Shown here piece by piece: positions 1 to 64,000 of a stretch of DNA of 64,000 bases. Every line of letters begins with the position of its first letter. The stretch's first letter is position 1. The notes beneath the pieces are model-generated. The model did not search any database. It was not told the DNA's origin and worked only from the letters and a program-made list of their open reading frames with translations. This DNA is from Blasia pusilla (taxonomy: Eukaryota): the NCBI GenBank assembly GCA_050084515.1, contig CM114271.1, forward strand, positions 30,566,001-30,630,000. Direction: 5' to 3'. The position numbers and the translations under genes were made by a program.

Positions 1-991
1 GATGGGGAATTCCCTTAAACAGACGCCTTCTGCCGCCGGAATTGGAACTTAGGATCCAAGTGGACTTAGGCTAAGTATGGCTCCAAATGACGTTCAGCGG
101 GCACGGCAGTTTGGGACACAATGAAAACTTAGGTTCCGACTCTACATTTATCTTAGAAGTAGGAATGTTAGAAGCAGGCCATACCAAACTACAGTTCCAA
201 TCGAGGATGGGGAATTCCCTTTAAGAGATGCCTTCTACGGCTGGAATTGGAACTTAGGATCCAAGTGGACTTAGGCTAAGTATGGCTCCAAATGACGTTT
301 AGCGGGCGCGGAAATTTGGGACACAATCAAAACTTAGGTTCTGATTCTACATTTATCTCAGAAGTAGGAATGGTAGGAGCGGACCATTTAGAACTACAAT
401 TCCAATCGAGGATGGGGAATTCCCTTTAACAGACACCTTTTGCGCAAGGTTGCATGTGGAAAACGTCCGTGTCCGTGGACTTATGTCCATCCTATAGAAG
501 GACTTGTCCGTATGGGCCCCATATTTTCCTTCTTTCTCATTCCCTTTACTTGCCTTCATGTTCTATACTCCTCCATTTCGTCCTCCCTCCACCTCCACTC
601 CCTCCTCCCTCATTGCTCCTCTCATCCTTGCCTTGCCTTCCATCAAGGACTAAAAGTATGGGTCCCACCTCTTGGAACCCATGTCCGTGGATATGTCTAG
701 ACTTATCTGTCCATGTCCGTCCTAAGGACTTTTCCGTTTTTATGCAACCATGCTTCTACGGCCGGAATTGGATCTTAGGATCCTATTGGAATTAGACTAA
801 GTATGGCCCCAAATGACGTTCAGCGGGCGCAACACTTTGAGAAATAATCAGAACTTAGGTTCTGATTCTATATTTGTTTCAGACGTACGAATGTTTGAAT
901 TTGACCAGACGTCATTTGGAGCCATACTTAGTCTAAGTCCAATTGGATCCTAAGATCCAATTCCGGCCGCAGAAGGCGTCGGTTAAAGGGA
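1..991. repeat. 205-bp tandem (satellite-like) repeat array, interrupted by a MITE and ending in an inverted partial unit
   Basis: GATGGGGAATTCCCTT recurs at 1, 206 and 411 (period 205). The array resumes after 752, and 909-991 is the reverse complement of the unit. The array runs off the left window edge. Confidence 0.9.
445..752. mobile_element. hAT-like MITE (copy 1)
   Basis: Ends are CAAGGTTGCAT...ATGCAACCATG (imperfect TIR). Flanks CTTTTGCG/CTTCTACG fit a degenerate 8-bp TSD. Subterminal GTCCGT/GTCCAT/GGAC motifs are shared with the element at 3822-4230. Confidence 0.75.
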
Positions 992-1116
992 TCAGAAAAA
1001 TCCTCATTAAATCAATTTGGAGAGCTTGCTTTAGGGTCTAGTAAATAGCTTGGAACTTATCCTAATTATTCTTTTGATACTCCTCGTCCAAACTGCATAG
1101 GTCCACATCCCAATCC

Positions 1117-1820
1117 TTAGCCTTTGCAATGATGTTGCTTTAGTTCGTGCAGGCCATACTTGTCAAGGAAAACATTGGCAAATTCTTGCTCGATCACCAC
1201 CAAACACTCTTCTAGTGGTTGTTGGAGATCCTTCCCTTTGATGGAATAGTCAAATACGTTATCCACCATAGCAGACGCCTTGGAGTCGAAGAAGATTTGG
1301 TATGCCTTCTTACATTCCCGGTCTAGACGGGAACCAAGGGTATCTACAATGGTGATCGACTTGGCTGCAACCCTTAGCACAAAGTGATGCTCACGCAAGG
1401 TGACAATAACACTTTGTCAGTTCGCTCGTACGCACCATTTCATTCCACATAGTGTCCATGCTCTCATCTGGCATGGCACTACAAGGGAAAACTTCATAAA
1501 TATAAGGGAGGGAGACATAGCCCACAAAACTCATATTGGTGTTGATATAGACACCGAATTACGGTCCATCCTTCTGACTCCACCATGCTACAAACTCCAG
1601 ATCTAAGAAGCCACTTTTATCAAAGACAACCTTGAAACCAGACTGATTCTTCCACTTTGCGTACAAGCGAGCCCCCAACTTCACGATGTTGTCGAGAACT
1701 CCAGCCGGGAGTTGTTTCTCCGTCGGATACTCCAAACACCACATGGCAATAAGGAAAGCATTGATATTGTATGTTGGCCTCAGAGCTTCCACTGAATTCT
1801 GATCCACGCTGCCAAAGATG
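1117..1820 (-). pseudogene. Disrupted, apparently intronless fragment resembling the C-terminal domain of plant NT-type C2 domain proteins (AT3G11760/F26K24.5-like family)
   Basis: Two ORF pieces read FGSVDQNS...AFLIAMW...LDNIVKLG...FLDLEFV and HHFVLRV...IVDTLGSRL..EC.KAY...FD. From memory, these resemble the family blocks FASIDQRS...HFDLETV and DHFFVL...IIDTLGERL.EGC.QAY..KFD. Stops or frameshifts separate the pieces. Confidence 0.5.
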
Positions 1821-3821
1821 ACTTATGAGGTGATCTCCACTCTAGGACATTCCTTGCATACTTTCCGAGTCAGTTGTCCACATACATTCTAGAATAAGAT
1901 CGAGGCCTTTAGCTTTTCCTGGGTTGCATGGAGAAGAAGTTTATCATTACCGCCAATAGATTTTTGCTTTGTAAAACCGATGCGCCTATTACTAATAAAA
2001 TGACTAACACTCATCCCATCCAGGAAACTCGCTTTCATTATCAGAAGGTAAGAGAGAATAGTAACGGCCTCGCAATGACTTTTTTTCTCTCAAGGGCCTA
2101 GAAGTATATTAAATTTTGGAAGGGCTATAACGTTGTTTGGATCATTCAAAAGGAGGGAATCGATCCAAATGTCCACCAGGACTGTATTCTTTGGGCAAGA
2201 GAAGTTTCTAAACTCTCTAACAGCGTAAGAGAACCATGCATCTTTCACAGACTTTGAGAGATCTTTTGTCCCCTTTCAAACAAATCAGTCCCGCACAGAC
2301 CAAAAAAAATTGGCCTTCTTGACGCAGGATTTAGACAAATAGCAGGAATCTGCTAGCCTCTCAAGAATTGAAGTGCATCTTCCCTATTCATCATGGTCCA
2401 AAACCCATAATCATATTCTTTGTTTATCATGTCAGTTAGTATTCTGAGGTAGGGGGGACAAATACAACCCGTCCATCTCTCGACATGAAGGCATTGTTTC
2501 CCCTCAGAACGAGGGGATATGGTTTGCTAACCCTGTCCATAATTCAAAAATTAACTTTTTCAATTTTGAGGATAAAAAGAGGCCTAAGGGATTTCACCTA
2601 TCCACCAACCAAGGCAAGATATTAGCCTCTCCAAGAGGGAATTAGAACTATAGTTCCATCAGGAAATATTCATTCATTGAACTATCACAGTGCCAATGCT
2701 CACCTTTCTGTCTGAAGGTCGTGTCCAATATTTTGACTTGCAGCGGCTCCTTTGGTTTATAGTAGCATCGGCACTCATCAAGCTGCGAAAAATATTTCAC
2801 TATTAGGAACAATCCCAAATTTACAGTTGTAAGATTGGTCAAGACTGGTTCACAATGGGTAGAAATTCACATTATCTTCCTACAGTAAGAGGGCAAATCG
2901 CAAGGTCGGATGATTCCTCTCTTGTAAGTGCTCCAAAATTCCAACCTCCATTCTGGCCAGACTATTGTCATTCTTACATGTCCACATGCCCAAAGCAAAG
3001 TAGTCACGGGCTGCGAGGAGAAAATCTCCACACCCTGGTCTGATGCTAATACTTTTCAAGTTTCCAATGTTCTAATAAGCATGGCAGAAAAGCATGATCT
3101 CGTGCGGTTCAAAAAGCAGCATGATTTTACTAGATTTAGGTCGAGTCTACATCAAACATTTCTTTCATCAGAATCCAATGATACAGAAATTCAAAGGCGA
3201 TGCAAGATTGTGGAAGAAAATGAAACACAACATAGCGTAGGGTGGACGAGGCTCGATATGCCAATGTAGATTGAGGAGTGGAGTTTTAGGCCGGGTGTGC
3301 CATTTTTACTACTCTTTATTTTTGTTGTGTGATCTCCATGTATATGTATGAGTTGATTTCTGTACATGTGTGGATCTACCCATGTGTGGGGAAGATCTCC
3401 GTTGTGTGGTGTAGATGTGACCAACAATGTATGTTGTGTAGCGATATGTATGCGCACGACATACGTCAACATCGTGAGGAGTTCGAGAGGAGACTACTAT
3501 GGTGGCTTAGATGGAGCCAAAGTCAAGCACTTTATTGGAGATGGCCACTAAGATGAGCCAAACTCCATTTTTTTCTTCCATGAATTTGGGAGCAATGGGA
3601 GTTAGACTAGCGGAGGTGTTTTTGTTCCCTGCCACACTATACAAGCATGAAGAGGTTACTGCTTCTCATTAAGAGGTATTTGTGAAGGAGGTGGTGGAAC
3701 TAGGTGGGCCTGCCCTTAGAGTGTGTGCTCAGGATGTTCCCCATTGAGTCATGACAAGTTGTGATGGCCAAGTTGGCAATGCAAATATGCTAGCTAGACG
3801 AGTGATAGGTCGATCCATAGT

Positions 3822-4230
3822 CAAGGTTGCATGCAAACAGACAAGTCCGTCCATGGGACAAACATGCTCGGCTCATATCCAAGCATGCACGCAAGCCCGC
3901 CACGTAGACCCAGGCTGAGAAAGCCCACACCTATTGCGTGTCCCGCAACCAAGCCCCCAAGGTGGGCTTGGTCCGAATTGGGCGTGCTCAAGCCCTATGC
4001 GGGCTTCTAGCCCGCCGTGCGGGCCTGAGCTCGCCCAATGGGGGCCAAGCCCACCTTGCAGGCCTGGTTGCGGGCCACTCAAAGGGTGCGAGTTCCGTCA
4101 ATCTGGGTCTACGCAGTAGGCTCCGAGCGGACTCGGGTACGGGATGTAGATATTCGGGCCCGCACGGATATATCCATCCTATAGACGGACATAAGTCCAT
4201 GGACATGGACTTTGTCCATGTGCAACCTTG
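3822..4230. mobile_element. hAT-like MITE (copy 2) nested in retrotransposon copy X
   Basis: 10-bp perfect TIR CAAGGTTGCA...TGCAACCTTG; 8-bp TSD TCCATAGT/GCCATAGT (one mismatch); no credible coding capacity. Confidence 0.85.
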
Positions 4231-5679
4231 GCCATAGTGACACTAAGTATGGTGTTGTATAATTGGAGCCAAATGTTTAGCTTGATTGGTCCCACAAGTA
4301 TGATGTATCACCTATAGCACATCCTACTTGACTGAAGAGCACAACCCATGATTTTAGGGAAGGAAATCTGTTTGGCATTGGTATTATGGAAAGGTGATAT
4401 TAATCCTCGTCCCTTTTAGATATAGACCACTATTGGGTGTGTGTCACCTACGTAGTACTGGGTGAACTTGAGCTTGTTGTTAGATTCTAGCAAGAGCATG
4501 CTTAAGATGGTGCACAGTCCTGTAATTTTTTTCACTTATAGAGTCATATAATGTGTTGGTAGGGAGTACAATGTTGTACTCCCCTTCGTATTATCCTAGA
4601 TTTTTGGGAGGAGATGGTTGCTTCTTCGCCAGGATGGCAATTAAGTGATGGATGGGTGAGCCATTTACTTGTGTAGTTTGCAAGGTGTAGTGGTGGTCCA
4701 TGATGTGATCCCATAACCACGTTGGCAACATTCACAGATAATAAGTAGCTGGCGAGGGAGTTGCTAGAGGGAAGCACCCATACAAAGGATATCTCGATAG
4801 CGGAGAGTCCCATGGAGAGACATATTAGGGTGGGTGTATTTTCCCAATGTGTTGAGACCTCTTCACCATTGTGGGATACATGTGAGGACTTGCAGAGGAT
4901 TGTACACGAGCTCGTGAGGAAGGCATGGAGCCATGTCTTTATCCGAAGGAGACAACATTCGGTGACGATTATGCTCTTGGAGTGGAGTCTTAATATCCTT
5001 GGATATCACACATGATGTGAGGCAGCATCCAGAAGATTATGTAAGAGTGTTACATCTCTTCACAGAGATCAACAAGAGAGCTATAGTGTTATAGGCCGAT
5101 ACATCGACATCTCTAAGTTGAGATAGATAAAGAACGAGCATATGTTGGGAGATGTCGTAGGTATGAAAACACCAAAGGTGCTAGATGTGTATAGGATCAT
5201 AGTCAATCATATTCAATAGATGTAATGTGTGCTATATGGCATTAGGGGACTCCAACTTCTAGTTAGGGGGGTAGTTGATTGGTCGTGGTGTATATGGGTG
5301 AGTTTATTTTGTTTGTGTGCTGATCTACCCATGTGTTGGAAAGATTGGTGATGTATGTTATGTAGATGAGACCAGCGATGTGGATTGTGTAGCGATGTAT
5401 GTGCACATAGCATTTGTCACATCTTAGTTAGCCTACAAGTAGAGTTCTATTGTGTTGATGGTGTAGAGGGTTACTGGGTTGTTCGGGCGTAACCTGATCT
5501 TAAGATGTTGGACAAAGTTGGCAACATGTTTGTTGCATCAGGTTTGTTGTTTGTTCCAATCCCTCTCTTTACTTATATTTAGTCAATTGATCCATTGACT
5601 GAGTCAACGATCATCCGATAGCCTATGCATGCATGTTACTGTTTGGGGGCTATTTTTGGGGGATGAACTTTTTATTTTT

Positions 5680-5681
<2 letters not shown>

Positions 5682-5736
<55 letters not shown>

Positions 5737-5738
5737 GA
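5682..5738. repeat. (GA)n microsatellite inside a retrotransposon terminal repeat
   Basis: Direct reading. Confidence 0.95.
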
Positions 5739-8700
5739 GGGATGGGTTTCTCAAGCCATCATGTTGAGCCGTTGGAGTATCTCTCTTGCTAGATCTCGGT
5801 AGGAGCTTGAGTGTTAAAGTCTAGATTCCCTCATGGCGGAGGTTGGATATGACTTGATATGTTGATGTAGATTTGAGAGTGGAGTTGGTTGTGTGAGCAA
5901 TTTTTTCTTCAATTTTGTTACGTAATCTTGGTGTATATGCGCGAGTACATTTTGTTTCTGTGTGGATCTACTCGTATTTTGGTAGGGTTCATGATGCATG
6001 TGTGTTATAAATATGCGACCAGTGATATGGATTATGTAGGGATGTATATGCGTACGACATATTGAATTTCCTCCAACTCTACTTCATAGCCACAAATGTA
6101 TATATATATATTTTATAGTACATGACCTGATTGAATTATGGTACAAGTCCCTCATGGTTCAATTGCAAGCTTCATTTTCAAATTGGAAAATGGTTCTATT
6201 TAATTTATAGTGTGAATGTGTGAGTTGACTCAAAATCCGTACTTGTGTTTGCAACATATTTAACCGTTCCATGATTCTTCTTTTAAAGTGTAATCATTGG
6301 GTTATCTAATCTTATCTTATCTCTCTTGTATGTCCTTGTTTTCAATTAACCATGCTTGCTATACGTGATGTTCAAAGTCCTCAGGTTTATTCTTAGTCTC
6401 GTCCATTCATTTCCTCTAATCTTTAAGTTGTTTGCAATCTTAGGATCTAGTGCACATTATATGTTATGATGTCATTGGGTATCCAGCTATTCAATTCGGA
6501 TCCTAAATATATATGTTATGTTGATTGGAATCACAATCTCTTAAGCAGAAGTCTATCGAATCATAGTTTCTATTACATCAAAAAAATTCCCGGCTCTTTT
6601 CTTTTGACCTCCAAATTATCTTTTGTTATTCCCTCGAGAATTTTGAAACTAAACTTTGTTCGAAGAACATTGTCTCAAGAACGTTTCCCTAAGTTGAGAA
6701 TTCAATTTAAACACAAATACTATAAACTAAAAAAAGAAATGTGGACGATGTAATATAAGGATCAGTTTACTTTTGACGGGAAGAATTCACATCAACCTAG
6801 AACACTTAAGTTAAGTTTGTCTTAAATCTCATCACGACCCCAAATCTCCCTTTGTGTCTAACTACTCAGAAAAGAATTAAAAAAGTGCTCAATCCACTTC
6901 AGCGTATGTAAAGGGGATTTAGCATGTGGACGAGTTGGGATGACCGACGCGGCCCTTTAGGCAGTCCTATAATTACTCTAGTGGGCAAGTTGACGACCAT
7001 AATATCTCGATCTCGATACACAAGCGAAACTGTGATCGAGACTTGCCTATGATAGCCACAACGTCACCGCTTCCCTCACGGTACTACTTCGCAATCGGTC
7101 ACCGTTCGCGAGGTCAGAAATAACGCGAGTCGGATAAGTGCAGTCGAGTCCCGGCGTCGAATATGCGGCGGGAAGTTTTGCTCCACATCCGTCGAGCGAC
7201 GTTCAACAAGGGGTGATAGCGACGAGTTTGCGCTAAAGCGCGTGACCTTTTCGCCAATGCGTTTTCGGTCACTCTCAGAAACGCTGGCCAGGATCATGTA
7301 ATCGACTGATATTCTGGAGGATGGCAGACTAATTAATTTATTGATTCCAACGGATCGCGAATTAGTCAATGAGATATCGGTTTGATGACTGAAACCTATA
7401 ATTGCGTCTGAAATCTTCTACTATTCGAGTTCCATGAGAGTGGGGCAAGAATCCAAAGAAGTTTGCTTTCCCTAGTACAAGGCGCCGAAAATCCCAGACG
7501 TAAAGGTGCGAAGTTACTAGACCTTTCCGTCGTGAGTTATCCTGATCGGGGATTCTAACCGAAACGGGAAACGCACTCATTTACATAGACAGTGTCTCCG
7601 ATTCAGGATTAAGGCGAGCGTTGGTACGGTGCAGCGAGTCACCTGGCCACGGAGAATGCACTTTCCATCTGTCAACGTTCTCAGGAGGTGCATGCTTTAA
7701 GCACTTAAGACCACACCGTAGTCCCCCCTCCCAGACGGGAAAGTGTGGCAATAGAAGCGACAGAACTCGGCCGAGAAACCTAGATTGATCAACACACGCC
7801 TGCTTCGAAAAGTTGATTAAATGCATGAATTTGCGGAGATGTCTAGAACTCTCCATCAGAGATCCTTGGAATCAACAACTTGAACGCCGAAAATAAACAA
7901 TAGCCTCTAGTCCAGGATGGGGAAGACATCGATTACTTGAAGAGCAAGAAGGCCGATTGATTCCTTGGCGACTCAAGTAGTCTCGATTGCAACATTGCGT
8001 GACGACAGCCCGGCTGGGATGAGTGAAGGTAGGAACCCGCGCAAGTTGAAGTTAAAGCTACCATCTTGTCGCTTCAATCATCGGCAGCGCATCCAGGCAC
8101 GTCTACTCCAATCATTTCCAGGTTATCGAAGCTCTTCACGTGTGAAGAATGTACAGCGGCTCTGCACTCAGCAGTTACTCCCGTAGGACAGACGCCGATC
8201 GTTGGGGACCCTACCCTGAACAGATTCTGCTCATGACAAGGCAGTGCTCGGGCCCCATTGCGTTCCACCAACCTCTCAAGGCGAGAGTGGTCGATTTTAA
8301 ACTTGCGCGAATTCCGCTTGTAAGCTGGAATTTAACGAAAGGTAGCCAGTAGTCACCCGAATGAGGTGGGCTGGATTTCCATTTGTCAAAGCGCTCTACT
8401 GTAAATTGAGAGTTCACTTCAGGTGCTCACATTTATTTATTTATTTATTTATATTCATATACACTAGCATTTTAAATGTCCGAATCTTCAAAATCACAAT
8501 GTTCAATCTCCAGAAAAAGTTGAAGTCTGAGTTTAAATGGAATCAAGAGGCTTTTTTCCGTGTCCTATCCTCCAGAGGTAACCTATCAGACTTATCCATC
8601 CTACTTTGAGTGCCTAGAACCAACGGGCCTGGCTTCCAGAAGCCGAACTGTTTGATGATAAGGTGAGGAGGGTCTTAGCATGTTTTGGCCAGGTGGTTTT

Positions 8701-11415
8701 TCAAAGCTGACTAACTGGTATATAACACCGACCTGTACACCAGTTATGAGTGAACTCAATCCTGGTACTTCATGGAGTGATTTATCATTCTCCTGTGTTT
8801 GTCCTGCACATTGAGCACTCCTGTAGGCCTCACAAAGAATAATGTACACATTAAAAAAAAATGTTTGGTGAAGCCGGGATATAAATTGCCATCGATGATC
8901 CCGTGGATCCAATTTCCGAAGGATTCACCGTGAGCCGCCTATCCAATTCTCCTCCGATTGATATAGTGGCATATAATCCTTTCCTTGAAGGAAAAATCAA
9001 CAATCGAATCTAGCCAAGGAACTCGAAATTGCGAAGAAAAGGCCAAAAGATTAGATTTTAGGCAAAGGAGTCGAAGTGGAAGATATCCACGGGCACTTAA
9101 GCCGATTCCAATAAAGAAATTCCGTGTGCAACAGCATAGATATATCCAGATACAATTACCGACAGTCAATTTGCAATGTCATGTGTGACTCACTTTATCT
9201 GAAACTCGACTGCGCCTGTTGCTCCAACTACGAGACAAAGTCTTACGCGATTAATCTTTCGAGTACTTTTGGAAACATGATACACAGCACACTAGCCCGT
9301 ATCCTAGAGTTGGCGGCCCCTCGAACTTGAGACGTACGTGGATCAGATTTCTCATGAAATTCCGGATCGTGGCGCATCAGTTGGGATCTGTCTTGAAGTC
9401 CTTCACTTATTATAAGACTTTACGGACGCTAGACCAAATACAAATTATGTGGTGAATGGAAGACATCTCTCTGGGCCTGACGCCAGTGAGTTAGCGACGA
9501 GATCTATGTGTAAAGGATGCCGTGTAATTCGTTTGCACCATGACCAAGAAAATATCCGTGCTAGTAGCATTGTAAATTGACTTTTGTTCGCAATTTCCAG
9601 TACTTTTCGCACCACAGGGAGAATCATTCGATCAAATGGTACACCTTGTACAATGAGACTGTCTAAATACACGGGGCCACAAGAAAGTTTGAGTGCCTCC
9701 CTCAATCATCCACTTCAAAAGTTGTTGGATTCAATCAAATTTCTTTCGCAATTGGATTTGGTTAGGTCACACACATGTCTGCCCGTTCTGTGACGCATGC
9801 ATATGTCTAAGTTTGTGCTTGCGCCTTCAAGACTAATTGTCTTGCGTGACCACCTCCGGGATTCCTCGCACAACTGGACATGGATGCTGCCACTCCTCTC
9901 TTCACATCTTCTAAGCAGCGGCGACATTACTTCAAGGGATTACTTCTAAAATTTCTAGCCCGCAAACTCATCTGTTCGGGCGTCTTTGCGAGTCGACGAC
10001 ACTGCGATTGTGTCGTACCGGGTAATTTCTAAGTTAAGAGAGATAAGAAACCTCCGGTCAACCATTGGTCCAGGAAGCAAATGGAAGAAAGACGATTTTA
10101 ATCGTGGCTGCTAAAATCTTTTTGTTCCCATTAGAACTCCCATAAACTCATATCAAGTATTAACAAGTGGACTGAATGATTGAAGAAGGTAGAAAAATGA
10201 AATAAAATAAATTCTGATCCAAATGGCATGGAATAGGGACCTCGTACGCAGAACACTCATAAGCTAGATATGGTTGAAAGAATGATCATATTCTATCCAG
10301 CCGTAATTTCGACGGGGAATCTGATCCCCCTATTACCATCCCCACCTCACTTGTTAAACAAAATCTCTGTACGGAATGAGCATCCGCTTTCCGACGCTTC
10401 CCTAATCACTGCGCCAAAGGTTTTGAGCGATAGCAGAGAGATCCAAAGATTTCATATGAATATGAAATCTTTGGATCTCTCTGCTATCGCTCAAAATACG
10501 ATAAGATTCCGGACTCCTCGGTGTACAGTTTGATGATTCGGTACTAGCTAAACGTCAATGACAACGGAAGCTGACGTACCACTACTCACCCCTTCTACAT
10601 GCAGATTGATTCCACGCTAAATAAATCATCGGCTCAAACGATTGTGTCACCGCGCTGACTTTGGACGATCTGTTTCATTCCAATTGCTCACGGGTGCACC
10701 TGCGGTCCTGTACATTAACGTTAGCTTGCCAGTCAAGTTGGCATTGACCTATCTCATGCTTCGATTGCTTTCAAATACTCCACGATCGATCTCGACAGTC
10801 GTCGTCCGCGTCCGACTTCTTCGGAGTTGCGTCCACTTGCCATTGCCTACATATATTGTAATCTAGTTGGATGCACAACAATCGGTATCGTATCATTGGG
10901 AGGGAAGCAAGCAAATATTGACTTTCATGCAGATGAAGTCCTTTGAACCTCCCTTACAAAAAATCCTAAACGCGCACTCGACACCGCCCTATCGATTACA
11001 GCTCCGCCCCTACGTTTTGTGTGGGACACAAAGGTGGATTGTCGCGATGCCGTCGCGAAATGGGACGATTGAGGAAATTATTATTATTATTAATTTATCT
11101 ATTTAGATTTAAATTCGTCAAAATTTTCTAAATCATGTGAATATTTAAAAATTTCAAATGATTAAATATTTCAATCCGGGATTGAAGAGAAGGGGAAATA
11201 ATTATTAAGTCTGGAAGACATTTTCCAATAATAATATACATAGATTATTTCAATTATCATTGTCTCAAAATTAGTTAGAATAATGTTTTTTTCTAAGACC
11301 CTCATAAATTCTTATTTAAAAAAATTTTATTCCTAAAATACATTCATATATTTATGTAATTAAATTAAAATTTAAGAGTTGTACCATAATTGAAAACTAG
11401 TGAGGTGCTTGTGCG

Positions 11416-11570
11416 ATGCACAGGTACAATGCGGTCGTTAACAGTCCAATTTTCAAATTTTAAAATCTTAATCATTGTACATAAAGGACAGCATGCACAG
11501 GTACAATGCGGTCGTTAATAGTCCAATTTTCAAATTTTAAAATCTTAATCATTGTACATAAAGGACAGCA
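11416..11570. repeat. 77-bp tandem duplication (2 copies)
   Basis: ATGCACAGGTACAATGCGGTCGTTAA starts at 11416 and 11493; the copies are near-identical. Confidence 0.9.
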
Positions 11571-13855
11571 GATAAGAAAGAAGAGTCCACACGAACCTCG
11601 GAATAAGTCCTCATACACATACTTTAGAGTGGCACAAAGAAAAGCAAAATTCGGACTTGACACATGTCGAATACTGAGGAGGTCAGAATAGAGAGGGGTT
11701 TCGCCAATAATAATATAGATTTTCTCAATTTCATAATCTTTTTTGCATTGTAAGGGCTATTTGATATAAAATCCATATATCAAAATGATAAGTTTAAAAA
11801 ACATTCTTACACATAGATCTATATATCTACATAGTTTAGGAGACTTATAGAATGTCAAACTATAATCTATACTCTTATAAACATTAAATGTTAAGGAATG
11901 CAAAACGACTTATTAATGCATTCAAGGTATTGTATCTTTAAAAAAAAAATTAATTGATATCAAATATGATCAAGGAGACTTTAAAAATTGGTTGTATAAG
12001 ATTTTGTCATTAAAAGCTGATTTTTTTTTTCTTAGCTCTTGAATACGCAAGTATGTTAGGTATCATCATTTGTACTAGTCTACCAATACAAAAAAATGAT
12101 ACGTCTCAAGTTCCACCTCGAGCTCTAGTGTCTACAATGCTTGCAGCTTCGGCGAGAAGTACATCGCTGAAGAAAGCTGCTAGGCCACAAAATGAAGGGA
12201 GAACGAACATTGACATCTCCAAGACACGTAGAGCCATCATGCCCAAGGCTTCTGTAGGAAATGTGGACAAAGAAAAAAACATGAAACGGATCCCACATAG
12301 AACAGTATCAACAACAATTGGAGACTTTAGCGGTTTGGGTGCTTCTCCGGAAATTTGGGTCGTGAAACCTTCAAAGAAAAAGAAGCATATTAACGCATCC
12401 CCAACATTTGGAACTTCTCTAGATAGTACTAGCCAAAGGACCAACATCGACCGGGGGACCTCTTCCTTGGTAAGACTCAATCGACGTCATCTTTACTATC
12501 AAGGGTTTCACACAGACTTTGATCATGCCAAAAGAGAGAGTTGAGATTACTAGCGGGTGGTGGTTCCATAAAGTAGAGCATGGAGGATAAAACCTCCTTG
12601 GAAACCCTTAGGGAAATGAGTATGAAATTAGATCTTTGGATTTTAGCACCTGCGGAAGTTTGAGGTGACAGTCATTTTCATTCATATCTTAATCAGAACT
12701 TCAGTTCTCATTCATTCCCGTGTTGCTACCTTCTATCAATTGTATTATGAAGTGTAAGGGTTTTGCCCTTGCATCCCTTCTGCACACGAAAGGTGCAATA
12801 GTTAATGTAATGTTACTAGTCTGAGAGTTGAAATGGAAAGACTTCTATTTTATCAAGGAATCCGGACGCTAGCACCCTAGTCCTATCTCACATACATACA
12901 AGAGAGGTGCTCCAACGGCCCAACATGAGAAAGATGGCTTGGGAAAGCCATATTCCTCCCTTATATATATTTTTAGGGGAAGAGCCTTTTGGCTCTTCCC
13001 CTAAAAATAGCTATCCCCTTGGTAACCTGTGCGCACAGGTTACCAGGGGCGGGTGATCTGGTCAACAAGTCACCCGGATGTGAAAGACCTCAACAGGAAA
13101 AGTGTCATAAACAACTTTCCTGACACAATGGACCTATCCTCAACCTCATCCGACACCGTGGGATAAAGTTACACTCAAGATAGTCCGCTGGCTCCCACGC
13201 CCTATCCACAATAGATCTCGGCCTATCGGCTACTCGGATGTGACACGTATCCATCTAACCTGTGGGCACCTTTGATCATCTAGACGTCATTGATGGTGTA
13301 TGAAGTGCCTCCAACAAAGTAAAAGACTGTGGAACCTTGGCCTTTCGCCCATTGGTCCCCTCTTAATCTTGTAGGTTTATCTCAACCCCACTTCTCTATG
13401 GCTCGATCACTCTTGCAATATCTAGAGTCACCACAATCACAACCTCTACCTCAATTGCACTAAACATAAATCTCACACTAATGTACTCTTCCCTCGTATC
13501 TTGATACGATGTCAAGGTTGGAGCTAAAGTAGCTACTCTTGGCTCTGTATCTATCATTGGCCACTCATCGTCTTGGCAAAAATTTTCTCCTTCAATTGAT
13601 TGATGTCAATAAGGAGGGATGCATTGGGTACACGTCCTCCATCTCCTTTGACTCGTGGTAGAACTTTACCACCACAATCGTGAACTCCTCAATCTCCACC
13701 AACTCTCTCACTCTCATGACCTTGGCCTATCTCTAGACATATCTCTCGGTGAAGCTTGAAACACCTATCACGAGTGTGATAATAACAGTGATAATGGTCA
13801 TAATGCAATTATGGTGGTCGGGGTCATCCGAGGTGGCTCTTAAATAATGTACTCT

Positions 13856-14793
13856 AGACCTTCTACCATGTTGTAGGCAACCCCTCAACCTATGGGATCC
13901 ATCACACGTCCAACACATCAAACCTAGTCCTTGTTAACCAACATAGATATGCATGGATCGTTTCTTGACAGGCTCATCAGACCCCCTCTGCTCTAGGCAC
14001 ATTGACCTTCTCTCATAGCACTTGTGGTGCTACTAGAACCCATGGATCCATCAACTGTGGCAAGAATCTTGTGATCACAACATACTCCTCGCTCATATTG
14101 AGCTCAATCTGCTCAAACAACTCAAAGATCCCCTTCAATGTGGGTTTCGTCGTGCAAACCAACATGGCATCCCAGACTATCCTCCGCAGATCCCAATCTA
14201 GAATCTCGTACCAATACTTAATTGAATGTGCCTCAATTACTCCATGAGTGGCAATCATTAGTCATCGCATGCGCATGAACGCCTCTCATAGACTCCCACT
14301 TGATTACAATTAAAGCTCCTAAAGACCTTCTACCATGTTGTAGGCAACCCCTCAACCTATGGGATCCATCACACGTCCAACACATCAAACCTAGTCCTTG
14401 TTAACCAACATAGATATGCATGGATCGTTTCTTGACAGGCTCATCAGACCCCCTCTGCTCTAGGCACATTGACCTTCTCTCATAGCACTTGTGGTGCTAC
14501 TAGAACCCATGGATCCATCAACTGTGGCAAGAATCTTGTGATCACAACATACTCCTCGCTCATATTGAGCTCAATCTGCTCAAACAACTCAAAGATCCCC
14601 TTCAATGTGGGTTTCGTCGTGCAAACCAACATGGCATCCCACACTATCCTCCGCAGATCTCAATCTAGAATCTCGTACCAATACTTAATTGAATGTGCCT
14701 CAATTACTCCATGAGTGGCAATCATTAGTCATCGCATGCGCATGAACGCCTCTCATAGACTCCCACTTGATTACAATTAAAGCTCCTAAAGAC
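13856..14793. repeat. 467-bp near-identical tandem duplication within gag remnant, followed by a deletion-riddled third copy (about 14875-15190)
   Basis: AGACCTTCTACCATGTTG occurs at 13856 and 14323; the ORFs at 14002 and 14469 are nearly identical (offset 467). Confidence 0.9.
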
Positions 14794-15207
14794 TCTTGAG
14801 CTTGTAGGTCCACACGCTCTAGTAGCTCCTTCCGGACTCTCAAAAGAACTCCATTGTAGGAATAAAACTAGGTGGCCTTCATAGCACCTCACATGGATCC
14901 ATCATCACAAGAATCTCACTCATCTCTATATTGAGTCAATGGGCTCAAACAACTCAAAATCCCCTTGGTGGGTTTGTGGGCAACATGGCATCCCACACTA
15001 TCCTATCAGATCTCACTCCATTAATTGAATTTTATGAGTGGCAATCATTAGTCATATATGAACGCCTCTCATAGACTCCCACTTGATTATATTAAAGCTC
15101 CTAAAGACTCTTATAGGTCCACACGCTCTAGTAGCTCCTTCCGGACTCTCAAAAGAACTCCATTGTAGGAATAAAACTAGGTGGCCTTCTACAATATCCA
15201 TCACTCT

Positions 15208-15230
15208 ATATATATATATATACTATCCAT

Positions 15231-15275
<45 letters not shown>
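15208..15275. repeat. Interrupted (TA)n microsatellite
   Basis: Direct reading. Confidence 0.9.
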
Positions 15276-15279
<4 letters not shown>

Positions 15280-18200
15280 TCACAACCACTAGTGGAAACA
15301 TACTCTAGATCCCAGTCTATCGTTCAAGAAATGATATCTACAACGTGTAAGGATCGGAACTCATGAGAATCATCAATAGGAATTACCTCCAAATGCTAGA
15401 ATAAACCCTTCAAAACCATAAAAGGGTTGAACTGCGTAGGGGCTCGTATCTCCTAGAAATCATGCCACTTGTTAAAATCTTTGATGAAATCATTTTTAAG
15501 TCGAGGGTGCCTACCGCACATGAAAATTGATGCATGCCACCAAGGCTTATATTGTCTATCTCTCTACACGTGTCAATGTCCCCATTTATGATCTAGTCAC
15601 TAAACCCACTTCCCAATGATGACAATAGCGATGCAACCATGGATGAGAGTTGAGGTGGTTCCTTACTCAAAACCCCTTCATGCCTCACTCCCGAGCTCAC
15701 TCCATTCCACATAATACACTACCATTGCTCAAACTACCCTATTCTTCCGAACCTTTGAAGAATGTCGTGATGATAACACTGCCTCACACACTCAAGCACT
15801 CAAACTCACCACAAGGCCCCCACACTCCTCACTAGCTCATTTACACTGCTGCTAGTCCCATAACAATAGACCCAACATCACACACACTCAATCACTTGGG
15901 CTCGCCTTGAGCTTCCTGTACTAACTCACCTAAACTATCAAAAATCTCGTCTCATTACACAAGACACTACTCAAGAAACCACCCTACACCCACAAGCACG
16001 CTACGTGCACAAAGAGTTTATACTCAACACCGTCGCTACACCCATCTGGCACTAGCTCTACATAATAACAAACACCCTTAATGACGCGAGACAAATGCAT
16101 GAAAAGGGACTCAAATAGGTAATCTAAACACACGCACCATCACTCTACAACACAGTTAATACTCATTGCTCCATGTGGCACGGCAACCCCCGCGCCACAA
16201 CAATCTCTTCAAACAGCATGATGTCAAACCTTCCATAAGTGGATGCATACTACGTATCAACATCAACGCTTGTGTGTCCCCCTCTAGCACTCCATCATAG
16301 ACCCTCGAAGTCGATCATCCATTTCGACATTTCCAAATTTCAAACATTTTCATTTGGGATTTTGGATCAATGGAGAAGAAGAATAGATCCTCTTTTTTCC
16401 GATGCTCTTTGGAGGGCAAGAGAGAATCCCTTTGGTCCAATGCATTGCACTAGCATAAAAGCACTAATCATTACTATAATAGTTTGGATATAGATAGTAA
16501 ATAACAACATGATTAAAAAAAAAAAAATCTTAGAAACATGGTCTTAATAAATATTTAAATTTTATTTTTACCAATACAAACACTCATTGTTTTTTTTCTT
16601 CATCTAGTCCATCCACGTGGCCTCCAGTAATTGCGAGGCCTCCAGTAATTGCGGTTCTCAAAATTATTCCTCATTTTTTTTCCTATCCATTTGTGTTCCA
16701 CACGTGTTTATTAATTATTTTACCCCGCACCCCTCTCAAAGGACCGAAAACTAAATTAATTACTCCCCACCTACCCAGGGCCGCATGACTTTGTTTTATT
16801 TTTTAAAAAACAGAGTCATCCTTCCCTGTTGTAATAAGAAATACATATCCCTCTCCACCACGAGTCACAAATGATGCCAATTCCCCACTAGCACGCATCT
16901 CTTAACATTTATGGAGAAATTACAATTCCCGATATTAGCTAGGGACTTTGGATGGATTCTCTTGCATATACGACGCTTTCATTTCTTGTCGCTTATCGCA
17001 TCCTCACGGGAGACATTTGGTCGCTTCGGTCGACGACAGCTGGCTGCCACCTCATGATCGACGGCAGCGACTGCGGGAGGAAAGCGGGTGGGTGGAGTAC
17101 CGATCCTGCCGAGACTCCGAAGCATCTCGTGACGAAGAGGACCTGTGACTGACGCTTTCCGTTCCTCGCTCGCTCGCCGCTCTCTCTCGCGCTCAATCAA
17201 CAAGTGGCGTGCCAACGCACATTTGCGAGCGTCTCGCACGTTTTTCCCCTGTGAGGGTCCTTCTTCCATTACGAGACGTCCGGTGGTAGGTCTCGTCTAA
17301 TTTTCTCGTTTCATTCATCGAAGGGACTGGCGGCGGCGAGGATCAAGATCTCGATCGTTGTCGCTTGGGTTTTGGGCGGGGACGTTGGGTTGGCTTTATC
17401 CGTTGCGTTTTCCTCCGAGCGGACGGGATTGGTTTCGGGGCGTGTAGAGTCAATCTGGGGTTGGCTTCCCACAAGTAGGAGACTTTTTCCTGACATGCAT
17501 TCCACTCTTAAGGATGTCCCTTCTTCCACCCCTGCGTTTCTACCTTTGTTCGTCCGTTGCCATGGTCTTTCAGCCTTTCGGGATTGATTTATCGCACGAA
17601 TGTCCGTCCCTCATGGCCGTACTCCGGGTACTCGATTGTGGCAGTCCTCCGGTATGCGCGGGCGGACTGCCGCCAGAGGATGTCCCACAGTTCCACATGC
17701 GGGAATTCTCAGCGGAGACCGACGTGCGGAAGGTGACTGACTGCTCGGGGGCTCAAAGTTATGGGCGGCTCTTGCCATCGTTCTTTCTTAATGAGGTGCG
17801 TCCCATGGGCGTCCCAGGAACCCCACTCCACGTCCGACGGTCCGAGACCGTGATTCTCACCTCTCATCACTGAGCCGTCTTTCTTTTCATGGGTGGCGGG
17901 AGTATTTGGGATATCCACGGCCTCTGCAAGTAAGTGATGTTTTCTGTTGTGCTCATCCACGTGGACTCCATCCATTCACCATCTACGTGCCATAGGGGCT
18001 GGGGCTGTCAAAGGGCCGCACACTGGTTTCGCAAACTGCTGGGATCAGCCCAAGTTCCTCAGCCCCACCTCAGCAGAGATCGAAGATAGCCTGTGAACCC
18101 TCATCCTCATGAACGCAAACTTCCTCGCGCCTCCATCCGAGTTGTCTGCAACGAAGACCCCCGCTTTACTAGCGTGTGCGTGCGAGCGACTTGCTCCTGC

Positions 18201-18904
18201 TCAATCAGCTTCCGCATCATTTTCCACATGGTCTAGAGGATAAGCATTCCACGATATGGATAAGCCCTGTACCTCAGCCGCGATTCCTTCCTCCACAGCG
18301 GCGGCACTCGTGATCGATCATCGAGCGCTACGGCAGCTGACTTGTTTCACAGGTCTTCCGGCAGATCCAAACAATAAGCGTGGCCCTCAACTCGCCTATT
18401 GGCCTACGCTGCGCGCTTAGTTCCATAGCCGGACGGCAGCCGTCTCCGGACGACGGTCTTTTGCCACCTACTCCAGAAGCGACTCTCGCCTTCACTTGCA
18501 TGGTACATATCATTTTCCCTCGAGCAGCGAGGACACGTCTATCAGATTCAGAGTAAGCAAACAACACAAAGTCCGCTTCGATCTCCCTCGCGTTTTGTTG
18601 ACCCCTCCGCTGCCCAGCATCCGGACGTACACCGGCTACTCCATTGGCGACTCTATCCGTCGCTAGGGGCCTGGATTCCGTTTGCAAGAATAGGTAACGA
18701 CATCCGTACTTCGTGAATGATTGGAAGGTTAAGGTTTGTGGTCAAGTAGCGCAGGAGGTAGAGTCCAATGAGTCCATCTTTCGTGAATCATGAAGGCTCC
18801 TGTTACGATCAAGATTACCAAGAGGGCTCGTCGTAACGGGAGGTGAAATTAGACCAAACATCGTCCAGGAAACTTCATGCAAATCTGAACTTGTTTATGG
18901 GATT

Positions 18905-19485
18905 TAGAGAAAGAGAATACTTTAATAGAAACTTGGATGGAAAACCCATCGGGATACAAAGGGGGGCCATAGAGAGCCAAAAAACCTGCAGGCCTAAACC
19001 GGCCCGAAAGAGACAAAAGGGGGCATCCCCTCCTTACGACCAAAATCACCAACAGCAAAGTCAATATCAGCGACGCCTAGAGATCTATGGCTACTACTAA
19101 ATGGGCCTCTAGCATTGGCGCCTCCAACCGCCTGAGCCCACCGCAAAAGCCCATTTGCCTGGGCACGTTGCAAAGCTATGGAGACCCTTTCCCTACAATA
19201 AAGTATCGCAATGGCTAAGGACAACCCATTTCTCGACTGGATGTTGTAGTGATGGATCCTACGCGGGAGGCAGTGCGAGCTCAAGTGGTGGCACAAGGGA
19301 GATTGCTACAAGGAGTGGTGGCGGCAGCGGCGGTGGTAAAGATGACCCACATTTATAGTCGACTTCATGACGGACATCAATTTATCCCGGTAGCCATTGA
19401 GATGTACGAGGCTATGGGGGAGAGGTTTGACTCGTTCCTTACGGATTGCGCCCATCATCTCCAGGATCTCTACTAGACTCCTACG
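18905..19485 (-). mobile_element. 5'-truncated, 5'-inverted non-LTR retrotransposon fragment with a restriction-like endonuclease (CRE-like) C-terminus
   Basis: The plus strand at about 19230-19476 reads LDVVVMDPTR...AAAAVVKMTH.Y...QFIPVAIEMYEAMG. The minus strand from about 19220 reads LAIAILYCRERVSIALQRAQA, then a 3' tail with ATTAAA. These resemble the D...K..Y...F.P.A.E..G...R.S.ALQR blocks of RLE-type LINEs. Confidence 0.65.
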
Positions 19486-21181
19486 TCATGTAGAGATCAG
19501 CACGGATACGAGAATCCTGCATGGAGTAGTGCCTCTCTAAAAAGTGTGCTTGACAGGTTTGAAACAGTCCATAAGCCTTGCTAAAAAAGGAACACCCTTT
19601 TGTCCTTAATCACAACTTGTATTGCAACTTGTATGTAGAGAAGCATGCATTAATACTTCTACTTACATATTTGCGCTGCAATGAATGCATGGGGAAATGA
19701 TCTATTTGTGTTAACTCTGCTTTTCTTTTATGTCTTTCCTTCTTTTGAGATTTATTTATTTTATTATCTTTTCTTCTTTTAAGATTTTTTCCTATGAACT
19801 TTTAAAATTTTGGAACTTCTTTTATCAAACTCATATATATCTTTACTTGTTCCATATTACCCACCCCTCAAAACTCAATTTCAATCTTTTTTGTATTTAT
19901 ACTCTTAGGGAGGAATACATGGCATCTATCTTTATCACTCTTTTCATTTCTATCTATTTTTCCCTCATTGCACTCCTAAATTCCATAAAAGATTGAGAAG
20001 ATTTATTCTTTCCTTTCCAATGGGAATCGAAAAGTTCTTCCTCGATTTCGAGAGAGAGCCCAATGTCTCTTTCCTTCTTGGTAGAGAGAGCGAGAGACCC
20101 ACTCGATGTCAATATCTAAGTCGCTTCTTAAAAATTAATCTTTAAAAAAAAAAAACCTTATCAAATCATCTTTTTCTTTTTGATGTCCCTTCTTTAAACT
20201 TTATTCCCTTCCCCTCACCAAAATTTCAATTCTCTATCTCTCCTTCCCTCTCATATAGAAATTTTCAAAAACACCGTGAAAACAAACATTCTCTATCAAA
20301 CCTTTCGTTGGTTAATATTTCTTTCTTTCTTTTCTCTCCCTTAAAAAATTCAATGATAACTCTCCTTTATGATGGAATTTCCAGGAGCTGAGATTAAATC
20401 AACCATCGTACCCATTTTTATAGCAAACAAAAAGGGAAAACTATTTTTAAATTCATAACACATGTAAATTGGCAAAGTTTAGTATTTAATATAATTCATT
20501 TGATGTGATATCCATAATCTTGGGAAAAGAAGATTCATATGTGAATATTTTCACAAATGGAAGTATAATTGATGTAGACATAGTAAAAACTTTTAAATAA
20601 CATCTTATCATTATTTAGAATAAGTATGAATCCTCCAAATTGGATATGCAATGTGAAAATTATAAGTAAGGGGGACCAATCATGATTCGATTCCTTGATA
20701 TGTGAATCCATGAAAATTGGTTGCATCATGCTATCTTTCTAAATTAAGACTTCTCTTGCTATGGCACACATTACCATGTGTATAAGTCATCAAGAGAGAA
20801 AAAAAAATTGCCCTCCCAACACTCACTTTAATTAATGATTAGAATGCACTAGTGCACTAAGCAATATTAGGGGAAACATTTTCTTTAAAGATATTTCATT
20901 GTGGCTTGATAGAATCTTATTTGTTCAGCTAATTTTCCTAGAAGACATATTACATCTAATAACAACCCGCATATGGTCTCTGCATTGAATAATGTACATA
21001 AGTTCATGAAACAACTTTTTGAGTATTAGATTGTGCCATCCATAGAACTTAATTTATACAACTTAATTTAGAAGTGAAAATCTATGATACTTGAACCATA
21101 AACAAAGTACCATTGTACATGTATGTAAATTATATTTTTACATGTATATGCTAATATTACATGATATGAAAGAAATTCAAA

Positions 21182-21217
21182 TAGCCATACCTTTGAGTTA
21201 ACTCAAAGGTATGGCTA
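21182..21217. repeat. Perfect 36-bp palindrome
   Basis: TAGCCATACCTTTGAGTTAACTCAAAGGTATGGCTA equals its own reverse complement. Confidence 0.95.
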
Positions 21218-23265
21218 CAAAGATGTCTTTATTTGGCCATGAGGCCGATAAAGATATAAGATGCATAGGAGGGGTTGGCTTGCATCATCACTCCTGATAT
21301 TTGATTAATTAGATTACTTCAAAAGTATTGTTAGTGTTGTAAGAATGAGACGATAGCTCTTAACTTTGTTTACACCTTAGCATGTTCTCTTCCAAAACTT
21401 CTGGGGGTCATGATTATTGATCGCTTTCTATGCACATACTGTAATGTACAGAATAATCTTGGTGTTAGAATGTGTGCCAATTCATGGTGCCCAAAGTTCA
21501 AAAAAGAATTCTTGTTGTCAGATTAAGAACATATTCTTGTCGCATAGACGTTTAGGACCCAGACAAATAACTATAAAGTGCTAGCACTTCCTTTGATCAA
21601 TAAAGTCCCTTAGTAGTAGGGTTATCAAGTACGACAATAAGTAACCTACACCGTAGTCAAGGTACTTGATATTTGCTCCCTGATTACTTGAAAGCCAAAA
21701 TGTATTGCATCATAAGCACATGGGGCTAACTCATTCTCTCGTACTGCTTCCCATTCTCAAGTAACGAATAACCCTTTTAAGTAATTACACCCACCAGTTT
21801 GATTATTGGAGTAATGGAAAGTTCTCCTTCATTATCCTCAATTAATTTAACCCACCTAAGGACTTGCTCCTCGTGCGTATAGGCCCATAATTCCATAGAG
21901 GCGGACTAATCTCAGGTTGCTAAAGAATGGGGAATCTGATGCAGGTAATAATTCTAATCTAAGATCTCAAGAAGTCGCATTGTTGTCTCTAAGAGGACCC
22001 GATGATACCTATCCTTGGTCCTAGACATCGCCGATGGCCTATCCTCTACTACACATGGTTCCTCTGTTACACTGTCGATTTAGGGTTTAGAGGAGAGAAT
22101 TCAGTTAAAGAGAGTTAAATTAAATGAGGGTAAGGGATGTCTGGACAAAGGAGAGAAATTGTTCTGAAGTCATGAATTGCCATGTTACACTACCGTAGAG
22201 AAACTGCAAAGCTTGGTTCCGAATTTCATCAAACCTCGAAATGATAGGCCACTAAACCTACTAGACTCTAAAACCGTGGGGCCAGGTACCAAACTGATGT
22301 TGGTCCCAGATAATTATATGTCCACATAGTAATATTGTGGACAGGTTGCACAGTGACAACAGACAGATAAGAGTCCAAGGTCAGAGAAATGGCGTTAGAT
22401 AAGATGAGTATACAATACCGTTCCGGAAATTTCCCAATTTTATCACTCGAATTTCAGGTTACTTCACTCCTCTTGGCTCCACAGAGACTACCCGAGTAAA
22501 TTTGTGATAAATGAGATTTCATTCAATTAAAATGATGATCTGGGGATTGTTACACAATGGGCAAGAAAACTTTCCACCACAAATACCTGTTAGTAATCAC
22601 AATGATTTAGAACTTTCCACAATTTCAAGAACACCCCAACCGCGGTCTTAGGAATAGTTCAATTCAACATCTTTTGATGAGAAAAACACGATACTACTCA
22701 GACTACTCAAAAGCCACAACATACAATCGTCTGACAGTGCTCCTGTACGGAATCCTCAATGCATTTGGCTTGGAAGATAAGAGATACAATGGTCACGGTT
22801 CACATTTTAATTCTTTCGGAAGGTACCAAACTACTGCTTACAACACACAACAACAGATCTGAGTTCACCCGTGTAATACACTGGACACCGCTGAGACAAA
22901 AACTCCAGGATACCGTGAGACATGTCTAGTAATATTCCAAAATCTGCACTAGGTCTGTGTTGTGGTGTGGACAAAGCACACCAGCACTCGAATTTGACCA
23001 TACAAAAGACTAAAGAACCAAAGATTTAGTCTCCACTAAACTTTGGGTAGCGATGAAGCCAGACAGCACAATAGGTGCCCCTGAGTTGCAGAAAAGGCTA
23101 GAAACCAAAATTTTCCATGCAGTAATAAACAATGATTACTTATGATGATAAGCTCAATTCTAACTAACTGTTCAGACTTGAACACTACTAGGTGGCAGGC
23201 CGTATATTCTCTCCATTCCTATGTTGTACCTTGCATAGCACACAGTGTAAGTGGAAGCTTACTGA

Positions 23266-23983
23266 TCAGTCAAAGAGCGAGAAACCCATGTCGTCGTCGC
23301 TCTCCTCCTTCTCCTCTTCTTTCTTCTTCTCCTCTTCTACGGGCGCAGCGGCAGCGGCACCACCACCACCACCACCTGAAGAAGCGCCACCACTAGACAC
23401 AAATCCACCACCTCCACCGCCGCCACCACCAAGCACTACCTGCTCACAAAAGATGGAAAAATGGACTGCAAGTAAGAATGCATTCCAACAAACCTAAACC
23501 TTCGCGTCCATTACAAGGATGTGACGAAAAGGCCAACTGCATTTGACCGTGCAAGTTAGGCATCGACACATCCCGCAAGTATATCGACTCACATCTGACT
23601 GTGAAGGCAAAGCTCAATCACAGAGTCCAACAGCCAGGCACCTTATGACGCCCATCCCTATTGTTGGAAGCCCGCCAAAAGCCCCCTAACGCCACTACCA
23701 GTGCAATTTGAGATTGCAACATACCACTCGTGGAATACATCATGGGATTCAAGACCTCGTGTACCGAATGGGCACTGACCTGGTATACAGCAGAGGTAGG
23801 GGTGATGAGAGAAAATGTTGAGGATATGGAGTTGGGGCCACCAGCTTGCAGTGCCAAATTGCTAAGCTTCCGCTGTATCTCAAAGGTATCAGCTGCACTC
23901 GATTCCAAATTGTGCTCGCCCCCATGCTGCTTTGCGGTCCATGTTCCACCAGAATGCTTCACGATGAATGTGAATACCGCCAT
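23266..23983 (-). CDS. RPP3: 60S acidic ribosomal protein P3 (plant-specific stalk protein), 2 exons, 125 aa
   Basis: Exon 1 (23983-23780): [20 protein letters not shown]...QRKL...PTSAVYQ. GT-AG intron 23779-23440. Exon 2 (23439-23266): Gly/Ala hinge, [23 protein letters not shown], which is the conserved P-protein C-terminus. Confidence 0.96.
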
Positions 23984-24125
23984 CGTTTCGGGATTTCCGT
24001 CGCACCTGGTCCTGAGGGATGATCACACACAGCGGAATTCTGCACCACTAAAGTTTGCAACTGAGCGAAAGGGAATCGACCGGACCAGCGGCGCAGATTT
24101 CTTCGAGGGACCTCGGGTTGAATAT

Positions 24126-24133
24126 TAGGGTTT
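24126..24133 (-). promoter_or_regulatory. Telo-box (AAACCCTA) upstream of the RPP3 start codon
   Basis: TAGGGTTT on the + strand about 145 bp upstream of the ATG. Telo-boxes are typical of plant ribosomal-protein genes; a second one lies near 24536. Confidence 0.55.
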
Positions 24134-25589
24134 CCTCGAGGTTTGGTACGCTCGGTTAGGGTTGCAGTTCCGTCTTCCTTTCCATTGTCCTCCGACGGAC
24201 GCACGGCCGGACGGGAAGAAATAGTTCGTGCTTTGCGGCTCCGGAGTTTGTTAGATGGACGTTTCTAATTAGGGAAAGGAAATCCATTTTATTCTCTAGT
24301 GATTTTTCATTCGCAAATATTTTTCTAAAAAAATGATAAAGGGACAAGAAATTTACTTTTTATACTGGGGTAGTAATAACTCTTTTGCTAGGGCAACTAG
24401 TGGGGGCAGCGCCATAAGTGGGTTGGGGTATTTTTTTTAAAATACGAAAATGTAAGTGTATACATACATAAAAAAGAAAATGTACTATTTGAGACTTCGC
24501 TTAGAAACTTGAATGGTACTTCGGCGTGGGGATTTTAGGGTTTAGGGTCGTGGCAGGCCACTATTTCGCTCACGATTTAATCTCCCTATGAACAGTTTCT
24601 TGGCTCCCAAATATATTGTATGCATGACACGGCTTTATGTACAAGCTAACTCTTACTTGGAGAACTATGGCTACCTATTTTGAAGGTAAGAAAGTGGAAA
24701 TTGCAATGGAGGATTACACAAGACTCTAAGACCTTTGGCAAGATCGAACATAGTGGGAGATTTAATCTAGAGACCCACAATATAAAAATATTTTTAAAAT
24801 AAAATTTTTGTTTACTCCTAAATACAAACCGAGAGACCAATTTTGTGGTTGTGTATAGTAGTCTTCAATCCAAGGAAGACACTACGTAGACCTTCAATAC
24901 AAACAATAAGATACAAAGTTGAATATACTATACTAATCCGCGAATGGTGATTGTTAGGTTAACACTGGTTGAATTTACATAATACGACATATAAAGTATG
25001 CTACAATACAAAGGTAATCAATACAACCCTTTATAATAATAGACACAAGTCCTGTTCTAGTGAAGCCTAGGGTTCCAATGTTTGATAGACCATAGATGAG
25101 TTGGCAAATAAGTAACGGCTGCCACAACGAGACTTCAATACAAATTCGCGCATCGTTGGCAAGTGACCGGAAACTTGAGTTCTATTAATCCACGTCACTT
25201 TAGGGATTCATTGGAGCACTCTCGTGTCTCTGCAGAAAAAAGATAGAGTTCTACACAATCCTATGGGAGAACACAATTTGAGGCCTTTTACGGTGGGGCC
25301 GTAAAAGAAAGAAAGTTCCAAATTTGTGTGAGGCATGATTGGTCCCATGCAAGGCAAGTGTTGTAAACTAGTAAAAACAAAAGCAAGAAAAATCAATAAC
25401 ATCGCAAGAAGGGGAAAAATGCAAAATTTAAATGGTGACACAAAAATCAAACAAGCGAGCAATGCAATCTTGAAACAAAATCGACGTGAACTTTAATGTT
25501 TGGTTAGAGGTGAATGGATGACGAGATGAATGGCCACCAACCACTTTGGCTTGACGTGTCAAGACGAATGCTTGTGCACATTGTAGTGC

Positions 25590-27380
25590 CATCAAAAGTA
25601 AGGATTAAGGAGAAAGTAAAGTGTATATTTTTCCCTTAAATAAGGTGGTACCAATCATATGATGGAGGATTTTCCATAGGAATGAGGAAAACTTAAGCAA
25701 AGGATTGAGTGGATTGCGAAAGATGATTTTTTTCACGTAATCAAGGATTTTCTTTCCCAAAATAAGGAAGTGGGATGAATGATTTTTAAAATGAAGAAGG
25801 GAAAGTGGGAACTACAGGGTTGGGTTTTAAAATAAAAAGTAGATTGCCAATTGATTTTTTTTTTTGAAATGAGGATGAGGGAATGGGAATGATGATTTTC
25901 CTTACAAAAATGAGAGAGGGAGTTTTTGGATTGTAGTGCATTGCAAGAACATATGAACTATTGGAAATTGGGATTGCACCATGTTGATTTTTTAACACAT
26001 CTAAAAAATATTGACATGTCTTTTCTCAAAATAAGAAAAAGATATTAATAAATAATTATACAAATTAGATTCTATCCATGCCATAACCCTTTGAAAATTT
26101 TTTTCTTGTGAAGATCGATATCCTAGAATCCTAGTAACAATTGAGCCAAACCCAAACTCAACGGAAGGGAATCCAAATCTAATGATGTGTGTAAGTAGGT
26201 TCTAGCCCTAGAGTGTGTTTGGAAGGTTGAAGTGTAGAAAGATAAGCCTCTCTGAACTGCCCCTCGAGAATTTGGCCCTCACCAAGCCCCCAAACACATC
26301 CTCCAACCTACACAAAATTTAACTGAATAACCAAGAATCTCCAAGAAATCTCCAAGGTGGTCCCAAGAAACTTGAAGAAAATCCCTCAAGTGCGACATAA
26401 ATACAAGAGTTAGTCATCAAAGAAGGCTAACATAACACTCTTGAACTCTATGAATCCTAACTACAAACATAATCTTCCTATTACGCCACACTCCATACTC
26501 TTGCTTGACTACAACTATTATGACGATTTTTGTTACTCGAGATAAGGCATGATGATTTATCAATATTTTAAACTCTAAAGTGGAGAAATGGAGAGTGGGA
26601 ATAAGAATGAAGGAAGAAGTAAAGTGCCTTTTTTTGGAAAATTATTTTTTCCTCCCAAATAAGGAAGTATGAATGTTTTGATGGAGGATTATTTATAGGA
26701 AAGGGGGGAACTTGAGCTAGGGTTTTAAATGAGTTGTTCATTGTTGAATAAATTGTGAAAATGTCTTTTAGTGGAGGAAGGAGGGCATGATGATTTAATA
26801 TTTTAATTTAAAAAAAATAGAGACATGGAGATTGAGAGTAAGGATTAAGGAAGAAGCAAAGTGCATATTTTTTCCTTCAGATAAGGTGGTAAAAATCGTA
26901 TGAAGGATGATTTTACATAGGAAAGAGGGAAGCTTATGGATTTAATTATGGAGAGTGGGAATAAGTTTGAAGGAAATGGATTTAATTTGATATTTTTTCC
27001 TTGTGACGTTGAATGGATTGCGATTGAATTTTTTTTTTCTCATAATCAATGAATTTTCTTTCTCAAAACAAGGAAAGGGGATGAAGAATTTTTAAAATGA
27101 AAAAGGGAACGAACTATAGGGTTGGGTTTTAAAATGAAAAGTGGATTTCCAATTGAATTTTTTTTTTGAAACGAAGGTGAGGGAATGGGAATGATCATTT
27201 TCCTTATGAAAATGAGAGAGGGCTTTTCTAGATTGTAGTGCATTGCAAGAACATATGGACTAATAGAAGTTGGGAGTGCACCCTCTTGATTTGTTAACAC
27301 ATCTAAAAACATTGACATGTCTTTCTCAAAATAAGAAAAGATGTTCGAAAGGAATAATACAAAATAGACTTTTTCTAATT
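25590..27380. repeat. Cluster of diverged AT-rich direct repeats (about 25590-26075, partial 26545-26800, 26830-27380)
   Basis: Shared blocks such as GTAAGGATTAAGG...AAAGTG.ATATTTTT and GATTGTAGTGCATTGCAAGAACATATG; the spurious ORFs at 25786 and 27046 are paralogous. Confidence 0.75.
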
Positions 27381-29163
27381 CCACCCAACATGGAGACCTT
27401 GAATTGACGACACAAACTTTTTCAATCTACATTGTTGAAGTATGAGCTTCCTTCCTAAGAATGGTATATGGGCCTTTACCTTCATTGGAGAAGGCTACCG
27501 ATCTCCTTACTAATGCTAAATGATTGATTTTCCGATCATGTGACTCTTGTTGTGTACATGTATTTCTTGGCTGATGAAGGCTTTGTGCACTTTTACCTCT
27601 TTTACTTACCATAGCACAACACCTCTACGTCTCCAACCAGTATATTTGGTAAGGTCCCAAATATAACACTATAATTAGAGGAAGAGGAAGGAGGAGGCCC
27701 TAACTAAGATTGGAAATTGGAAGACCTTACATGGAGAATGTCAATAAGTTCTACGACAATGTGAAATCTAGAGGATGTGCTGAAGTTTTCGGGAGAGGTG
27801 GGAGCACATGTTGTAGCTGTTTCGAGTCGAGGATTTCCATGCTCTTCCTCCAGTACGCCCATAATCTCATGCCGCTGCTGAATCAATATTTTTTAATCTT
27901 AGTATTAAGAGATGCAGACCGAAGTAAGGATTAAGGAGTATCTGTTGAAACCTTTGAAGGGCTAATGGGATGACCAAATGTAACATGGTGAATTTGCGAC
28001 AAGCTGTTGAGGGTGTGCTTCCGTACTCATGGTTGTAAAGAGGGTTGTGAGTATTTACGTGAGTATCTTTTGAGATTATCATACAGCATTCTGGTCGTAC
28101 TTGAAACGTCCTACTTTAGGTATGTTAAGGTATTTGCTAGTTTGTACTTTGAATGACTAAGAGTAACACGGTCGCAACCCTCACAACAATTCACCCCTAC
28201 AACATGGGGGATGGTACTTCGGGTGGATGAAAGGAAACCCAGGAACCTTGAGATGGGAGAATTGAGTGAAATTCTGGCTACTTCATATGACATAAATTAG
28301 CATGACAACCGCTGAACAGAGGAGTATTTTTCATCACCGTAGACCTATGTGCACATATTCCACACACGGAGCTTCATCCCCGACTCCCCATTTACAATTA
28401 CACGACAGACTAGGCCTACTCCATTAAATAAACTCTGGAAGCTTGAAAACTGTCGCCATTTATTTATGACCTATACAAACTGGCAAGCCCCCTCTCTTGT
28501 GGGTCCAGTTGCATATTCCACAACTGGACGTTTTCCTCATGCCCGGGCTGGTCTTGTTAGCCTTCTCTCACGTGGACAAATCCACAAATGATTCTGGACT
28601 TTTTCCTTGATACCTGCCTGGTCTTATCCCGGAGGCCTTTGCCACACTTCGGGTGTGGCAGAAATCAGAGAAGCATACCCTCTCCAATAGAGAGCTACAA
28701 GTTCACACCAAAATATTCACCATCTTTCTTTGGATGACTTTATGCTAAACCACTCTTGTTGTTAGGTCAATTTTGGGAGTCACGATGATGATGATTGCAT
28801 TCTATTGTGCAACTCTACACTTCACCTTTGCTCAAGAATACGGGTCTTAGGGTTTAGCTTTCTTAGATATACACAAGTAGACCTCATCAAATAATAGTTA
28901 CTCTTGCTACTCGCAAATGCTTGCCATGGTCTTCCTTTTCCCGGGACGAACAAGATAGGGAAGAAAATAGAGTTAAATCTTAAGTTTTGGAGACCGAGGC
29001 TTATTTTGCATTCACATACTAGGTTCAGCATTGTGGAGAAACAAAAAATTATGGGGTACTTCCAAAAGGTGGCCGAATATTTACATGGGCTACCCAGCGC
29101 AGCATTATTGGCTGACTTGTTGCTGAATCGACCCCAAACAGACTTCACGAGCAGAAACATGCA

Positions 29164-32100
29164 TCACATTGTGGAAAGCAACATGGGGTCTTCTGGTGTC
29201 AAGACAAACATCTGGCTGGTGTGAGGGTCCACGGTGGCCATGAGGAAATCCACAGAGTTTCCTTCCCAGTTTTCATGCTGCGCAGAAGCAATAGGACTTT
29301 CACGTCATGAAGAGCGCTTAAGAATCAGAAGTTCCACAAAAACTCTTTACAAGCAACAAACTCTTCCTGCGATGACAGAAGTAGAGGCTGATATAAACTT
29401 TGACTGATTTGATTACCTAGAGTTTGTAGCACAAAACCTATGTGCCGTATCTTAAAGTGGAAGGATTAGAATGTTAGCCAACAGCATGGAACAGTGAAAG
29501 ATGCAAGCTTATCATACCTTCCAAAGATCCCGAACCACCACAGGAACTCCCTCCAAGATACCAATGTCTGTCCATTGAGCACAAATGTTTGCCACTTTCT
29601 TACTCCGGTTCCAAAGTAGAAGCACTGTACGTCCTCCTGAGAGAGGTCCTGCCCAGACCTGGAAATTACAGATTAAGCTTTCAGATTTTAAAATTCCGAG
29701 TCACAAAGTTTCAGCATTTTCACGAGTATCTGTTGTGTTAGTACCTGTGTATCAATCCCCAACCACCACCACTTACTTCTGGTGGCTCTCCTCCCTTGAA
29801 CTCCAAGTGGATCTGGAGAACATCAATGTTCAAGCCTCAAACTCGAGTAAACAAAATCAAGGCAAAAAGGCCACTCTTAAGTATAGTCTAATTTGAAAGG
29901 GTGGAAGGTGAAATGGAGCTTTGAATGAATTTAATATGTAACCTTGCGAATACATAATATACATAGTTACATAACCTGGCGAGGTTAGCTATGCTGTTAA
30001 CAGCTTAATTTCCTCACAATATAAAGTAGTCATTTACAATGATTCTGGGTTCTTGAACATAATTACCCTGATTTACATCAATGACTTCTTTGTTTGAAAG
30101 TATGCTCAGCACATCTGGTGAAATGCTCCGCACGTCACATCCTATGAGCAATGGGGCCTGCAATCACCCACCAACTCACAATGAAAAACCCCGACGAATG
30201 TGAGGAAGAGGTGAACCAACCTGACATTCAAGCTGGCAAAAGACTTCAAAAACCATAGGATGGTGTTAAACATCCAAGATGTGTGATCCTAAACCCTACG
30301 ATACCTTCATCAGAGCCCACACACTGAAGTGTGACCGATATTCTTCCAGCGTCATGCCACCATTTCCAACTTCTAGCATATCTGGATCTGAACAAAGAAT
30401 AAAAACCCATACTCAACTTGATTTAGAACAAAAACCAGACGAGACCACACGTCAAATATATACTACACATAGTCACTCTAAAGGCTGTGCAGATGAAAGA
30501 TAAAATAAAACCATGGGCACTCATTCCAAAGATATTACAAAGAAAGTTTTCTATAGATGTGCAAGAAGATTTCCAACAGACTTGAAGGTGACAGCAATTT
30601 TCTTTCACATTACTTGCAGCATATTCATAGCCCATGTGCTTTGTACACCATAAAGGTAACTGAAAGTAGTGTGACGATACAGCTGTGAAGAAATTAGAGT
30701 GCACTGGTTTTGATTCTCACCATTCCATCCACCCGGCCCAGCATAATCCGCCCACTTGTTGTTCTCATCAGCAATGCTCGTCATGCTAAAATTCTGATAT
30801 CTCGTCAGTAACACATTCACAGAAAACGAAAAAGTATAACATGTTCCTGACCATTTCCTGATGGGTGCCTAATCTCGTTTGTGGTCACTAACACTAACAC
30901 TAACACTAACAAATGTCTCTTACCTGCTCCAGTTGTCAACAATGTCACTAGTTGTCCGCCAGCTGTTGCCGACTCTGTCCGCCCAGGTTGCTGGATCATC
31001 TTTACCCCTGCAATGAAGCCAATCTCTCAGACAAACTGCTCAGGAAATTCAACTCCAAATTGCATAGATATGGGGGATGCTTAGATTCTTCTCACCATTC
31101 ACACATGGAAAAGAAAATAGTGCGGCCACTGTTGTTCAAAGCATTACGCATAATCGGATACCTGTGAAACCAAGTACAAAAGCCAAAGAGAAGTTGTGTA
31201 TCAGACTTGATGAACAGAAAAACAACCACTTCCATCTTGACTAAGTTTGAAACTTGAGTTCTTAAGAGTATATCCCTTCACTCCATTCGAACAAATTGCT
31301 TTTTACTCCTCTGGGGAAAGAAAAGAAAGTGTCCCATCTCTAGCAATATATGTCCCAAAACCTAGTGAGCCAAAGACAAAATTTGCTTACCGAACCTCAG
31401 GCTTGGTCCTGTCAGTGAAACAGTTGTCATATTTCAGATAGTCCACCTCCTACAGCCCAACCCAAGTCAGCAAATTTGTAATCCCAACCCTGGTCACTGG
31501 TCAAACAGTAGGCCTTACAAAAAAGACACGGAAATTCTGGAAAACAATTAAACAAGACCTTTGAGGTTCCCTTCAAATATTTAGGACCTTCCTGACTTCT
31601 TGTTCATCTCAATCAGGTAACAATGACATGAATGATATTTAACCTCATAAGACATTCTATTGTCCTACAAGAGAATGTCTTATGAGGTTATGAATGTCTT
31701 CGAGCAAGCATGCTACATGACTGTTGTGACCTTCCAGCAAGTGATGTGCATTTCCATTGCCACCTTACCCATGAAGCAAAGGTCTTTGCATCTTCCCTCT
31801 CGTAGCCAAGAGATCCAGGCTGCTGTTCACATGTTAAGAACCTATTCAAGCAAATCAGGGCGGACTGAGAACGCATCTTGCACACTTACAGTAAAGTGTG
31901 CATACCAATCAAGACCTCAGGTTTTCTTACTTAGAAGATTACCACCGACTTCTCATATTAATGTGGTCAACTATTGCTAGAATCTATTGTGCTGAATTTC
32001 CTTAGGAATGAATAACAATTGGAATGATATCATGGATCTTAGCCCCTTCGCTGGCCAACTGTATCCCCACTTCCTAGAATGCGTAATAGTATTTGGGGCT

Positions 32101-34013
32101 GAAGGAAGGCTTCTAGAATCTGTTCACGTTTCCTGAGTAATCGATAATGTTTAATCCAATCACAAAACTTTGGTAATCTTGACTCAAAGTGGTAACAAAG
32201 TAAATGCTCACCCTGCATCGGAGTAGATGCCAAGTTTGAGACCTAAGCTGTGCACATGATCAGCAAGTGCTTTGATACCAGAAGGAAATGTTGTAGCCCT
32301 TGCTTGAAGGTTGCCCTGTCACCCACACCATTCACTCCTTTAATCCTCAAGGAATCTATCAATAGAGAGCAATTTGTAGATCAAGTGGAATTCAAGGCAT
32401 ATCTACTTATTTTGATCTTTTGAGTGGCCTTGGACTCAAATGCCTGTCACTTTTGACTATAGTAAGTAGCCCACCTCTTCATCTCGTTTTAGCTCAGCCC
32501 AGCAATCATCTGTGACAGTGAAATTTCAATCAGCGTCTGAGAGACTGCTTTTAGCTGGAGATACAAATAAAATAAGTTGACATGTCATCACCATCCTATT
32601 TCTATATCCAATGTGAGACTCACACTTTACACAATCCCTATTTGCTCTTGCATGAATTGTAGCCGCGGTACCTATGTTGACGTACTTGAAGCCAAGCGCA
32701 GCAAGACCAGTAGATACTAGAGCCGTAGCTGCACAACAGTAATCGTGATTTCAGAACGTCTTCTCTAAACGAGCAGCCTCGAGTAACAGACGTGGACTCT
32801 GACTAGGTACTTCATCAGAGACTTAAACCGCTCTGTATAACGCCGACGGTCTTTTCTACTCTCAAACCATGCTTTGATTTGGTACGATGAGGCGAAAAAA
32901 GATTCGAAAATTACTTGAGGGTGACAACTCCACATGATATAATTGGAAGATGCATAAACTTGGTGCAAAAGCAAGTGATCGGATCAACTCGAAACATACC
33001 CGTTTCAAAAATAACGGTCTCATTGATGTTACAACGGAAGTAATTCCAGCTATTCCATCTGTAACAGAAGAAGGGATATCATCAGACGGAATCATCTCAG
33101 CTTCTATGATACAGAGCACCAAGATTTAACCACTCAGTGTCCCACTCGACTTCAATTCCTGGTGCCCTCTCAACACGTTCAACTCTCCTCCGCAGTGTGG
33201 TAAAACAGAAAAGCAGACTACAGTCGTTCGAAATAAGAAAATCCCCAAAACAGGATATTCCTCTCTCCAACTTTGACAAGCCACCGACATTATTCCACCA
33301 GAACCTCTTGAGCTGAGCCAGAGCGATTAGGCGAATATCTATCTTATGTCGATATGCGCATAAACGTTTAGCAACGAACTAAAGGAACCAAGCTATTACC
33401 CGAGCAAGTGTGTGTATTAGAAGACCGAAATTCGAAGCTCAAGTTGTAACCACTAACTCCCTGAGCGTGTCTATTTAGGATAGTACAACATCTATGACAT
33501 CAAAGGAATTTAAAAAAAAAGAGCGAAAGGAATGGGGCAAAACGGTTGATTGCATTGAAAAGTTGAAATGTGAGCGAATAGTGGCCCAGTACAAGCTTCC
33601 ACCAGATTGAAAGGCCGCAACCAAACAAGGGCTTTAGGTAGAAATTCTTGACGGAAATTACAGTGCAATGAAGATCGATTCATGACAGTTCACTCTTTCA
33701 TGGTTTCAAAATTTCAGAAATGTGAGATTATGGACTATATCCTCCTCATTGTATACACTGCCTTGAAAGTGATAACGTACCCCATTGGAGGTGTGAGACC
33801 GAGTCCATTATTTAGTGCCAGTCTTCCATTCCCACCATTCCCACCATCCGTACTACTGGCCCAACTTCTCTTCAGAAAGCTATCGGCATCTCGAATCAAT
33901 CTCGCGACACTAGAATCTTTCCGAGCCGCCACCAATCTGAGCCCTGGACTTCCACTCCAAGTGACACCAACGATCAGAAGAACCAAGGCACACGTTACCT
34001 TCAGACTACCCAT
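29164..34013 (-). CDS. AGAL: Alpha-galactosidase (glycoside hydrolase family 27, melibiase), 15 exons, 443 aa, with N-terminal signal peptide
   Basis: Exons: 34013-33781, 33058-33000, 32728-32672, 32509-32475, 32315-32212, 31841-31769, 31449-31391, 31161-31096, 31007-30924, 30785-30721, 30387-30305, 30157-30067, 29812-29745, 29658-29518, 29277-29164. All introns are GT-AG and the total is 1332 nt in frame. Motifs: [30 protein letters not shown] (nucleophile), WRTTSDI (acid/base), [11 protein letters not shown]. Confidence 0.96.
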
Positions 34014-35099
34014 CTTTACCCGACGGTGCACACTGCCGCTTCTACTCCACTCCTCCAAGAACGCAGAAACAATCCCAAATCTCTCAGCTCTGGCCGCTGC
34101 GCGCAAAGTGGCCAAACTCCCGGCAGTTCATAACTTTTTCAAATTTGGCCCATCCCATCACCAGCAGCTTCCCCTTTCCGCTCATACGAAAGCTCATTGG
34201 CTTCAGGGCAAGTCAGACATGAACTCGTATGTCGAAACGGTACGGCCTTACTTCAGCCAGTGAAGCCAAGCGATGGACTTACAACGCACGCTCTTCATAA
34301 CAGCAATTCTTAACCGACTCACTCAATCATCGCCACCTCGCTCACATCCGTTCAATTACTCGATCCACTAAAATCCAACCACTTTCTGTCTTGTCACTAC
34401 TCACTACGTTGCTGATAGACACACGCACCGACAGCATGACTCTTGTCACTCACTCCCTCGTCCACTCCAGCCTTTCATGAAGGTAGTGGAATTGCTGCGG
34501 TGGCCACTGCACTACGGCAACTCCAGCCTGCCCTGCGACGCCCGCGTGCGCTCGCTTATCCGTTCCCATCGTCCCAAGTTTCCGGGCGTCTCTTTGGGTG
34601 TTTGCGTATGTTGGTTTCCCAGCAATGCGTCAGCAGATTGGCTAACTCGACGACTGTTGTATGAATACGGAGTGTCCAAGAGTCCAACGCCCGCTTACAA
34701 CTGGGGTTAAACGTATAAACCTGGCCGGCAAAATTCTGAACTTTCTGACGACGGGAGGTAGAAGACGGCTGAGATGCCGACGAGTGCGGGGGTGTTCCCG
34801 GCGAAGTGGGGGTCAGAAGCCGGCTAATTGTTATTTCTCGGCAAATAAATGACGGGAAGTTTAGGTTTCGGGTAGTAGTTGCCGGTTTCTAGGGTCCCTG
34901 CAGTTTCCGATCCCCGGTATATGGGTAGTTTTTTTTGTTTCTGGGTGTCGGGAAACTAGATCCCGGGAAGGTGTTAGTAGTGCTACGTGGATGTGTGTGA
35001 AGCGTTCGGGAAGAATGTAATGCCACTCTTCCGAGCACTTCTCGGTCGCTCCTTTCTCCATTATTGGAATTCAGATTGGAGTCTCTTCTCTTGATTTAA

Positions 35100-35250
35100 A
35101 GTGGGTTAGGATTGATAATGGCATTACATCTTAATTTTTAGAGTGTATTTAGAATGGGTTAGGATTGATAATGACATTTTCATTTTTAGAGTGTATTTAG
35201 AGTGGGTTAGGATTGATAATGACATGACATTTTCATTTTTAAAGTGTATT
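35100..35250. repeat. About 50-bp tandem repeat (3 copies)
   Basis: TGGGTTAGGATTGATAATG occurs three times. Confidence 0.85.
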
Positions 35251-35973
35251 GACTCAAACCTCATGTAGGCAAGGAGGCAAGGCAGGAGATAACATAAGGA
35301 TAGCTGCAAGTTTAGGAAATTTGTCGTGCGCATACACATCGCTACACAACCCACATCGCTGGTCACATCTACACACCACACAACACTGATCTTCCCAACA
35401 CACGGATCGATCCATCCATAAACCAAACACTCACACATATACATCGAAACCCCACAACAAAAATAAGAGTAAAAACGGCACACCCGGCCTAAAACTCCAC
35501 TCCTCAATCTACATCGGCATATCGAACCTCTTCCATCCTGCGCTATCAAGGAATTCGTACGCTAGCACCCTGGTCCTATCTCACACACGAACAAGAGAGG
35601 TGCTCCAACGGCCCAACGTGAGAAAGATGGCTTGAGAAAGCCATCTTCCTCCCTTATATAGATGTAGGAAGAGCCAAAAGGCTCTTCCCCTAAAAATAGC
35701 CACCCCCTGATAAACTTTACGCACAGGTCATCAAGGGCGGATGACCTGCTGAACAAGTCATTCGGCTGTGAAAGACCCCAACAAGAAAGTCGTCAGAAAC
35801 GACGTTTTTTGACATAACGGACCTATCCTCAACCTCATCCGACACCTCGAGATGAAGTTACACTCAAAACAGTCCGATGGCTCTCTATGCCGTCACCACG
35901 ATAGATCTCTACCTATCGGCTACTAAGATGTGATAGCTTTCGTGCGCATACACATCGCTACACAACCCACATC

Positions 35974-36150
35974 TTAGTAGCCATAGTTCTCTAGGTGTTG
36001 CTGATATTGTCTCTACTGTTGGTGATTTTGGTCGTTAGGGGGGGGAGGCCCCTTTCTGTCTCTTCGGGGCCGATTTTGGCTCTCTATGCCCCCCTCGTTT
36101 GTATCTTGATGGGTTTCCCATCCAATTTTCTATTCAAGTTTTATATTCTT
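35974..36150 (+). mobile_element. 177-bp 3'-end fragment of the RLE-type non-LTR element, flanked by a 62-bp direct duplication
   Basis: Matches the reverse complement of about 18915-19100. Flanks 35912-35973 and 36151-36212 are the same 62-mer with two mismatches. Confidence 0.8.
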
Positions 36151-39100
36151 CCTATCGGCTACTAAGATGTGACAGCTTTCGTACGCATACACATCGCTAC
36201 ACAACCCACATCGCTGGTCACATCTACACATCACACAACACCGATCTTCCCAACTCACGGGTCGATCCGTCCATAAATCAAACACTCACACATATACATC
36301 GAGACCCCACAACCGCCTCCCTAGTTGGCAGTGGGGTCCCCCTAACTCCAGATAGTAAACATCTATGTACCTGACATGATCTACTATCCTATATACATCT
36401 AGCACCATTGGTGCCGTCATCCCCGCAACACTGCCACACTGCAGCAACCCGCCGTGTTGATCCCTCCAGAGAGATCTAATACACTCATACCCTACTCCAA
36501 ACATAAGCACCGCTCCACGCCTGCCTCACGAGCTCATTTGCACTCCATGCATCTCAATGCTTGTCCCCAATAATAATAAAGAAGCTCTGCACCATGGGAA
36601 GAGACATCCACCCTAGCATGTCTCTCCATGGGACTATTCGCTACGGAAATGTCCTCCGTATGTGTGCTCCTCTCCCCAAACCCTCCTGATCAGCGAACAC
36701 CACTTGTGAATGCTACCAACGTGGTCGCCGTATCCTCACGTGGTCGACCACCACTACTCCCTGCAAACAACACTGGTAGATGGCTCACCCATCCATCACC
36801 TGATCGCCACCCTGGCCGATAAGAAACCGTCTCCTCCCAAAACTCCAGAATAAAACCAAGGGGATACAACACTGTACTCCCTACCAACACATCATACGAC
36901 TCTGCCGATGTCGTAATCGCCCGAGTGCGCACCATTGCACTATCCAACTCATGCTTTGGCTGGAGTCTAACCACCAACTCCTATTGAGTTGTGTATTGCG
37001 TGGGTGATACACCTCCAATAGAAGTATGTATCTGAAAGGGACAATGCTCAATGTTGCCTTTCCGTAACCGCAACGCCAAACACGCCACCTTCCCTAGGCC
37101 TAACATCAAGGGTTGCGCTCCTGAATCAAGTAGGAAGCCTTACGGGTGGTACACCCTACATGTAGGACTAACCAAGCAAAACACTCATGCTCGGTTATCC
37201 AACAACACCATACCAGGTGTGATCATGGCTCGCTCTATGGACAGTCGAATTGGCATATCTACCAACTTTGCCACCGCCGTATGCCATGTCTCAGTGGAGG
37301 ACGTCCAGAGTACCTGCTCCGAGGGTAAGTCCACCACCTCCTCAACAACCTCTGAACGAGAGGCAATCACCTTTCCATGCTCGCACAACGTGGCAGCCAA
37401 CCGGAACACCTAAGTTGGTCGAACTCCCAACGTCGCCAACTCTATGGCGGAAAATAGCGGAGCTTGGCTCACCCTGGTGGCCACCTCCAACACGTAGTCG
37501 ACATTGACTCCACTCGAGCCGGCATAGGAGCTGTCACTCCAACTTCTCGTGACGTCGACGCACCTGCCTGATTTGTAGGCACCGCTGGTCGTCGAGGCGT
37601 CATCAATGATATGTGTAGTGCCTCGAACAATGTGAATGATTGTGGAACCCTGGCCTGCCGCCCTTTTGTCCCCTCATGTGGGTCAATCTCAACCCCACCT
37701 CTCAATGGCTTGGTTACTCTCGCAGCACTCCGAGCCACCACCCCAGCAGCCTCAACCTGAGCCGCACTACAGATAAATCCCATCCCCGTAGAATCCTCAC
37801 TAGCATTGTGGTAAGATGTGGAGGCTGGCGCCACACTAGCTACTCTCAGCTCCAAACCTGCCTATAGGTGCATCATTGTCATGGAAAAAATCCTCTGCTC
37901 CAATTGATCAATGCGCGTAAGGAGCGCTGCATCGGGTGTATGTCCTCCATCTCTTATGGATAGTGATGGCACTTTACCACCATGATCATCAACTCCTTGA
38001 TCTCCACCAACTCTCTCGCCTCCAGACCCTCTACCTACCTCTAGACGTACCCCTCGGCAAAGATCAAAACACGTATCCCTAGTGTGACCATATCGATGAC
38101 AATGATCACACTGTAACTAAGGCGGGGCCATCCTCTGTGGCTCTTGAGCAATTGGAGGTGCATGTGGCCCTCTCCCATACTGTGGGCAGTCCCTCTTCCT
38201 ATGTGGCCCACCACACGTCCAACAAGCCAACCCTGGTTTGTGCTGGGAAACATATGTCGGTACGGGCTGTTGCCTCATTTTCTCTCGACACCCGCCTTGA
38301 TCTCTAGGCTACCCCTCGGGCTACCCGGCCCGCTCCCGTGGTAGTGGTGCATGTTGGGGTACCTGTGGGTCTATTCTTACTCGTCGACGCGTCGAATTCC
38401 GCAAAAATATCGTGGTCACCACATGCTCCTCACTCATGTTGAGCTCTGCTTGCTCAAACAACTTGAAGACCACCTTCAATGTGAGCTTCGCCGTGTGAAG
38501 CAACATCGCATCCCAAACTCTCCTACATAGCTCCTCGTCCAACACTTCGTACCAATACTGTATTGATTACATCTCATTCACCCCATATGTTGCAATGATC
38601 AATCTTCGCATGCGCGTGAATGCCTCTCTCAAGCTCTCACCTGATCGTCGTTGAAAATCCTGTAGACTCTTCAGCTTGTCGGTGCGTACGCCCTGGTAGC
38701 TCTTCCCCAACTGTCGGAAGTATTGAAGATTGAGTTACAGTCAAGCTCATGAGATACCTAAACTGCTACATTTGGTACTCACACGAAGTAGGGAAGTTTA
38801 ATCTTGGTTAGTCAGTTAAGCGCGATTATCTTAACTAGGGTTAGTTAATCACAGTTAGTCTAACTCAAGACTATGGTTAAGGTTAGGGTTAGGGTTGCTT
38901 GTACATACCCTATATAATTGAGAAGGGGATCAGCCTCCACTCATTCTCTCATTACAAATGTCGTTCTCCATGGTGGTGTGTGAGTGTGAGAACCGTTTCC
39001 CACCAATTATGCTTCTTTAGCAGACATCGATCTCTACTGAATAAAATGATCGGAACTCCATGTAATCATCCATCAGAGGACCCTCCAAGTGCTAGAACAA

Positions 39101-39187
39101 ACCCTTCCATGCCATGAAAGGGTTGAACTGTGTCAGAGTGCGCATCTCTTGGAAGTTGCACCACGTGTCAAACTTATGGATGAAGTC

Positions 39188-39797
39188 ATCCTCGATTGGA
39201 ACTATAGTTCTAAATGGCATGCTCATAACATTCCTACATTTGAGACAAATATAGAATCAAAACCTAAGTTCTGAGTGTGTCCCAAACTGCCACGCCCGCT
39301 GAACATTATTTGGATCCATATTCAGTCTAAGTCCAATTTCGGCCGTAAAAGGCGTTTGTTAAAAGGAATTCCCCATCCTCGATTGGAATTTTAGTTTTGA
39401 ATGGCATGCTCCTAACATCCTATGTCTGAAACAAATATAGAATCGGAACCTAAGTTTTGATTGTGTCTGAAACTGCCGTGCCCGTTGAACATCATTTGGA
39501 GCCATACTTAGTCTAAGTCCGATTGGATCCTAAGATCCAATTCTAGCCGTAGAAAGCGTCCGATAAAGGGAAATCCCCATCATGGATTGGAAATATAGTT
39601 TCAAATGGCATGCTCCTAAGATCCCTATGTGTTCAAAAAATGTAGAATCAGAACCTAAGTTCTATATTGTGTCCCAAACTGCCGCGCCCGCTGAAAGTCA
39701 TTTGGAGCCATACTTGGTCTAAGTCCAATTGGATCCTAAGATCCAATTCTAGCCATAGAAGGCGTCCAATAAAGGGAAATCCCCATCCTTGATTGAA
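39188..39797. repeat. Three units of the 205-bp tandem repeat (reverse orientation relative to 1-900) inserted in the gag of copy Y
   Basis: CATCCTCGATTGGAA-like unit starts near 39188, 39374, 39578 and 39784; reverse complement of the array at the window start. Confidence 0.9.
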
Positions 39798-42109
39798 ATT
39801 GTTGTCCCGAATAGCCCTGAATTGGCTCCATAGATCCCAATAGGTTGGGAACGCCCATTGCACCCTAGAAACGACGTATGCCCCGATGGCTCATGTCATC
39901 CATGTCTTGCCAAGTGACACCTCCTCCGTCTGCAATCTTGTCACCAGACCCGTTGTCTAGTGATGATGATCTAGCTACGGATGGAAGTCGAGGTGGCTCC
40001 TTGCTCGTAATCCCTCGATATCTCACTCCACTCCGTGTCACACCACCACCACTGCTCAAACTACCCTGCTCTTCCCAACCCTGGAGGAACGTGGTGATGA
40101 TAACCCGATCTCACTCGTTCAAACACTCAGACTCACCAAGAGTCTCATGCACTCCTCACTAGCTCACCTATGCTAATAGTAATCCCGTGATGACACACCC
40201 GGCCTCACGCACACTCAACACTCGGGCTCACCCTAAGCCTCCCGACTCACATAAGCTAAGGCTAATACCGCGAGAACACATCCGGCCTCATGTACACTCA
40301 ACACTCGGGCTAACCCTGAGCCTCCCGACTCATATCAGCTACCTGCCCCCTTGCATCTTTCTCATGTAAAAATAAGAGTAAAAACGGCACACCCGGCCTA
40401 AAATTCCAGTCCTCAATCTACATTGGCATATCGAGCCTAGTCCATCCTGTGCTATCAAGGAATCTGGACGCTAGCACCTTGGTCCTATCTCACACACGAA
40501 CAAGAGAGGTGCTCCAATGTCGCAGCGATGGCCCAACATGAGAAACATGGCTTGAGAAATCCATATTCCTCCCTTATATGGGTGTAGGAAGAGCCAAAAG
40601 GCTCTTGCCCTATAAATAGCAACCCCTTGGTAACCTGCTCGTACATGTTACCAAGGGCGGGTGACGTGCTGAACAAGTCATCCGACTGTGAAAGACCCCA
40701 ACAAGAAAGTCGTTAGAAACGACGTTCCTGACAGAATGGACCTATCCTCAACCTCATCCAACACCTCGGGACGAAGCTACACTCAAAACAGTCTAATGGC
40801 TCTCTATGCCATGGCTACTAAGACGTGACAAACTTCTAGTGTATGGATGTGGCACATTTGGTATTCTCAACACATAGTGCAACTACCGATTAGATTGAAA
40901 TGAATGGAAGTAGTTTTCTTTTTGGTACTAATATGATATTTTTGGGTGTTCATGATGATTGAATGAAAGCGTTCATACGAAGTGATTTTATTATTATCAC
41001 TTGGCCTTGATCCGTGGACAATGCTAAGAATTAAGGGCTTTCCAAAGTTGTTTTGTGATTGTAATTTTGGTCCGAACTTTGTGATTATGTCTTTACAAGT
41101 GTACAGAAATCATGTGAGTATTATGCGAGTTTATAGCTAGTCTAGAATGAGCCAAACCCAAATTGCAAGTACATTTTTTTTGCAAGTTAAGTTGTTTGCA
41201 AGTGTCACGTCCTTTAGGATAGATCGGTGAGATCTAGTAGAGCGTCTTCAAGAGTAGTGGAGGACACGCCTAGGAGGTCGAGGATGACGTGTTGAGGCCC
41301 GGGAAACTTGAGAGAGCAGGTTTCCCCTTCGTTTTGGCTCATTTGGAGCCATATTGGGGAACTTACTATTTTAGGTAAGTACCATTTTGAATATATGATC
41401 AACTTTCTATTTTTGGTAAGTGGCCCTTGACCTCCTACATCAGGTCAAGAGCCAAGGAGGTGACTTGGGAGAATAGGTTACCATGGAGAGAGCTTGGGAG
41501 AGGGGAGGGGTACATATCCCAAGGAGAGAGATCTTACTTTACAAAGAGAGAATGAGAGAATGAGAGAGTGAGAGAGCTTCATGGGGGAGCTCGCTGGTCA
41601 CTCGATGTTTTTGCAGGTTGGGGACCGTGTTCCCTGTTCAACGGCTCATGGGAGTGCTCATCGGAGCAAGGGTTGCTTGGATTGTTCTTTGCATTTGCCA
41701 ATTTTTCGTGTGGAAGAGTGGCGCGCGGAAGCGCTGCCCAGTTTCTTATAGGGATTGAGTATGGGGGCGGGTTGCCCCATGCCGGTGCTTTCGGGAGCAC
41801 CATATTGCTTGCTGATTTGCATTTTTACAGGTTTTATATTTTTGTTGGGAGGTATCAGCACGGAAGTGCTGCCGAATTCTGTGTAGGAGAAGGAGACATT
41901 GGGCTTTACGATAGTCCCTGTCAGTTTTTACTGGAATGTCCGATTCTAAATATTTTTTGATGTTGGCGTAGATCGTGAAACTGTGCACGCTGTGCAATAA
42001 ATAGTGCACAATTTGGAGTTGTGAGAAAAAAATTTATGATCAATCTTGCAAAACTGCCATTGCTAGGCGATTTTTAGGGTTTAATTGTGCAAACCCTAAA
42101 CCAAACGCC

Positions 42110-42270
42110 ACACCGGCGGCGGCTGTCGCCGTCATAGTCACCGTCACTGTCAACGGTCAACCATCACCGTCAATGGTCAACCGTCACCATCAATGGTCAA
42201 CCGTCACCGTCAACGTTCGGCCGTCATCATCAACGGTCAACCGTCATCATCAATGGTCCACCGTCCGTTG
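42110..42270. repeat. Degenerate ~20-bp minisatellite (CCGTCACCGTCAATGGTCAA-like) in the 5' region of the retrotransposon
   Basis: Repeated CCGTCA..(G/A)TCAA(C/T)GGTCAA units. Confidence 0.75.
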
Positions 42271-43440
42271 TCCATCCTTAGTTGCCATTGCCGACATTAC
42301 GGAGTGGAGGGTCTTCCACAACGTTCGTTGATTCTCGAACTTGCGTCGCCATCACGTCCTTTGTTTTGGCCGCCACCGTCATCAACCTGTGATGGCATAT
42401 GACCTCCTGTTATAGTGTTTGAGTTTTGATTTCATGCTGCTATGTTGTGATTGGTAGCCGCTCAACGACGATCGGGTACCGTGCCGTGACGCCCGTAGCC
42501 GCAACGCGCCGCCGATTGCCGCGTCGTGCTGCTTGTGGCCGCACCGCACCGTCTCGATCGCGGAACCGCTCCGGCATTGTGGAGCACAGTGTGGGTTTAT
42601 TGTTGATTGAGGAGGGTATGCCGCCGAGTGCCGCATCCCATCATGGAGGGCCGTGCCGTTCGTAGCCGTTCCGTGCCGCCTGCAACGCCACACCGTTCCA
42701 CTGGAACCGCACCGTCTATCGAGGAGTTTTGAGCAACGTCAGTACGGGAGGAGTATGACTTGCTGATTGGAGGAGTTGTCTCCATGATCGAGTTGGGGTC
42801 GAGATTTGCAGTTGCTGAGGAGCGACATTGACAGGTGTTCAGGTTACCAATTCTGGTCCTTTACCCTACACATGTGAGGGATTCTGGGATTTGGATAGTT
42901 TATTTGGGGATACTGGGTGTGTGGATGCTGAGAGCATCATTTATGTATGTGGTTTAGGGGACATAGACCTGTGTGGGATGTCCGGAGTTGAGGGTAGGTT
43001 ATCGATGAAATGATAACATGGTCGATTTGCCCTACCACGCCGCTTATTGCCGCACGTTACATGTCTCGGGGAGGGAGAGTGTAGATCGAGTGCCGCATGT
43101 TTGGGATGAGTGATTGAGGGATTACTCGCGAGGCAAGAGTGATCGGGTGAGAAGGGCACGAGGGTCATCACGGCGTCCGTTCGGGACTTTGAGAGGCGAG
43201 GTGGTGAACCCGAGAGTAGCTCTAGAGGTTTTACGCGGAGTGGCGTGAGGTTCCGAGGGTCTTCACTTCAGGGACCACCTCGACCTCTTCGTGTCATCGT
43301 CGGATGAGGGGAGGGTGTAGAGGAGTTTGTGAGCACATCGCCACACATTGTGAGTGGTCCTACCAATTGGGGCGTTTGAGATGGACACCGGGGTAGACGC
43401 GGCAGCGGTGTAGGTTTTCAGTGCGAGAGGTGCGATTGAG

Positions 43441-44796
43441 TTGCACGATTTCATAGCAGAGTTTAGAAGTTGGTGCGACTCCCAGCGGGCCATGAACTCT
43501 AGAGAGTTCAACCCGTTTACAACATGGAACGGTATGTTCCAGCATTTAGAGGGGGCACCCATGGACGATTACCATGAGTTCTCCCATAGATATGCCCAGG
43601 AGATTGAGGCATGGCAACTCTACTACGACCCCCACTATGTGTCATGGACGGAGCCGTTCCCAGATGAGGAGGAGTCAAGAGAGGCTACTTCCTCTTCCAC
43701 TAGTGATGTTTTAGGAGGGGTCACTCGCACTGGAGCAGTTGCACCGTCTAGTCGCGTTCGACCCAGGTTCAACCCCGTGGTTGAGTTCTTTGCTGAGTTG
43801 AGGGCGAGCTACCAGGGGGTACGGACGGAAAAGTTGCGGAGCATCCACATCTTCCAGAGGCGCCCGGGTGAGAGTTTACGTGAGGCTTACACTCGCTTGC
43901 GCCGGTTGATCAACGTCACTCAGGGGGTGACAAAGGCTCAGGCTATCCAGTCATGGTACGCGATGCTGGACCAGACCCTGCGGCTACGGGTGCGGGAGGG
44001 GGTGCTTCTTATGAACACCTCCCCTACGTTGAGAGATGTTTTTAGGACCGCCGAGAACATTGAGCGCAATATGGCGGAGGAGAGCGTAGCCACCATGGGT
44101 TCTGGGCGAGAGCAATCGCGATTGGCTGCACCACTTGTGCAGCAACGTGGACTCCGAGATAGGTCAAGTGTGGCACCACAAGCTCAGGGAGGATACCTGG
44201 AGCCCGTGGCACAGAGACCTACGCCTTCATATGCAGCTCCACAACAGCCGCCTACTATTACTTGTTGGTCATGTGGTGGAGCCGATCATTAGCGCCATTG
44301 CACTCGTCATGGTCATGGACGTGCGCCTCAACGTGGAGGAGGAGGTGCTGCTGCACCAGGAGGTTATCAATGTGACAATTGTCAGAGGTATGGTCATACA
44401 CGCGCTAGGTGTTTTAGTTTACATCCTGAGTTACGTATGGACCGAGAGCCAGAGAGGGCACCAGGGCGAGTAGCCGGTCCGGGTGAGCCTAGAGATCGTG
44501 CACCAAGTGGTCCCGTTGGGGGACGAGGAGCTGGAGTTGCCCGACAGGGTGGTGGAGATGCCCGTGGAGGAGGTAGAGTACTACCACCTAGACGCGCCCA
44601 AGGAGATGTCGGACGTGAGGCTAGGATGGCTGCTCAGATAGAGCAGCTACAGGAGCAGATTGCCGCTATGGCATTGAGGTTACTAGATGTTGGATCTATG
44701 ACATCGACATCATATGGAGCAGCCAGAGATCTAGAGGATCTTGGTTGGATGTGCGGGGTTGCCCAGATGGAGGCCGCCGCAGTTGTGACGCATTGA
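43441..44796 (+). pseudogene. gag: Retrotransposon gag with two zinc knuckles
   Basis: FQRRPGESLREAYTRLRRL (gag-type Q..GES motif). CWSCGGADH*RHC and, in the same frame past the TAG at 44290, CDNCQRYGHTRARC (CX2CX4HX4C, 44371-44412). Confidence 0.88.
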
Positions 44797-45299
44797 GGAG
44801 CCGCAAAGTTGGATCCACAACGAGGGGAAGCCAAGAAACAGACTAGGCTTCCTTAGTCTTTCACGTTGTCTAAGGCGATGAGGACCCCATTGATGGGTCC
44901 TGATCAGAGTCCTTGGAGAGCTAGTGATGTTGTTGGTGTGCAAGCACGAAGGGCAATGGGAGAAGCAAGTACAACGACTCTTATTGTTGATGCTCAGGAG
45001 GGGCATGTGTCGAGCACGTTGTTGGGGGCGGCTACCGGTGTGTACCGCACTCCTTTATTTTCTGCTTCCGATGTTATGACGTTGGGGGGTACGCCCGCCG
45101 AGGCTTTTCGGCTGGCCGCTTCACTATGTGAGCGCACAGTTGGAGTTCCTGCATCACGTTCAGAGGTGATTGCAGAGGAGGTGATGGACCTACCCTTGGA
45201 GGGGATGCTCGGGCCGTCCACGTCAGATGCATGGCAGGCTGCGGCTGCTAGGATGGCAGAGATGCCCGCTAGACCCGCGATAGAGCGTGCCATGGCTTC

Positions 45300-45750
45300 T
45301 CTTAGTGTTGTGTTGTTGGATAACCGAGGAGAGGTATTCCAATTGGTGAGTCTCGGAGGTAGAGCTTTTCGTCCGCAGCGCGTCTTGTTGGATTCAGGAG
45401 CGCAACCCCTGATGTTGGGGAAGGCGTCATGCAGAGGATTGGGCTTGACGAGAGCCGATGTGGAGTGTTGTCCATTCCGGATACAAACATCCTTAGGTGG
45501 AGCGAGTACCACATAGTATATCACCCGACAGGAGGTCGTGGTGAGAATTCTCCCGGGACATCCTACAGATGAGTCCGTGGTGCGAGCCAAGGCGATAGTG
45601 ATTGATGCAGAGTCCTACGACGTCTTGGTTGGTGGAGTAGTGTTATATCCGATGGGGTTTGCCCTGGATTATTGGGAGGAGTCAGCGTCCTATAGACCAG
45701 GATGGCATTCAGGTGATGGGCGTCTTAGTTCATTACCCGTTCGATTCATA
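45300..45750 (+). pseudogene. Retroviral-type aspartic protease domain
   Basis: RVLLDSGAQPLMLG (DSG at 45391) and downstream SYDVLVGGVVL; in-frame TAG at 45514. Confidence 0.85.
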
Positions 45751-46104
45751 GGTGCAGTGATCGAGCAACGGCCAGGAGAGATGGCGACCTTAGCAGCATT
45801 TAGCAGTGCCATCACTTGGCCTAGTGATTTGATTGAGGGACATGTCCTTGCAGAGGATACTCCCGTTCCTGACATTTCTATGGAGAGGAGTGTTATGGTA
45901 GTTGCATCATTCCGTGGAGGAGAGGTGCCGCTATGGGGCTTGACTGAGAAGCTTCGACGATTGGCACATGAGAACGTGCAGACCGTGTGGAGCGAGGTGT
46001 TTGCACCGGAGCGGGATGGGTCTGAGGAACCCGAGGTAGGAGGGAGTGCTACGATGACACCCTTAGATACCACACCCATTGTGTGGTGTATCCCGGAGGA
46101 GGGT

Positions 46105-47050
46105 ATTCAAGTGTTAGATCTCTTTGGAGGGATTAGCACCGGGTTAGCTGCTGTTTTGCAGGCAGGAGTGCGAGTACAGCAGTACCTGTATGTGGAGAGT
46201 GATGATATTGAGACGCGCGTCTTACTACGATATATGGCGCAATTATGCCTCTGTTTTCCCGACTTATTGTCTGCGTCCGCGGTACAGGGATACCAGAGTT
46301 CCCTACCGAGGGATATTTCCTTGTTGGGGGCCTAGGACTTAGAGCGGGTAGGGACCATTGATTTGGTCATTGCGGGTTGGCCATGTCAGGGCCAACCGAG
46401 AGTTGGACGAGGTAGCGGGTTGGCTGACACTCGGTCTAGATTGTTTTGGGAGATGTTGAGGGTCTTACGGTAGTTGCAAGAGCACCAGTCTCGTTCTCCA
46501 ACCTACATTTTGGAGAATGTGCCGATCTTAGGAGACTCGAGGTCACGGATGGTGACGAGTGCTCATCAGGTGCGTCCCTGGATCGGCCCAGCATTGTTCT
46601 TGGATGTGGCGAGTGTAGGTTCTAGAGTCCATCGCCCGCGTCTATGGTGGACCAACTTGGTGCCCCTTGCGGTGTTACGGAGGGCGTATGCAAGAGTGGA
46701 GTGCCCTCCCATTTGTTAGTGGATTCCATTCTAGATCCAGGTCGTCCATCACAAGCAGTGAGGCACGATGATCGACCACCGCTGACTGTGGTCAACAAGG
46801 TAGGCAAGCCGCGGGCAGCCTTTCCCACGTTTGTGAGTTTTCCCGCTTCCTATGCATACAAGGAGGCCGGTCCTGGCTTGGTTTGGGATGACCAGGTTCA
46901 GGGGTTGGTGGAGCCCAATGGAAACCAGAGAGAGCGGGCGATGGGATTTCCCACATGAGTGACGGCAGTCCCGTCAGTATCAAAGGCATCACGACGCCAT
47001 ATCTTGGGTCAGGCGATGGACCTGAACTGCTTGATATGGATCTTCAGCTT
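46105..47050 (+). pseudogene. DNA (cytosine-5)-methyltransferase domain embedded in the retrotransposon polyprotein
   Basis: Motif I VLDLFGGISTG (46111); motif II-like YLYVESD; III-like RDISLL; motif IV IDLVIAGWPCQG (PC at 46381-46386); V-like DTRSRLFWE; motif VI YILENV (46513); motif VIII HRPRLWWTN (46633); motif IX RERAMGFP (about 46929); motif X RRHILGQAMD (about 46992). Stops at 46333, 46471 and 46956, and a frameshift near 46710. Confidence 0.92.
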
Positions 47051-47479
47051 GGGAGTGGTTGAGCAGCGTCGAATGAGATCGCGACAGATCACAGCGGTTG
47101 CGTTGGTGAGCCCCATGCCTATCGAGACGGTGGAGGCAGTGGCTGGGGGCGAGACCCGAGGAGATTGACACACCAGGGGAGATCGGGAGAGACACCCTTG
47201 GACTTCTTGGGATGTTTTGCGGGTACGCCAGGAGATGATAGCCACAACATCGAGCGTGGTTCCGAGCACTGCATGTGGAGGAGATCAGAGTTTGCAGTTG
47301 GCTGCACAAGAGCAGCTGAGCATTGTTGTTCGAGATGGGGTTGCACCATAGCAACCACCGATACTCGCGCCAGAGAGTCCTACCGTAGTCTCGATGGAGA
47401 CTTGGGAGCCAGATATGGGCCCTAAGTTGACAGGAGGGGAGCGGCACCGGATACATTAATTCCTCACGAGTTATAGGAG

Positions 47480-48200
47480 CTACTTTGCATTTAGCATGGA
47501 GGATTTGGGTATGCTAAAGGGATCGGGGATCCGCATTGAGTTGTCGAGTGATACGCCGATCTTCCGACGATCCTACAGGTACAGTGATAATGAGAGGGCT
47601 CTGATTCAAAGTAGGAGCTAGGACTTGGTCAGAGCAGGACTAGTGGAGATGTCCCATGAGGAGTATGCATCTGCCACTGTCATGCTCGCCAAGAAGGATG
47701 TGCATGGCAACTCGACGGATAGGCGGATGTGTGGGGATTACCGACCTATCAATCGACAGATGAAGTTCGATAGGTATGCCATGCCCACCCCTGAGGAGAT
47801 CTTTGATGCGATTGGTCACGCAAAGGTCTTCAGTTCATTGGATTTGCAAGTCGGATACCATCAACTGCCTATCAGATTGGAGGATAGGCCGAAGACGGTA
47901 TTTTGGGGCATCGATCCTCACGGGAAGGATTGTTTGTACTAGTGGCGGTTCTTACCATTTGGGTTAAAGAACGCCCCGGTTGAGTTTCAAAGGGTCATGG
48001 ATAGGATCTTGGCTGAACTAGATTTTGCTAGGTGTTATATTGATGACATCATAGTCTTTAGCGCCACGGTTGAGGAGCATGAGCGACATCTAGAGGAGGT
48101 GTTTTGACGATTGCAATTACATGGGTTGAAGCTACATCCAGACAAGTGGAAGTTCTTCTACGACCAGATTGAGTACTTGGATCATACGATATACCCAAGG
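47480..48200 (+). pseudogene. pol: Reverse transcriptase domain (Ty3/Gypsy)
   Basis: RMCGDYRPIN, FSSLDLQVGYHQ, LPFGLKNAP, CYIDDIIVFS (YIDD at 48036-48047); stop at 47940. Confidence 0.95.
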
Positions 48201-48407
48201 GGCCTTGGTGTTCAACATACAATGGTAGAGGCTATCTCACGCATTCCACGCCCTACAAATGTGAGCCGTGTTCGCGCATTCATGGTATTGGCGAACTTCT
48301 ATCAGCGGTACGTTAAGGGATTCAGTTTGATTGCGAAGCCCTTGACCTTGCTGACAAAGGTGGATCATGAGTGGCAGTGGGGGGATGAGCAAGAGTGAGC
48401 ATTTCAG

Positions 48408-48835
48408 TTGCTAAAGGATAGGTTGATGTCTGCGCCCATCTTGAGGAGACCGATCCGGGGGCGTCCTTTCCAGTTACACACAGATTGGAGCATGTTGGGG
48501 CTTGGAGCGGTGCTCACCCAACATGATGATGAGGGTAGAGAGTTCGTGGTGGCTTATGCTAGCCGCTCAAACAACGCTGCAGAGGCGAAGTACAGCTCGT
48601 ATGAGGGTGAGTGCTTGGCTGCGGTGTGGGATGTCGCGCATTTCAGGTGTTACTTATTCGGAAACCCCTTTACCATCATCACTAATCATCAACCACTGAA
48701 GTGGTTGATGGAGTCTGACAAGCTTACAGGGAAGCTTGCAAGATGGACTCTATTGCTGCATGAATATGATTTTCAGGTGATACATAGACGTGGGACGCTC
48801 AACCGGGATGCAGATGGGTTCAGTCGTAACCCATG
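48408..48835 (+). pseudogene. pol: RNase H domain (Ty3/Gypsy)
   Basis: FQLHTDWSMLGLGAVL, VAYASR, YSSYEGECLA, NHQPLKWL, ARW, NRDADGFSR. Confidence 0.93.
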
Positions 48836-49199
48836 CCCGAGTCAACGAGATGCGACTAGAGCTCGATGGCATGGAGAGAGTGATGAGGAGTCAGTGCCAG
48901 GATGGCACGTGTTAGCCTATTTAGGCATGTTGGCTATGGAGAGCCAGAGTGTGGAGACTTCGATGGCGAGGTCTAGTGGAGAGTCCTTGGATCCCGAGGC
49001 CAGTGAGGAGACGACAGGTGGCCGAGATATTCATGATAATGGAGTCGTCTTGGAGTACCTTTGTACTGGCAGCGTTGCGAGCACTATGGATGCTAGAGAG
49101 CGAGATCGGATCCTACAGCGGGCCAGACGGTTCCGTTGGGAGGGGACACATGTTTTGAGGGTTTGGGATGATGGTAGAGTACGCGTAGTGTCACATCCT

Positions 49200-50160
49200 T
49201 TGCTGAGAGCACGACTAGTGCAGCATGGCCATGAGGAGTTGGGTCACTTTGGGATGAAGCAGACGTACAGCTTCCTCCAGATTCAATATTAGTGGTGAGG
49301 CATGCAGACGGACGTTCAGCAGTTTGTTGCCACGTGCATGGTGTATGATCGGGTCCGAGCATCGTTCAATGCTCCGACTCCACAGTTGTATCCATTACCA
49401 ATCATAGGCTTAGGGTATAGATGGAGTTTGGATTTTGCAGGACCTTTGCCTTTGACGGAGCGTCATAGTCGTTATGTATTGGTGATGGTCGAACACTTCT
49501 CGAAGTGGATCGAGTTGGTTGCATTGCCTGACAAAGCGAGTGAGGGAGTAGCTTATGCCTTCCTTGACAGAGTGTTGAGTCATTATGGCGCACCGGCTCA
49601 GGTGTTGACAGACCAGGGTACCGAGTTTCGCGGTGAGTTCCAGGCCTTGTGTGATCAAGCGCTCATTGACCATCGTACGACTTCGTGAGATCATCCTGAG
49701 GCGGATGGATTAGCGGAGAGAGTTGTGTAGACGGTGAAAAGGAGTTTACGCAAGTATGGCTTGCAAAGAGGCCACCTAGGAGATTGGGACATCCAGTTGC
49801 CCTGGTTGGCGATGGGATACAGATTCAGCACGCAGGCATCCTTAGCGTCTTTTTCACCGTACTTGCTATTTTATGGCCAAGAGCCAGATTTACTTGCGGC
49901 CATTCGTCGAGATGCTGGTGAGGTGCTGGACCTTGATGACCTAGACATATGGATGCGAGCATATTCTCAGAGGGCTGAGTTGTTTCGGAGAGTGATGCCC
50001 ATGGTGTTCGAGAACTTGGCGATTGCGCAGCATCGGGATACGTTGAGGTATGCAACTATTCGGGGTGGTGGTTATCGACCAACTATCTGGAGGTTTCATC
50101 AGTGAGATTATGTCTACTTGCAGTAGACGGTACCGACGATGTTGGATGTGACTGCAGGGT
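49200..50160 (+). pseudogene. pol: Integrase (zinc-binding region plus DDE core), C-terminally truncated
   Basis: HEELGHFG...CMVY (degenerate HHCC), WSLDFAGPLP, VLTDQGTEF, HPEADGLAER. Stops at 49290, 49296, 49686, 49728 and 50103. Homology ends near 50160. Confidence 0.93.
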
Positions 50161-51300
50161 GCTCATTCTCTCTTTGTTGAACCTCTTGGCATGAGGCGGC
50201 GGAGCTATGGTCCCTTACCTTGTGAGTGTAACCCAAGCCTTTCATTAGGAGAGTGGGTTTGGTTTGACATGAGAGAGAGTGCACACCTTTGAGAGCTATG
50301 GTGTGAGATTGTGTAGAGAGAGATTGGATCTTACTTTATTGGAGATATTTTGGTACTTCTTGTCTCGTTGTTTGGATGCCATGAGTTAGCATGGGATCGT
50401 GCGTGTTTGTGTGTGTGTTCGGTGACAGCCATGTATGCTGTGTAGCGATGTGTATGCGCACGATACAAGGGTTTCCTATATTGTGAGAGTTTGGAGCAAC
50501 AAAGTACTTACAAAATAGTTGAAAGCAAAGTTGAGTACTTTGCAAGTAAAGCACTACCATGACTTGCAAAGTAACCATTTTCTGCAAGTATATTTTGTGA
50601 GTATGAGGACTCGCAAGACTCCTATGTCTACAACTTAGACTCACATGGAGGATTCAAACACAGAGAATGTTAGATAAGTGAGAATCACAATCTTTTGAGG
50701 AGTATTGCTAACAACTCCAAATTGATCCCTTGGGAGTATTACGTTCTAATTGCGTGTCACAATAAACTTACAAGTGGAAAAAAAATTGCAAATTGATGAG
50801 AGACGGGAAGATAAGGGAGAAAGAGGAGTGTGAGATGTTACATCACGAGATATTTGGGTTGTTTATATATATATAAAAATAAAATTATAAAAATTAAAAA
50901 CTCATAATTTTCTAAATCTATATATATAAAATTATCAAAATCTATTCATTAACATAAGAGAATTCACCACATGTCTTTTCTTTTGAATCTTAGCATGGGT
51001 AGGAAGCATTAAGTAACTAACGGGGCCTTAGGGATCCTAACTAGTAAATAATTATTTTGAAGCCGGCCATAGCTCACCTCGATGGATAGTGCTTACTCTA
51101 TTATGTATGGGTCTACATCAAACTGCACCATGAGGAACGTACGTACGTCACCGCAAACTTCCACCCCTATTAGATGGACACTAACATAGAAATGATGGAA
51201 TGACTCACGATTCTCTCAATAATCTTGTCGGTAAAATTGAGAGTCAAGTATTCTGAATACTTGACTCTCAACTTAGAAAAAAAATTTGACCAGTCTTTCT

Positions 51301-51380
51301 TCGCGAGACTCTAAGGATGCATAAGCTTCATGGAAGCACTCGCGAGACTCTAAGGATGCAAAAGATTCATGGAAGCACTC
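51301..51380. repeat. 39-bp tandem duplication
   Basis: TCGCGAGACTCTAAGGATGCA.AAG.TTCATGGAAGCAC occurs twice. Confidence 0.9.
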
Positions 51381-53839
51381 AGGGAAGGTTATTGCACCGG
51401 TCCACACTTGCTGTCGAGTATAGCATTTGCGATCCTGTCGCTGAATATTTGGCAAGCCATGTAATGTATATGTTAGATCCAGATGCACGAGCTACTTCTA
51501 TCCACTATCTATAGCGATTGAGAAGCTCATCTACATTAGTAGGTCACGAGTGTTGGGCCGCCATCTTTTAGTAGACATGCGGAGTTGTGACCTTCTTGCA
51601 AGTTCATGGGAACCATAGCGCGCTCAAAAGATGTCGCAAGGCAATCTTTTGAGGGCGGACAGAACGCAAATTAAAGGCTGAGATGGTTACTTGGCGGAAC
51701 GTTACTCCATCTACATGTAGATAGGTTGAGTGACATCATGGGCGAGTTTCATCTCTTCTTCAAGTAACTTGCATGTTCTTCGAATGAAGTTCTTTAGTCT
51801 TTGTCAAGAGACTGGAAGAGTACTCGAAACGCTCATGTCTATGGGGTGCCACTCCTTTTACACGAAGGGAGAGTCGACCTTACTTCGTCATGAAATCTTT
51901 TAGCTCACCAGTTTCACTCTCACAATCTTCCGGTACAAGACGCAAAAGCTGAGTTTCAGTAAATTGAGTAAGCACTCGAGCGAACCTAGAAACCAACTGA
52001 AAGTAAGAGATGCAGGAGAACTGTAGAAATTTTGCACAGTAAGTTTGCGATCCAGGGACTGCATTCCTTCCAAGTCAATCATGATGGTCGACTCCAGAAA
52101 AGGTGGGAAACATGGCCACAAGTTCAGGCAGTAGTCGCAAACTTCGGCTGTTCATTTGCCATCCAGTTCAGTGCACTGCCCACACGGACGACCTGACCGC
52201 TTGAGACTCACCCCCAGCGAGAACTCAATGCGAAATTCTTACGGTGGTGATATCCATCGACGGAGCAAACCACTCGACCACCCGGGTCATCATACAAGTG
52301 AAGGTTCCTGCCCCAAGTTAGATCCTGAAGTCTTTGATGTCAGTCGTGCATGAGCTAGCAACACGGCATGGCACTCACAAACAGAATACGAGTAACAAAA
52401 TTTCATAAGATCGTGCTCCCGCTGCAACGAACCAATTACCAGGATCAGAAAAATACCAGACTCGTAAGATTCTGCTCGAACTACGAGCGAGAAATTAACT
52501 GAGATTCTAGTGTTCCGGGTCTGTGATTCCTCCCACGTCAGTAGTCGCGCTTCACCTTCTCCAAGTGTCTGTGTTTTTGAACTTGGGTAACGTGGATAGT
52601 GTGATTCCGGAGCGAGGCACGGTGTACCGGACGCTGTCGATTCCGAGAACAGACCGTGCTCCACTCCAGGTCCTACTGTTTTCCCTGACGTGCACCAATT
52701 GGCTACTGCCAGGGTAGCCTGAGGGGGAGAGGAGTCGTAGGAGGATCACAACGATGAGTGTGATGGACATGGTCTGGAGGATGGCTTTGCTACGCCTAGT
52801 ACCTGGACCCATCTGGTTGGACCACGAGTCCCACTGCCGGCGGTATTATAAGACGCTCCACAATCAGGTCACACTCAGTGATTCAGCTCATCCGAGTGGT
52901 TGACTTCCGTCAGTGAGGTAGATGACTATGAGATGACTGCTGGACAAGAGCTGCCGTAGGCGTCAAATTGAGAGCATATTATATATATCATTCAGCTCTG
53001 GGACCAAAGAGCAGGGGATGGCACATAAAAAACAAGGTCTTCCGGTCTGAGGTCACAACCTCCCTAAATGAATCAGGTGGCAAAGAAAATGTGATTATCA
53101 TGCAGGGGCATGTCTCACCGCCCCAACAGATCGCAGAAGGCTTACCCTATTGGTTTGCGCACGTGGCACAGCTCAACGCACTTGAAAACCTAGAAAACTG
53201 CTGCCCCTAGGGCTCGGTCTGGCGGACGCCCCCAGACCGAGAGAGTAGACATGAATGATATTTTACATGGTTGGGTTTCGGTCCGAGGCACTCGCCATGA
53301 ATGAGGCGGATAGGATCTTCGTAAGAAAGATGAGTCCGCCACATCGATTTGAGCTGTCGAGAGATGTAACTCGAACGCACACGTGGAACGGCGGTTCTAT
53401 GCGTGAGCAGACCGGCGGTTAGGTGTCTCTTTACTGACTCTCGAATTAATCTCCCAATGATTCATGGGCTTCGTAGAGACGGTCTGTGTACGGCAGCGCA
53501 TACATCGCTGGGTTAGGTGGCAGACATCTAAGCTGTGATTTTAGAATAAGCTTTCCATGGGTTTGAGCGAGGTTGCCTTAACGGGAAGAAGAACATTCGA
53601 TTCCACGAATCTGCCAACTTTGTTTGATGTGCTCGATCATGTTACTGAATTTGAATTTTTCCTGGAAGCCCTGTTATTCTGGATAAATATCCGACGTTTG
53701 TATCAGTCACGGCGGAATTGGAGCGAACAGGATTCAGTGCACAAGCTTAGTTGGTGTTGGCATTGCGTTGATCTGCAGTAGTGAGAGGGTGGAATTATAC
53801 AGACTGCTAGTGGGTTTGCCATCGAGCTACACCGTGGGA

Positions 53840-56800
53840 ATGGGCGTGACCACCATCGCTGTGAAGGAGATCGCGGAGGCGTTAGCACGAGTTGCTCCCG
53901 CAGCCGATTTTGATTCAAGTGAAGTCGGGAAAGGCGATCGGACTGAGTGGAAGGTTCGAGTGAATCCCAAAGCGATAAACAGTTCAAATCCAATTCGCGC
54001 TATCACGGATGCGATAAAAGTGGACAATCGATCCGGAAAGCAGTTTATTTCCTTGGCTTTGGGTGATCCGGCAGCATGTGGCAAACACCTGAGGGTTCCT
54101 GATGCTGCAGTGTCCTCCGTAGTGGACGTTGCCCAGTCTTGCAAGCACAACGGCTACGCAGTGTCAAGCGGCCTTCCCGAGTGCCGGAGGTTTGATTCAG
54201 ATTGTCTTATCCACATTTTTCTCTCCTACATTTCTTGCATGCTTAGCTCTAAATTGGCAAAAGTATTCGCAGGTAGGGACCTGGATTCAATCTCTCGGAA
54301 TGTCCTCGAGTGATTTCCTGTCTGCTCGGAACCGAGTTTACTGCTTCAATTCGGAGAACTTCGATTTGCTTGTTCGCATCAATTGACCAACATGCATTTT
54401 TGTGAAAGGACCTTAATGAACTTGTAAGTTCAAGTGTTCGCTCAGTTTAGCTCAGTTCTTGCTCGAATCGAGAACCAGTGTCATGTTTATCGACAGTCCA
54501 CATATTAATGTCCATAATATTTGGAACCCGGAGCATTTGGACTGGTTCCTGGAGTTGTTGCACCTTCACATGAGCAACACCGGGAGGAGTAACGTGCGGA
54601 GATGTGACAGTCAGTGTAGGACAAGATCCCTTACCATTCTAGGTGCAATTGATCGCTCTGTTTACGAGGAGTCCTGTCTAGCGAGCTAAATGTTTAGATT
54701 CCGACAGAGGATTCTGTGTCTCATTCTTGTCGGGGCTTCGTACCCTGCCTGTTAAATAATCGACGGACGCGGCTGTAGTCCGAGGATAACAGACAGGTAA
54801 AATTCTTCAAGTTTAGGACTGTCAATGTCTTCATGCGAAGAATGGGTATGCCTCACATGGTTTAGTAACTCAGTTACATCATTTTTCCTTATTCTTTGTG
54901 GTGCAACAGGGCTGTGGCTGACCATCTGTCAGAGAAGCTACCTTTTCACCTTGCAGAACAAGATGTGATCATTACATCGGGGTGTAGCCAGGCGATTCAA
55001 GTCTGCCTCGATGCGCTCGCATACGAGGGATGCAACATTCTAGTTCCGAGGCCAGGATTTCCTATGTACGGGACATACTGCACCCTTCTGGGTGTGGAAA
55101 CTCGGCAGTATGATCTACTGCAAGGGAAAGACTGGGAAGTCGACATTGATCACCTCGTCTCATTGGTCGACAGCAAGACAGCTGCTATGCTTGTAGTTAA
55201 TCCTGGCAACCCTTGTGGTTCAGTCTACTCATATCATCACCTGGCAAAGGTGGGTGGGTGCTTCAGAATCTACCTTCGAACGTAAGGTTCCCAAAGCGCT
55301 GAATTTGTAACGAGTAGCCTTCGTGATGTTACGATCTCAGCTGTATTTTGTCACCAAAATAAGAAATCATGGAGACCTGACTAGCTGGAGTTCGGGCAGA
55401 TTGCAGAATTTGCGGAAGTTCTTCGATTACCGATCATAGCAGACGAAGTCTATGCTGACATGACTTTTGGTGGTCATGAATTCGTCCCGATGGCTGAGTT
55501 TTCTCTGCGTGTTCCCATGCTAACTGTCGGTGCAGTTTCCAAAAGGTGGCTTGCTCCAGGCTGGCGTCTTGGATGGATTGCTGTGTGTGATCCTCAAGGC
55601 ATTTTGGCCAAAGCCAAGGTTCGTCTTCTAACAGCTTTAGCCATGCTGGACTAAATTCAACTCATGCTGTTTAATTGATGTTCACTGTTATCTCAACGGC
55701 TTTCGGTTGCAGTCTTCCTCCCTTTTCGATTGTGCGCATTACGAATGTCCCCTTCCCTCAAGTATTTCAGACGTGCTGAAAAGTGAACTCATAGTCGAGT
55801 GCTTGTTGATTGTAAAAGTGCATGGAAGATTTTAAGCTGTGGTCTCTTGAGCATGCTTGAAGTTCGTGGTGTTTAAATAGTCAAATTTAATTACAAGTTT
55901 GGAATTTGTGAATCGCCTCGAAACCTTGCAGATCGTCGAGGCGATTCACAGGGTTATGCAGATAAAATTGGGACCTGCCACAATCATGCAGGTGAACAGC
56001 GGTGGCCTACCCTGATAATGATAAATCTATCCCTTCGTAGTACTGATCTTTCTCTTAAAACCAGCAATTTGAAAGGTATAGACTTAAGCCGGAATTCTAG
56101 TCTTGCTGCAGTTGAGACACGGGATGATCACTTCTTATGGTGGAAATTCGGGTATGGTTGGTGGTGAGCTTCGTTATTCACTGTGGGTTCCACTTTCAAC
56201 TGTATCAGGGTGCATTTTCGAGCCTACTTCGAGATACACCGTCCTCGTTTTACGAGAAGACCATCAGGTCTCTGGAGGCGGGGGCGAATTTATGTTACAA
56301 ACGAATCCAAAACATTCCTGGGCTTGATTGCCCAAACAAGCCACAAGGTTCCATGTTCATGATGGTAAGTTTATGTCGGCCTGGGGCAACCATTTCGAGC
56401 TGAAGGGAGTTGGGATTGTCGAGTCTTTTCATCACCCAGTCATATTTGAAGCTACAATGATCGTCAAAAAGCTAACAGCATTACAATCAGCATTGGAGAA
56501 GCCAGATAAGTTTCATTCTGATCTCAAATTTCGTCATGCAGGTGAGGATAAACCCTGCAATGTTCAACGGGGTAAGAGATGATGTGGAATTTTCACGTGC
56601 ACTTGTCCAGGAGGAATCAGTCCTCGTTTTGCCAGGTATGATCACTTTCTTACCCTCACTAAGAAAGCGTTGGTGCACAGTTTTAGGAAGGTAAGAGGAG
56701 TATCTGAAGCTGATCAGTCAGGTATCTACGATCGTAAGCCCAAAACACATTAAGAATAGATGAGTCTTGATATTTTTTTGGTTTCCCCAACACTATGATT

Positions 56801-58096
56801 GTTTTGTGTACTCGTGGATAAAAGCCATCGCCTTTTGCTTCCACAATTCAGAACTTCGAGTCAGAAACGTGATCGCATTTTCTCGAGAATTCTCAGTCAC
56901 TTCAACCTGGAAGTGTCCTCTATTCCCAGCACTTCCATTCATAATGCAAGTTTCAAAACAGGGTGTCCATGGGAATGCCGATATCATAGTACAAAAAGCC
57001 GAAACTGGACTATTTCAAACCAAACCCTTCCTTACCTGTTGGTATCCCAGATTGTGAAGTCATACTTCAGTAAGCCATGGACTCGATCGCTTCTGGCCAA
57101 TCCCTTTGTTTGGTATTTGCATGATATCCCAGATTGTCGCATCATATTCCAGTGAAAGTCTAATGATGTCAAGACTACTGAGCGCTCTCCTTGACCACGG
57201 CGCTTAGACCTTGTCCGGCCATTTACTTCCATAGTGTTCTCGATATAAGAATCCCACATACGATCCTCTGAGAACTCGGTGCTGACCACCATCACTTACA
57301 CCATTATTGGTCTAGTTTCGCCTCCTTGCCATCGAAGATCATCGCACTGCCCTCCAAAGAATTCGTCTCCATTCTCCACCGATCGCACTCCTGAACTGCT
57401 GGGGTTTCTACCTGGTTTCGTCTAGGTGACTGTAGATATCATCTTTCTGCTCTTCTGTACAGTAGGGGTAGTGGTCTTCAAAGGCTTGGCTAATCTGCCT
57501 GAAATAGGTCAGGAGTCCGCTATCCTTCCGTCTGAAAGATCTACACTAATGTAGAAACTTAGGTATGCGAATGCGGGGTCCTACTGGGCAGCAATGTATA
57601 ACTCTTAAGATACTTCCGGGGTCCTACTGGGCAGCAAAGTACCCGAGACTATAATATTTCCCGTAAACAGGTGTGTCGGATACATACGGGTGTAGAAACG
57701 TAGATATTTGTACCTCAATCCTACTGGGCGTGAAGCTTCTCACCCTAAACCGAGACGACCTTGATTTTGGATTAGTACTCTTTTTCGTGCATCTTTTGCA
57801 ATCGCGAGGCTTGAAACGTTTCTCAGCTCACATGAGAGGAATTCATTTTCAATTTTTTGAAGATGAAAATGGAAAGCAAGCTTAGCAGATGAAAATGTGT
57901 GTGACCTGCAGGTGCCGCATTCAATATAGCGAATTGGTTCCGGATTGTCTTCGCGTTGCCACTTTTAGATTTGATGGAGGCGTGGAATCGCATCGAAGCC
58001 TTCTGCATTAGGCATTCCTCTGAGGCCCAACGTGCTTTGCGAGACACTGAAGATCCAACGGTTATTTGCACTAACGGAAGGGTAGGTCAGGACTAA
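53840..58096 (+). CDS. TAT: PLP-dependent class I aminotransferase of the tyrosine/nicotianamine aminotransferase family, 7 exons, 467 aa
   Basis: Exons: 53840-54189, 54910-55249, 55400-55618, 55932-55991, 56209-56364, 56542-56635, 57912-58096. All introns are GT-AG and the total is 1404 nt in frame. Motifs: ISLALGDP, HNGYA..SGLPECRRAVA, TSGCSQAI, PRPGFPMY, NPGNPCG, IADEVY, SKRWLAPGWRLGW (PLP lysine), EESVLVLPG, NWFRI.FA. Substrate specificity cannot be read from the sequence. Confidence 0.94.
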
Positions 58097-61000
58097 CAAC
58101 AGCTCGAGCAATTGATGTTGACCACCACAATTGTAGCACTGTAAAAGCTAACTCGACATAAGCGGTGAACCTTGTGATAGAATATGGACGAATCTTAGTA
58201 TGTAAAAGTTCCAAAATTAAGTGACCAAATTGGGCTCAAGTCGAGTCGATACAAAGTTTGGGTCCTGCATGAGAATATTTATGAGCTCTTTGGGTTTTTG
58301 AAGTAAGAAGAGTGCAGATTTTATTGCCAATCACATTATAAATTGAATAACTAATTTGGATTTTCTAACTACTCACACCATCGAAAAGATGATGAATTGA
58401 ACCATCAACATTTCCTCGGCATCGATTTGGTTTGGATTGGCGCGCTTCCTAGAATGGTCCCTGGAGCTACAACCTCCAGGGTCGACGTAAGAATGCTAAC
58501 TAGTTAGCTAATGAAAAGTCGGATGCCACAAATCGAGAATTATAGATGAAAGAGATGGAGGTTGCGGCAAAACCTACAGATATACACCTCGGGAGATCTT
58601 AAAAGTATGCACGCATCATCAGCAGCAACTAGAATAGCCAACTTGAACTCACACATTTGGAAACTCGGCTGAGATATCTTTCGAAATCCCACAATTTGAA
58701 CGGAGAGGACAGATCTGTTCGAGACGAAAGAAAGGCGTGGCTCATTTAAACCTACTCTTGGCATAGTACGATAATTTTAATGCGCCGATCGCTGATCGAT
58801 CGGTGCGTGACAAAGTAGTGCGGCAGCGGATTCGCAGCGGATTCACACCTTCACTGGACATAACATATCCACATTAAGAACCGACTGTTTCTCTGTACAA
58901 TGCTCCTCCACATTACAGAAATATCCGTTTCAAATATCTAATTCATCATTCTATCCACTTGAAAAGAATTGATCAATTCACTCCTCAAACTCTGACCGTA
59001 CTTATAATACGGTCCACCAAATGCGTACCCCAAACCCGGGTAGGATTTGGTCTGAACCTTGGTGTACGGTTCGTTACCCTGGGTATGCTCTAGCGCTGCA
59101 ATGACCTTAGGCAATTAGAATTCCGTGTCCTAAGCATGTGTAAGCTCAAAATGCGTACACGTAGGTGGAAAGTAAACATGACATTATGCATATCTTCGAT
59201 CGGACTAAATTCCACCTGATTTTTTTGTTACACTAATGTTGTAGATAACGATGGATTCTCACCTTTGAATAGTGGTTCTACAAAATTGCAGTGTACTTGA
59301 GGGTTTGCCTTTGAGTGAAGCCACTTCGTCTATTTATATTTCTTGACTAGAGCTATGATCATGGTAGAGAGATACCGAAAAGGTCAGAGATACCGAGGGT
59401 CCTGAGATCATTATCACGTCAGAAACGAATCGGTGCTTCTTATCTGTATGGAATGATATTGGAGATCGAGCCAGACTCTATGATTTGCTGCAATCTGGGA
59501 GGAAAAATCACTTCTTCAAAGTTTTAAAATGCACTGACGAATTTCAGTTCGCTCCAGTCAACGCGAACCTCTGGCCGTTAACAGCCTAAGTCCATACCAA
59601 GGCCATCACAATTCAGTCCCGCAACAGCGAGGTCCACACAAATGCGTGACAGTCTGCTCGTAACACAAGATTAATGTGTTCAAAACCAAGAGCGCAGAGC
59701 ATCGATCGTCAGCTTCCTGGATGCAGACTGAATCCTCGATACATCTCAAAAGTCGGAGAAATCAAGTACCGTGAGCTTGATCTTGTCTGGCAGTTGCCCT
59801 GATCAGAGTCTGGTTGATCTCGAGTCTAGACCTGGTGACCGAGGAAAATTAATCAACTGCAAGCAATTGCGGAAACTGTTTTCTGTTCAAGTTAAAAAAT
59901 TGGAAACAGGATGAACTCTTTCCACAGAAGAGATCTGAATCTGCGGACCCTCACATCGAGACCCTCGGATTGTCTCCCGATCCAGTGAGTACCTTAAAGT
60001 AATAGAATCATCGATTCGGTTTTAAATCGTTGGTCTCAATTACAGGGAAAAAAGGTCACAACTATTCTGCAAACGTCATTTCCCTTTCGTAGGGACATCT
60101 GAAATGTAGGCTTCCTCCACAGGAAGTCATAGTCATTACAAACTGTTAGCTGCAGTAATTTTGAATTCAAAATCGACTCTAAGTGAAACCTTCTTCAGAT
60201 CGACCGAACGAATGCTATCCCCGATTCTTCCACCACTTCCTTGCTTGATGCGCCAGACAATCTTCATGCTCAAATTACCTTATTATTGGGGATCTATGTG
60301 GATGTGATGCAACAAGAATGCGGCCTTCTACTGGTAGGGTTAAGTTATTTTATCGCCGGGTGTGCACTGTAGCTTCCGTGAGAGCAAATATTTTGAGCCC
60401 TGTAGCCAGTACTGAGGTCTCGAGCTCCTTTGGTTTGCTGTTTTTGGCTGATTCCGGTAAATGCGAATACTCAGATGTGTCTGTTCGTACCTACATCTTC
60501 TCTCGCCTCGCCCCCAATTAAGGCCTGTACCGTCTTACTAGGTCTTCGAAGGTGATGCGCCTCGATAATATCCGACCTTCATAGGCTGATAACCATTTAA
60601 AAAAAAAATTTGACCAATCATATGGCGTCGAGAGGCTATTGTTATCATTCTTGTGGGGATCCCATAGAACGGTTACGATCGCCAAGCTTGGACTCCTCTA
60701 GTTATAATTGGGCTCCTTCTAGTTTTACATTCCCCCCTCCCACTCTATCCTTCTACCAAAATTTTGACTACCATGTCCATGAATAGTGTGGTGACCCCAA
60801 ACGTGGGGTGGGGTATTGTTAAAAAATATTAATTCAAAAATATAAGTGTACAAATAGTTAGAAAAGAGACCATATAAGTAAAGAGACTTATTATAAGGGC
60901 ATTAACGGAAGTCTTCCCAAGGAGGAGATACAAACAAACCTTTTTTTTTTTTTAGTAGTTTTAGAGACATTGCTTAGGCATGGGACATATGTATGCTTTC

Positions 61001-61849
61001 AATACAAAAGATGGGGAGACACGATGCAAACCTAAGATAAGAACAAGTTCACGATAAGAATAATTTCATAATAAAAACTTATGAATTATTAGATAAATTA
61101 TATTGTCCATAGAACAAAATTTTGATTTCAATTTGATGTTTGGAACATTATTAAATGATAAACCAATAGTAAATGCTATAATAGCAAAACAATGAGATTT
61201 AAACATGCCTATTAATACAACCCGCCAATAGAATGGATAATGCATAATAGTGACGACGAATGCATAAATACTCTACTAATACGAATTTGCGCAACAAATA
61301 TGAGTATATATACTATAATGCGAGGAAGGGGGGTTATCTCTTTTGGAAAAAAAAATTCCCAAAGAAGTGAAGCCCTCCATAAATAATCATCTATAATGGT
61401 AGCTTAGCAAAAAAAGTTCAAAAAAAATCAAAATCAAATCTATGAGAAATCTTCCGTGGACTTCTATTTGAAAGTTCAGAAATAAAAGAGGAAGTGGCCA
61501 GCCGTATTAAGATACCTATGAACTCCCTAACTCTAGCTGATTGCAAATAAATCATCCGCTCTAAGTTGGAGTAGACTAACATAGGTGGTGGCAAAGTGGG
61601 GGCAACGTCAAGAAGGTGTTGGTGAAGAAGGTGGTGGCAGAGTGGAAGTAGCGTCTAGGTGGTGGAAAATCTGGAATCGGCCAAAGAAGGTAAATCTCTC
61701 CCGAGGTCGAAATTGGTTTGGTTTTTTTTTTTTTTGTCCTCTTAGATTCCGCGTGGGCCTTCTCCATGTGACAGGGAAGAATTCAGAAGTTGTAAACTTG
61801 CTCACAAAATCTTCAAACAAGGTGGTTGCAAACAAACTGCAAGAATTCG

Positions 61850-62531
61850 TGACTTTGGGAAAAAGCTTCTCAGCTCGAGGAATAACTTTCCAAAACACAG
61901 CCGGCCCCAGATTGCACCAGGCTATGGCGTTGTGCGTGGACGGTGATTTGGCTGCAATTGAAGATTGCATCTTCAAAGGCTACCATGACACCCTCTACGT
62001 ACACACTGGACGACAGTTTTACACCAACTGCACAATTTTGGGAACAGTCCTCTTTGTTTTTGGAAACGCGGCTGCTTTGTTTCGGAGTTGTCATCTGCTC
62101 GTGAGATCGGGTTGCGCTACGCTTTGAGGAGCGTATTGACGGCTCAAGGTCTGACCAATCTGGTCCAAAGCACACGCTTGGTGTTTAAGAATTGCACCAT
62201 TTCGGGCACGCTATATTACATGGAGGATCTTCACAAAAATGCGGTATCGCTTCAATCCTATCTCGGGCGGTCGTGGAAGAGGTTCTCCCGGACGATGTTC
62301 ATCTACTCCTACCTGGACTCCGTGATATAACCCGAGGGATGGATTGCTTGGGATGGAACTTTCGCGTTGGATTCACTCTTCTACGGGGAGTATCAGTCGT
62401 GTGGCCCTGGAGCGGTTTCCGCCTCGAGAGTTCCGTGGTCCAACCAGCTCACCTCCAACCAGGCCGATGCTTCCGGCATCGAGAGATTCATCCAAGGAAA
62501 CCGCTGGCTTCCCTGCGCAAGGATTTCTTGA
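61850..62531 (+). pseudogene. PME: Pectin methylesterase (pectinesterase) pseudogene, 5'-truncated
   Basis: FSARGITFQNTAGP..HQAMAL, GYHDTLY (normally QDTL), GTVLFVFGNA (normally GTVDFIFG, so a catalytic Asp is lost), YLGRSW, YGEY...GPGA....RV.W. Frameshift near 62110-62130 and in-frame TAA at 62328. The N-terminal part is absent. Confidence 0.9.
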
Positions 62532-62578
62532 TTTTCAAGAAAACAAACGCAGACACTCACATGCAATTTGATCTTGCG

Positions 62579-62771
<193 letters not shown>

Positions 62772-64000
62772 AGCGCGATGAAAGTAGAGTTGGAGAGGAG
62801 GGAATGCAGACATTGACTTAGTCCAGGGATGGCGTCTTAGAATCGGCTGAAGAGAAGTGGAAGTACGAAGCTCGCAACTACTACTCGTAGCTGTGCCCCA
62901 CGTGGTCCTTTTGCTTACAGCCTTCCAAGACAGACTGACTGACAGAGCGCTCTTTCCGACTCGTGACTCATTTGCTTCACCGACAAGCTTTAGGGGCTCA
63001 CGCAGACAACTTGAGACTCAAGAGTACAAGAAGAAAGCGGCTTCGGTACCACAATCCTCCTTAGGCTATGCCCCCGGAGTTCGGAGGAGCTCTGCTATGG
63101 ACTCTGGAGCATGGAGCTATGGACAGTCGTGGAGGGAGGGAGCTGCTGCTCACCACTTCATTGTTCTCGCAACGTGAGCAGTGCGTGACAAACCTTCATG
63201 ATCCCCTTCTTTCCAGCTCTTTTTTCCTAGCTTCAGAATCGAGGTTTCGTCCTCTAGAACCCCTACGTTCGTCCCTCAACTACCCGCGGCGACTACAAGA
63301 GCGGCAAAACACGACCATCTCGTTTTGCCACGTGCAGGTTACGTGGGTGACCTTTATCAGCTATTAATGCCGCTAGAGGACGGGCAAGGGTGAAACATAT
63401 TCCTGATCGGAGCGGGGCTCAAATCCCGCCCACTTGGCCCGCACTTCATGACTCGGCCTTACTCACATAGCCCTGCTATATGTCAAGAGCTAGGGGGACT
63501 TTGGGTTTTAGTTATGAAAATCATTTTTTCTTATGCCTGGATTTGGCTCTCTTACAAATTTTATAGCGTTTTTATTATTTGAGTCTTATGAAATTATATT
63601 AGTAGTTATGTTTTTTTACTTGAAATATCTAATTTATATTGAAAATTTAATATGGTCTTTTTAAATTTGCAGTGAATAATATTGCGTATGCAGAGTGAGC
63701 CTAACTAGCTTACGCCATGTCAACTCTCTCATCGAGATGCAAGAGGCCGATAATTGTGGAAGAAATTGTAATAAATACGAGTCGTGAATATTTGGTAGAG
63801 AGAGATGAACATAGATTTTCATTATCTCGCTCTGAACGAAAACGAAAATTGTTTGAGGTGGACCCTAAATTTTTTGCTCCTATTTCAAATGGTTTCAATG
63901 AGACTCAGGAGGTTAGAGAAGTTTCAATAGGCGAGGAAATTGTGATTACTCTCAATAGTAATGAGAGATACTCTGTAGATATTTGTCCTGGTCTTGAAGA

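What the first reader, a model, noticed from the sequence alone, without database searches (positions are those of the whole stretch)
46105..47050. A land-plant Ty3/Gypsy retrotransposon encoding its own C5 DNA methyltransferase between protease and RT
Seen: after the DSG protease and in the same frame, the polyprotein reads VLDLFGGISTG ... IDLVIAGWPCQG ... YILENV ... HRPRLWWTN ... RERAMGFP ... RRHILGQAMD, then continues toward RT. The ORF track hides this because stop codons split it, and the catalytic PCQ segment falls in no listed ORF. Established: these are motifs I, IV, VI, VIII, IX and X of DNA (cytosine-5)-methyltransferases. Their order is linear (DNMT3/bacterial-like), not the circularly permuted order of plant DRMs. 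I see no chromo, BAH or UBA domain and no introns, so it does not look like a captured host CMT, MET1 or DRM gene. From memory, DNMT-carrying retrotransposons were reported in dinoflagellates and charophyte algae (de Mendoza et al. 2018). I do not know of them as a standard feature of land-plant Gypsy lineages. Inference: active ancestors released the enzyme by protease cleavage and could methylate their own cDNA or LTRs, either for self-regulation or to evade host recognition. This copy is dead.
Basis: partly seen in the sequence, partly recalled or inferred. Interest (0 to 1): 0.95.

Follow-up and report, generated by a model that had tools for sequence, protein, structure and literature searches.

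The report
Liverwort retrotransposon carrying a DNMT3-type methyltransferase
A dead copy of a Gypsy-like retrotransposon in a liverwort-type genome really does encode a DNMT3-like cytosine methyltransferase between its protease and reverse transcriptase, and it belongs to a kind already described in the alga Klebsormidium, so the new part is its presence and transcription in land plants.

Summary
Window 46093-47060 (+) encodes a colinear C5 DNA methyltransferase domain (motifs I, IV, VI, VIII, IX, X). It lies in the pol frame between protease and RT-RNaseH-integrase. It matches Pfam PF00145 (E 9.9e-9), and DNMT3A/3B are its nearest solved relatives by sequence and by fold.

This is not a one-off. 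The search found 21 related long proteins, 14 from Marchantia polymorpha plus Calypogeia and Sphagnum. Closterium and Mesostigma carry the same PR-DNMT-RT order, and chlorophytes carry an RT-RH-DNMT-INT variant.

The copy is dead: 20 in-frame stops, one frameshift and truncated ends. Related copies are transcribed in sense.

The element has no LTR pair. A second copy in the window shows split repeats, A-internal-B-A-B. De Mendoza et al. 2018 report this same arrangement for KnitGypsy-Dnmt3.

Host genes point to a liverwort.

Verdict: a new member of a known kind. I found no open paper that names it in land plants. The enzyme's role is inferred, not shown.

The parts
41203..41553 (+). Copy P: 5' terminal repeat A1, starting TGTCACG, with an internal deletion of about 160 bp relative to transcribed copies
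   Evidence: In one search the loose end at 50463 continues into sequence matching 41203 onward. Joints 41535|GAGA|50161 and 50338->41554 place segment 50161-50338 inside A in other copies. Sequence read.
42120..42279 (+). Copy P: 20-bp tandem repeats in the leader
43414..44796 (+). Copy P: gag with two CCHC-like knuckles and in-frame stops
   Evidence: tblastn to Marchantia P0006 gives 47% identity. Translation. Pfam gives no hit in the window copy. zf-CCHC is found in relatives.
45262..45720 (+). Copy P: aspartic protease, DSG at 45391-45399
   Evidence: 56-58% identity to Marchantia. Asp_protease_2 is found in relatives. No Pfam hit in the window copy.
46093..47060 (+). Copy P: DNMT3-like C5 DNA methyltransferase domain, motifs I-X in linear order, with 3 stops and 1 frameshift near 46705-46712
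   Evidence: The fold of an intact relative matches DNMT3A/3B.
47403..48398 (+). Copy P: reverse transcriptase
   Evidence: RVT_1 E 1.3e-27
48399..48800 (+). Copy P: RNase H
   Evidence: RT_RNaseH E 2e-33 and RT_RNaseH_2 E 1.2e-31
49299..50159 (+). Copy P: DDE integrase core. The internal region breaks off at 50159.
   Evidence: rve E 6.9e-14. The loose end at 50159 shows that other copies continue differently.
50161..50338 (+). Copy P: tail of repeat A2
   Evidence: joints
50339..50463 (+). Copy P: repeat B2. Its last 60 nt are 82-83% identical to the B repeats of copy M.
40368..40830 (-). Copy M: 5' repeat A1
   Evidence: 87% identical over 444 nt to 35459-35891, E 4e-157. Start read.
36431..39190 (-). 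Copy M: gag, protease and a remnant of DNMT motif I (36498-36431). The rest of pol is deleted.
36179..36313 (-). Copy M: repeat B1, preceded by a purine-rich tract
   Evidence: 94% identical over 135 nt to 35324-35458
35459..35973 (-). Copy M: partial B (35973-35940) directly followed by repeat A2 (35935-35459)
35324..35458 (-). Copy M: repeat B2, abutting A2
3232..6057 (+). Further fragments of the family: A tail plus B (3232-3459), protease fragment (4261-4943), then B, part of A, part of B (5281-6057)
12851..15494 (-). Further fragment: gag pieces (15494-14064) and an A repeat (13194-12851)

Best explanation
Window 41203-50463 (+) is a decayed copy of a retrotransposon family. Its single gag-pol frame reads gag(CCHC)-protease-DNMT3-like methyltransferase-RT-RNaseH-DDE integrase. 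Its ends are split direct repeats (A-internal-B-A-B), not LTRs.

It is a liverwort member of the Gypsy-DNMT3 kind first described as KnitGypsy-Dnmt3 in Klebsormidium nitens.

Shown here:
- the domain, its DNMT3 affinity and its conserved catalytic motifs
- its stable linkage to PR and RT in relatives from Marchantia, Calypogeia, Sphagnum, Closterium and Mesostigma
- conservation equal to that of RT
- the A-B-A-B repeat layout
- sense transcription of related copies
- the death of this copy

Inferred: in active relatives the methyltransferase is made as part of the polyprotein and released by the protease. It therefore sits with RT and integrase in the particle. My odds for what it then does are:
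- about 0.45 that it methylates the element's own new cDNA or its integration site de novo
- about 0.25 that it acts on other DNA in trans
- about 0.2 that it no longer methylates DNA
For: Domain identity:
- PF00145 E 9.9e-9.
- DNMT3A is the best PDB sequence match at 9.4e-10 and is colinear. DRM2 aligns only over query 194-321 with chain 225-346, as expected for a permuted enzyme.
- An AF2 model of the intact Calypogeia relative has pLDDT above 90 over about 310-640. Its best Foldseek hits are DNMT3A/3B, E 3e-17, TM 0.83 by target.
- The Atlas structure neighbours are DNMT3A.
- Motifs I, IV (PCQ), VI (ENV), VIII, IX and X line up across 20 aligned members.

Family membership:
- 21 of 5395 scored candidates reach E<=1e-3. 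Of these, 14 are Marchantia polymorpha, 1 Calypogeia, 1 Sphagnum and 5 unnamed.
- Pfam finds PF00145 in 6 of 8 relatives tested, and in P0011 together with RVT_1 and RNase H.
- One-ORF proteins P0079, P0203 and P0213 carry CCHC, DNMT, RT, RNase H and integrase, and P0079 and P0203 also a protease hit.
- The full HMMER scan gives 2596 hits at E<=1e-3 and 447 at E<=1e-10.
- Of the 150 best representatives, 70 carry retroelement domains next to the DNMT: 22 of PR-DNMT or DNMT-RT type, 38 with RT/RH upstream, and 10 with only integrase downstream.

Linkage:
- In the DNMT tree (72 rows) the window falls in a 14-row bryophyte group with SH-aLRT 100. The RH-DNMT-INT type forms a 26-row group with support 98.
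- The RT-RH tree (27 rows) splits the same two architectures on one branch with support 100.
- Identity of the window copy to Marchantia by domain: gag 47%, PR 56-58%, DNMT 60-66%, RT 63%.

Repeats:
- No LTR pair was found.
- Copy M has A1, B1, A2 and B2 with A2 abutting B2.
- Read joints give the same adjacencies for copy P's family.
- A third locus shows B, part of A, part of B.
- The 2018 paper gives 'A-coding region-B-A-B' for the DIRS arrangement. It says the K. nitens element has that repeat structure with Gypsy domains.

Transcription: three RNA runs laid 3085, 2807 and 3295 reads over 41500-50692, at least 10:1 with the first mate on the minus strand.
Against: - I could not obtain any K. 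nitens sequence, so kinship with KnitGypsy-Dnmt3 rests on architecture and repeat layout, not on a tree. K. nitens was never named in my hit lists.
- The trees are unrooted, built with the 'quick' method, and lack host DNMT3 and DRM outgroups.
- The repeat layout of copy P is inferred from short reads of other copies at 90-95% likeness. Only copy M shows it directly, and M also has an extra partial B-A stub.
- Only 12, 33 and 17 RNA reads per run are 99% or more alike. The transcripts therefore come from other copies whose coding state I could not see, and read-through transcription is not excluded.
- Enzyme activity is unproven. The K. nitens Gypsy DNMT gave no methylation in yeast, which the authors call inconclusive.
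- Pfam does not recognise the gag or protease of the window copy itself.
Confidence: 0.8

Rival explanations
1. The bryophyte elements acquired their DNMT3 domain independently of the Klebsormidium elements, by convergent capture. They would then be a new variant rather than a member of the same lineage.
For: De Mendoza 2018 documents repeated independent captures. Two different domain orders exist in green organisms. K. nitens never appeared by name in my hit lists.
Against: The unusual combination is shared: Gypsy pol, DNMT3 in Pol, and A-internal-B-A-B repeats. The same PR-DNMT-RT order occurs in Mesostigma, Closterium and bryophytes, and these rows lie outside the well-supported RH-DNMT-INT clade in the unrooted DNMT tree. 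The absence of K. nitens names reflects that few rows carry any name at all.
Confidence: 0.12
2. The methyltransferase domain is retained for a role other than DNA cytosine methylation, for example DNA or chromatin binding for targeting, or action on RNA.
For: The KnitGypsy-Dnmt3 domain gave no detectable methylation in yeast. Several relatives read WECQ instead of WPCQ at motif IV.
Against: The catalytic Cys-Gln, ENV, and motifs I, VIII, IX and X are kept across distant members. The fold matches active DNMT3A/3B. The yeast negative was also seen for human DNMT3B, so it is uninformative.
Confidence: 0.2
3. The domain is a fragment of a host DNMT3 or DRM gene that merely lies next to, or was hit by, a retrotransposon in this locus.
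For: Bryophytes do have host DNMT3 genes (passages).
Against: It lies in the same reading frame as PR and runs into RT. It is colinear with single-ORF polyproteins from several species. A second copy in the window keeps motif I after its protease. It has no introns and no PWWP, ADD or UBA domain. Its motif order is not the DRM order.
Confidence: 0.02

Closest known systems
KnitGypsy-Dnmt3 of Klebsormidium nitens (de Mendoza et al. 2018, PMC5890265; sections 9 and 10 read in full, other passages by search)
   Same: An intronless, non-permuted DNMT3-type domain inside the Pol polyprotein. Gypsy-type domain set. Repeats arranged as in DIRS elements (A-coding-B-A-B). Copies are methylated or silent in the host according to the paper.
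   Different: The host here is a liverwort-type land plant rather than a charophyte alga. I could not see the K. nitens domain order (figures are not held) or its sequences, so sequence kinship is untested.
SymbioDIRS-Dnmt3 of Symbiodinium (same paper)
   Same: A DNMT3-type domain in a retrotransposon with A-coding-B-A-B repeats.
   Different: Those elements use a tyrosine recombinase and a DIRS-type RT. The window element has a DDE integrase (rve) and Gypsy-type RT/RNase H.
Host DNMT3A/3B (animals), plant DNMT3 and DRM2
   Same: The catalytic fold and motifs. DNMT3A/3B are the best solved matches.
   Different: The element domain has no PWWP or ADD (animal DNMT3) and no UBA, and its motif order is not permuted (DRM). 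Identity to DNMT3A/3B in the structural alignment is only about 22-24%. It is embedded in a polyprotein.
Chlorophyte RT-RNaseH-DNMT-integrase(-PHD) polyproteins (Scenedesmus, Haematococcus, Monoraphidium and many metagenome proteins; found here)
   Same: Their DNMT domain is 31-44% identical to the window's, much closer than animal DNMT3. The pol is Gypsy-type.
   Different: The DNMT lies between RNase H and integrase. A PHD finger (PF00628) is recorded for most of them. They form a separate group in both the DNMT and the RT trees.
EpiLTRs of Cymbomonas and Euglena (bioRxiv 10.64898/2026.05.21.726589; passages only)
   Same: LTR-type retrotransposons that carry a cytosine methyltransferase.
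   Different: According to the preprint, their DNMT is sister to DNMT4, is appended at the 3' end of pol, and comes with an adenine methyltransferase and a chromodomain. None of these is present here.

Membership tests
C5 DNA methyltransferase, DNMT3 type | Pfam PF00145 match above the curated cut-off | tested here: met
   35.5 bits against a cut-off of 22, E 9.9e-9. Also met in 6 of 8 relatives.
C5 DNA methyltransferase, DNMT3 type | Motifs I, IV (Pro-Cys-Gln), VI (Glu-Asn-Val), VIII, IX and X in linear order | tested here: met
   Alignment with DNMT3A is colinear.
C5 DNA methyltransferase, DNMT3 type | Nearest solved relatives are DNMT3A/3B, by sequence and by fold | tested here: met
C5 DNA methyltransferase, DNMT3 type | Catalytic activity on DNA | not testable with these tools
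   The only published test of a Gypsy-type DNMT was negative and called inconclusive.
Host DNMT3 or DRM gene | PWWP/ADD (DNMT3) or UBA plus permuted motifs (DRM); a multi-exon host gene | tested here: not met
   No such Pfam domains. Motif order is linear. The domain is in frame with PR and RT.
Ty3/Gypsy LTR retrotransposon | pol order PR-RT-RNaseH-integrase with a DDE integrase and a gag with CCHC | tested here: met
   The DNMT is inserted between PR and RT.
Ty3/Gypsy LTR retrotransposon | A pair of long terminal direct repeats | tested here: not met
   No LTR pair in copy P. Copy M has A-internal-B-A-B instead.
Gypsy-DNMT3 (KnitGypsy-Dnmt3 kind) | A DNMT3-type domain inside the Pol ORF of an element with Gypsy domain composition | tested here: met
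Gypsy-DNMT3 (KnitGypsy-Dnmt3 kind) | Repeats arranged A-coding-B-A-B | tested here: met
   Direct in copy M. By read joints for copy P's family. A partial third locus. Definition taken from the paper's legends.
Gypsy-DNMT3 (KnitGypsy-Dnmt3 kind) | Sequence clustering with the K. nitens copies | not testable with these tools
   No K. nitens sequence could be fetched and supplements are closed.
DIRS retrotransposon | Tyrosine recombinase instead of a DDE integrase | tested here: not met
   rve integrase E 6.9e-14. No recombinase hit.

The most novel reading that the evidence does not exclude
Gypsy-DNMT3 elements with A-internal-B-A-B repeats form one old streptophyte lineage (Mesostigma, Klebsormidium, Closterium, liverworts, Sphagnum). 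That lineage crossed onto land with its host and is still transcribed, perhaps still mobile, in liverworts. Its methyltransferase has been kept under selection as strong as that on RT, so the element needs its own de novo methylation activity. The chlorophyte RT-RH-DNMT-INT-PHD elements would then be either a domain-shuffled sister lineage or a second capture of the same enzyme type.
Probability: 0.4. Interest if true: 0.7.

Novelty: new member of a known kind. Interest (0 to 1): 0.55.

Why it matters
Liverworts, Marchantia above all, are tractable models with methylomes, methyltransferase mutants and transformation. If the family is active there, a question left open in 2018 becomes directly testable in a land plant: what does a retrotransposon gain from carrying its own DNMT3?

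The family also matters for annotation. Marchantia 'hypothetical proteins' with PF00145 can be mistaken for host methyltransferases when DNMT repertoires are counted.

An integrase-bearing element with DIRS-like split repeats is also a puzzle for models of cDNA synthesis and integration.

Tried and rejected
- Whole-genome search of the window's assembly: none is held.
- LTR search in copy P by exact-seed repeats, BLASTN and Smith-Waterman found nothing above shuffled controls. The best local score was 27, against a shuffled maximum of 26. I therefore dropped the ordinary-LTR model. A tandem-LTR or solo-LTR reading fails because it does not give the A-end to B-start adjacency seen in copy M, in locus 3232-3459 and in DNA contigs.
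- The look-up of sequencing runs: no RNA holder was listed. The RNA evidence comes only from laying three raw-read runs.
- Naming K. nitens relatives: 30 of 30 representatives looked up. Only Scenedesmus, Closterium and Mesostigma names were returned.
- The profile search was dominated by the chlorophyte-type architecture, and only 120 of its 196 hits were listed.
- No host DNMT3 or DRM sequences could be fetched as an outgroup, so no root and no direction of transfer can be claimed.
- Literature: searches, plus passages, found no open paper that names such elements in liverworts or other land plants. Supplements of de Mendoza 2018 and later DNMT surveys were closed and may list them.
- Pfam gave no hit for the window's own gag, protease or DNMT C-terminal half on their own.
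- I rejected host-gene capture at this locus, a DRM origin and a bacterial methyltransferase origin. M.HhaI scores only E 0.027, against DNMT3A at 9.4e-10.

Full report
THE OBSERVATION

The protease DSG is at 45391-45399. Motif I (VLDLFGGISTG) starts at 46111, the PCQ cysteine codon is at 46384-46386 and ENV is at 46513-46521. All lie in one frame. After a frameshift near 46705-46712 the domain continues through RERAMGFP and RRHILGQAMD and runs on into RT.

The domain holds three stops (46333, 46471, 46956). The PCQ piece lies between the first two and is too short to appear in the ORF list.

Pfam gives PF00145 at E 9.9e-9, 35.5 bits against a cut-off of 22. Downstream it gives RVT_1 (1.3e-27), RT_RNaseH (2e-33) and RT_RNaseH_2 (1.2e-31), and an rve integrase core (6.9e-14).

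Against PDB sequences, 53 distinct chains reach E<=1. The best is DNMT3A at 9.4e-10, colinear over query 196-382 and chain 16-182, followed by DNMT3B and DNMT3C. DRM2 (about 9e-5) aligns only query 194-321 to its C-terminal residues 225-346, which fits DRM's permuted order and the linear order here. M.HhaI scores only 0.027.

A FAMILY TRAIT, NOT A ONE-OFF

A search among longer proteins found 21 hits at E<=1e-3 out of 5395 candidates, at 42-68% identity. Fourteen are Marchantia polymorpha 'hypothetical proteins', one is from Calypogeia fissa, one from Sphagnum fallax, and five are unnamed. Pfam finds PF00145 in 6 of 8 of these tested. Marchantia P0011 carries PR-DNMT-RT-RNaseH in one piece.

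The window holds further related fragments. One is a second copy on the minus strand (copy M). It keeps gag, protease and a recognisable remnant of motif I at 36498-36431 before an internal deletion.

A full HMMER scan with the N-terminal half of the domain found 2596 proteins at E<=1e-3, 447 at E<=1e-10 and 15 at E<=1e-30. I mapped the window's own domains onto the 150 best representatives:
- 22 have PR or gag upstream, or RT downstream, of the DNMT.
- 38 have RT or RNase H upstream.
- 10 have only integrase downstream.
- 80, mostly short fragments, show the DNMT alone.

Uninterrupted proteins of 2138-2327 residues carry CCHC, DNMT, RT, RNase H and integrase in the window's order, and two of the three also give a weak protease hit.

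Few rows carry names. The PR-DNMT-RT type includes Closterium spp. and Mesostigma viride. The RT-RH-DNMT-INT type includes Scenedesmus, Haematococcus and Monoraphidium, and most of the latter also record a PHD finger.

LINKAGE AND CONSERVATION

In a DNMT-domain tree of 72 rows (quick search, unrooted) the window sits in a 14-row group with Marchantia, Calypogeia, Sphagnum and three unnamed rows (SH-aLRT 100). The RH-DNMT-INT type forms its own 26-row group (support 98). An RT-RNaseH tree of 27 rows separates the same two architectures on a single branch (support 100), and there the window pairs with Marchantia.

Identity between the window copy and Marchantia is 47% in gag, 56-58% in protease, 60-66% in the DNMT, 63% in RT and 80% in RNase H. 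At greater distances the DNMT again tracks RT and exceeds protease.

The catalytic and cofactor motifs are kept across 20 aligned members. Several algal members read WECQ rather than WPCQ at motif IV.

An AlphaFold model of the intact Calypogeia protein is confident (pLDDT above 90) over about residues 310-640. Its best PDB matches are DNMT3A and DNMT3B catalytic domains (E 3e-17, TM 0.83 by target, 22-24% identity). The Atlas's own model gives the same neighbours.

ANATOMY AND THE ENDS

Copy P carries 20 in-frame stops and one frameshift over 2248 codons.

No LTR pair could be found by three methods.

Copy M explains why. On its sense strand it reads A1 (40830-40368), an internal region, B1 (36313-36179), a partial B (35973-35940), A2 (35935-35459) and B2 (35458-35324). 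A1 and A2 are 87% identical over 444 nt. B1 and B2 are 94% identical over 135 nt. A2 abuts B2, and no B lies upstream of A1.

I laid three RNA raw-read runs and one DNA contig set of the best-holding organism on 41500-51000. This gave the same adjacencies for copy P's family: B end to A start, A end to internal region, purine-rich tract to B start, and A end to B start. In copy P itself, A1 has lost an internal piece, and the internal region breaks off at 50159. That break is followed by the A tail (50161-50338) and B (50339-50463).

A third locus (5281-6057) shows B, part of A, part of B.

De Mendoza et al. 2018 define the DIRS arrangement as 'A-coding region-B-A-B'. They state that the K. 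nitens element has this repeat structure with a Gypsy domain composition. The window elements share that odd combination, and they carry a DDE integrase rather than a tyrosine recombinase.

HOST AND EXPRESSION

An exon of a tyrosine-aminotransferase-like gene (54905-55249) is 74% identical to Riccia fluitans, 73% to Marchantia paleacea, and at most 56% to vascular plants, among 27 hits at E<=1e-10. A pectinesterase-like ORF lies at 61585-62330. The host is therefore a liverwort-lineage land plant, though not one of the named species.

The three RNA runs laid 3085, 2807 and 3295 reads across the element. Almost all have the first mate on the minus strand, which in most stranded libraries means sense RNA. 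However, 2627, 2296 and 2725 of them are only 90-95% alike, and just 12, 33 and 17 are 99% or more alike. Related copies are therefore transcribed, and this copy hardly or not at all.

HOW IT PROBABLY WORKS

The coding layout and its conservation are shown. The rest is inferred. The methyltransferase is translated within gag-pol and freed by the protease. It therefore travels with RT and integrase, and it is best placed to methylate the new cDNA or the integration site.

The 2018 paper showed de novo CG methylation for the dinoflagellate DIRS enzymes. It found none for the K. nitens Gypsy enzyme in yeast, a negative the authors call inconclusive because human DNMT3B also failed. I hold self-methylation at about 0.45, trans action at about 0.25 and loss of DNA methylation activity at about 0.2.

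NOVELTY

The kind is known (2018). Later papers from the same group speak of streptophyte retrotransposon DNMT3s and of 'streptophytes (Gypsy-DNMT3)'. In eight full-text searches and passages from eight further papers I found no statement that such elements occur in liverworts, mosses or any land plant. Supplements were closed and may list them.

I rate it a new member of a known kind. It brings useful extras: land-plant hosts, the shared split-repeat layout, evidence of transcription, and a broad green-lineage distribution with a second domain order.

Noticed in passing
proteins P0061, P0074, P0255, P0256, P0280 and many rows: A large group of Gypsy-type polyproteins carries a related DNMT between RNase H and integrase, and most also record a PHD finger (PF00628). 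Named members are from the chlorophytes Scenedesmus, Haematococcus and Monoraphidium. The group is abundant in metagenome assemblies. I found no paper describing this architecture.
   Followed up: partly
protein P0022 (Sphagnum fallax): The Sphagnum protein sits inside the liverwort group on a short branch, although mosses and liverworts are old lineages. This could reflect slow evolution, horizontal transfer or a contaminant contig. The gene model is also patchy.
   Followed up: no
protein P0274: A full RT-RNaseH-integrase polyprotein of this eukaryotic family is labelled in its source as coming from a Minisyncoccia bacterial MAG. This is probably a mis-binned eukaryotic contig.
   Followed up: no
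window 39145-39830 and 40163-40328: Tandem repeats with periods of about 200 bp (three to four units) and 83 bp (two units) lie in the leader of copy M, between its A1 repeat and gag.
   Followed up: no
window 47511-48587, 47629-47938, 48273-48305: Joints seen only in RNA reads skip 1075, 308 and 31 bases inside RT/RNase H. Their ends are not GT..AG. They may be deletion derivatives among the transcribed copies rather than splicing.
   Followed up: no
window 41500-50692: Differences between the window copy and laid reads are dominated by transitions. Window C or G read as T or A (256-328 places per RNA run) outnumbers the reverse (166-189).
   Followed up: no
window 50464-50692: The stretch just after copy P's B2 still has high read and contig depth, then depth falls to zero at 50693. 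It is probably a piece of another repeat next to the element.
   Followed up: no
window 53687-56403 and 61585-62330: Host genes: a multi-exon tyrosine/nicotianamine-aminotransferase-like gene and a pectinesterase-like ORF. A long (GA)n microsatellite lies at about 62540-62800.
   Followed up: partly
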